The position numbers were made by a program, and so were the translations under genes. Positions 1 through 64,000 of a stretch of 64,000 bases of DNA are shown piece after piece (position 1 is the first letter of the stretch; every line of letters starts with the position of its first letter). The notes under the pieces were generated by a model. It did no database searches, was not told where the DNA came from, and worked only from the letters and a program-made list of their open reading frames with translations. Source of the DNA: Schmidtea polychroa (lineage: Eukaryota); NCBI GenBank assembly GCA_044892525.1, contig CM097885.1, forward strand, positions 2,358,001-2,422,000, in the 5' to 3' direction.

Positions 1-1367
1 GTTCCATCGCTATTCTCTGTAATTCATCTCACTTTGCTAGAATTGTTATCCCTATTTCTAACCCTTCAAATTTACTAATTCGTACGAGTTTTAGGCTATA
101 GATCAATGCTTTCTATTTGACACAAATTTCCTTCACTACATTTCTCATTGTTATTATGAAATTGTGAATGCCATGTGGAAAATTTGACCTTTCATCTAAA
201 ATTTAATGCAGCTAAATGAAATTTGAAATGAACACAGATCAAATAATGAATTTCTGATCATGATGGATTTCTTTCACTTTATCACCTTTTCTCGATAAAA
301 GGATAAATGAATGTCGAGTGATGGATTCCTTTCTAATAACCATCAATAGCGTGAGATAAATCTAATATATTTATCATTAATTTAAATCGATATACTAAAT
401 TGATTATATGATATATTTAATAGTATTTCTATGATTGCAGTATGTCGACATCGATTAGAATATGAAAACATTATTTTAATTCTTTCAATTTTAGTTTAAC
501 TAAGATTAATTTTGTTTTAAATAATAGGAAAATCTTGAATATTTTAAGTTATTATTATTAAGAACAAAAATAAGAATCTCAGCAATCTTAATAAATAAGA
601 TTTTGTGGTCTCAGGTTCTGGGACAGGGAATTTTAAATTTACGTTGTGTTTCATCTATCTTACATAAGGTTTACTGGAAATTTATCACGGAAAGAGTTCA
701 GAATCGAATGAAGTTGTGATTTAATAAGTGCCAATAAAACGCGAAAGAATGCAGGGCATAAGTAGGTCACGTGACCACCATATTTTATGCTTGTAAATTA
801 AAGTAATAATGTTCTTACCCAAAAACTATATGTGGCCCTTAGTTCCTACAAATCTACGCCTCCCTCGTGTAGGTCATTGAAAGGTGAAATGTTTGATACA
901 ATGAATATGGTCACTTGTTTATGCAGAATATGTTGAGCATTTGACACGGATATGATTGGTTGCAGTTACGGTGGTGTGAGGGGGTGGTGGTGAGATGGTG
1001 GCGAGAGCTATTAATTAGATCACAGTTAGTTCCATATAATTATATTTTCACTGATAATTCGCCGTTTGCCTTGTTCGGGTGCCCGATAAAGATTTTCGTT
1101 TTCAGAAGTCGAGTACGCCATCTATCGAGTGAACTCGCAGAACAAAATATACTCATCCAAAACCTACAAAACAACAAAGCAAGACCGGCAAATTACATTC
1201 ATCGAGAGTATTTCATACCCTTTGGAAGATGATCTCAAATTTCAGTTCTTCTACAAGACATTAATGGGAGGCACAAAGGTTAGTTTATTGATATTTATAT
1301 GCGTTTGGACCAGTTGTGATAGGTAACATGTGAGGATTTATTGATATTTGTTTCCTATCCTTGGGCA

Positions 1368-1790
1368 ATGAGGGTTACTGTTGCTATCCTAGTGCAATAA
1401 GGGTTACTGTTGCTATCCTAATGCAATGAGGGTTACTGTTGCTATCCTTGGGCAATTAAGGTTACTGTTGCTATCCTTGGGCAATTAAGGTTACTGTTGC
1501 TATCCTAATGCAATGAGGGTTACTGTTGCTATCCTTGGGCAATTAAGGTTACTGTTGCTATCCTAATGCAATGAGGGTTACTGTTGCTATCCTTGGGCAA
1601 TTAAGGTTACTGTTGCTATCCTAGTGCAATTAAGGTTACTGTTGCTATCCTTGTGCAATTAAGGTTACTGTTGCTATCCTAGTGCAATATGGGTTACTGT
1701 TGCTATCCTAGTGCAATATGGGTTACTGTTGCTATCCTAGTGCAATGAGGGTTACGGTTGCTATCCTTATGTAATGATGGTTACTATTGG
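1368..1790. repeat. 30-bp tandem minisatellite (~14 units, consensus gagggttactgttgctatcctagtgcaat-like)
   Basis: ggttactgttgctatcct recurs every 30 bp, with variant linkers. Confidence 0.95.
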
Positions 1791-1949
1791 TATACTAATT
1801 CATGCATCGACACCGATAATATCGATAATTTTATAATGTAAAATCTAATAATAATTAAATAAAATATTTGAATAATGTACGATTTGTGTTCAATAACTGA
1901 TTCACATAAAGAATAAAGAGGATATTGGGTATAAGGATTTATTTGTCAA

Positions 1950-3100
1950 TAAAGAATATGCTTTAAGGAAAGGCGAGAAAGTGTATCGAGGAGGCCATCA
2001 CTTATTCTGGAGTATATTCATCACAAATAATCCTGCAGCTGAAAATGCATAATCTGACTCAACACTTGCTACACAAATCGCTCCCAAAGCTTGAAACAAA
2101 AATTCAAAATTTGTGATTCACTTTCCTTATGCTTCACAAATTGACATTTCTTTTGAAATCGCTTTTAAATCATCATTTGAGCTTTGTCTTTGTTATGTTT
2201 TGCGGGATGATTGATTGCCTCTTGAAGCATTTCTTGGAGTGAAAGTTGGACTTCTTTCTTTCTGTTATAAACTTTGTCACTGTTCATATATTTTCCATTT
2301 CATAAACTTTCAGGAGCAGTGGGAAACAAACTAAATAAGTTTGTGTATACCTTCTGTGATGCAAGCTTTGATATTATATAGAAGACGTCGTGCTTCTCAT
2401 ATTATGTTGTCTTCTTTCAGTAAATCGTCATAAAATGCAATCTATCATCGATGTAAATTCTCTTGTTGTAAATTATTCACAAGAAAAATTCCCTGTGCAG
2501 TTAATAAAATTGCATTTTGTTTGCATTTTTTCTGCAAATTGTTTTTAAGATCGTTTTTTATGGAATTAGTAAAATGTTTTATTAATTGTATCGCTTATCA
2601 ATGAGTTTTTGGATAATTGGAACCTTTCCATACATTGCTGATTTAATGAATTGCATGAAAACTAATTCCATCAATTGCTGTAAGTTTCGAAATGAAAACT
2701 CTTCAAATCATTCTTTTGGAAACATTTCAGAATCTATGGTAATTTTGTTTTCTTCTCTTTCCTTCTTTTTATTCGTTTTCCCATGTGCTCTATCTAGATA
2801 ATCCCACATCATATATACTGGATTTCTGTGCCACATACACTGCAACTACCAATGCTTCTCATTTTTGTTCTTTCTAACTTCTCACATTTCAAATTGGAAT
2901 TAAATTTTCTAAGTTTTTTGAATTTTAAATAAGAATTAACCGGTAAATAATCGGCAAAATATCAACTCTTATCAGCTCCATCTGTGACAATGGCTTGTTT
3001 AGATTCTTTGCCAGTGCTGGCTCAATACGTTTTTCATTGTCAACCAGCCGCTTATTCAATGTCTTGATCCAGTCCCCAAGAAATCCAATTCCAAAAGTAT
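1950..3100 (-). mobile_element. Decayed hAT-superfamily transposase remnant
   Basis: Manual minus-strand translation near 1960-2080 gives 'VASVESDYAFSAAGLFV...ISDGLLDTL', resembling the hAT C-terminal dimerisation motif (TSVESERAFSAAG). 'AIVTDGA' near 2975-2995 and a 'QCMWH' CxxH-like motif near 2830-2845 lie upstream. Many stops and frameshifts. Confidence 0.7.
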
Positions 3101-3499
3101 GTTTAATCGTTGCCAATCAAAAAACCCGAATGAAGAAACAAAAGGTTCAATAACGAAACCAGAAAAGCCACATGAGAACATTTACTCAGTCAGGCTAACG
3201 AAAAAGGAAATTGATGAAGCCAATAAAGATTCAACATTTCGGATTTTTCCCGAGAATTTCAGCGTAAGTGTTATTGATTCGGTGGCACGGTGCAAATGTG
3301 CAAAATGTGTATGTGTATATATATTTATGTGAGAATCTGCATCAATTAATGCGAAATATTTGCAGTTATTGATTTGCATAAACGGAAATTGCCAACAAAT
3401 TAATTAATGCATAATCCACACAATCTCAGGGATATGTTAATGCCCTGGTGACCTTGGTTCGCATTTCTTACTAATATCTCGCCTGTCACTCCATTATTG

Positions 3500-3720
3500 T
3501 CATTTATATCGATTTATATTGATTAATTGTCTATTTTTATGATTTATATTGATTAATTATCTATTGTTATGATTTATATTAATTAATTATCTATTTTTAT
3601 GATTTATATCGATTTTTTACTTTTATCAATAATTACATATTTTTGCTATTGATGATAATATTAATTTCGCTGATTTATATTGATTAATTATCTATTTTAT
3701 GATTTATCGATTTATGTTGA
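3500..3720. repeat. Degenerate ~30-bp AT-rich tandem repeat (gatttatattgattaattatctatttttat)
   Basis: gatttatattgattaatt recurs at about 3511, 3541, 3571 and 3672. Confidence 0.7.
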
Positions 3721-4083
3721 ATTTGTGACAGAAAGTCGGAGAAATTAATGTTTAAAATTTTAAAATCTAAAAATTGTTATTTAAACTTTTTTTTTAATTA
3801 AAATCCTCTCAAACATTCAGGGCGATTCCATCTCCTACAAAGAATTCTAAAATGTTATCTATCCTAACTTGCTCAACAATTTCAAATGTGATTTGATGTG
3901 CACATTATTACAATATTCGACCCACAACTGATATGTGTATTTAATATCAAAAATTTCTAGAATTTTGTGGGGACCAAAATTAATAATTAGGGTGAAATGT
4001 GTTGGAATCAAAAGTACACAAATAACGGGTTGGAGGAGTGTTATTACATAATTTTATTACATACAATTATAATCTAGTGTTAA

Positions 4084-4316
4084 CCCTACACTACATGACT
4101 TTTTATATTTAATAGGAAAAAATGTAGTATATTATTAAACAAATTTAACTCAACTTACGCTTTTTATATAAAAAATTCAATACGTATAACTGATTGTTGT
4201 CTAAGCACTTTGTACACTTTCACTTAAACTGAACATTTACCGAGAACAAGAGCGAGACAGTTTTTATTCTAATAAGATAATTGTGTATCACCAGTGATAC
4301 AATATGCAGTGTAGGG
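4084..4316. mobile_element. piggyBac-type MITE (233 bp)
   Basis: TTAA at 4080-4083 and 4317-4320. The 13-bp TIRs ccctacactacat / atgcagtgtaggg have 1 mismatch. An internal palindrome tgtatcac-ca-gtgataca lies near the right end. Confidence 0.85.
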
Positions 4317-4580
4317 TTAATATTAAAGAAATTGATAAGGATTATTGTTATATTCGAATTTTTTTTCATTTACAGCCAAAATGCTTATATTATCATTTAT
4401 TTCTTTAGTATTAAACTTACTGTTAAAATCAATTAAGTTAAAATCTTTTAATAATTTATTAATTACAAAATAAAAATTTTGATTGTTTTTCCGCAATTGT
4501 AAAACATCTGAGGCATTTGTAATTTTGACATTGATGTGATTATTGACCACAAATATTTTTAATTGATTTCAATATTCAAA

Positions 4581-6405
4581 TAGTCCCATACCTCACTATA
4601 TGGCCGCTCTTTATACGGCTTTTCGCTTTTACGCCATTCTTTAAATATGGAACTTTTTCGATATACGCCCCTGATATTTTATTACCGGTCACTGCCCGTT
4701 AATAAGTCGCTGTAATACCAGCTCACGCGCGGTCTCATATGTATTTTACTGTTTTAATCTGTAATGACATGTACTCTTAAAAGTAGACGTGTTTATTCTT
4801 GTTTGTGTTTTTGCAATTTATAATTTCTATAAACACACGTTTTCGTGGAATTCAGAGACTGATAAAAAGAGAAGCCGAAAAGTTGTCGTGCTGGAAACTA
4901 AACTTGCAGTTTTATATCGCATTCAAGCTGGTGAGAAAATTGTGCAAATTTGTAAGTCACTTGGACTGGGGAAATCTACTGTTCAAACTATTCGTGATAA
5001 CAAAGAAAAATTTAAAGCACATTCGCAATCTACTGTGCCTTTAAGTGTTTCAGATTTACCTCGGTAAAGAAGTAGCATTATGGAAAAATGAAAAAATTAT
5101 TGGTTATATGGATTGATGACAATAGCCCAAGGAGAATGCCAATGAGCCAAATGACTATCCTAGAAAAGGCTAAAAATATTTTTACGAATTTGAAGAGTGG
5201 TGCTACCAATGAATCGATGGAAGATGTAACATTCCAAGCAAACCGAACAAACAACTTAAAAATGAAAAGTGAAGCAGCCAGTACCAATGATGACGTAGCT
5301 AAAGGATATCCCAATATCTTGACAAGAATTATTGAAAAAGGTGGATATCAACCTGAACAAGTTTTCAATGTGGTTGAGAGGACTCTATTGGAAGCGAATG
5401 CACGTATATTTTTAATATATCTTTCCGAAAATTCAAGGTGCTTTAAAAAGACTAGATAAGAAAAAACTGCCCATTGTTTGGAGATCCAACTACAAAGCTT
5501 GAATGATTAAAAATCTCTTCAAAGAATGGTTCAAAAATTGTCAATAACTTTAGCAACAAGGCCTTTGTTATTTGGGATAATGCTCTAGGACATCAGATTA
5601 ATTCATCTGAATTATCTGAAGATTTAGTATCTTCCCAAAAACAATACAGCTCTGATCCAGTCAATGGATCAGGGTGCAGTAGCCACATTCAAGGCATATT
5701 ATCTACGCAAAACATATCGAAAACTTGTGAAAGAAATCTATGGTGAATTTCCGATTAAACAATTTTGGAAAAACTTCAACATGCTGTTTACAACATTAGC
5801 GAATCGTGGAAGAAATGCATAAAAACTAATGATCCTGGTTTTGAAGATTTGGTGATGTACTCGATTTACTAGATGCTGATAGAGAACCTCTTTCACACGA
5901 GGAACTGATTCAATTAGAAGCAGATAAATCAATTGATGAAAAGCCAGAACATGTTGTATTCAAACAGCTAACATTAAAGAACTTGTCGAATGCGCTTTCT
6001 TATTTCGAACAAGAAATAAACATCTTTCAAAATGATCCCGGCGTAGAGCAATTAACTAAACCATTAGTTGTTATAAAGAACTGAAAATTAGAAGCAGAAA
6101 CCAATACAAGACAATCAACATTGGACAATTTTTTTAACCGGGTAAATTGACAACAGTGGAAAGTGATGATGAAATACAATAGTTTGTTAGCTTCAGTTCA
6201 TTATAATACATATGTTATACATATTATGTATTTTTATTTTATCTGTAAGCAATGTTTGTATGAAATACATATAAAGAAATAAATTAATATAAAATTAAAA
6301 ACTACGTTATGTATTTTATCAAAAATTGGAACCGATCCTATTATTATTCGTTATACGGCTTTTCGCTTTGTGGCCAACTTTCACGGAACACATGAGTGTA
6401 TAGCT
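4581..6405 (+). mobile_element. pogo/Tigger-family DNA transposon, decayed transposase
   Basis: ORF 4789-5067 has a CENP-B N-terminal HTH (RKVVVLETKLAVL...LGLGKSTVQTIRDNKEK). ORF 5088-5459 has a Tc5 HTH and 'GGYQPEQVFNV'. Downstream broken frames give the DDE_1 motifs 'DNALGH' and 'NTALIQSMDQGAVATFKAYYLRK'. The subterminal 19-mer ttatacggcttttcgcttt occurs at 4611 and 6351. Exact ends are approximate. Confidence 0.9.
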
Positions 6406-7199
6406 TAAATATATATTTTAAATAATTTTCCTATGTTACTTTTGTTCCATGTGACCAATTAGCATGTCATTTTGACCACGAGTTTCTTTATAGTCCAGTG
6501 ATATTTTGTATATTTATTATTGGTCCATATCTCGTCTTAGCCTCAATTAATTGGGTCCGTGGATGGGGGAGCACACAAACAAACCCTTAGGATCTTCCAG
6601 GCCATTGCCGAATTATACAGAGGAAGGTTTAGAATCAAGGTGTTGTGGATAAGAAATATATCACAATTCCTGTCTCTTACTGACGTTGATTTAAATAGCG
6701 ATTGCATATCCCTGTATATTCTGGATCCGTTTCATTTGTTGCGATTAAAGCAAATCAGTCATATAAAATTAATTTAATATATTGATCTTTTTCCATTGTT
6801 GTGATTAGCATTTGGATCATTTTGTTATATTTATTCAGAATTTCTCTTTCAGATTATATTCATGTTCTCGGACTGTCCGCCAAATTCTTACAATAATGGC
6901 AATTCACCTATCAGCATTGGAAACAGTACTTTTTTCAGTGACAAGGACAGCGAGAATTTGGTTTCGCAATTGGAAACCATGTGGGACATAAATTCGTCAG
7001 ACTTCCATGGATCTCTTGACTAATCCGGGAACTTGCACATTAATCTGTTGCAAGTTCCCATCCGTTTGTGACGATTCCACTGTGCCTTGCTGTAATTATT
7101 TATACGTATCAATGAGGCGAGTCACGCGCATATTTATATCAATATATAATCGCTGTCACCACCACTGCTTCCGTAGGTATGAATATTTGTGGGGATATT

Positions 7200-7570
7200 G
7201 TGTTAGTGTTTCTGTTACCGTTATTGTTACCGTTTCTGTTACCGTTATTGTTACTGTTACCGTTTCTGTTACCGTTTCTGTTACTGTTTCTGTTACCGTT
7301 TCTGTTACTGTTTCTGTTTCTGTTACTGTTTCTGTTACCGTTTCTGTTACCGTTTCTGTTACTGTTTCTGTTACCGTTTCTGTTACCATTTCTGTTACCA
7401 TTATTGTTACCGTTTCTGTTACCATTTCTGTTACCGTTTCTGTTACCATTATTGTTACCGTTTCTGTTACCGTTTCTGTTACCATTTCTGTTACCATTAT
7501 TGTTACCGTTTCTGTTACCGTTTCTGTTACCGTTTCTGTTACCATTTCTGTTACTGTTTCTGTTACCGTT
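7200..7570. repeat. Hexamer/12-mer tandem repeat (accgtttctgtt)n
   Basis: Direct inspection. It produces the low-complexity VTVS/VTET/LLPF ORFs. Confidence 0.95.
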
Positions 7571-8003
7571 TATGGGTGGCTTCGGGCTATAGCTGGGAGG
7601 CCAGCCAATGAGAGGTATCTATACATGAATGTGTGTGTGTGTTGCTGAGTTATTTCTATTGGTATGAGAATTGATATTGCCTGATCGAGTGGCACTGGAA
7701 TCAATAGATCAATACTTATGGTAACGTTCTATTTATGAGGAGCCTTGTTATGTGAGCCTTATGCTATTTAAGAGGAGCCCTGTGGCCTTTATGAGGATCC
7801 TCGTTACACGAGTCTTACATCTCTTATGGGGAGCCTCGTTATATGAGACTTGTGGCATCATCCTCGTTCCCTAGTGGGGAGCCCCGTTTTATTTATGGAG
7901 AGCCCCATCATGTAAGCCTCATATCACTGGTAAGGAGTTATGCAATGAAGGACGTTGTTTTAATGTGATTTATATTTCTAAAATTGTGAGGCCTTGTATT
8001 ATA

Positions 8004-8903
8004 CACCAAACACCACTGAGATGCATTTCCTATAATATAACAAAAAAATCAATAATCTTACATTATAGAAACATACATACTTACTTTGATTTCACGTTGA
8101 TGTTCTCATTTATAGCTCAATGAGATACATCTTATATTATAGAAATCTGAAAAGTGGAAGGAAAATTAAAAAATGCACACAAGCACAACACATAATAAAA
8201 AACACATACAAACTTTTGATTCGTAAAATTGTAACGATGAGATACGTTTCTATAATAATTCTATTCTAGACAATTTTTAGAAAAAAAAGATCGTTGAAAA
8301 TTTTTAAAATTATATTTTTAATGAAAATATCAAGAGCAGATGAATTTGGTTCAAAATCTTTTTACTCCAGATTTGATTTCCTTTAAGAATCCCCTCATAT
8401 TGAGCTCAGAAAAAAAATTACAAAAATTAAAAAAATTATTCTAATCAGCGATTTTTCCCAAAATGTTTTAAAAAAATACATTGATTGATTTATTTATTTA
8501 ATTAATTATAATTAAAAATATATAGGACTCACATTTTTTCGAAATAATTCCAAAATACTTTAATAAAAGACTTAAAATTCCTAAAAAAAAGCCTGAAAAT
8601 TAATTAAAAATAATTTATAATTATATTGTTGATTAAAAGTAATATTTAAGAACTTGAATAATGATCTCATATCCATATGGATCAAAATTCAAGTGTTAAA
8701 ATTTACTTAAAATTAAATATCTTACCTGAAAACCATTTCTAAAATGGCTAAAATAAATTTCATGATGTAAAACATACGTAAAACAAATTACTGACAACTT
8801 TGCTAAACAACAATTTATCATCAACATCAGTAAATTGGTGAGTGAGCAATCACTCTACACGCAAACCACCACTATAGAGAACGTATCTCAGTGGGGTTTG
8901 GTG
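8004..8903. mobile_element. Non-autonomous TIR DNA element (900 bp, CACC...GGTG ends, TA flanks), copy 1
   Basis: Imperfect ~30-bp TIRs caccaaacaccactgagatgcatttcctata / tatagagaacgtatctcagtggggtttggtg, with TA on both sides. The interior is homologous to 49588-50517. Confidence 0.8.
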
Positions 8904-11599
8904 TATTGGGGAGTTTCGGTACATATATTACAAGCGTTGGTGCTTCAAGTCTGATCAATAGAATGTCCAGAATGAAAGATATGGGGAAAACAGGTACTCA
9001 AGACGCCGTATGACTGTGGAATTCGACTACAATATATCCAAGGCAACAGTCCATGTTGGTGTTGTGCACTGTGGCGGGATGTGAGTGGATATGTGAGCTC
9101 TACTGCCGAAACTACTTTCCACTTGACAACCAATAGAAAGTCTTACATCATGGCCATTAACTGCTTTGTGGTGATGACTAATCTCAGGTTCACAGTGGTG
9201 CACACGCCACAAATCTTTTCCTCCTGACCCTGAACTTAGCAAACACTGGATAGAGCATAGAAAACGTGATAGGATATATCGTTACTGTTGAGAGCATCGC
9301 AATACCGGTAGTTCATTAAAATCAATCGATGATTCGGCACGAGGAAATGAATAAATCCTCAATGGTTTCAACCGGGAATTCCTTCCTCCTTATTTGGAAG
9401 ATGAAACTGACACGCCTTACTCCTATTTTCCCCTTTAACTTGCCTGACTCTGCTACAACAAGGAAAGTGAAAGGACGCCTGTAATTATTTACATATTTTG
9501 AATTCTAAACGACATGCATGGCCTCAGGCTCTTAAGTGACACACACACAAACAGATTGAGTTGTTATTATGGCCCTCAGGGATGATATAATACAGATCAG
9601 CCACTCATCAAGTCATTCCTCAGGTCTGTAGATAACTTAATGCGCCGTTAAAGTGGTATAATCACAGATTTTGATTTGTTTTTGGGCTATTTCATGCTAT
9701 TTATTTCTGGGGCATTTAAACAAACTTGATGTTAGGATTGATCTGGTGTATAGATAAGATAGCTAACACAGATACTAATTTATCTGACTCCAAAAGATAA
9801 TTTAGCGTATATAAATAAATATATGAGTTAACTAAGATAAAGACTTGTAATTTCAAAAGATTTATTTGTTATGCACAAAGCTTTTTACAAATTTTAAAAT
9901 GAATTTCCCAAAAATTTCGGTGATACTAAAGGAAAGAAATCGATTATTTGAACTCCTCAGATAAAGAACAAACGCTGGATCTAAATGCTTCTATGAACTG
10001 TATGAAAGAATGGGCCAAGACGTGGTGGGTAAGTCCCAAATTCTAGAATCGGTCTAACGTTCTTAAGTTTTTTTCCCTTAAAGAAATCAGTCCGAAATGC
10101 TGATGCTTGGGGTCGGGTGTGCGTTCCTTTTAGTTTATTTTATAAAAAAATAGATTAAATAACCTTATGGTTAAATTCGGCTACTTTCTATGAATTTTCG
10201 GTTTCGAAATTTTCTTTTATACCTAACTCAACTCGACAACTGGTATAAGATTATATTGACACGGCTGATATTGTTGCTGGTTCAATGGCTAAATTGCTTT
10301 TTCTAATCTTTATAGATTGCTTAAGCTAGCACCAGATGTTTATTGTCGTTTCGAGTACCTAATGTACTTCTAATTTATACCAAGATCTAATATCTACAAT
10401 TTATTTATTATAACTATTTATATTTATAATCTATTTTAGGTAATTATATAATTAATTATTCAATCCCAACTAGCCCTTATGGTTATCGTTTTATCGTATC
10501 CAACCCCAACATTACATATTTAGGCTGTAGTCCAACAAAAGGTTGAAGAAGCAATTGAAGTTTTAATTAAAATCCATATTAACTTTCACTATATTATTTA
10601 TATAAATATTTACATTTAAATACTTTCAACATTTTCACAATGTGTCACAATGTCCAAAATTAAATGCAAAATCACAAAACTAGTCAATATCATGTAATTC
10701 TAGATAATCCAAATTAATTTTCAATTTGTTTCTTGTTCAATAACATTTTGTTAAACAATTCCCGAACTTATCAAATATATCAGTTCTAGTTGTTTACTCC
10801 TTAAATGATACCATTGAAAAATTTTCGTCAATTATTTCAAATCAAAATCCATGTATCAAAATTTATTACCGTGCAATATCCTTTTTGTCGCTACTTTCAT
10901 TGAGTGATATGAGTACCATGATATTTATTCTGATACTGATAATAGTTGTCCACTGAAATGTTTATCAATGGTGTCAATTCTTCTTTCTGTGGTTCACCAA
11001 TGTAAATTCCTCATAGTTATGCCTGAGAGTTATGTAATACACATATGGGTCTGACACTGAACGGGGATAATATCTTACTAACGCCACTCATTAAGAGTCA
11101 AAATAAATTTATACCCTTTATATTTCTTTTATAATTTCTTAACGAATTTCCTCTGTATAATCGCTTATTATTTTTCAAATTGTATTTGGAAATCTCTTAA
11201 CACCAGCTTTAGATTATGGCAGTTTGTAGAATACTACGGAGATTATAAGTGCTGGGGTTTGAATAAAATAGCTCAAAGGAAATTTGGATTTGCAATGATA
11301 TGTGCTTTTTGTTGATATACGAAACTTATAAAAATTGGTAAAATTTTTAAAAACCTAAAGTTTTCCAGGTGGAATTAGTATGTATAGATGACAAATAATG
11401 AGACTAACACAGACATAATAATATAAAATATGGGCCCCGGAAAATGATATTAAAAAAATACGATTTAATTAAAAATAATTAATTAATTTAGTGTGGGGAA
11501 ATCCGAGCGGTAATTAACAAAATAAAATAATTAGTTCTTCAAAATAAAGTTATGCAGAATTTGTTGATACCAAGTCGAAGTGTCGCTTACCTAATTATT

Positions 11600-12800
11600 T
11601 AGTTTTAAGAAAAATACTTCTTTTAATGTTGGTTAATTGAATTTTTAAATTTGTTAGTTTAATTGAATAATCAATTGGCAGTTGAGCATAGATCGAATTA
11701 AACAATAAGAGCAAAGCAGATTCAAAGTCATTACCAATTAAACAAGAGAAAAGCTGGGTCCATGTCATGAGGTTCAGATTACGTGTTATTAACAATATTG
11801 TAAATATTTTGATTGAATTTCAATAAATTTTCATGTTATTTTTCTTACTTGACTATTTGAGGTAAAAAAATACTAAGAATTAGAATCTGTAATTCAACAG
11901 AAGTAGAAGATTTACTAAACAGCAAGGCATCTTTAGCCATTATATGAGAAATAATGAATATTTCCTATGAGTTGATTATAGCTGGTCTCATTTATATTAT
12001 ATTCAGTGGAATACCAGTTTCATCTCTTTTCACCAACTTGATTTTATATAAAGCTTTTAAATTTTTAAGAAACTTAGAAATGTTTACTGAAGTACAAATA
12101 TCATTTGCTCTTTTAAATTATTTCCAAAGTTACATTGGATTTTGTTTTTATCCATTTTTGTTTTTACACAAACTGAAACATTGATACAAGATAAATTGCA
12201 GAAAATTTGAAATTCAGCTAAAATATATATTAAGATTTCGGATTTTACGTGAACCATATTTGTGTAGAAACAATTTACTCTATTTTTGACTATCATCAAA
12301 ATGCGCGCACTTCGAAATCTTCTGTGACTCAATACAAGTTTAATTCAATTTGAAAACTTTATAACATATTCATAAAATATCAATCATACATCACATTATT
12401 TTCATGAGAAATTATAAACATATCAATTGGGATTTTAATTTCATACCACAACATGAATTAATCGTTAATCAGTAATAATTACACTTAATTTACCTTTTTG
12501 TAACAATACCTGATTGTCTTATTATCATCAAATTATATACTGCTATGTAATAATGTATAAGCTCAATGCTCTCGTTTAGTGATCCTTGTTCATCATGAAG
12601 CTGTCACACAATAAGTTGACTGCTATGGTGATTGCTTCACTCGGGTCAATGTACAAGTTATCATCCTGTCCCAATCAATTGGATTTATATTACTATCTCA
12701 ATGCAACTCATTCAATCCCTAGGTTTGATCAATTCCTTATTGCATCATATTACAATAATCAATATATGATGATCAACATGACGGGATTATTGATCAACCT
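11600..12800 (-). mobile_element. Possible highly decayed hAT (ZMYM1/PRKRIR-like) transposase remnant
   Basis: Only weak motif echoes on the minus strand ('GQDDN', 'AVNLLCDSF', 'FSCL...SIYAQLPIDY') in the order expected for hAT. Not conclusive. Confidence 0.3.
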
Positions 12801-13218
12801 GATTGCATGGAATTATAAATTTAATGTTGATTGGGATTAAAGCATTTTAAATTTGATTATCTGGAAAGCGAGATTTTATATTTAATGCCAAGAACTGCTG
12901 AATTCAATTAAAAAAATGAAAACGAAAATCGGAAATGATTAAGACATTCAAATTGTTTTAATGAATACCAAAAAGAATTTGATTATTTTTTGAAAAATTG
13001 TCTTTAAAACACTAATTTGCGAGTATATAAAAATGTCGTCAATTTGCATTAATAAAATGAAATTATCTGGTGAATAACATAAAATTAGAAAATTATCAAA
13101 ACTTACTTTAATTTGTAAAACGCCGAAATTCAATAAATTCGAAAATAAAATTGCTGACAAATTATGAGTAATGTGTTTTTGGGAAACCTTTCATTCATTA
13201 TAGATGCCGTTGGTGTCC

Positions 13219-13251
<33 letters not shown>

Positions 13252-13599
13252 CATGTGAATTGGTGTAGTAGTGAATAATCCATAATAATCAATAATAATA
13301 ATCAATATCTATACATAATAATCAATAATAAATAATCGATAATAATAATAATCAATATCTATGCATAATAATCAATAATAAATAATCGATAATAATAAAT
13401 GAAGTGATCAACATTGAAATATAGATAGAATGGAAAAGACAGACAGACAGACAGACAGAAAGATCTGATTGCAACGACAACAACATCAAAATCATTCGCA
13501 TCGATTGGGTGCCAGTAGCCACCGCCGATGCCATGAGGGAATATTTGATTGATTGATGTCATCCACCAATGGGCGATGCGGGACATTTTATCAGCCGCG

Positions 13600-15421
13600 T
13601 CATTTGCTGGTCTTGGTAACAACCAGATATATCGATATCGCCACGATCAGGAACATCACTATGGCAACAATCGCCAGGATCAATCGGTTCTGAACGATTC
13701 TGCACTCGATTATTCATTCACCAGATTATTATTATTCACCGCATGACATTTGCTTACTTTCTGGTCATCCTTGACAGCATTCGTGAGCTGGTTGCCAGGT
13801 CCTCGTTGGTCTCCCTCAGCTGAATGATGGCAGCCGTTATTCGATATGCCCGTGAATGATTGGTTGATTGGCTGCCCCCTGCTGGATGTGATTGGCTGCC
13901 CCTGCTGGATATGATTGGCTGCCCCCCCTGCTGCAGGATGCGATTGGCTGCCCCCCCCCCTGCTGCTGGATGTGATTGGCTGCCCCCTGCTGGATGTGAT
14001 TGGCTGCCCCCTGCTGGATGTGATTGGCTGCCCCCTGCTGGATGTGATTGGCTGCCCCCCCTGCTGCAGGATGCGATTGGCTGCCCCCCCTGCTGCAGGA
14101 TGCGATTGGCTGCCCCCCCTGCTGGATGTGATTGGCTGCCCCCCCTGCTGGATGCGATTGGCTGCCCCCCCTGCTGGATGTGATTGGCTGCCCCCTGCTG
14201 GATATGATTGGCTGCCCCCCCCCTGCTGCAGGATGCGATTGGCTGCCCCCCCCTGCTGGATGTGATTGGCTGCCCCCCCTGCTGGCTGTGATTGGCTGCC
14301 CCCTGCTGGATGTGATTGGCTGCCCCCCCCTGCAGGATGCGATTGGCTGCCCCCCCTGCAGGATGCGATTGGCTGCCCCCCCTGCTGGATGTGATTGGCT
14401 GCCCCCTGCTGGATATGATTGGCTGCTCCCCCCACTGCTGGATATGATTGGCTGCCCCCCCTGCTGGATGTGATTGGCTGCCCCCCCCTGCTGGATGTGA
14501 TTGGCTGCCCCCCCTGCTGGCTGTGATTGGCTGCCCCCTGCTGGATGTGATTGGCTGCCCCCCCTGCAGGATGCGATTGGCTGCCCCCTGCAGGATGCGA
14601 TTGGCTGCCCCCCTGCTGCAGGATGCGATTGGCTGCCCCCCCCTGCTGGATATGATTGGCTGCCCCCTGCTGGATATGATTGGCTGTTCCCCCCACTGCT
14701 GGATGCGATTGGCTGACCCGCCTCACAACAGCAATATGATGACAGCCCCCAACCCAGCGCCTCCCAAATGCAATTGACCCCCTCAATAAGCAAGAATTAC
14801 CCGATCTCTGCTCCTTGTTAATTTCTCCCTCTGCTCACCGAGATCCTCAAGAATCTGCGTTCCGATATGCTCTGTCTCGATTGTCATGCGATATCCATCA
14901 TCTAATTTCTGACCGGCTCGCTCTAGCCTCTCAGTATTCTTGATCAGCCGCAATTTGGGATCATTCTCGCCTCCAAAAAGTTCCTCTCGAGCATCATTGG
15001 CATCTCCATAGCCATTTGCTGATTTCAATCTCACATTCCTCTAGAAAAGTATTTCAAGAATAATTTCTCTACCAATTTTCATTTGTTAACTCACAAATTC
15101 TTTTTCAAGATTTTCCAACTCTTTTGTGTGACTTTGCAAACGATTTTTATATTTAGGTCGTAAATTTATGTCGAAAGAATTAATTTCCAATTCCATTTGC
15201 TGCAACAAATCTTTTGCATCAACAAATAAATTTTCAATTTTTTTAACATGCTTTGTCGAATCTTCTGATTTATCTGACATTAATTAAATTAATTATTTCA
15301 ACATCATACTGGATAAATCACCCCTGAGATAAGTTACTAACTGACCAAGAGAAAATGTTATTTCACTTGTAATATTCCCATATTGCTTTTCATGATTTTC
15401 AAATAAAGAATTCATTGTCAT
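13600..15421 (-). CDS. VTI1A: Vesicle transport v-SNARE VTI1A-like (Qb-SNARE), 5 exons
   Basis: Exons are 15421-15310 (MTMNSLFENHEKQYGNITSEITFSLG...), ~15264/15273-15095 (...DAKDLLQQMELEI...YKNRLQSHTKELENLEKEF), 15040-14801 (...NTERLERAGQKLDDGYRMTIETEHIGTQILEDLGEQREKLTRSRDR), 13819-13758 (LRETNEDLATSSRMLSRMTRK) and 13699-13600 (IVQNRLILAIVAIVMFLIVAISIYLVVTKTSK*). All introns are GT-AG with compatible phases. The protein has Habc, SNARE and C-terminal TM regions as in VTI1A. The exact intron-1 boundaries are ambiguous. Confidence 0.93.
13858..14716. repeat. GC-rich ~21-27-bp minisatellite (gattggctgcccc(c)ntgctggatgt) in VTI1A intron 3
   Basis: Roughly 35-40 units, each containing gattggctg, with variable C-run length. 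Confidence 0.97.
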
Positions 15422-16593
15422 AAAAGTTAAATAATAAAATTATATATCTTAATTATCAATAATAAAATTTCAAATTTGATTGTTTACAAAGATTTTAATA
15501 TTAATAAAACAAAGCAAATTATAAAATTGCAAAGTTTATTAAAATTTCATCGGTAACAATTCTAACTATGTTTTATTAAATTTTCAAGATTTAGTAATGA
15601 AAAATTCATTTATTGTATTAATTTCGGAATCAACGTTTTTTTATTAATACCGAAATAGCGAAATAGAAGATTTTAAGTAAAGAACAAAAGATTATTTATA
15701 CTATTGCTAAATTTATCTAGTAATTCATTTATTTGAATAAACTTATCGCGCTTTAATATTTTAAAATTATTAGTTAATTTCAAAGTTTCTATTTCAATAT
15801 TATTTTAAAATTATGTTGTCGATGTGATAAGCCAAATCCTTGGTTTTTACCTTTTTAATGAGAATTAGCTTGATTCATTACCATGGGAACGCAGATTAAA
15901 ACATTTATGAATTTACTATAATGATGGGTTCCAGTGGCTTAGGTTACTAATTTACTGATCTCATGGCATTGGAAAGCCCATCAAATTATTCGTACTATGA
16001 AAAAACTACGGAACGGGCCACAACAAATATCTAGTCAATATATACGCAGACGATAAATAAAACAAGCCCAGCTAACTGATCCAAATCCCATTTGATTTCA
16101 AAAACAATTATTCAATTTAACATTTGATTGTTTATTTGATTAAATGGTGGTTTTTCTAAATTCTTGTCTCTACATGGAAGATATTAAAACATTTATGAAT
16201 TTACTATAATGATAGGGTCCAGCGGGTTACTAATTTTTGTGTATTGCATTTTAATCATTAATAACTTGAATTATATAATTTTACCAAAATGAATTGGCTA
16301 ATATTTCTCACAAAACTTCATAAGAACACATTAATAGCTTGTTACAGCTCGACCGAGGTTTCTATACATTGATAAACACTTTTTGAAACGATTTTTTTAC
16401 AAACAGGTTTAAACTTGCAAATAATGAACCGAAGCACTGTAATGCCAAATGACAACACTAAGTGATTCAGGTTTATTTCTTATATAAAAATATTTTTACG
16501 TATTCTTAATTATATTTTGCGTTATTATAAAAAATTAATTATTTAAAAAAAATTAATAATAACAAGGACATGGAGAAAATATTATAATAAAGT

Positions 16594-16618
16594 ATTATTA
16601 TTATTAATATTATTATTA

Positions 16619-16711
<93 letters not shown>
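16594..16711. repeat. (ATT)n microsatellite, left flank of the 3.9-kb LTR-like unit
   Basis: Direct inspection. Confidence 0.95.
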
Positions 16712-16712
<1 letters not shown>

Positions 16713-17039
16713 GTTGGGCTGAGTCGGAAAATCAATTTGGGAAACTAAGAAAGTAAAATAAGCAAGAGATTAAAAGAAAACAAAATAAAATAAACAAATT
16801 TAGGAATACAATAAAATAAGATATAAAAACAATAATTAGAAAATAAGAAATAAAACAAAAAATATAAAACTAAGAAAAATTAAAATAGGACAATAGAATG
16901 ACGAAAAATAACGTAAAATGTAGCAAATAATAAGGAAATCAAAGAAATTAAATAAAAACATAATAAAAATAAAGAAAATAGGAAGAAATAACTCAAAAAC
17001 AAGGAAAATAAATTAAAATAATAAAATTAAGCGGTACTC

Positions 17040-17085
17040 AATGCTGATTGGTCCTCGTAAATAGAAAATTAATATATAAGCAGAC
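17040..17085 (+). promoter_or_regulatory. Putative LTR promoter (reverse CCAAT box plus TATA box)
   Basis: ctgattgg at ~17044-17051 followed by aatatataag at 17071-17080, at the end of an A-rich tract. Confidence 0.5.
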
Positions 17086-19267
17086 ATTAAAATCATAATA
17101 ATTACCGTTAATCCAACAATTGCAATAGGTAAGTGTATTTTAACTACCGTTAATTACCGTTAATCCAACAATTGCAATAGAAACAACAACTCACAGCTAA
17201 CAGCCACCGACTTACAGTAGCTTACAAGGACTATTTCAGAAAATCAAGAAACTTCAACTAAATCTATACTCTACTCAAGCATCAACCGATTCGACCCAGT
17301 GTTTTCGACTCAGCCTATATTGAATACTTGGTAAGGAGTTTTTCGTTTTATATTTAGGTCTATTAAGCAATAATTATGTATATATGCATTAATTATAATT
17401 TTTATTTTTAAAATTTTGTTCTCTTTTCGTTTGATTTAAATGCGTTACGTAATTGAATGATTTAGTGATTTAACAATAAATGATTTATTATGCATCAGTA
17501 ATCTTATTATTTGTGATTTTATGCTATTCAAATTTTTCGAGAAACGTGGCGTTGAGATACTCCATGTCATGGTGTGAGGTGCCTTCGGGAGCTCAGCCGG
17601 TGGACATGGGGTTTTTCAATCACGCAGCTGATTCGGGCCGTAATGTGGGGGCTTCCTCGCGGGTCCGTCGCTGAAGGTGCGACTAAATTCGATAGAAAAT
17701 CATGCGAGAAGAATAGTGTGGAAGAATGAGTACATGAATTGGAGAAAATTTTTGTATATTCGCGTAGTGATTGAGGGTGTCGCACTATCGTCTCATAACA
17801 TCGTTTTACTCCGTTCAAATTTTCTCTATCGCCAGAAGATTCAAGTCCTTCGTCAAAAACTGTTCAAACGTTAGCAATTTTATGTGTGACCTATTATCGG
17901 GGTTCCGGATTTTACTCAAAGTTTAGTCTTACGGTTTCCAGCCAACGAACTTTCGTGATTACTCATTTCATCATCCATGAGTTTCTCTTAAAGCTGTAGT
18001 TATATAGAATTACGAAAATAAATAGTCTCAAACAATTTTTTAATTATAAATACAAATAAATCAAATCAGGAAAAATGTAATTTTTAGAAAATAATTTATC
18101 GTGATGATGCTTACAGATTAAATATGAACCCTCGGTCTACCGATGAATTGCAATCCGGAGTTGAATTAAGCAATAAATTTTCAAATCGATAGGAATAGAT
18201 AGCATATGTTGATGATGACCGAGGGCCACGAGTTGAATTGAGAAATGGTAGTTGAGTGGTTTTGGAGAAACCGTCCACGAAGTAGAAAAATTTCCATAAC
18301 AGTGATGCATATAATTTTAATTTTCCAAAATTTCCCTGAGAATTCGCATGTCAATAGTGTGAGAAGAAGGATTTGGGGTGTGTTCACAGCTGATCAATTA
18401 GCATTACATGCTACGGAGAAACTACATCTGCATGCATACTCAAACATAAAATATCGCATGAGAACATTTGTCAGAAACCGCGATTGTTAATAAGTAGGTG
18501 AGAGTGAAGCTTCAGGTGATCACACATTTTTAGACTCACGGCAGAGGTTCAATGTAGTATATAGACCCACATGCACTATAAATCGCCGGGAATCAGACAT
18601 AATGTGTCAACTGAATTACCATCAAGCTAATGACAGACACTAGATTCTCACCGTTTGGAAGTAGTAGGCAATAGCCAGATAATTAATTAGGGTTCACTTG
18701 CGTGAAGTTGTGTATTCATTTAATCTGAACAAGTTTGGGTTGTGCATGAATAAATGATTATAATTTAATTAGAAAAATTCTTATTTATCCTGACTAAATT
18801 ATTGCAAACAACTTGTAAATGTCTTGATTATCATCAATAAATGATTGAAGGGGAATTAATAGAGTCCTGCCTATTATAAATAACAAGTTTCTAAGTTATT
18901 GACATAGTTCCATAACAGATCTACACATTATTTGCTTAGGGTAAATCTTTAATTTAATCCAAACTACCTTTCCAGGCGGTTTGATCTTTTCAAGTAAACT
19001 AATTAATTTTTTAATTTCATTAACTTGTAGTTTCCCTTATCGGGGGTTATACCTTATCTTCCTTCAGTAAAGCTCTGTATGAATGATCATATGAATGATG
19101 ACCCAAAGTATACAAGATCTGTAGTATAGGGGATTTCTCTAGGCTAATAAACCCGGTTTGTCTGTAAACTACCTATGGTCAGTAAAGTATGATTGTGACC
19201 GGATGAGACGTTCCAATTTGACTTAGATTTTTTTTTATTTTTCATCTTCTCTTCCTAGCCTCTCCAG

Positions 19268-20011
19268 ATGTTACCCAATCCCAAAACCATTCTCAAGCCT
19301 TGTTTTTCTTGTGCAGACAAAAATTCGATCATCAGAGACCTACAGGCTCAAATTGGAAAGTACAAAAGGAAGATAGACGAGCTGGAGGGGACATGGTTTA
19401 GTCCCTCCCAGATGAAGGAGACCCAGAAGAAGTTGTATCGAAGTGAGCATTGCCGTGATGCGCTAATTGCCGAGAGCCGGGCACAGAGGAGCCTGATAAA
19501 AGAGCAGTCGGAAGCGCTGCATAAATTATATGTCCAGGCAGCAACCACCAGGAAGATAGCGAAGATCTCAATTAGTGAAGCTAGCAACCTTTTCCCAGCG
19601 CACCACGACACCTCTGTCAGGTCTTCATCTCCTCTCAGGAAGTCTTGCCGTGAGTGCGTGGAGACCGAGCTTTCTCCCAGAAACCCAGACATTGAAGTCA
19701 CCGGGACTAGTAGGGTCCAGGCGAGCTTTGCATCGGCATCGGCCGTGCAAACACCAACAGCTTCGAAACCGAAACGTCGGCAACTGTCGCGAGCCGAACG
19801 CAAACGGAAACAACGGGAGCGGGCATCGGTCAAGCAGTGTACATCGTCAACCATCGCTCCAGTCAGCAGTAACAATAATCCAACCATGGTCGACCTAACA
19901 GCCGGGATCTCCGGGCGAGTCATCTCCGCCGCCGGGGTGACATGGGAAGAAAACGCCGCCGAGTTTTTTGATCTAAGCGAGTTACTCGCCGACTCGGAGT
20001 GGGAGAAATGA
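19268..20011 (+). CDS. 247-aa unknown protein inside the LTR-like element (coiled coil, Arg/Lys-rich segment, acidic-hydrophobic tail)
   Basis: Uninterrupted ORF, clearly more GC-rich than its surroundings. It is directly preceded by a polypyrimidine tract and cag acceptor (ttttttttatttttcatcttctcttcctagcctctccag|ATG) and followed by AATAAA about 140 bp downstream. Confidence 0.7.
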   Translation: MLPNPKTILKPCFSCADKNSIIRDLQAQIGKYKRKIDELEGTWFSPSQMKETQKKLYRSEHCRDALIAESRAQRSLIKEQSEALHKLYVQAATTRKIAKISISEASNLFPAHHDTSVRSSSPLRKSCRECVETELSPRNPDIEVTGTSRVQASFASASAVQTPTASKPKRRQLSRAERKRKQRERASVKQCTSSTIAPVSSNNNPTMVDLTAGISGRVISAAGVTWEENAAEFFDLSELLADSEWEK

Positions 20012-20574
20012 GGATCTCCCCTAAAATTGGCCTCATTCTCTAGAGAGACCAGAACACTTGCCGAAATCATTTTTTTTTATCTTTATGTTTTTCTTGTTCT
20101 TGTAAATATTGATGTATAAGCTCTCGATGTATTTGCATGAAAATGCCAAAAATAAACCATTTTCACTTATATATGCGTTTCGTTTTGTCGTAAAATAGTG
20201 AATACGAGATAGATGAACCGCATTGGGAGTCTCACGAAACGAGGAGCATTAGTCAGTTAGAAACTCCAGTTAGGGGCATCGCGACGGGCGACAGAGTGAG
20301 AAGACGTAAGTCCTTCTATCGGCAGTCGGGGTTAGGAAGTCGAGACCTCAGTAAGGAGTAGTCCGAAGGAGCTGGCTCACCTGCTTACTGGCGTCTCGCC
20401 GGCATAGCACAGTTCCAACGTGAAGCAACTCACGGGTGCTATGCTGGAGTGTAGGTTATGTACGGGTCCTGCTCAACGATGACAAAAATAAAGACGAGCG
20501 AAATCGATGTGGGCATTTCATCCTCTAGATTAAACGCGGAACAAAGGGGGGTCATCTGAGTAGTTACCCGCCAA

Positions 20575-20576
<2 letters not shown>

Positions 20577-20634
<58 letters not shown>

Positions 20635-20660
20635 CATTATTATTATTATTATCATTATTA

Positions 20661-20709
<49 letters not shown>

Positions 20710-20735
20710 CATTATTATTATTATTATCATTATTA

Positions 20736-20806
<71 letters not shown>
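20577..20806. repeat. (ATT)n/(ATC) microsatellite, right flank of the 3.9-kb LTR-like unit
   Basis: Direct inspection. Confidence 0.95.
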
Positions 20807-21524
20807 GCACTTCCTAAATAAATTGTGTTATTATTGATTAATTATAATTATTTACTTTAATACGAAAAAGTAAGTAAAACATGAAAATAAATGATCAAGG
20901 ATATACTAAATATTTATATTAAATATATAGTAGTAAAGTAAAATAAAATAAGTATTTATATTACTGTATTAAAACAAAGTGTATTTCAAATTATGCTATT
21001 CGATTTAAATAATAAAAAAAGTTCATGTCTTGCATGGATTCCTATAGGGAGCATGAAGTACATTTACTCACAAAACATAACAATCATCAATTTGATCATT
21101 TTGTTGTAATAATTTTTCAAAAAGGAAATAAAAAAAATTGTGAAACGTTTTGTGCAAATTTTGTAATTTAATGAATTTTATTATATAAAAGTCTTAATTT
21201 ATTTATCTAAGTAACAAATGTACGTTCAGACAATCTCACATTTGGAAACCTCTACATATAAATTCTCATAGCCTTACCTGATTAGATGATACCCGTCACA
21301 AGGTATCCTTCAATATGGTCCAAAAATGATCAATAAAACGTCTGAAATTTTATATATTTTTATAAATTTTAATTATATTTTAAAATTCCCAATTTAGCAC
21401 AAACCTTGGACTCCGACTTTTTGAAATATTCTTCTATTTTTGTGTTCCTAAAGTACATCAACCTTGATATGGGGAAATATATCACGCTAGAAACAAAGTG
21501 ATTTGAAAAATTTCATCAATAGGA

Positions 21525-21612
21525 AAAGCAAAAGTTGCAAATGGAAAGTGCAAAAAAGTGCAAAATGCAAAAGTGCAAAAGTGCAAAAGTGCAAAAGTGC
21601 AAAAGTGCAAAA
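21525..21612. repeat. 8-bp tandem repeat (gtgcaaaa)n
   Basis: Direct inspection. Confidence 0.85.
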
Positions 21613-21829
21613 TTTGAATATGAAGTTTGAATTTGTGTTGAAACCAGAAACATTTCTGAAAGGCAATTTTTTCAATTTCAGAAACTAAATGTTAGGAATA
21701 TTTATTGTGATTGCATGGAAAAGATGCTGTTGAGAAGGGAAGAATTAAAACAAGAAATTTCTAATGTGCCATTTTTAATGCATTTTTATTAATTTTAATA
21801 CAATTTGTTCTAATATTCTTGTTATTTAC

Positions 21830-23000
21830 CAAGCAACAGTCATCAGTAGTCACTTGTGGGAATTTCTCCATTAAATCGTCAAGCGTATTTTCATTGCTAC
21901 CAAGTGCTTTAACAAAGAGTCTCATAAGTTTAAGCTTAAAGTGCAGAGGAAGAAGTAATATTTTGCTGGGATACGCAATTGGCAGGTATTCCACGCTTTT
22001 TCTTTTCCTGGAATACAGTCTTTTCGTGCAGGCTATTTCTTTTGTGTGAAATTAGGATAATCATCTCGACTCTCCCAAAGGCAGAAAAAGCAGAGGTGTT
22101 TTGTATATCCACCTTGAAGGCCAACTAGCATAGAGGTTACCTTCAAATCACCAGAGTAACTCCTTTTTGTAAGTCACTGCAGAAAGAGGTAGTTCAATAT
22201 ACTCATACGTTTCTTTCATGCAAACTGAGTAAGCGAGAGGAGAGATGCCAACTCATTTTCATTCTTTGAGAAGCCAATTAACAGTCGCAAATCATTAGCG
22301 TGATAGCCATGACCAATTTGGATAACTATGCCGTTACTGTCTTTGCAATATACGAGTGCATCTTTGAATGGGGAAATCTGTTAAATTCTTTCTCATGAAG
22401 GCGAAAAGATTATGTTCACATAATTGCGAGCCAAGAAGTTGAGCAAAGTCTTTTGGTAGGTTCAAATCACGTTCCAAATCATCAAGATTTTCTTGAGTGA
22501 GTAATTTTGAAGCTTTTGCCTTATCAGGTTCTTGAGAACTCAATTTTGTATTATCATATTTAGCAGACGGATTAGGTAGAGGAGGGATTGGAACATCATA
22601 CGAGTGAGATAAGATTTGGATAATTTATATTTAGGAATCCTTTTATATTCATCATATATAAATAGCATTCGTTGACATGACTTGTGAACTCTCATGAAAC
22701 CATAAGAATTCAAAAAGACAAACAATTTCTCTGACTCCAACTCCATTTTTGCAAGTCCTCTACGCATTACTTGCAGATAATATGGGAGCCTGTTGCTTTT
22801 GTTTATCACTCAGTTTGCAAATAACAAAAGGGCGAGCAACCCATATTCAAAGGTATGCATCAATAAAATGTGAATTACACAGAATATAAGGCATCACAGC
22901 ATCATATCCCATGTCTGCACATGTCAACATATGTATTCTGTTATTTGCATATACCTCTCTGAGATAGGCAGTGAATCAAATGAATTACATAAACAAAATA
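21830..23000 (-). mobile_element. Decayed DNA transposase, probably CMC/Chapaev3-like
   Basis: Minus-strand fragments read 'LLTQENLDDLERDLNLPKDFAQLLGSQLCEHNL', 'GDLKVTSMLVGLQGGYTKHLCFFCLWESRD' and 'KILLLPLHFKLKLMRLFVKAL...EKFP'. These match the NDLVRDL / LQGGYTK.CFLC.WDSR / LPPLHIKLGLMKQFVKA motif series. The superfamily label is from recall. Confidence 0.75.
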
Positions 23001-23465
23001 TTGACTGTCAGAGGAATTTTTTTTAAATCTGTTGCAGTTCGAAAATTTTAAATTTTCAAATGATTAAAAAAGAAATATTGAAAATTCAAAATCAAGAAAT
23101 CAACAGCATAAGGGAGCCCAAATTCAGAATCAATCGGCATTTTGCATCAGTTAGAGACGTAGAAATCGAAAGAAGGATTAAATGAAAAAGTTAAAGTAAG
23201 AAGATAAAATTAACGGAAAGGCAAATAAAATCATCAAGTTAGATCAAAGTAAATAAAAGAAATGATTATTGTTGAAGAACGTGCAGAACCAGAGCGGTCA
23301 TATCGAGACTTATTGAATATTCAGGATAGGCTTTTTATTGCGATATTCGGTGTTTTGTAAATTGCAGATTATACACATTTGAATGTAAATATAAATTGAT
23401 TGTTGTTTACCTAATTGGTTTTGCAGAACACGTGCAGTCAGAAACACCGACTTTAATATTAGTTG

Positions 23466-24149
23466 CATCTGGGCCCCTTGAAATCATGGTTAGAATATTT
23501 ACAGTTGCATTTGAACCATTGTAACATTTGATATCATTCATCATTATGCAATTTATTTTATTATTTTATTTTATTTTCACATTTATACTGATTGTGCCCC
23601 CCCCCCTATCTGGAGTTCTCCATGAATTTCCCAGCATAAATCAAGTCAAATATAACAATAAAATAACAATAATATTGACCGTCTAACTGGTAATAATAAA
23701 AATAATCAAAATAATAACCACAAAATTATTATTATTAATTATAAACAATTATAAATTATAATAAAATGATAAATTACAATAAATAATAATAAAATTATTA
23801 AAATATTGTGTTAAATAATTAATGGTAAATATAAAATAAATAATAACAATGAAAATTAATTTATTTTGATTAGGATTATAAATCAAATTGATTATAATAA
23901 TAAATAATAGAAATAATAATATTAATAATAATGATAATAATAATAATAACAATGATAATAATAATAATAATAATAATAAAATTATAATAATAATAAATAA
24001 TAATAATATTAAAAAATAATTTATTCATTTAACATTTAATAAATGCTGCTACCAATACATCATTATTTTATATCAATGTTATTATTATTATTATGATTAT
24101 TATTATTATTATTATTATTATGATTATTATTATTATTATTATTATTATG

Positions 24150-24187
<38 letters not shown>

Positions 24188-24302
24188 GATTATTATTATT
24201 ATTATTATTATTATGATTATTATTATTATTATTATTATTATGATTATTATTATTATTATTATTATTATTATGATTATTATTATTATTATTATTATTATTA
24301 TG

Positions 24303-24335
<33 letters not shown>

Positions 24336-25547
24336 GTTATTATTATTATTACAATTATATTTCTAAAAATAACAGTGAATTTTGAGTAAAACCTTGCTAA
24401 TCCCAATAATGAAATGATGACATAATTCAGTTGAGGGGGGGGCGAGTGAGTCATTTTGAACAAAGTAAGCTTTCATAAAAATATCCCAAAATTTGTTAGC
24501 AGTTGTGATTGTTTAAATTGAAGCAATTTGCCCTCAATATTGACGCATGCCATGCAAATGATTCATGGCAAATGATCCCATAGCAAAATGTTGCTCCTCG
24601 CTGCTTGGGAATGCACACCAACAGAATTGTCAGCAATCACCATGCCTATGCATGCTAGCAAACATATCCCATGCACACACACACACAAGCGCATTCACTC
24701 ATTCACTCTCCCACACGCACACACGCGCATTCACTCATTCACTCTCCCACACACACACAAGCGCATTCACTCACTCTCTCTCACACGCACACACACAAGC
24801 ACACACACAGGCAGAAGGAATAATTCTTATAAATGCCTTTCAGTAACAGAATTGCTAGTAGAGAAATCGATAAAATTCTAGAACGCTGCCGATTTTATTG
24901 TAAATAAGTTTTGTAAGTTTTGTTTGATATTGGAAAGGTTTATAAAGGTTTTTAGGTAGGCCTTTCTATGGGCGTGATGAAGATTGATTTGATGGAGGAT
25001 TTGATGGAGGATTTGATGGAGGATGTTATTTGCCAGCGGTAATGTGATTCTATGAACTTGTTGGAGCTTACTATGATCTCTTTGTACATACGGTCTGTTG
25101 TGGCTTGACGCTCGTCTTGTCTACTGATTTTGTTTTGATCTTTTTGTTTAATAAATCTTTTTGTAATTGATTTTTATTCCAATGTCAATGATGGACTTAT
25201 ATCAACCATTTCATGCATGACTGCACTTGACTGTGTCACATATCTTTATCGCAACCATTATCGGTTCCAATAAGCTAAGCTAAGCGGGTAAAGGCCACCG
25301 AGTTCACAGAATAACGCAAATCCACATGAGAATATGATATGAATGCGTTGCGGATGGGAATGAGGTACATTAAATTGGGAGAGAGGTATATGAAAGGATT
25401 ATGATGTCACAAGGATTGGTAAAGGGGTTACTTAATGATCTGAATGAATACAATATTATGCCTTTCAGCTATATTTTGTTGCCTTAATTTACTGCTGTAA
25501 ATTCAACCTTTAAATTAATAATTAATTAAGTAATAATTTGATCAAAT
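23466..25547 (+). repeat. Dispersed direct repeat, copy 1 (24421-25547 near-identical to 42456-43600; 23466-23647 a diverged match to 41800-41983)
   Basis: Shared ORF translations (MANDPIAKCCSSLLGNA...) and visibly colinear sequence. It contains AAT/ATT tracts and (cac/cattcact) subrepeats. Confidence 0.93.
24078..24352. repeat. (ATT)n microsatellite with periodic ATG interruptions
   Basis: atg interrupts the tract every ~27-39 bp. Confidence 0.95.
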
Positions 25548-25869
25548 CTCTTGGATGTTATTTAGTTAATTCATGTTTGCAAATTTGTCTGTGCATGATG
25601 GAGGGTCTAGTGATGATGACCTATATCCTTGATTCAAGGGTTTATCTATCCATGACATTCACAATGACCTTCCACGCAAGTTCAATGCAAGGTTGGAAGT
25701 TTGAACAAATGGGGAGGGGGGAAAGGGTAGTCAGTTGCACATGTAAATGATGGAATGGCTTGGTCAAGGCGTCCTTCTCCATGCATCACATTCTATATTT
25801 ATGATTCGAGTCTCCCTGTTGTTTCGGATTTGTATTGATAGTTTTCTGAATAAATTTCTAGGCGCTAAA

Positions 25870-26181
25870 AATGTCTGACAGAGAGAAAAGCAAGTTTGGA
25901 AAGGCGTCATATACCACATGAACTACAACTACAGATTTTGGAGTACCTTAACGGAGAAGAGATTCAATATGTCGGCCAATGGTGAATTCAAATAAGGGAC
26001 CATCGGAAACATTCAAAAAATGAACAGAAAATCATATTGTCCTTTGTTGCAAGTCCTTGTAGCTCTGACCATACGATATGATGACTACTCCGTGAAACTG
26101 ATCCTTATTGATTCCCCGTGAGAAAAAAGAAAATCTGCTGTGAACTCCCACTTGGTTGTTGACAACAACTTGTTGCCTAAG
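25870..26181 (+). mobile_element. pogo/Tigger remnant, 5' part (interrupted by the Polinton-like element)
   Basis: Decayed N-terminal frames ('FKK.EQKIILSFVAS'). The sequence continues after the duplicated CCTAAG at 39669 with pogo motifs. Confidence 0.55.
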
Positions 26182-26269
26182 AGTAGTAGGATGTGAGCTC
26201 CCCAGACCATGTCCCCTCCAGATCACATATACCCCCTCCCCCCCCCCGGGAAAAAATTTTTTTTTTTTT

Positions 26270-27639
26270 TTAGAACGATGCCTAATATTTTTAGAACTAT
26301 TACGTAATCAATGCCTAATATTTTTAGAACGATGCCTAATATTTTTAGAACTATTACGTAATTTTTTTTAAATTAAGTGATCCAGCGGGGACCTACTTTT
26401 TTTCTTCCCAAAAGTAATGTTCCCGCCAACAAATTTTATTAACCGATACCTCATCTTCAAGCTCAGTCCAAGACCTTTCGAATGAGCTATAGGTATCTTA
26501 TATATCTTTAATAGTTTTAATGTTATTAACAATTGATGACCACCATCTTTTCAACGTTAAATTATTATTATTTTTCAAAATATTATTAAGTGATCCAGCG
26601 GGGACCTACTTTTTTTCATCCCAAAAATTATTGTTCCCGCCAACATATTATATTGATCGATAGCTTATTTTAAAGCTCTGTGCAAGAACTTTCTAATGAG
26701 ATATAGATTTTTATCATACGATGACTCATCACATTTTTAGAACAAAGACAATGACTCATCACATTTTTAGAATGATGCCTAATATTTTAGAATGATGCCA
26801 AATATTTTTAGAACGATGTCTATTATTTTTAGAATGATTACATCATACTTTTAGAACGATGCCTAATATTTTTAGAATGATTACGTCATAATTTTAGAAC
26901 GATGCCAAATATTTTTAGAACGATGCCTAATATTTTTAGAACTATTACGTAATCAATGCCTAATATTTTTAGAACGATGCCTAATATTTTTAGAACTATT
27001 ACGTAATTTTTTTTAAATTAAGTGATCCAGCGGGGACCTACTTTTTTTCATCCCAAAAATTATTGTTCCCGCCAACATATTATATTGATCGATAGCTTAT
27101 TTTAAAGCTCTGTGCAAGAACTTTCTAATGAGATATAGATTTTTATCATACGATGACTCATCACATTTTTAGAACAAAGACAATGACTCATCACATTTTT
27201 AGAATGATGTCTAATATTTTAGAATGATGCCAAATATTTTTAGAACGATGTCTATTATTTTTAGAATGATTACATCATACTTTTAGAATGATGCCTAATA
27301 TTTTTAGAATGATGCCTAATATTTTTAGAATGATTACGTCATAATTTTAGAACGATGCCAAATATTTTTAGAACGATGCCTAATATTTTTAGAATGATTA
27401 CGTCATACTTTTAGAACGATGCCTAATATTTTAGAATGATGACTATTATTTTTAGAACGATTACGTCATACTTTTAGAACGAAGCCTAATATTTTTAGAA
27501 TTAATAATTTTGTTTTAATTATCGATGATTATATAATTTTGTTTAAATCATTGATTATATAATTCTTTTGTTTTAATTATCGAATACGTAATAATATAAT
27601 TTTGTTTAAATCGTTGATTACATATTATTATTTTCTAAG

Positions 27640-27705
<66 letters not shown>

Positions 27706-27877
27706 CATATATACACCGAGTCTATCCGACAAAATATTCTGTCCCCCTATGGGTACTGCTCACAAGGGTACTGATCACCAGGGTACTGCTCACAATCAAC
27801 AACTCGCTAGGGTATTATTAGTATTATTAATAATGACTAAGATATTTTCAAAGAATTATTATTACAACTCCCAAGAA

Positions 27878-27976
<99 letters not shown>

Positions 27977-28460
27977 CATGTATTTTTAGAACGATGACTC
28001 ATTCGATGACTCATACGATGACTCATAAATTATTATTATTTGTCAAAATATTATTAATTGGCCCAGCGGGCTCCTGGTTTTCGTTTGCTCAAAACTTAAT
28101 GTTCCCACCAACAGATTTTATTGACCGATACCTCATCTTAAAGCTCAGTCCAAGACCTTTCGAATGAGCCATAGAAGGTATCATCATCATTATTATTAAC
28201 AAAGAGAATGACTCACCCAACGATGTCTAATACTTTTAGAACGATGTCTAATATTTTTAGAATGATTACGTCATAATTTTAGAACGATGTCTATTATTTT
28301 TAGAATGATGCCTAATATTTTTAGAATGATTACGTCATACTTTTAGAACGATGCCTAATATTTTTAGAACGATGCCAAATATTTTTTAGAACGATGCCTA
28401 ATATTTTTAGAATGATTACGTCATACTTTTAGAACGAAGCCTAATATTTTTAGAATTAAT
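26270..28460. repeat. Subterminal arrays of ~21-bp units (ttagaacgatgcctaatattt) and ~200-bp units (aagtgatccagcggggacctac...cccgccaaca...aaagctcagtccaagacctttcgaatgag) in the left arm; mirrored at 38740-39575
   Basis: The ~200-bp unit starts at ~26374, 26588 and 27020, with a diverged copy at ~28058. Reverse-complement copies lie at 39135-39470. Confidence 0.9.
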
Positions 28461-28594
28461 AATTTTGTTTTAATTATCGATGATTATATAATTTTGTTTA
28501 AATCATTGATTATATAATTCTTTTGTTTTAATTATCGAATACGTAATAATATAATTTTGTTTAAATCGTTGATTACATATTATTATTTTCTAAG

Positions 28595-28640
<46 letters not shown>

Positions 28641-28854
28641 TTTTTCTCCGAGTTTATCCGACACGATATTCTGTCCCCCTAAGGGTAATGGTCACAAAGG
28701 TACTGCTAAAACTTTAACATATTATTACACACAATGTATAAAAAATATTATTACTGTCCACACATGCTACAAGTTAGTATTCCCATCGATAGCTCATCTT
28801 AAAGTCTAGTGTAAGATCTATCTAATGATATATTATTATTATAATTGGTAAAGA

Positions 28855-28981
<127 letters not shown>

Positions 28982-29306
28982 GGTAAAGATATTAACACCT
29001 GCGCGAAAGATGTTATTATTATTATGATTATTATTATATATAGTCAGAGTTTATCTGACAAGATATTCTGTCCCCACACACATTCTATATACACATACCT
29101 TATTATTTCAAAGTAATACGCGCGGGAGTTATTATTATTATCAAAAAACCTAAAATATTTTCTACACACACACACACACAACCCATTAACCATTATTATT
29201 ATTGCAAATATTAGTCAAAAACATAAAAACACTCATAAACCATTATTATTATCAATATTCGTGAAAACCTCAAATATTTTTTACACACATATACAACCCA
29301 TTAAAC

Positions 29307-29351
<45 letters not shown>

Positions 29352-32300
29352 ATAATTAGTCAAAAACCTAAAATAATTTTTACACACTAAGTTATGGGGT
29401 AGAGAATTATTATATGTTTGCAATATTCTGTGTTTGCCTTCACGGGAAGTTGACAATAATTTTATACATACATTCCATATACACATACCTTGTTTAACAT
29501 GGGTGTATATAGTCAGAGTTTATCCGACAAAATATTCTGTCCCCCTATGGGTATTGCTCACAAAGGTACTACTCACACTCAACATGTCGCAAGGGTTTTC
29601 GAGTTTAAAGCATATTATGGTTTATTAAGGTTAGTAAATAAAACTTATAACACCTACTATTTTTAATAATATTTAAACGATAAAAATCAAGACAAGAGAG
29701 GACAAGGCAAAGTTTATGCATTTAGTATTGCCAGGCCTAATGAGCAGTGACCAAATATCTGTGCCTGAAAGACACGGTGGATATTTGTTCGCGTCCACAA
29801 GGGTCGTCTGTGCCTTCCCCAAGTGGGGTCAGAAGAACCTGGGCATTATAGCTTTCCGTATGGAACATTACGCCTAGCATGGGTAGTCAACTACCAGCAC
29901 ATTCGAAACGTATAATTTCAAAATACATGCGTCATTGGCACTATAACCAAATTAATTAATGTTTTCACTAACACAAATATATATTTACAGAGGCCTCCCA
30001 CTAGTTGGATTACAACCGCCCACCACGACGATCAGCTTGTAAATATATATTAATTAAGGGATAAAGAGGACCCACCCAACCCTATTATATTTAATTTACA
30101 AATTTTTCTCGCTCTTCTGTTGGTAATCTATCTCAAAATTATCATCTCCATCGGGCCATTTGGAATACATCTTGCAAATTGGACATATTTCTTAGTTTCT
30201 GATGTGGTGTCAACTATCATTGCTAAAATTTATATTGATTTAAAAGCAATTAACTTACATTATCTAGCATTTTATCGTCACAGGCTTGATAAATTAGGCA
30301 ACTGTTATTTGTGGTATACTTTTTCAATGACATTTCCCACCATAAAACACAGATACCTAAATATAATATATATATTTTAAAGAATTAATTCATGTCTTAC
30401 ATTAATAATAATATTCTTCAGGTAGTACTTTACAATATCTAATTGCTAAAACATCGGTTTTTCCCATTTTTCTTGACAATCGTTGAAAGTTTACATAATT
30501 TAAGTCTGATAATTCATGTTGAAGGACACCCACAATCAGCTAATTCATTTAAGAAATCCGGAACTATAACTCCTTTAGTGTTTCACCATTTTGTCTGGTT
30601 CATTTTTTTCTATAATTCATGTTTTAATAAGAAATTTCAAAATCCAGAACATAAGTCATTTAGTGTTTCACCATTTTGTCTAGTTCATCTTCTTCATAAT
30701 CATATAATTCATTTTCTTCATTACTAAGTAAAATAATTAAAATATTGTAGTAAATTCTTTATTTACTTACTTTATGGATACTAAAACGAAAGAAATAAAG
30801 TTATATCAAAAGTATATTTAAATAAATTAAATTTAAATAATTTAATTTAGTTATTTAAAAATATTTAAACAATTTAGTTATTTAAGCATATTTAAACATT
30901 AATATTATTATATAGTATAATTTTATATAATATTATAATTTTATGTACACTTATATATCCTTCATTTAATTTTTTAAATTCAAAATTTATAATGAAGATT
31001 CTTTGAATTAAAAAATATTCTGTTAGTATTTCCAGGCAGTAAACAACGAATTCAATAATTAAAATCTTAATTTTCATGTTGTTAGAGTTGTGGCCAGAAT
31101 TTAATCGCCATCTAATCGTTTGTTCTCAATTTCGCTCATTTTTGTTCAAAACATTCAGGTGAGTTGTTATCTGGAAAGTTTCTTTTAACTCAGCTTTGTT
31201 AAAACACTCACGGTATTTTTGAGGGACGTGACACTGGAAATAAATTAACAATGGGTGGTCATCCATACATGTTGTTGGTCTGAGCTGTCGATTTATTTGG
31301 AAATAGATATATTAAAAACATTTACGGTATCATTCAGTAAAATAATATAGTATTTTTGAGTATTTTTTAGGTTATTTATAAATAACAGTATTTTGATATA
31401 TCAATAAAGACCATATACTCCGAGTTTATCCGGCAAGATATTCTGTCTCCCTATGGGTATTGCTAGCAAGGGTACTGGTCACATTCAACATGTCGCGAGG
31501 GTATATTAATTAAGGCATATGTATATTAGTTAAAAGTTCTTAGGTAATTTAGTGAGATATGCATAATCATTAATAACAACATATATTCATTGATAATTTT
31601 GGTAGAAGGTCTTTATCATTTAGAGTAAATTTCAGTCTTTGTTCGAGTCAAAAGGAGTCATAATAGAAACATGATCATTTGGTTATCATTTAACCAATTA
31701 AGGTGCTTATTAGTTAGAAATATAGGGTTACAATTCTTAGGTAATTTAGTGAGATGATCAGAAATTCGTGAATATTTTAAGTGTAACTTTATACTTATGT
31801 CGAGCGACTAATTTATTGGTTAACATTTTAGACATTTAAAGCAAAAGGTAATTTATTCATCTAATGTTCGTTACAATAGTTAATAATATGAGAAAAACAT
31901 GGTCATTATTCATTGATAATTTTAAATTCTTTATCATTTGGAGTAAATTTGTTTGAGGCAAAAATAATTAAAGGAGTCATAATAGAAATATGGTTATCAT
32001 TTATCCAATTAAGGGGCCTATTATTTAGAAATATATATTATAAAGTAACAATTATTTTCTAATTTAATTAGATGATCATTAGACGTAATATATCTTTGCG
32101 AGAAATTTAAGATGTTTGAGTAACCAAAACATGGACATTTTGTGCGATAAATTTATGAATATTGCTTAATTTTGTTATTTTTAGTCATTTAAAATAATAT
32201 TTAGCAAAGGTAATTTAGCAAAATATCATTTATCCACCCGATAACAATATTCCTTCAATAGATTAACTGATATTCAACCTATTTAATTTCTGGAAATATA

Positions 32301-33005
32301 ATTAAAATCATAAATTTCCTTCATGAAAGTTAAATTTTCTTTAGTTGTCGATGTCTAGCTCTTTTAAGTCAATGTCCGTCTTTAAAATGTTAAATAAAAT
32401 AATTTAAAGCAATAACCTTTGATATCAATTATCTCTAAATATTTCAAATATTGCATTGTCAAAACCAAGTAAATTAGTCATTACCCATTAATAAAACCGT
32501 GGATAATTAATAAAAACTGGTTCTGAAACATAAATTACTGTGCAATAACATTCATCACAACCTCTAAAACGATATAATTTCACAGGAACTATTCATAGCT
32601 GACTATTTCCCTTGAAAATTTGATATTTTACCAATAAGAATATATAAATATTCAAAACATTAACCGATCCCTCACCAAATATCTTTACCCCTTAAAACAC
32701 CTTAAATCGTATATATTACCATCTTAACCTTCACTAAATCCAACCGAATATAATTTCACCCACTTGTGCCCTTTAATAAATCTTAAAATCTATAGAAAAT
32801 TCTTCAAAATATGAATTTTATTTAATTGTCATAGACATTCTTCCATTGAAATAATTTAGTAGCTAAATTCAAAGAGTCCACTAAAAGATCAAAATTCATT
32901 AAAATAAATATTTAACCACATGTGTCATCAAATACCTAACTAGAGATGATAATATCTCATTGATTGATCATAATTATAACCATTATAACATGATATATCT
33001 TTCAA

Positions 33006-35009
33006 ACTAAATCACAAATTTAGGTATATTTTACAATAATTTTCAAGTAGATTTTAAATATATCATCACCGTGAAAAAATTAGATTGTTTCAACTTTAGA
33101 TTTTCAATATTTTAAAGTTCATCAATGTGTAAATATTCTTAGAAAAATATATGAAAAAATTATTTAGTCAAATTATCATTACAAAGTCATCATCATCATC
33201 AAAATTAATAAAATATAGCAAATTATCAAGAAATTAATTAAATTTATCTTAGAATTAACACTAAACCTTAAACTTTTAAATATTCTTTCAATTAACATGA
33301 AATTCACAAAAAAATGTTAGTAAAATCCCGCTAACTCTAAAAAATTACCAATGAATTTAATGCCAAATAATAACCAAATATTTGCCTAAATAAAATCATT
33401 AAAACACACCAGTACCTTTACGACCAGTACCCTTACGACCAATACCCTTACAAGCAGTACCCATAGAGGGAGAAAATATTTTGTCGGATAAACTCCGAGT
33501 ATATATATAATAAAACGAATTAACAATAACTCCATCAAATTGAATCAGTCAAATTATCACAAATTTTAATAAAAAATCTTATTCTAAAGTGGTAAGCAGC
33601 GTAAAATCGAAAGATAATTTTAATAACACAGAGATAAAATTAACAATATTATTCTCAGGTGGTAAGAATATTTTATTTTTGAGTCTGTTATCCCTCTATT
33701 ATCATTGCTTACTTGATGTTTTCATAAATTTAAGTAAAGTTAATGCTGGGTTTGTGTTATGACACACTTTGTTTCCTTCTTAACTTTGAGAGATTATTTT
33801 GATTAAAAAGAGTAATGTATCTTAATTTATCTTTTAGAATAACTGTTTTTGAAATATTTAATGTAAAATAGCAAATATCATAATTATTAATTCAATATTA
33901 AAGGAGTTAATCAAAATTTAAAATATAAAGTTATCATAATTGCTTAGTCAAATACCATTTGTTATGTATGTTTGTCATTTTTGGATTAAATACTTTATCA
34001 AAATAAATGTTTATCACATTATTAAAATATTTTAATTCGTTAGTCACTCATATATTAGAAATAATTTATAAATACTCATCACTTATAGCCCCCCATTTTC
34101 CACTAATCCTCCCAACAACTATTTCTTTGAACATTGAATTAAATATTTTTTTTTTATTAAAGTGATCATTTTTATAAATTTTTATGAATTTCATGAAATA
34201 ATTTTAAATAAATGCAATTAATATATTTCCATCTTATCTATGACACTTCTCGGTATATTTACATTTACGTTCCATTAATGAATAATTCAAACCCTTATTT
34301 TCACCTTTTTGAATTTCATTATTAATTAATCATAGAATAATGATGATTCTTACCACCTGAGAATAATATTGTTAATTTTATCTCTGTGTTATTAAAATTA
34401 TCTTTCGATTTTACGCTGCTTACCACTTTAGAATAAGATTTTTTATTAAAATTTGTGATAATTTGACTGATTCAATTTGATGGAGTTATTGTTAATTCGT
34501 TTTATTATATATATACTCGGAGTTTATCCGACAAAATATTTTCTCCCTCTATGGGTACTGCTTGTAAGGGTATTGGTCGTAAGGGTACTGGTCGTAAAGG
34601 TACTGGTGTGTTTTAATGATTTTATTTAGGCAAATATTTGGTTATTATTTGGCATTAAATTCATTGGTAATTTTTTAGAGTTAGCGGGATTTTACTAACA
34701 TTTTTTTGTGAATTTCATGTTAATTGAAAGAATATTTAAAAATTTAAGGTTTAGTGTTAATTCTAAGATAAATTTAATTAATTTCTTGATAATTTGCTAT
34801 ATTTTATTAATTTTGATGATGATGATGACTTTGTAATGATAATTTGACTAAATAATTTTTTCATATATTTTTCTAAGAATATTTACACATTGATGAACTT
34901 TAAAATATTGAAAATCTAAAGTTGAAACAATCTAATTTTTTCACGGTGATGATATATTTAAAATCTACTTGAAAATTATTGTAAAATATACCTAAATTTG
35001 TGATTTAGT
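33006..35009. repeat. Inner inverted repeat (arms ~33006-33669 and ~34346-35009, ~675-bp spacer)
   Basis: actaaatcacaaatttaggtatatt...ctcaggtggtaagaat is the reverse complement of attcttaccacctgag...aatatacctaaatttgtgatttagt. Confidence 0.93.
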
Positions 35010-35459
35010 ATAAAATATTCACTTAAAATATTCACGAATTTCTGATCATCTCACTAAATTACCTAAGAATTGTAACCCTATATTTCTAACTAATAAGCAC
35101 CTTAATTGGTTAAATGATAACCAAATGATCATGTTTCTATTATGACTCCTTTTGACTCGAACAAAGACTGAAATTTACTCTAAATGATAAAGACCTTCTA
35201 CCAAAATTATCAATGAATATATGTTGTTATTAATGATTATGCATATCTCACTAAATTACCTAAGAACTTTTAACTAATATACATATGCCTTAATTAATAT
35301 ACCCTCGCGACATGTTGAATGTGACCAGTACCCTTGCTAGCAATACCCATAGGGAGACAGAATATCTTGCCGGATAAACTCGGAGTATATGGTCTTTATT
35401 GATATATCAAAATACTGTTATTTATAAATAACCTAAAAAATACTCAAAAATACTATATT

Positions 35460-37110
35460 ATTTTACTGAATGATACCGTAAATGTTTTTAATATATCTAT
35501 TTCCAAATAAATCGACAGCTCAGACCAACAACATGTATGGATGACCACCCATTGTTAATTTATTTCCAGTGTCACGTCCCTCAAAAATACCGTGAGTGTT
35601 TTAACAAAGCTGAGTTAAAAGAAACTTTCCAGATAACAACTCACCTGAATGTTTTGAACAAAAATGAGCGAAATTGAGAACAAACGATTAGATGGCGATT
35701 AAATTCTGGCCACAACTCTAACAACATGAAAATTAAGATTTTAATTATTGAATTCGTTGTTTACTGCCTGGAAATACTAACAGAATATTTTTTAATTCAA
35801 AGAATCTTCATTATAAATTTTGAATTTAAAAAATTAAATGAAGGATATATAAGTGTACATAAAATTATAATATTATATAAAATTATACTATATAATAATG
35901 TTAATGTTTAAATATGCTTAAATAACTAAATTGTTTAAATATTTTTAAATAACTAAATTAAATTATTTAAATTTAATTTATTTAAATATACTTTTGATAT
36001 AACTTTATTTCTTTCGTTTTAGTATCCATAAAGTAAGTAAATAAAGAATTTACTACAATATTTTAATTATTTTACTTAGTAATGAAGAAAATGAATTATA
36101 TGATTATGAAGAAGATGAACTAGACAAAATGGTGAAACACTAAATGACTTATGTTCTGGATTTTGAAATTTCTTATTAAAACATGAATTATAGAAAAAAA
36201 TGAACCAGACAAAATGGTGAAACACTAAAGGAGTTATAGTTCCGGATTTCTTAAATGAATTAGCTGATTGTGGGTGTCCTTCAACATGAATTATCAGACT
36301 TAAATTATGTAAACTTTCAACGATTGTCAAGAAAAATGGGAAAAACCGATGTTTTAGCAATTAGATATTGTAAAGTACTACCTGAAGAATATTATTATTA
36401 ATGTAAGACATGAATTAATTCTTTAAAATATATATATTATATTTAGGTATCTGTGTTTTATGGTGGGAAATGTCATTGAAAAAGTATACCACAAATAACA
36501 GTTGCCTAATTTATCAAGCCTGTGACGATAAAATGCTAGATAATGTAAGTTAATTGCTTTTAAATCAATATAAATTTTAGCAATGATAGTTGACACCACA
36601 TCAGAAACTAAGAAATATGTCCAATTTGCAAGATGTATTCCAAATGGCCCGATGGAGATGATAATTTTGAGATAGATTACCAACAGAAGAGCGAGAAAAA
36701 TTTGTAAATTAAATATAATAGGGTTGGGTGGGTCCTCTTTATCCCTTAATTAATATATATTTACAAGCTGATCGTCGTGGTGGGCGGTTGTAATCCAACT
36801 AGTGGGAGGCCTCTGTAAATATATATTTGTGTTAGTGAAAACATTAATTAATTTGGTTATAGTGCCAATGACGCATGTATTTTGAAATTATACGTTTCGA
36901 ATGTGCTGGTAGTTGACTACCCATGCTAGGCGTAATGTTCCATACGGAAAGCTATAATGCCCAGGTTCTTCTGACCCCACTTGGGGAAGGCACAGACGAC
37001 CCTTGTGGACGCGAACAAATATCCACCGTGTCTTTCAGGCACAGATATTTGGTCACTGCTCATTAGGCCTGGCAATACTAAATGCATAAACTTTGCCTTG
37101 TCCTCTCTTG
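35460..37110 (+). pseudogene. Intron-rich gene-like cassette in the Polinton right arm (mirror copy on - strand at ~29690-31340)
   Basis: A series of short GT-AG intron-like segments: 35592-35632 gtgagt..tttccag, 36033-36079 gtaagt..acttag, 36403-36446 gtaaga..atttag, 36545-36580 gtaagt..ttttag and 36815-36862 gtaaat..ttatag. They separate more GC-rich exon-like blocks. No clean frame could be assembled and the product is unidentified. Confidence 0.5.
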
Positions 37111-37436
37111 TCTTGATTTTTATCGTTTAAATAGTGTGTGTGATAAGTTTTATTTACTAACCCTAATTAATATACCCTTGCGACATGTTGAATGTGAGTA
37201 GTACCTTTGTGAGCAATACCCTTAGGGGGACAGAATATTTTGTCGGATAAACTAGGAGTATATACACCCATGTTAAACAAGGTATGTGTATATAGAATGT
37301 ATGTATAAAATTATCGCTCCATATTGACAACTTCCTGTAAAGGCAAACACAGAATACTGCAAACATAATAATACTCTACCCCATAACTTAGTGTGTAAAA
37401 ATTATTTAAGGTTTTTTCACTAATAATAATAATAAT

Positions 37437-37469
<33 letters not shown>

Positions 37470-37586
37470 GTTTAATGGATTGTATATGTGTGTAAAAAAT
37501 ATTTGAGGTTTTCACGAATATTGTTACAAATAATTGTTAATGGGTTGTGTGTGTGTGTGTAAAAATATTTTAGGTTTTTAATATTG

Positions 37587-37648
<62 letters not shown>

Positions 37649-38049
37649 GTTTAATGGGTTGTATATGCGTGTAAAAAATATTTGAGGTTTTCACGAATAT
37701 TGATAATAATAATGGGTTATGAGTGTTTTTATGTTTTTGACTAATATTTGCAATAATAATAATGGTTAATGGGTTGTGTGTGTGTGTGTAGAAAATATTT
37801 TAGGTTTTCACTAATAATGATAATAATAATGGTTAATGGTTGTGTGAGTGTAAATAATATTTTAGGTTTTTGACTAATATTTGCAATAATAATAATAATA
37901 ATAATAAGTTTAATGAGTTGTATGTGTGTGTGTAAAAATATTTTAGGTTTTTAATATTGATAATAATAATAATGGTTAATGGGTTGTGTGTGTGTGTAAA
38001 AAATATTTTAGGTTTTCACTAATAATGATAATAATAATGGTTAATGGGT

Positions 38050-38081
<32 letters not shown>

Positions 38082-38166
38082 AAATATTTTAGGTTTTTAA
38101 TACTGATAATAATAATAATGGTTGAGGGGTTGTGTGTGTAAACCATATTTTAGATTTTTCATTAAC

Positions 38167-38211
<45 letters not shown>

Positions 38212-38513
38212 TCCCGCGCGTGTTAATACTTTAAAAGAAAATATTGAAAATTTAAAAAAATAATAATATTTATGCAAAGTATGTGCAATAATTATGTCTT
38301 TGTTAATTAAGTAAACTTTAGTGTCAAAATAAGTTTTTAAAATATTTTTAAATTTAAAATACCGCAACTTAATATATTTTTGTTCTACCCCTTCATTGAT
38401 TTAAGTTGGTCAGAATTTAATAATAATTATATTATACCCTTTGAGACTTGTTGAGTGTGAGTAGTACCCTTGCTAGCAATACCCATAGGGAGACAGAATA
38501 TCTTGTCGGATAG

Positions 38514-38600
<87 letters not shown>

Positions 38601-39668
38601 CTTAGAAAATAATAATATGTAATCAACGATTTAAACAAAATTATATTATTACGTATTCTATAATTAAAACAGAAGAATTATATAATCAATGATTTAAACA
38701 AATTATATAATCATCGATAATTAAAACAAAATTATTAATTCTAAAAATATTAGGCATCGTTCTAAAAGTATGATGTAATCATTCTAAAAATATTAGGCAT
38801 CGTTCTAAAAGTATGACGTAATCGCTCTAAAAATATTAGGCATCGTTCTAAAAATATTTGGCATCGTTCTAAAAATATTAGACATCGATTACGTAATAGT
38901 TCTAAAAATATTAGGCATCATTCTAAAAATAATAGACATCGTTCTAAAATTATGACGTAATCATTCTAAAAATATTAGGCATCATTCTAAAATATTAGAC
39001 ATCATTCTAAAAATAATAGACATCGTTCTAAAAATATTTGGCATCATTCTAAAATATTAGACATCATTCTAAAAATGTGATGAGTCATTGTCTTTGTTCT
39101 AAAAATGTGATGAGTCATCGTATGATAAAAATCTATAGCTCATTAGAAAGTTCTTGGACTGAGCTTTAAAATAAGCTATCGATCAATATAATATGTTGGC
39201 GGGAACAATAATTTTTTGGGATGAAAAAAAAGTAGGTCCCCGCTGGATCACTTAATAATATTTTGAAAAATAATAATAATTTAACGTTGAAAAGATGGTG
39301 GTCATCAATTGTTAATAACATTAAAACTATTAAAGATATATAAGATACCTATAGCTCATTCGAAAGGTCTTGGACTGAGCTTGAAGATGAGGTATCGGTT
39401 AATAAAATTTGTTGGCGGGAACATTACTTTTGGGAAGAAAAAAAGTAGGTCCCCGCTGGATCACTTAATTTAAAAAAAATTACGTAATAGTTCTAAAAAT
39501 ATTAGGCATCGTTCTAAAAATATTAGGCATTGATTACGTAATAGTTCTAAAAATATTAGGCATCGTTCTAAAAAAAAAAAAAAATTTTTTCCCGGGGGGG
39601 GGGGGGAGGGGGTATATGTGATCTGGAGGGGACATGGTCTGGGGAGCTCACATCCTACTACTCCTAAG

Positions 39669-40750
39669 GTTAGCTCGACCGTTTTAGAAAATGCTTTACA
39701 TAATAAAACATAAGTATAAAGGAAAGCGCATCAACCTACAATGAAGCTGCCAAAGCTTATTAACCGGGTGGATATAGAGCACATGAGGTTTGTAGCAGCC
39801 ACGAAACCGGTCATTGGTGGGAAATATATATGTCAAAGAGGGAATTTATCTCAACATACGAACCAGTTTCACGAGAATGTAAGGCCTCCAGTAATCAAAT
39901 GGTATTACTAAGATGCAGCAATGCTTCAATGGATCACATGGTAACACCCTTCCCAGTTATAAGCCCCCTCCCAAACCCTGAGCAATGAAACAATTAAATA
40001 CAGATTTGTAGCACGTAAGGAAAACCTTTGGAATAGAAGGAACTTAGATTTGATATTGGATCATATTCCGAGCCATTGGAAAGGTTGAAATGACCTCAGT
40101 GTCACAATAATGTTTCTGCCACCCAATGAAGCTTCATTACGTCAACCTTCAGATCAAGGAATTATGAAATAAATCAGGAGGTCGTTGCAACAGATTTTGA
40201 TATAAAGCCAACGAAGAATCTATCGAGATCTTGACTACTTGGATACTTTTGACCTTTCTGACTGTATCAATCTCATAACTTCATCCATCATAGAGATCGA
40301 TAACTTTCAATATCTGTTGGGAATACATTTGACCCGAGGTCAGTTTCAAGTGGAAACCTAATAGACAAAGCAGCTAGAATCAATACAATATTAGAATATT
40401 CCAAATCTGTAAGAGAAGAAGAGCTTGACAATTTTAATGTGGAAGACATTTAAGATTTGCTTATAAAAGATGAGGCTAATGAAGGAAGGTTAGTGGAAAT
40501 GTTAGATAAACCGAATTCATTCAAAGGAGGATATCACACATGGAAGCAATGAAGTTCCAAATTGTTACATAAAATCCATTAAGGTTAACCTTGACATAGA
40601 CGAGAACTTAGAATTCTTGTTTCTAAATATAAATACTCCCATTGAAAGCAACTCAAAATTGAAGAGTGACCTTCCTAAATGCCTTGCTCAATAGAAAGAC
40701 ATATATAAGGACCTCTCGACTCAAAGTGAAGAACCGGAAATAGCTAATCA
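39669..40750 (+). mobile_element. pogo/Tigger transposase remnant, 3' part
   Basis: Reads 'G*LDRFRK...ESASTYNEAAK...GGY...ETGHWW', 'LILDHIPSH' and 'IMFLPPNEASLRQPSDQGIMK' (DDE_1 motifs), with stops and frameshifts. Confidence 0.8.
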
Positions 40751-41799
40751 AAAGAATAATATAATCTTTTATTTGACATGACGAATTCTCATGAAATGAG
40801 AGATTTTCCATTCAGGATAAATATCTTCACCTTTTCTGATCCAGCAAGTTCTTTGTTTCAAATATTCCGGAACTGTATCGGAACCCATGGAATGTGTTAT
40901 AGGGGGGGGGGAGGGGGCGGCTTGCTGTATTACAATTGTTACACAAACATAAATTATATAAATGCTTACTTCATATGAAGAGAAGTTTACCCCCTTCCTC
41001 GACAAATCCAAATCAGGAGGGAGCAATCTATCAGCAACTTGAAACTTATAAAAGATTATTTCCGTTCAAGGAAGCTTAAAAGCTGACTAACAGCATGAAC
41101 ATCGTGACCAATCAAATGCGATTTGCGGGAAATATCAATTGGAGGAGTGTTTTGATTGGCTTATCGTTATCATAATAACTAATTAATTTCAATTGATTAA
41201 TAATTATTAATAATATTAATTTTGTTTTTAATAAAATTTTATTTATTTTTTATTTTAAATCCTCATATTAATGTTTTTTAGAAAATGAAAATGGAATTTC
41301 AATTTACATATTTGCATTAGATATGTCAAAAGGGGGGGGGGGGTGGACGCTAGAGATCATTTCCTATGATGTTTATATATTTGTGACATTGGTTGTCTTG
41401 CTTTTATCCTTTATTATTTCTTATTTCTACTTTTGTTTTGCATGAATTTGTCTTTTACTCTACAGGAAATTACTGCTTCAATGAATATATTTCAATATTT
41501 ATTTCTTTTGGCTCAGAGTTTCAATTAACTTCATGTCTATCCTATTTGTTGTTGAAGGGGTAATAGTTGAGGGTTCGCACGATGCTCGAATGGTACAACG
41601 AATTCCCAAATCGCCATGGCAACAAAGGATTCGGTGTGAATATCTCATCTCTAGAAGACGTTGGTACTTTGAAGATACGCTACGAGAAATTTGGCAAAGG
41701 CGAGAAAATATATTTCAAACCTCAAAATTAATGAATCCCATCAGATTTGGGATGGGAGTAATTATTATATTTTTTGACACATCAATTAACTATTAATTT

Positions 41800-43600
<1,801 letters not shown>

Positions 43601-45516
43601 TAATAATTCAATGAAATAAATTGCTGATTGTCAGTGAAATCCTTTATCCATTCAATCATTGATATATTAGCATCGTTATTGAATCTTTATTGATTGGTCA
43701 ATATTGATTTGATATTCGGTAATGCCGTCATGAAATTGTAAATTATGCAAAATATTTACGTAACACAACAACTGAATGGAGAAAGTAAACAAATAAAATA
43801 AATAAACAAATTTATAACACATTTATTACATCATATTGACATCTGTCTAGCCTTTATAGCCCAAAAGCCGGTAATAAATGTATCACAATTTTGCTTGTTT
43901 CAACTAAACAATTCTATAGGTATAATTACATATTATGTTAGGAAGTTGAGTGGAGACCTTTAGCAAGGCCTTCTTTACTCATCCAATTGATGGTTTTCAA
44001 CATGTCCAAAGCTTCCTAGCCTCCCATTGGTGACCTTTTGCTACTCGTCACTACTTGGTCAAATTTTGTGGTAAATATTCACAATTTGTTTTTTCAAATT
44101 TTTTAATGAAAATTTTTATTGTTAATATTTGTTTTAATAAATTTATTTTAAATTTGTATTTTTTATTTAAATTAATTTTCCTTGTGAATAATTATTTATT
44201 TTATCAATTTATCAGTTTTGCAAATATTTTGTGAAAAACAATTTTTCCTTCAAGGTTTTGACAAGAGATTTCTATTTTAAATTTTAATTAATTATTTATC
44301 CAAAATTAATCAGCATTATTTTTTCATTTTTTAATATTATATTTGTTGCGAATGAAATTGAGATTTGAGACGATTGAAATGTTTTTTTTTAAATAAAATT
44401 AAATTTAATTTTTTTAATAATTAATCTGAACATTTGGTGAAATCTGTAGTTCCCAAAATGTGGACGCGACCTTAATTAAGGCCACAGGAAATTGTTGCAA
44501 GGTCATGGAAAATAAAAGAAGACGAAGGTTTGGAATGGAGACATTTTATTGCATTTCGCAGTTACAAATCTTTGTGATCTGAAATTTGCAGTCTTGTTAC
44601 AATTAATAGCAAAGCAAGAAATAAGCTCAATCCTATAAACTATTTCCTCAAGCCACCAATCGAATTACTGATTAAGAAACTTGATCAATATCATGAAGTC
44701 ATTAATTAAAATTTATTGATTTTTACTTGAATTTTATTGGTTTTCTTTATGTTTTTTGATTGGTGGAAATATAATTTTAAATTTGAGGTCATTGACAAAA
44801 CCTTGGAAACAACTTGGTTAAACAAACTTATTTAACCACTAGGTACATCTGTTAATAACTTATATAAAAATTATTTCTGAAATGCTTACTGTTTTCTTGT
44901 AACAAATTTAGTACAAGCCACGTTGCTTATATTGCAATTGTGCTTTTACAGTTTCAAAGTTGTTTATATCAACTTTAAAGCCATTTTGTACCTATCAATT
45001 ATATAAAATTATATGAAGAGGATTCTAATATATTGTTTGGGTGCTTGAGAGGCACACTTTGGGTAGAAAACATGATGCTGCAAGTCTTTATATTTCATTT
45101 TAAGGTCCCAAATTAAAAAGGTTGAGAACTACTGGTGGTTACAATAATGTGCTTCATGGACATGTCAGTGATAGATTTGGTCTACAGCTTTGTTATATTC
45201 ATTGTGCGAAGGGACGAAAAGAATAATCCATCCGATCTACTCCAATCTAAGAAAAGGTTTGGAAATATTTAAGTGGGTTGAAATAAAACAAACATAGGTA
45301 TAAAAGTAAAGATTTAGTGGGCATATAAAATGATTAGGAACAATTATATGTGCCATGTGCTCAAGGGAATTATGCAGAAGGGAGAAATAGTGAAAGCCAC
45401 AAGATCAATAGAAAGTGCAAATAATCGAATGAAATCAATAAAATTATTGACTGGATCAAGTGCACATTTGAAAAACAAACAATTCGATTCAAACATTGCA
45501 AAATTCAGTTAAGAAA

Positions 45517-45978
45517 ATGGCAACCATTGCGATTTCTCAAAACTTGTCTCTTCTATTCCTTGGGTTAAGCCTAATCATCGCTGGGACGGCTCTTCACGGA
45601 TGGGGAAGTTGTGGAAACATTATTATTAGTAAGGATTGCTTTATCAACAAGTCTCCTGCTGGAGAAAACTTGGTGAAAAGCTCATTAATTCTATCAATGA
45701 TCTTCCTATTCACTGGTTTGCTCATTGAATTCGTCTCAACTTGCTTTTCAAATCTGAGAGAGAATGTTTGGTACTTTCGAGTCCAACTGGGATTCAGCAT
45801 TCTGTCAACTTTGGTTCTGTTGGCTGGAGTCTTGATGGCCACTCATTTGCTAGATGACATCTATTCCTTTATGAGTGCCGTCGTTGGTTGTGGATTCGTG
45901 TTGCAAGGCTTTTTGAATTACTTTACAATGATCGCTGTAGAATCGTCACCAAAGGACAAAAAGAAGAATGAAAAGTGA
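45517..45978 (+). CDS. Single-exon four-transmembrane protein, claudin/PMP22-like (153 aa from the first ATG)
   Basis: Four hydrophobic segments, a first loop with a W-x-x-C-G...C motif (HGWGSCGNIIISKDC) and a basic C-terminal tail. Clean ORF with coding-like composition. Confidence 0.8.
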   Translation: MATIAISQNLSLLFLGLSLIIAGTALHGWGSCGNIIISKDCFINKSPAGENLVKSSLILSMIFLFTGLLIEFVSTCFSNLRENVWYFRVQLGFSILSTLVLLAGVLMATHLLDDIYSFMSAVVGCGFVLQGFLNYFTMIAVESSPKDKKKNEK

Positions 45979-47232
45979 AATTCTTGGATTTTTAATTGAT
46001 GAAAAATAATCAGAGGACATCGATAGAATTAGGGGGGGGAGATATTGAATAAATTGCTTGATATTATTTCTCGGCTTGGAATATTGTCAATATAAATTTT
46101 TCTAATTATTATTTGCAAAAATAATATTTATAATAATAAATTTTCAATGCCAATTCCAATATCATTGGAGCTCTTTCTGTGGGAAATTTTTGAGCTTGGG
46201 AATTTTTCATTTTTTTTGCCAGTCTCAAATTTCCTAATAATTTTCCTAGATTTTAACCGATTTAGAAAGATTCCATAATAATTTCATATGTTGAAACGGA
46301 TGGTTGAACTCTTAGCTGCACAAGGCCAGGATCTTGGATCTTTCCATTGGGAATGAACGGCTAATGGATTTTCAAGGGACAAAAATGTCACCTTCAGGTA
46401 CATGAATCCTATCGAAGTTTTTTTTAATATTTTTCTGAAGAAGTTGAAATAAGCCATCAAATAGTATTAATTAAAACAAAATAATAAATTTTAAAAAGTG
46501 AAACAAAAATAAAAATATGACTCATTAATCCAGATCATTCATCACACACACACACACACAAGGAGGCTGGGTTCAACTTGTATGAAGCATGTTAAAGTGC
46601 CATGGAATAGGTGCAAACTTCCCTTGGTCATTATGGTAAATAAAAAAAATTACATCATACAATAATTTAGTGTGACCTTGACATTTAATAGTGTTTTATT
46701 TTTATTGAAAAAAATCAATCTCTAATCAAAATTTATATTAAATATTTATTATGATAACTATGAAAAAAATTAAAATTAATAACTTCGAAAATTTATTAAT
46801 TATATAATTGTGATGTCGATATCTGAATCCCATCTGAAGGTGATGCTGCGATGCCCGTGCTGGATAAAAAGTTTCTTCTGCTTTGATAGTACAAATTTTA
46901 TTGACGAGCTTCATTTCTTCTTATATTCTTGTTTCTCTTTATTTCAAACGTGCGTATTTTTCTATTCTGATTATTTAAACAAGTCGTTTGTTTTCTATAT
47001 ATTATAATATCTATATAAATAAATATGCAAATAAATATAAAGTGGAGGCACTACATTTATTAATAATTAAAATATAAAATTAGCATAATTAAATTAAAAT
47101 AAAACACTTAATTTTCATGGTTATGCCAATAGATGAAAACTTTAACAACAAAATTAATTATTCATTATTAATACATTATTTAATATTTTTAAATCTTTTA
47201 TAGGAGATGATATTATATATTATATTTATGAT

Positions 47233-48790
47233 CAGTGCGGTAACTAGGCATGTGCAACAGGTGCACCAGCACAGGGACCAGAGATCGAGGGGGCCCTAAA
47301 ACTGAATTGTTAATTGAATTAATTATACAATTTTATTTTACAAAAATTGTATTCGAGATGTTAAAAGACAATTTGTATTCTCAATAAGACACAGAATAAT
47401 TTTATTAAGTGACAATAATATTTAAATATTTAACAATAATTTGTGTGTCTTTTTAATTAACTCTAAAATTTATGCAACTCGCATGAATCTGAATCAACGG
47501 TTATCTTTTTATATCAAACCAAAGTATTTTTAAAAACAGAGGTAAACTTTAATAAATAATAAAGTAATTTAAGTAATAAATAATTTATTTTTACATTTCC
47601 ATAGCTCAATAATGTCAAAACCATTTTCAGGTGCTCAAAAAATAAAATTAAGAATCATTAACTTGAATAAAGTAAATCAATGTCGCAAAAACTTGTAGAA
47701 TGGCTGTGAAAAGATACACCAGAAGTCGGAGAAGGGTCTTCTAATAAAGTCAGTTCTGGTTTACAAGGTGATGTTGCTGTACAACAATTGAACTCGGACT
47801 ATATTAGTAGTGATAATATTACTTCAGATCAGAGTACAATGACTACACAAGTTAATGAGAATAAAATTAATGTGTCATCTTTTACTATAAATTACAATGA
47901 TCCTCATTCTTGGCCAGTTATTGCAAATAAATTAATAAATTACCTTGTCAAACATGGTGTGGAGCAAGGTGACGAATCACCTTTAATAATCTTGGATCAG
48001 TTAATCTAGGGCGTAAATTTACAAGACTGGTTTTATGTGAAACATATTAACGGGGAAACTATTAAAAGAAAATGGTTGTTATATTCAACGAACCAAAATG
48101 CTATGTTTTGTTTTCCATGTATACTTTTTGGATATAAATCACATACAATTTCTGATCCACACAAAGGATTCCATGACTGGAAACATCTACATCCTGTGAT
48201 TCCTCAGCACGAAAATTCTTCTGAGCCCAGGAATAATTATGTAAAATGGAAAGTAATGGGCAAAAATTAATATCAGTCAGCACAGTCGATGATTATTTAC
48301 TCAATTCCATTAATAGAGAAGCCACGGTAGATTGAAGAGAGCTGTTTTGATTTTATTGAATCACTTGAGAGGACCGGAGAAAGTTTAGCTATGGAAATTT
48401 TAAATAAACCAGCAGATGATAAATTAGATATTCATGATGCTAGAGGACAAGGATATGACAATGATGCTAATATGTCTGGTAAATACAAAGGTGTAAGAGA
48501 ACGTATTTTTGAAATCAATAATTTGGCGATATTTGTACTTTGTACGGTTCACAACCTTAATTTAGCTGGTGTCCAATGGACCGTGTCCATGCTGCATCTA
48601 CAACACCAGAAATTATAACTTTTTTTGGTACTGTGCAAAGAATATTTAACTTTTTCTCGTCATCAACAACACAATGAGAAATTTTAATGAAATATTTAAA
48701 ATGAAATCTAAAAAATTCGTCATATACAAGATGGTCATTCAAAGCCAATGCAATCAAATCGTTAAGTTTGCATTGATCGAACAAATACAG
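47233..48790 (+). mobile_element. hAT (ZMYM1-like/Tip100-type) transposon remnant
   Basis: The 5' end reads cagtgcggtaactagg...gggggccc. TTF-type zinc finger 'KRKWLLYSTNQNAMFCFPCILF...GFHDWKH', then 'RGQGYDNDANMSGKYKGV...CTVHNLNLAG' and 'TRWS'. Internal deletions and stops. Confidence 0.9.
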
Positions 48791-49587
48791 CATTACAACG
48801 AAGAGATATATCGATAGACCATGAAGATAAAATATTCTAAGTTTTAATTAGAAATTTGGTTAAATTTTAAAAATCTTTTTTGAATAACAAAAAAAGAAAA
48901 GATAAGTTTTGAGTGCCTAATTTATGGAGTTATCTAGTAATTTACAAACCGACGTTAATGTTTTAACGGATGAAAATCCTAATAATGGTTATCGTAAATT
49001 ATGATATTGCATCAAAGGTCAAAGATCAAATGGCCAATCAATTTTATTGTGTGTTGCGTAATCCAATACAATTAGTTAGTGATCGTGCAAACTCTAATTT
49101 TTCGAAAGTTAAATAATTAAGTTATTTGAATAATAAAACTTAAAATGGATTTAAACGTTCTAAATTATAAAAATTTATTTAAAATCGCAATGGAAATAAA
49201 TAAAATTTATTAAAAAAATTAAAGATCAAAATGAACAAAAATAAATAATTTTAATAACCTATTATAAGAAAGCGCCACTGAAACATTCGCTTTATGATAT
49301 ATTTTGACAGTCTTCTTGCCATTATCAGGTAGGATATAATAACTATAGAAATTATAGATATTTTCAATAAACAAAATTTTTTTTTATTTAATAAAAATTA
49401 TTTTTTAAAATTGTAAAAATTATAATTTAAATAAATAAATTGTTGCCTTGTAAATTTAATTATTCATTAAATGATAATGGTAATTTATTTTTATTTTAAA
49501 GCATATTTTTGCAATTCATTTCGATATATCGGTTGTCATCATAATACACTAAACAACTTCAATAAAACGATTATAAATATCTGTTTA

Positions 49588-50517
49588 CACCTAAATCCAG
49601 AATATAAAAGTTTCTATAATCTAAAAAAAATCGATAAAATTATACTATAGCAACACACAAACTTACCTATGTGCAAAAATTTAATGTTCAGAATGTTAAA
49701 AGTTTTATTATAGGAATTGAGTAAGTGACAGAAAAATAATTTTACATACAAACACAGCAGCACACATAATATAAAATACACGTAAATTTAATATAGCTTT
49801 TTTTATTCCGAAAGTAGAAAGTCATTAACATATTGTTAACATATCATTATTTTTAATATATTAAAATTCATGGCAGAAAAAATTTTGGATTTTCAATCGG
49901 ACAACTCTACTTTGAGTTTTCGATAAAAGGACGACAAAACATCGTAAAATCTATTTATAAAATATTTTTGAAGTTATTATTTCTTAAGATTTTTCTGGAA
50001 AAAAATTCGAAAATCGTAAATTTTTATAACTTGTATAAAAAATAATAATTTCATAGAATTACATAAAATGACAAAATTCAATGAGCTGTAGAAAGAATAT
50101 TACAAAAACTTAAAAGACTACTCCGCTTCTTTCTTAAATGTCTTAAAAAAAAAAATGTTTTTGGTGATTTCTTTATTTATTTATAGTTAAAAATATTAAT
50201 CTAACTTACATTTTATCGAAATAATTCCAAATAAATTCATAGTCATAAAAATCCTATAAAAATCCTGAAAATTAATTAAAAATTATTTATAATCAAAATT
50301 TTGACTACAAGTAACATTTAAAAGCTTGAATAGTGATCTCATAATTTAAAAAAAATCAAAATTCAAACCTTAAAAGTTACTTAAATTAAAAAACTTACTT
50401 GTAAAATTGAATAAATGAAATGAAGTAAATAACTTCACATTCTCATAGATGGTGAGTCATCAACTGATGAACACACCAGCGTGTATTATAGAGACTTTTA
50501 ACATCTGGAATTAGGTG
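49588..50517. mobile_element. Non-autonomous TIR DNA element (930 bp, CACC...GGTG ends, TA flanks), copy 2
   Basis: TIRs cacctaaatccagaatataaaagtttctataa / ttatagagacttttaacatctggaattaggtg, with TA on both sides. Segment 50200-50400 aligns by eye with 8525-8730. Confidence 0.8.
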
Positions 50518-52146
50518 TATTAATAAATGCATAAAATTACCTAAAATGCATTACCTTAAAGTGTTTTTGAGTGTTTAATTAATGTTATTAGGATTACTAA
50601 ATTTTATTGAATACCGCACATATAATTACGTAATTACTAATAAATCTATAAGTGTAATCCTTTTTTTTGAAGTTGTTTAATTGGGTGATGATGACAGTCA
50701 AACTGCCAAAATATATTGGAAAAATTTATTTAAAAAAATGGAGATCTCTTATTTATAATTTCAATAACCATTTCATTAGTTAATAATCCATTTGATTGTT
50801 TTGGGTAGGAAATATATTTAATAGGATATGAATCTTTATTTGAGGCATTTGTTCTCAAACTGAGGGTAATAGAGATCATTTTTAAGAAATTTGTAGTTTC
50901 CATAATGTGATTTACCGAGAAATACTCTTTCTCTTCTCCACGAGCAGGTCATGATGATCTAACACACATTCTAATTTCTGGGATTTCTTTTCTAACCGCA
51001 ATTTAGAAAAAAATAAAATTAAAAATAAATAAATGTAAATTCCGAATGAAATTTCGATAGTGCCTGCTTGAAAATTCTGGGAAACAGAATTCTGTATTGA
51101 GGATCCGACCTCCCTGCTGTCAATAGCTGTAGTCAGCGGCACGTTGTAACCACCTGATTATTTACCATTTTGCTAATTATCCCTGGCGGCTATTACATGA
51201 AATATGGCTTAGGGCTGATTTCTCCACATGTTAGGCTGACTACGAAATCTGTTTCATTGAACATAGGGAAAATCCAATGGATTTCCATTATTACTTTCAG
51301 TTGAAACTTGTCAGAAATTTGTGATATTTATTTTATATTTAAGTGCCAGTCTGATTAGGTGGGGAGAGAGGAAGACGGGGTTTAAATTAATAATAAATGT
51401 ACAACATGAAATTAAAATACAGTCCAATTAGTTTATTATCGTGCCAAACTAAATTTCATTTCACAGCACTTAAAGCGCTTACCTAAATTGGAATCAAATA
51501 GCACAAAAATATGAACAGGGCTCGATGTATGCACACATGCACATTGCTGGAATACAGGCTGTAAATAAATATACTCAATATTTCATGTGGCCCAGCAAAA
51601 TTTAAATTTGAGGCCAATTTTGCATAGAATGTAGATTTATGCTATATAAAAGTAGACACAATTAACTCTGATTTATCATCACAAAATATGACAACAACGA
51701 AGATTTCAAATCTTATTGCGACCCAGATAACGTCATGTTTTTGTGATTAATAGGTAGGCTGCATTTTGCAAAATTAATTAATTAATTTAAATCATTTCCA
51801 TCAACATTCAGCTTATAAAGCATTCCGGCATTTTTCTTATTTAATAAAATTGAAAATATAAAATTAAGTATTTTTGTTTTAATTTGAGTAAATAAATTAA
51901 AATTGGTTAGCAAACATATGAAAAAGGCGGTGATGAAAATTTGGGTTAAATATAAATATTGATTGATAATAAAGGAAAATAATGATAATTAATGAATATT
52001 GTTATTTATAAATAACGTTTAACCATTATGTGGCTTACACCATTTTCAAATGCAAATTTTGCTAAGACAAACATGTGTATACAGCATTTCCATATTCAAT
52101 CTGTTATAAGCAGACAAATAGATTTACACATACTTCTTAGTGATAT

Positions 52147-53124
52147 TGTTGGGTTATTGAGTTGGTGATAAAATTTAATGTTACTCTGACTCCAAGCGTG
52201 TCTTTATATAATTCGCAAGTAACACATGACAACAGAAATCTTTATTGATAATCACAAATAAACTTTCACTTGACACTGACAATAAGTTCAACACTCTTCT
52301 TGGTGACTATACAATGCTTATTACAACACTCGGTGAGGAATAGCACTTATGTATAACACCGGATTAAAAGATTACTGATTGGTTTCTAAACTGGGATTTT
52401 GAGCTGGTTGTTTTCTTTGACTTTCGTTCAAACTTTCTTCAAATAATCAATAACTTCTTTTCGTTTTATTATTCAACTAATTCATTTCTTCAACTCTTCT
52501 CCAAAAATTATTTTCTACAATTATTTCCTTTACAATTATTTTAACAATCGTTTGTCCAACAACGTTTCGTCCAACGTCTAATTTTCTCCAATAATTCTAT
52601 TTCTCAAATCGTTTCTCAAATTGTCTCTAATTTTCCATCTAAATTTGTCGTCTCTTTGTGTTCTAATTTCATGTTCACCAGTTTTCCCTTATATAGTTCG
52701 CTTCTCTTGTGGCACTCCAGATAATCGAGTGTTTTTCCACTTTCCTTCTCCTGCTTTCTCCGACTGTCCCATTTTTATCTCTAACAGCTGTCAAGTTGTT
52801 TTTCCCTTTTTCCTTTCTTGTTTGGCCGCCTTCTCCAATCAATTCTATTATCACTCGCAAGTTGTCGAGATAAGGATATTGTTGTTTTCCTTTTTCCCCG
52901 ATCTCAAAATTCCTTTTCCTTTTTGTACTAATTAATTAGTACTGATCTTGATTTTTATTTTCCTGTCTGATAACTTTTATTTCCTTTATTTTTCTCATTT
53001 TGGATTTCTTTTTATTTCCGTTTCCTTTTCTGAGTCTCTATAGATCGTCCCGCTTGTCATGGAAATCTTCCCCCAGGTAATTTTATTTATTTCTTTATAA
53101 ATTATTATTTAGGTATCCTCAACA
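52147..53124 (-). mobile_element. Solo LTR (978 bp)
   Basis: TGTTG...CAACA termini with ATAT on both sides (52143-52146, 53125-53128). Reading the minus strand there is an A-rich tract, then CCAAT (~52378-52382), then AATAAA (~52241-52246). Confidence 0.8.
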
Positions 53125-53660
53125 ATATGTAGTGAGAACCCAGAGACAAATTTAAAATACATCGACATTATTCAAAGTCTCAAATATGTACGTAATTTTA
53201 ATTTAAATGTGCATTGATGTATTTTTTATTTAACCATTAAATATGTCACGTGATTATGAAATACACATTATCTGCTTATATGAGATTCAATTTGGAAATG
53301 ATGTATGTATTTATTAGTGTCATTGCAATTAGAACTGTGAAGACTGATATTAAAAAAGGGGCCTTCGCACACCCAAAACAATTATAAATGAGCACACAAT
53401 TTTCACCGTCTAACAAATTTCTATAAACCCACAAAAATGTCACGTGAGTGTGAAATTATTCTGCTTTTAGAAATTGCATTGAATACCACATTACAAACTA
53501 TTTTAATCAGTAAGTCATCCAAAAACAAAAATTATTTGAGTTTTATTAAATTTTTTCCCACCATCGGAAATTATTACTAACTTTAATTTTGTTTTCACTT
53601 ATTTGGCCACTCACAAATGATAATAGATGCTCAAATGGCTAGTTTGTAAGATATTAATTA

Positions 53661-53782
<122 letters not shown>

Positions 53783-54394
53783 ATAAGGATGGTACAATAA
53801 ATGCGATATCCAATGCGGCTTTATGTCGAAGCGGTCAGATTCTGAAGTCTGGTTATGACGTCACGGAATATAGTTCCAGGGGGAATTGAATTCTTTACAT
53901 GGTACTGATGAAGGCCAAATAAACTCCAAATCAATTAAATTAACAGTTGAACATTATTTAAATTACATATTGTTTATTAATTGGCGTACAATATTTCTTT
54001 TGTCCCACGCAGTTTTTGTCCAATGTGTCGTAATTATATATTGATGGGCATTTGGGCATTTCTACCCAAGGTCACACAGAGTTGTAGACAATTTATTAAA
54101 TCTTTTTATTAAATAAAACTAAACAAGCCTATTCCTATTACCTTGGATAAGTTTATTCTAATTATATTTCCCTCATTATAAATCCCAACTAAACGGTGGC
54201 AAGACCCTTTATGGAATCCGACTGTTTTGTCACCACAGGACAGGTTCAGTGAGAAAAAATTAAACAACAAATGTAAATTGAAGGAAGTCAAAGGAGAACA
54301 AAAATAAAAATGAAATTCTTGGACAGATTGTAGTGACATTCTAAAGATAAAAAGATAACATACCAAAGATAAATGAAAACAACCAAAAAAGATT

Positions 54395-56095
54395 TTACAC
54401 ATTTGACTGATGGAAATCTGATTTCTCCTCTGTAGTTCTGGGTAAAAGGGATTCTGAAGTTAATTCGTGATTGGTCTCTAACCGCTTTCTAAAGATTTTG
54501 ACACGGTCTTCCTTTTGCTTAATTGCGAAATACGTTTCGAGCAAATCAGAAAACAGGTCAAACACCTCAAACACTGTAATAAGACTCGCTCCTAACCAAA
54601 GGCCCACAGAACCGCCAATATCACCCATTAGTCGACTCAAAGGATAACCTTCTGTTTCTTCTATCATATCCATAAAAAAGGATGTCGGGACAATTTTTAC
54701 CATCATGAAATTTCTCTCTACGAATTCTAGGTCCATCAGATCATATCTTCCATTTTTGAAGGCAACCGAAATGTTTGTGATTGTCGAGTTTGCGTTCTGG
54801 ATCTTGTCCCATTTCAGCGCTTTAAACTTCAAATCTGAAAACCCATAGAATTCCGTTTCACGGGTTTCAATTTCTACCAAATGTTTCATCCATTGAACGT
54901 TAGTTTTCCTGTCGACCAACGCGGGGAAGTGGCTCTGAGAAATCACAGTCTCGTACGTAGTATGCTCACAGTCATCGAGATAGCAATAATCAAGGCTACC
55001 ATTATTCAGATCATCAAATGCGGTGTCCAAGCATGAAAAGTTCAGCCGAGGTGGAATAGTTTGATCTATACAAAATGGAAGGTTATAATAGTGGGATAAC
55101 ACTTGCATTTCTTGCCACTGGCAATGGCAGTGCTTGGCTACGGCTTCCTGGACGTTTTGATAAACGCAATCACTATACTTTCCGTAAACCGAGATATTCT
55201 GATTTAAGAATACATCATAATAAAAGAATTTATTCTTTACTGTCCGGCATTTCTTCCCGATATTCAGATGCTGCTTGTTGATGATCTTCAGATTGACTTG
55301 GCTATACTCGTCAAGTATATAGCTCTCTTGGAGTTTGGGCCACGTATTTCTGTCGTGAATCATCAACAGAATTCCGCTTGGCATCATGATATTCTCAAAG
55401 GGGTCCCCAAAGTTGGCAATTGGAATGTCGACAGCTTTGTATATAATGAAATCCAATTCTTTGTTTCCGTACTGGTACTTGTTGCCAGCGCTGGTTTCAA
55501 ACCGAGAATAATTAAATGTATAGCACGCTCCATAAGCAAACAAATGCCTCAAAATTAAATCCTGGAAACTGCACTGCAAGTCTTGATACCGACAGTCGAC
55601 CAAAACAGACCACTGAGGATGGGTATAGGTATTATTCCGAGTCATGTAGAGGAAATCTGCGAACTTTATCTTCACAGTTAAGAAGTTTGACGGGTACTTT
55701 TTAAATTGAATATATTTTTTATATTGGGTCATGATGAAGCGCCGGTAAGGAGAATTGGAAGGCGGGAAGTAAATAGGATTCGTAAAACAGAACGAAACGT
55801 CGGGATAAACGAATGCCGTGTGATCCTGTAGAACATTGGTCAACACTGGCCGTTCAAGGAATTTATCAATGAGATAATAATTGTTGATAACCATCCCAAT
55901 AGAAGCGGTTAAACAGATAAAGATCCAGAAATATCTCTGTTGTACTGATTTGGGGAATGCCAGTTGGTTCAGTCCGTGAATCGTACTCCTCTGGCAGAAA
56001 TTCAAGGTGATATTGATATACTTTTGAGTTCTCCATGACTTTCCTAGGAAGCTGGACTTCGAATGATTATTTGGCGCGCATTCAGAGGAATGCAT
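54395..56095 (-). CDS. DEG/ENaC (ASIC/FaNaC-like) amiloride-sensitive sodium channel, intronless, 566 aa
   Basis: Contains pre-TM1 'STIHGL', TM1 (YFWIFICLTASIGMVIN), 'YPDVSFC', 'YGACYTFN', a Cys-rich thumb, and TM2 'LMGDIGGSVGLWLGASLITVFE' with the GAS filter. Confidence 0.96.
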   Translation of the reverse strand: MHSSECAPNNHSKSSFLGKSWRTQKYINITLNFCQRSTIHGLNQLAFPKSVQQRYFWIFICLTASIGMVINNYYLIDKFLERPVLTNVLQDHTAFVYPDVSFCFTNPIYFPPSNSPYRRFIMTQYKKYIQFKKYPSNFLTVKIKFADFLYMTRNNTYTHPQWSVLVDCRYQDLQCSFQDLILRHLFAYGACYTFNYSRFETSAGNKYQYGNKELDFIIYKAVDIPIANFGDPFENIMMPSGILLMIHDRNTWPKLQESYILDEYSQVNLKIINKQHLNIGKKCRTVKNKFFYYDVFLNQNISVYGKYSDCVYQNVQEAVAKHCHCQWQEMQVLSHYYNLPFCIDQTIPPRLNFSCLDTAFDDLNNGSLDYCYLDDCEHTTYETVISQSHFPALVDRKTNVQWMKHLVEIETRETEFYGFSDLKFKALKWDKIQNANSTITNISVAFKNGRYDLMDLEFVERNFMMVKIVPTSFFMDMIEETEGYPLSRLMGDIGGSVGLWLGASLITVFEVFDLFSDLLETYFAIKQKEDRVKIFRKRLETNHELTSESLLPRTTEEKSDFHQSNV

Positions 56096-56899
56096 TTTTC
56101 AAAATGAAATATCAAGTCATGTAAAATGGGATAAAATATAAACCAATCACCGATAAGCATTTCTCCACCAATCATATTCATTCGTTTTAGATTATTGTTT
56201 AAAACAATAAAATTAATTATATTTATATACAAATCTTTGAGCAAAACATTATCAGATATAATTTATATCAAAGAGTTAACTTGTTATATTTTGTGGATGA
56301 GGAGAAAGGGGAGGGAGGGGAGGGAGGGGAGGGATGGGAGGGAGGGATGGGAGGGAGGGATGGCGGAGGCTGTCGATTACAAATAAGCAAAATCATTTAA
56401 ACCGAATTATTTTAAATGTTTGAGAAATAATATAGAAATCAGAATAAAGAAGAATAACAAAGATAATTTCTGACGAGTCTCGCGCCTTTATCAGCTGTCA
56501 TGAATAATCCGCGAGTTGCCGCATCAGAATGAATGTTTCAATAAATTCCTTCGCCGCAATCTCAAAATGAAAATAAAAAAATTATCATAATTAAATTTTT
56601 CAATGGAAAATCATCAGGGAATGAAAATGATTTAATAACTATCTCTCCTTTGACACATTCTAGCCAATTTCTGACAAATATCAACTCATTCTAGATCTCG
56701 GGTGGAAATCCGTTGAGAGACAATTTCCCATTCCGTTGACATGTCGGGCCCAATTCAAGGGAATCCCAATCTTTCGCTTTGGTTGGGCGCTTTAGAAATT
56801 CAGCTCCATGCCGGCAAAATAAGTCCATTGAGACTGTAAATGTCAATTGCTAAATATTATTTCAATAGTTTTCATTTTGAATTATTTATCATGGCATCT

Positions 56900-57300
56900 T
56901 TCCCATAACCCCCTTCATTATCTTGCTATACGAACTGTCCATCAGGAATGCCACTCATCAAAATCCTTTTCTTCAAATGTTAGTATTATGCTTAGGGCCC
57001 CCTGGTGCACTTTTGACTTACCCCTTCATACTACTGATTACAAGTTATCATCTACACAAATGTTGTTCAAATATATTTTTGAAAGAAATTGGTTAATTAT
57101 TTTATTTAATTATTTATATTTAATTATTTCATTAATTCACTAATTCTTAATTACTTTAATTTATTATCGCTGTAAATATTAATTTTTTTCAAATTGTTAT
57201 TTTATTTATTTTTTGGTTTGACCTTGTACTTGATAAAGGCTGTGCTGAAATATTGTTTATCTTATATATTGTTTTGATCTGTTTGTCTTACAATCATTAA
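56900..57300 (+). mobile_element. Possible Penelope-like element 3' remnant (GIY-YIG tail plus terminal motif)
   Basis: 'AIRTVHQECHSSKSFSSNVSIMLR...' weakly resembles a PLE endonuclease C-terminus. It is followed by a T-rich tail and cttgataaaggc-tgt-gctgaaata at ~57229-57252. Confidence 0.35.
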
Positions 57301-58484
57301 TATGGAAATTATTGAATATTTGTTATTTATTTATTTGTTATTATTATTTATATTTTTTCAATTATTTTTATTTATTTATTTTGTGCATAATACTTATTCA
57401 ATATTTATTAATCTTTATAAGATATTCCCTATGATTAAATCAGCCAATGTATTAATTATTACACAATTGGCGTTTGAAGCCGTCTCATGGCAATTATTTA
57501 GCACCAAATACCTAAATTACAGTACGCTTACCCATAAATTAAGGTATACTATAAGACATAAATAAATTTTATATTGAAAAAATAAACACACTTACTTGAA
57601 ATAATCAGAAATATTAAGATTACTGGCATAAATAAGGGGCATTTACTATAGAAAGGCAGAAAAAGGTGAGAAGATTAAAATGCAAACACACATATACGTA
57701 TAAGAATACAACCGGACAAAAATTATGGGCAGTAATCATTAATTACGGGATTTTTGAATTATTCATATATACAATTTGAAGGTTTTTCACTTTCCACCTT
57801 TACATGATTAGTAGGGAAGCAGAGGGCAACTAAAATATAATTTATTCTAAAAAATTCAAAATTCAAATTTTTTAAAAATTTGGAAAATGAAAATCATCGA
57901 AAAAGCAATTTATAATTAAAATATTAAATTTAGAATTAATTATTTTTTAATACTCAGAAATTGCAAAAAAAAAGATTGACTGAAGTCACGGAACAAAGAG
58001 AACATCACTGCAATCACATAAAGACAACTTTCCCGAAATTATTTCTAATTAAAAAATGTTTATAACTTATTCAAATATGTATTTAAATGGCAATTTAATA
58101 AATCTCACCACTTTCAAATAATATATCCCTAACCCGGGATTGGTCGCAATTTGAAATTTTACGAGAGCTGTCGCGTTAGGGTCATTTTGTACAAATAATG
58201 TAAGCCTTATTACAAATGCAGAAGATGATGTTATCTAGATACAAAATGACGTAAGTACTTCCTTAAAATTAATTTTATTATTTATAAACACATTATTGCA
58301 AATTAAATTCTACTGCACCTCAGTTATTAGTGCAAAAAATAAAAAAATTAATATAAAAATTAAATCAGAAAGCTCGAATATTTTGGACTCACAAATATTG
58401 CAATATGTTATAGTCTGTTCTTTACAAAAAAATTAGAACTTGTTTTACATATTGTTTTTGTTTTTCTTAGAGGAGCATCTAAAG

Positions 58485-58839
58485 CATTGGTTCTAAACCC
58501 GTGTTCCGCGATTACGCTTCCAGTGTTCCGCGAAAAAATGACATTTTATCTTTAAATTTGCATTTAAGATACATATCATCAAAAACCTCAATTAATTATT
58601 TTATAAGCTGATTCAATAAGAAAGCCGTTGCACAGATATATAAACATACAAATATAAATTTGTTATTGTTGCGCGTGGTATTTTCTTTGCTTATAAAAAG
58701 GCATTGTTTACGTTTACGACAGCTTTATAGTAATTTGTGATTGGTCAATCATTGTGGGCCAGTATTTTTTTGTGAGTGTTCCGCGTAAAAAAATCATGTG
58801 AATGGTGTTCCGCGCTTTTATATTAATTGAGAATCACTG
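58485..58839. mobile_element. hAT-Charlie/Buster-type MITE (355 bp) nested in the piggyBac element
   Basis: Perfect 8-bp TSD ATCTAAAG (58477-58484, 58840-58847), TIRs cattggttctaaa / ttgagaatcactg, and four subterminal gtgttccgcg repeats. Confidence 0.9.
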
Positions 58840-59591
58840 ATCTAAAGCATCTTCCAGGACGTGCTTTTGTCTCTTCGTTGTCTTGCATGCTTGCTTCTAA
58901 ACTAAATACTTCATCATTAGATTCTTCACTAAATTCACCTGATTGTTCAGTATCAGTGACGTGATCACTAACTTGTAAATCATCTTCGGCATCACTCTGA
59001 TTTTCAGATATTTCTTTTTACGATTGTATTTCATCCCATAACTTTTACAAACGTGCTACTTCTCGCTCATAGTCTCCCATTTCTTAAATAAATATATAAA
59101 ATATTTAGAATAAGTTAAATTAAGACATTTTTTAACTTACTTACCAAAAAAGTTAAATATGGAACAATTTATAATAGACCAAACAGTGCTAACGATATAA
59201 GTCGCAATACGGTCGATATGACCATACACAGAAACAAGGCGTAATAACGGCCAAACCCCACAAAATAAAACACTCAACTAACTTGCATTAACAGCATTAG
59301 TACGTTTTGTAAACATAACTAGATGCAGAGCTTTGAAGCATGCGTAAGTTGTAAGGAGTGAGCGAATTTTATATTTATCGGTCTTTTGGACATATTATGT
59401 CGCGTCTGTGTGCATTTTCTGTTTGCATTTGACATTGGTTTTGTATGCGCACACAGACGCGATCAGTGTAATTTTAAAGATTCATATTTTATTTTAGTTG
59501 GAATTTTGGATTTATGAAGTTGAATTTGTTTTAATCAAATTTTTTGGAGGTTTTCTGGAAGTGTATTTTTTTGAAAAATAAAATTTCTTTA

Positions 59592-60158
59592 ATGGCTACG
59601 ATTAAGACAGATAATTACTATTATCATAAATGCAACAGGGACGTTCACATATCTCAGGATGGTAAATGTGTGACGTGCAATGATGGATTTATTGAAAGAA
59701 TTGAATCGGATAACTCAATGGAAAGTGATGATGATGACTTGAATGTTTTTCATATTATTCGTCATATTCCTGGTGGAAGTACTACAAACGAAACTGATGG
59801 TTCCTTTTTCATTACTCCAAGAGATCCTGATAACAGAAATAGTGTTTTTGGCCAACTAATATCAAATTTATTTGTTGGATTGCTACCTCTAGATTTTAGA
59901 TCCGATTCGTCAGATTACATATTTTCAGATCAAAGTTTCGACAATTTTGTAACGAGTATTATGAATCAATTTGAACAAAGTGGTCCTCCACTAGCAAATG
60001 AGGCAGATATTGAGAAATTAAAAGTCAAGAAAATCACCGAAGCTAATGATACAGGTTCCATTTGTCTGTCAGATTATGAGGTGGCCGATGAAGTGTACGA
60101 GTTGCCCTGTCAGCATAGATACCCTGTTCAGTGTCTATAAACGTGGTTAATTAAACAG
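59592..60158 (+). pseudogene. RNF115/RNF126-like E3 ligase pseudogene fragment
   Basis: N-terminal zinc ribbon (YYYHKC...CVTCNDGFIE), 'SDYIF...FDNFVTSIMNQFEQSGPPLA', and a RING-H2 'GSICLSDYEVADEVYELPCQHRYPVQCL*TWLIKQ'. The RING has lost ligands, carries an in-frame stop and is truncated before the last CxxC. Confidence 0.88.
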
Positions 60159-61395
60159 CGGTCTTTTGGACATATTAGCGACCAATCCCGCGTTAATGGC
60201 CTGAAATTCATAATAATTACGAAATATTTATTTTAAAAATTATATTATTTATACATTTAAATTAAAATTATTTCAAAACTTTAGAAAATTGTAAATTTAA
60301 CTTATCAACGCATAATATTTGTCTTTGTTGCACATAATTTATGCGCTTTGGGGTAATCAAATATTCAGTTATACCCTGCCCACGTCGAGTTATTAGCTCA
60401 GTCCACCTTGCTGGAGTACTTGATGACCATCGAACCTTAACCTGTATACAAGCTTCTTACTCAATTTTATTGTATAGATTAATTTGACAATATAAAATAC
60501 ATAGGAACCCTAATAACATTCGTTCAATATTACTTACCAATTTCGATGTATATGGAAGGGCTACCATTATTTGTTTTTGATTTTTATAAATTCAATTCTA
60601 TCAACAATGACAATGTTGATAAATTCCTCTCGATGAATAGCCACAATGATGGTCAGACCCTTGATGAGTAATCCTAGGGTAGTGACATTGATATATCCGT
60701 ATGAAAGACCTATGACCTTAATCCGTGACCCTGAAGATATTGAAGCCAAGCTGATCTCCCCTGAGAATCACATAAAAGACAACAAATGCCACAAAACCAT
60801 TCTGTTCATAATAATTATAATTATAATTTATTAAATTTTTTTCAAAGATTTTTTAAGCTTAAAATATATTTTCTATGGTGACGATATAAAAAAGAAATAC
60901 AAAGACATTGCAAGTTGAGGATGCAATCCGTCCATTGCAAGGTTCACAACTGGCTCCTTCATAGTCTTATTTTTATCTTTTCTTTTCTGCTGCTCGAGAC
61001 CTCCTGGAGAAAATAAATTTGAGGCAATGGAGAAAATGAGGATTTATAACCATTTAAACAAACAATTTCTGGAGATATTCAATTATGAACGAACAGAAAG
61101 GATGGCAATACATTATTATGAATTAAAAAGCGTTGCAAGTCAGTCAAAATAATCCTTATCTAAAATAAAAATCTAAAATGATCCCAAATTGGGAGATCTC
61201 TGTACCTTTATAAGAAAGTAAACCTCCGTATTAAATATACGCTATCAAAAATACTAAGTTATTTTTTTAAGATCATTTCAGGTGGCAATTTTTATCAAGG
61301 ATAAATATCCACCAATCAATTGCAAGGAGATGTCGGTTAAGTCACCAATCTGATTATTTATTAACTTGATTTTCAGCTGTTTTTTCTATTATAGG

Positions 61396-61700
61396 AACAG
61401 TTTACATAAATACGTTGTATTCACATTTGAATCGGAGAGCAAATTATCACTTGATTTGTTGGTTTTGTTAATTTAACGCAAACAGAAACACTATGAGACA
61501 GAGATTTATAGAAAAACAACCGTCAATGATTTATATACTTCTTCTAAACGTTTGTATGAATTTAGGTATAAGGGTAACATGGTGAAGAGCGTGATTTATC
61601 GTTCATGGTCTTTGTCTCTTATTTTTGTTAATTCAGTGAAAGGTGTTGGCAAATTGGTTAAATTGTTAATGAAGAACGGTTATTCAAAATCCTTTTCATT
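61396..61700 (+). mobile_element. Penelope-like retroelement RT C-terminal fragment
   Basis: 'NSLHKYVVFTFESE...YETEIYRKTT...YKGNMVKSVIYRSWSLS...LLMKNGYS' matches the PLE FT.E.E / YRK.T / NGYP motif series. Confidence 0.85.
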
Positions 61701-62054
61701 AATTATGGTAAATTTATTAATAATAATAATAATGATAATAATAATAATTGTTTCAGCTGATTTCGGCGTCGCGTTTGAGAGCGCGTTTTTTTAATGATTT
61801 CTGGTATGAGTGTGTACACAGACGCGGGCGGGGTTGTTTTGTCATTTTTATCACGTCTGATGCGCGTTGTTTTTAAAGTAGTTCTATCGTGTTGGTGTAC
61901 GCCCATACATACGCGAGCAAAGGTTTTTCTCGAAAATCTCGAAAATTTTTGGTAGTTATTTTATTTTAAAATGTTTTGGAAATTATTGTAAATTGATTGA
62001 TATATGAAATTTTTGTTTAAACCTTATTTCTTTTGGGCTCTTTGGAATATATTG

Positions 62055-62650
62055 ATGGCTGAGGAACGCATTATATCATATACATGGGAAGCATTGAATG
62101 CTTTATTAAGAAATGTACAAAGTACATCTATTAAAGAGAGTCGACCAATATTTAGTTCACCAATTCCCCTAACCGATCAATATGTTAGAAGCTATATTTC
62201 ACAAGGGAAAAAGACTAAAGCTTTTGAAAAGGTTGACAAACTATTAAAAGAATATTCATCGCGAATTTATAACATCGATTTATGGAAATTTTATTTGTCT
62301 TATAAAAAGATAACAATACAATTAGTTTCAAAGAAAGAATGGCTTAAGCTATGATTATCCAGTAGATAGAATGGGTTTGGATTTAAAGACTTTCCTATTT
62401 GGTCAGATTATATAAATTTCTTAAAATCAACTCAAGTCAAACGTCAATATGCTGAAAGTCAAAAGACAATTGCTACACGTCAAATCTATCATTGGGCTAT
62501 TGCTACTCCATTGGTTGGTACTGAAACAATTTGGAGATTATAATGCCTTCGAAACTTCTATTAATAGCGTCATCGTTAAGAGATTTATCGAAGAGAGAAG
62601 TCGGGATTACATGAACGCAAAGCGAGTTGCAGGAGAATTTGACGCTGGTA
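62055..62650 (+). pseudogene. CSTF3: CstF-77 (CSTF3/Suppressor of forked) 5' pseudogene fragment
   Basis: 'FEKVDKL...NIDLWKFYLSY', 'IWSDYINFLK...YAESQKTIATRQIY' and 'DYNAFETSIN...RFIEERSRDYMNAKRVA' match the CstF-77 N-terminal HAT repeats. The match is spread over several frames with stops and ends abruptly. Confidence 0.85.
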
Positions 62651-62890
62651 TTTTAAAAAGAGGACAGACTTTGTTGGCTTATAAACTTGGAGTCAAGCAA
62701 ATGATAATTGCTAAAAATAGAAATTTGTTCAGTCTATCTACATTTGATTTATTCAAATACTATTCAAGGACTATCGTATAGTCGAAAATTCTTTCATTAA
62801 ATACATTATTTGCAGCAAAAGGCTTAAATTATCATTTTATTGTTTTAAATAATAATGCTGCTACCAAGCAATCATCATTTTATACTTTCA

Positions 62891-63582
<692 letters not shown>

Positions 63583-64000
63583 CCTTGGACAATTCACTTA
63601 AATCCGAAATTGACTCATTTTGCTGATGTAATTTCCTCACTGACCGTTTAGAATCAGGCCGTTGATCCGAGGACCCCTCTTTAACTTTCCGAGGGGGAAC
63701 TCCGTTGGAATTACTGGCGATCTAAAGAATGTTTTCATTATCAAAATTTCACTAAATCAGTTTGCATTTAATTGTATTTATTTATCCTGCATATGAAATA
63801 CTAAATATTTACATCTGCCTAGAAATGGGAGGGGTGCGAGATCTCGCCTTTATCATTTCATGGACACTCGTAGCGTAAGTATTAGTCGCTACATTTGGGC
63901 AGCATTAAAACTCTACAGCTGGCAAGATATATGACCGAAAATCTCCGCCAGAAAAACATGAATATAATTTACAAAGCATTAAATCATTGGGAATTTATCC

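Follow-up and report, generated by a model that had tools for sequence, protein, structure and literature searches.

A 3865-bp unit with TG...CA ends occupies positions 16712..20576 on the forward strand of the window, the 64,000-nucleotide stretch of Schmidtea polychroa DNA analyzed here. The unit starts with TGTTGG at 16712 and ends with CCAACA at 20571-20576. It is flanked by a TTAT target-site duplication (16708..16711 and 20577..20580), which lies inside an (ATT)n microsatellite. Within it are a putative promoter, a short and a long segment bounded by splice signals, an open reading frame (ORF) for a 247-residue protein, and a polyadenylation signal.

A solo LTR of a giant Gypsy element

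The initial annotation read this unit as a solo LTR related to the Burro-type giant Gypsy elements of planarians, and its relatives bear out both proposals. The same sequence also occurs as direct LTR pairs that enclose gag, env-like, and pol regions. The genome contains at least 150 copies of the ORF, and the protein search matches include 24 same-strand pairs with an ORF-to-ORF spacing of 17.8-33.6 kb; the unit is therefore not a single-copy sequence lacking paired relatives. One LTR pair (L009/L003) has a common target duplication, with 14 differences over 3848 sites. Solo copies make up 20 of the 36 fetched loci, and 4-bp target duplications also border others of this class. Because of the target duplication and the paired relatives, the copy in the window was presumably left by LTR-LTR recombination.

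Between paired LTRs, Pfam matches were obtained for gag, CCHC, fusion glycoprotein, protease, RT, RNase H, integrase, ankyrin, RING, and MATH domains. Retrotrans_gag, zf-CCHC, and the fusion glycoprotein (E 1.6e-24) share one frame ahead of pol. The order protease-RT-RNase H-integrase, read in one element whose pol is broken by stops and frameshifts, is that of Ty3/Gypsy. The examined element is 28.5 kb long. BIR, BCL2-like, SUMO-like, and dUTPase-like motifs gave no Pfam match at E 0.01 in 11 pieces of the family; the published calls of such motifs are partly based on HHpred.

A primer-binding site is located 7 nt past the 5' LTR in 8 loci and is complementary to the 3' end of a genomic tRNA-Pro(TGG). 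The first locus picked by its tRNA pattern (L038) contained no tRNA; L039 was a tRNA locus. The expected pairs around gag-pol and their primer site were thus recovered, but a polypurine tract before the 3' LTR was absent from all three loci inspected, where the longest purine run in the final 90 nt is 5 nt and the best stretch within 200 nt has 11 purines in 15. A conserved non-purine motif adjoins the 3' LTR in its place. At the sequence level, the unit is confirmed as the solo LTR of an env-bearing, Burro-like giant Gypsy element.

Conserved signals

The putative U3 (16712..17103, ~390 bp) is A-rich and 91-94% conserved over 16812-17111; its boundary is set by the TATA box and by the repeat described below. 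It contains a CCAAT box in reverse orientation (ATTGG, 17047..17051, minus strand), which is present in 31/32 loci and also in a distant family (L041), and a TATA box (TATATAA, 17073..17079) found in 32/32. The main splice donor, G/GTAAGG, is kept in 31/32. These three signals were scored over the 32 fetched loci that have the LTR start, and the AATAAA polyadenylation signal (20151..20156), which in L041 is absent as AATAAA, was scored over 36 loci and occurs in 35 of them. The putative U5 (20176..20576) contains a conserved block at 20312-20511 and, in 5' LTR copies, is followed by the tRNA-Pro primer site. The U5 blocks fold no better than shuffled sequences (z -0.9 to +0.2).

The CCAAT and TATA boxes, donor, start codon, 247-residue ORF, AATAAA, and basic and acidic protein segments of the initial annotation are all present. 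As judged by this comparison, the LTR ends, CCAAT box, TATA box, donor, and AATAAA are not chance features. Every LTR of the family is shown to carry a predicted promoter, two segments bounded by splice signals, a protein gene kept by purifying selection, and a polyadenylation signal.

The protein gene

The ORF extends on the forward strand from the ATG at 19268 to the TGA at 20011 (19268..20011). Compared with 20 divergent copies (dS 0.49-0.71), its dN/dS is 0.10-0.16, versus 1.0-2.4 in shifted frames, and differences are distributed over the three codon positions as 572/308/1417. The ORF is full length in 28/36 loci and disrupted or extended in the other eight. Disruption at neutral rates, the outcome that could have spoken against a gene, was thus not observed, and the dN/dS values indicate strong purifying selection. 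Indels are rare in the ORF (2 events in 700 nt over 17 copies, versus 42-98 per 100 nt across most of the large intron); however, the promoter and U5 blocks are likewise nearly indel-free, and this scarcity is not specific to the ORF. Changes private to single copies have an omega of ~0.54, nearer to neutrality than the 0.19 of shared changes, which suggests that the constraint stems from replicating lineages. An antisense frame, 240 residues long in the window, was rejected as a shadow of the ORF, since it spans 54-263 residues among copies and is broken in those that diverge most. The 247-residue ORF is almost certainly a real gene of the element.

Residues 15-113 (19310..19606), with long predicted helices, form the family-defining region, in which distant homologs share 24-31 of 76 residues over positions 38-113. 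The AlphaFold model, which is poor (pLDDT 53.5), places long helices at residues 15-41 and 46-93. The Arg/Lys-rich motif (residues 166-186, 19763..19825) is the most constrained segment (pN/pS 0.01) and is retained in distant homologs. The acidic-aromatic tail (residues 226-247, 19943..20008) is conserved in near and distant homologs. The homolog in the L041 LTR has the same layout and 96/247 identical residues (39%), while the LTR DNA is otherwise unalignable.

The homolog alignment comprised the 11 profile matches except P0007, a repetitive protein without the shared motif. One of 11 homologs matched Pfam REV under the cut-off (E 0.0013, 19.1 bits versus 22), a match that may be compositional. 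Pfam returned two weak, sub-cut-off coiled-coil-type matches for the window protein and no family match for three relatives. A homolog search at 135-433 residues yielded none among 699 candidates, the best ESM Atlas match scored 0.83 with low recognition, and a viral fold search gave no match at E<=0.001. Sequence, profile, and fold searches found no homology to Rev, Rex, or CERV. Zinc binding through Cys pairs was rejected, as these pairs are missing from distant homologs. A role of the LTR protein as a nuclear regulator, as proposed in the initial annotation, is plausible.

The putative large intron and its acceptor

The putative large intron (17331..19258, 1928 nt) runs from GTAAGG to a pyrimidine tract and TAG, and contains 46 ATGs. 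Two acceptors had been considered, and the AG directly before the ATG at 19268 fared less well: it is lost in 4/36 loci (L027, L034, L035, and L036), and in many others it reads AAG and not yAG. A yAG located 7-10 nt upstream of the ATG (19256-19258 in the window) was scored in 34/36 loci, and L036 also has a yAG there; in L041, the yAG sits directly at the ATG. The upstream yAG, 9 nt before the ATG in the window, is therefore the more likely acceptor.

A block in this intron (17535..17690) has 93-95% identity and may be a response or packaging element. Its mean folding z was -3.2 over 12 copies, versus two intron controls at +1.1 and +0.8; covariation was small, with only one pair changed on both sides.

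A putative mini-intron and the r1/r2 repeat

A 52-nt segment with the form GTAAGT...AG (17129..17180) lies near the putative cap site. This mini-intron had been overlooked in the initial annotation. It would separate exon 1 (17099..17128, here called r1) from a non-coding exon 2 (17181..17330), and neither leader exon contains an ATG. The last 30 nt of the mini-intron (r2, 17151-17180) are an exact copy of r1, so that its end duplicates the first ~25 nt after TATA+30. Identity between r1 and r2 starts at TATA+23 to +31, and transcription may start at ~17103-17104.

Within an LTR, r1 and r2 generally agree. Over the last 22 nt, r1 equals r2 in 19 of 21 copies examined, yet r1 sequences of different subfamilies differ at a mean of 4.1 of these 22 positions. 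The distant family L041 has another r1 sequence with identical geometry (start at TATA+30, 51-nt spacing, and AG/GT). Within 492,914 nt scanned, a comparable repeat occurred 22 times, always at the mini-intron site. One locus considered as a possible mosaic (L040) lacks the LTR start and was uninformative. The mini-intron is absent as one unit in several copies.

Proposed mechanism

We infer that the r1/r2 pattern is the trace expected if the 5' end of the RNA is spliced and strong-stop transfer then takes place at the cap. Transcription would start at ~17103, which would also be the 5' end of the genomic RNA, and the cap-proximal mini-intron would be spliced from this end. Minus-strand strong-stop DNA would span the ~3.4 kb between the primer site and the cap. 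Its end, composed of exon 1 and exon 2, could pair with r2 and exon 2 at the RNA 3' end; each cycle would then copy r1 anew into r2, and the mini-intron would thereby survive. Every round of replication thus seems to restore the mini-intron. Splicing of both RNA ends would give intron-less progeny. A deletion between the two direct repeats explains the intron-less copies equally well, which counts against the mechanism. The gene would therefore lie in R/U5 and not in U3, and we consider this placement by the re-templating route probable.

The default product of any LTR would be a short spliced mRNA ending at the AATAAA at 20151. Genomic RNA would have to retain the 1.9-kb intron and read past the 5' polyadenylation signal. 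The weakest step of the proposal is that the protein may be a nuclear, oligomerizing regulator that binds the element's own RNA through its Arg motif. It could plausibly act at the structured intronic block and favor unspliced or read-through RNA, by Rev/CERV-like export or Tat-like elongation. We lean slightly toward an RNA-binding regulator of element expression, and we give the whole explanation, with a solo LTR, an R/U5 gene, a re-templated mini-intron, and an RNA regulator, about an even chance. A more far-reaching version is tentative: the ~3-kb R would be the gene, the mini-intron would be rebuilt at each first-strand transfer, a Rev/Tat-like switch would shift output from the short default mRNA of the LTR to genomic RNA of 25-30 kb, and the many solo LTRs would be a distributed source of a trans-regulator controlling how active full-length elements are.

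Alternative interpretations

The same R/U5 gene could encode a transactivator that binds DNA and acts on the LTR promoter, of the foamy virus Tas or bZIP type, with a coiled-coil dimer, a basic segment for nuclear localization or DNA contact, and an acidic activation domain. Acidic-aromatic tails act as activation domains, and the conservation of the tail, the long helices in the low-confidence model, and the conservation of U3, which is the highest among the non-coding blocks, are in accord with such a function. However, the basic motif is located ~70 residues C-terminal of the coiled coil, beyond a variable linker, unlike that of bZIP proteins, and Pfam matched no DNA-binding family. This function is a minority possibility.

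The placement of the gene could also be conventional, with a short R around the TATAAG at ~20115 and the AATAAA at 20151, and with the gene in a 3.4-kb U3 under its own promoter, as for MMTV sag; r1 and r2 would then be homogenized in another way. This TATAA-like motif, which closely precedes AATAAA, is conserved in 30/36 loci. The breakpoints of a recombination scan are scattered (17106-17180, ~17750, ~18700-18880, ~19790, and ~20230) and do not point specifically to the proposed border between U3 and R. Retroviral R regions also have lengths of 15-250 nt, according to the available part of a published account (PMC12789967). However, a short R leaves the exact identity of r2 and r1 from TATA+23..31 to the donor unexplained, in eight r1 types and the unrelated L041 type, and all 32 loci keep the upstream TATA box. 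A TGTA element that could serve 3'-end processing overlaps the downstream motif. We regard a short R as rather unlikely.

A host-directed accessory function, in anti-silencing or in the apoptosis or ubiquitin pathway, would match the RING, TRAF, and ankyrin cargo of the element (Pfam; available text of PMC6431247), and Burro is described as a PIWI target in planarians in part of another report (PMC8532177). However, the 247-residue protein has no captured host domain, and its constraint is strongest on the Arg-rich motif; such a function is improbable. That the ORF is a chance frame, a shadow, or a dead remnant in a long non-coding repeat is largely refuted by a dN/dS of 0.13 at dS up to 0.7, by the 39% identical homologs in another LTR family, and by the inconstancy of the antisense frame, despite the overlap of that frame in many copies and the eight altered loci.

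Comparison with known elements

Burro/GYPSM1 elements of planarians are ~22-37 kb long and carry accessory ORFs, as far as the available text of PMC6431247 describes them. The element studied here resembles them in its size, its multi-kb LTRs, a Gag with CCHC knuckles opening a giant ORF, a fusion-glycoprotein region between gag and pol, the order of protease, RT, RNase H, and integrase, and ankyrin and TRAF/MATH cargo (PMC6431247). In contrast, MATH is found here in a separate downstream ORF, the BIR, BCL2, and SUMO-like motifs have no Pfam match, and a gene, an intron, or an R/U5 layout within the LTR goes unmentioned in the available text (PMC6431247). In the literature we found neither Burro LTRs described as having an ORF or an intron nor an R of kilobase length, although Grohme 2018, Repbase, or supplements may mention one; the accessible portions of PMC11410931, PMC8532177, and PMC12801592 contain nothing on these features. 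Plant Ogre elements are also giant Gypsy elements with LTRs of 1.9-6.5 kb, but their extra ORFs are in the internal region, and a gene inside the LTR is unmentioned in the same available text (PMC6431247).

MMTV sag/rem and HIV-1 nef likewise have protein-coding sequence within the LTR and are expressed from spliced mRNA, as is predicted here. However, they are described, in the sections available, as lying in U3, where the 5' promoter drives their expression from the 3' LTR, and R is 15-250 nt long (PMC12789967), whereas here the predicted promoter, putative introns, ORF, and polyadenylation signal are all within one LTR and the gene would be in R/U5. Foamy viruses have the major splice donor within R, upstream of the polyadenylation signal, and with identical LTRs they must block polyadenylation at the 5' end and rely on the 3' signal, a situation comparable to the one proposed here; their R, however, is 193 nt long and non-coding, and the available text describes no acceptor, ORF, or self-restoring mini-intron (PMC3694450). 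CERV of the C. elegans element Cer1, like HIV Rev, is a nuclear protein that is made from a spliced mRNA, results from default splicing, and is needed for the export of unspliced genomic RNA, according to the accessible part of PMC10309623; the LTR protein may resemble them as a putative nuclear product of a predicted spliced mRNA. CERV differs in being large and multi-domain, no sequence or fold link to the LTR protein was found, and the latter would be a candidate for RNA binding and export.

Implications

According to the available text of PMC12789967, known LTR genes lie in U3 and retroviral R regions are 15-250 nt long. If the LTR does contain a selected gene placed after the start site, with a strong-stop DNA of ~3.4 kb, the basic picture of how LTRs are built would have to be widened. 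An LTR with its own conserved gene and a rebuilt tiny intron would be an unusual retroelement layout, if RNA data confirm it. The r1/r2 repeat would offer a concrete answer to how an element retains an intron even though its own genomic RNA is spliced, and may leave a record of the start site in DNA. The annotation of planarian genomes is affected as well, because at least 150 copies of a gene for a probable nuclear protein reside in LTRs and homologous exons are fused into predicted host gene models.

Identity of the LTR unit and its element

The 3865-bp unit at 16712–20576, which starts with TGTTGG and ends with CCAACA, is a solo LTR. It is flanked by a TTAT/TTAT duplication and surrounded by an (ATT)n array. 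All of the motifs listed in the initial annotation are present at their positions, and the 247-aa ORF spans 19268–20011 (+). The assignment to a giant gypsy-type (Burro-like) element also holds, given the target duplication, the paired relatives around gag-pol and the Burro-like anatomy.

The host genome (781 Mb), which we class as planarian-type on the anatomy of the element, is AT-rich and has four large contigs. A search with the LTR DNA gave 46 matches from 40 of 3263 candidates scored, and ten of them were near full length with 97–100% identity. A search with the LTR protein gave at least 150 matches; 132 of the 150 listed had no internal stop, in a ranking biased toward intact copies. 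Twenty-four same-strand pairs, 17.8–33.6 kb apart, were found among those listed, and the unit is neither single-copy nor lacking paired relatives. The 36 ORF-bearing loci that were fetched were classed as 20 solo LTRs with a 4-bp duplication, eight 5′ LTRs with a primer site, three 3′ LTRs and five unclassified loci. Frames that appear nested were observed in L021 (another pol-like frame running into the LTR) and in L018 and L019 (a non-LTR-like frame in place of the LTR 5′ half), as labeled from reading translations.

One LTR pair was examined as a 28.5-kb element, with a common target duplication and 14 differences in 3848 sites. Its interior contains Pfam matches to gag, CCHC knuckles, protease, RT, RNase H and integrase, to a viral fusion glycoprotein in frame downstream of gag, and to ankyrin, RING and MATH domains, while pol is broken by stops and frameshifts. 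This anatomy agrees with the part of the Burro description available to us (PMC6431247). Judged by that description, the element has most of the Burro marks tested and appears to work like Burro.

The paired copies expected around gag-pol were thus found, as was the primer-binding site, located 7 nt 3′ of the LTR and complementary to the 3′ end of a genomic tRNA-Pro(TGG). The expected polypurine tract was not found directly 5′ of the 3′ LTR in L003, L008 and L030; a conserved non-purine motif adjoins the LTR there. The primer tRNA forms a tandem array with 475-bp spacing from G000:C1:130901010 onward (L039), and its pattern has 1580 matches genome-wide. The first bases of the LTR (16716–16725) show near-complementarity to a portion of the primer-binding site, through which the two genomic RNA ends could pair.

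Six internal accessory ORFs (L007:5684, L033:2551, L033:4132, L033:5358, L003:602 and L033:2109) have an AG 2–3 nt 5′ of the ATG, four of them as TAGA[C/T]ATG. These sites, chosen by eye with no background frequency for comparison, suggest that, as in complex retroviruses, a single LTR leader may serve many splice acceptors.

Signals and selection in the LTR

The TATA box (32/32 loci), CCAAT (31/32), main donor (31/32) and AATAAA (35/36) are conserved. An acceptor had been placed directly before ATG 19268; however, the AG there is lost in four loci, and the more likely acceptor is a conserved yAG about 9 nt upstream (19256–19258), abutting a pyrimidine tract. The predicted leader contains no ATG, versus 46 in the putative large intron (17331–19258). 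Within this intron, a 155-nt block (17535–17690) is 93–95% conserved, with a folding z of −3.2 compared with about +1 in two controls and little covariation.

The ORF is full length (247–253 aa) in 28 of the 36 loci. Neutral decay was not borne out: relative to the window copy, dN/dS is 0.10–0.16 in 20 divergent copies (dS 0.49–0.71) and 0.06–0.41 in nine close copies. Other frames give 1.0–2.4, except for the antisense frame with common third positions (0.18). Across 17 copies, the ORF has two indel events in 700 nt, whereas most of the intron has 42–98 per 100 nt; the promoter and U5 blocks are likewise indel-poor. Constraint is tightest at aa 166–186 (pN/pS 0.01), followed by aa 1–100 (0.07). 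From these sequence comparisons, the ORF is a real gene.

Changes private to single copies (15 synonymous and 22 non-synonymous, plus four that create a stop) give an omega of about 0.54 (p 0.065 versus neutrality), whereas shared states (147 synonymous, 89 non-synonymous) give 0.19 (Fisher p 0.003 versus private changes), in a comparison that omits six copies without a close neighbour. Therefore, selection works through replicating lineages and is not established for solo copies.

A proposed self-restoring mini-intron and the probable position of R

On the 3′ side of the TATA box, each LTR has a repeat ending in AG (r1; 17099–17128 in the window), followed by a GT donor and some 50 nt that end in a copy of r1 (r2, 17151–17180), outlining a putative mini-intron (17129–17180). 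The two repeats are identical across their last 22 nt in 19 of 21 copies examined, with a total identity of 25–33 nt; L016, which carries a partial deletion, and L025, with two mismatches, depart from this. Between subfamilies, r1 itself differs at a mean of 4.1 of 22 positions, with eight types. All 22 such repeats in 492,914 nt scanned lie at the mini-intron site. The mini-intron is present in 23 of 32 loci; in seven, one repeat and the intron are missing (cleanly in five, judging from related copies), and the other two have an incomplete r2 and a replaced leader, respectively. The identity begins at TATA+23 to +31, about where a TATA-driven transcription start is expected.

These features would be explained if splicing removes the mini-intron near the 5′ end of the genomic RNA. 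Strong-stop DNA, extended to the cap, would anneal to r2 and exon 2 of the 3′ end, where the RNA would stay unspliced, so that in each cycle r2 would be re-templated from r1, while r1 and the intron would be copied from the 3′ LTR. Under this model R would begin at about 17103, giving a U3 of about 390 bp and an R+U5 of 3473 bp, and the gene would therefore lie downstream of the transcription start. A short R at TATAAG 20115, a motif present in 30 of 36 loci, is the rival placement, and a recombination scan gave no decision between the two. The evidence for an R/U5 gene with a self-restoring intron is strong but indirect, coming from DNA.

Distant homologs of the LTR protein

A profile search gave 11 hits (E 1e-8 to 5e-4), including nine chimeric gene models and one fragment; these ten have aa 38–113 in common (24–31 identities). 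An Arg-rich motif follows a linker in most hits with an intact C-terminal part, and one homolog matches Pfam REV below the cut-off. The nine chimeras (P0001–P0006, P0009–P0011) join an unrelated host domain to an exon resembling the LTR gene and are probably gene models spliced into intronic solo LTRs. A genome search with two of the homologs revealed more paired families, which are abundant. One fetched copy, L041, is a 4.2-kb 5′ LTR with DNA unalignable with the window LTR past its A-rich start. It keeps CCAAT, TATA, a candidate donor, the yAG-ATG arrangement, a primer site identical to that of the window family and a 253-aa ORF (96/247 identical to the window protein). Its mini-intron geometry is repeated with unrelated sequence, beginning at TATA+30.

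Other features of the window

A large nested inverted-repeat structure (26232–39609) has 2121-nt arms with 100% complementarity (29670–31790/35013–37133), inner arms of 673 nt and outer arms that contain 21-nt minisatellites; it may be a foldback element or a feature of the assembly. A GC-rich 26-nt tandem array (13865–14723, 33 copies) carries a reverse CCAAT motif in every unit. The window also contains a gene for an amiloride-sensitive sodium channel (DEG/ENaC) of 566 aa in a single frame (54395–56095, −; Pfam ASC, E 9e-45), Pfam matches to fragments of a zinc-ribbon/RING protein (59592–60140, +) and a Suf/HAT (CstF77-like) protein (62004–62354, +), and a weak match to a Tc5 transposase DNA-binding domain (5088–5459, +; E 0.019, below cut-off).

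Proposed function of the LTR protein

Known LTR genes such as sag and nef sit in U3, and R is 15–250 nt in the material accessible to us (PMC12789967), whereas the gene here would lie in R/U5. Our literature search, with Grohme 2018, Repbase and supplements outside its scope, gave no report of such a layout. If R holds the donor, acceptor, ORF and polyA signal, any LTR could yield a short spliced mRNA, and genomic RNA would have to retain the large intron and bypass the 5′ polyA signal. As far as the accessible text describes, foamy viruses, with a donor in R, face the same 5′ polyA problem, which they overcome by means of RNA structure and the binding of U1 (PMC3694450). The intron-retention problem is likewise common to Cer1, where the portion consulted attributes its solution to CERV, a product of default splicing (PMC10309623). 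By homology, the LTR protein falls outside the Rev, Rex and CERV families.

The main rival role for it is that of a DNA-binding transactivator. Searches found no family, fold or functionally characterized homolog of the LTR protein that would support either this role or that of a switch in RNA fate. The protein has long helices in its predicted structure; its Arg/Lys motif is tightly conserved and its tail acidic-aromatic, and it would arise from splicing of the same intron that holds the conserved stem. Therefore, provided that the gene is real, the best fit, at slightly better than even chances in our judgment, is that the LTR protein may act as a switch favouring genomic RNA.
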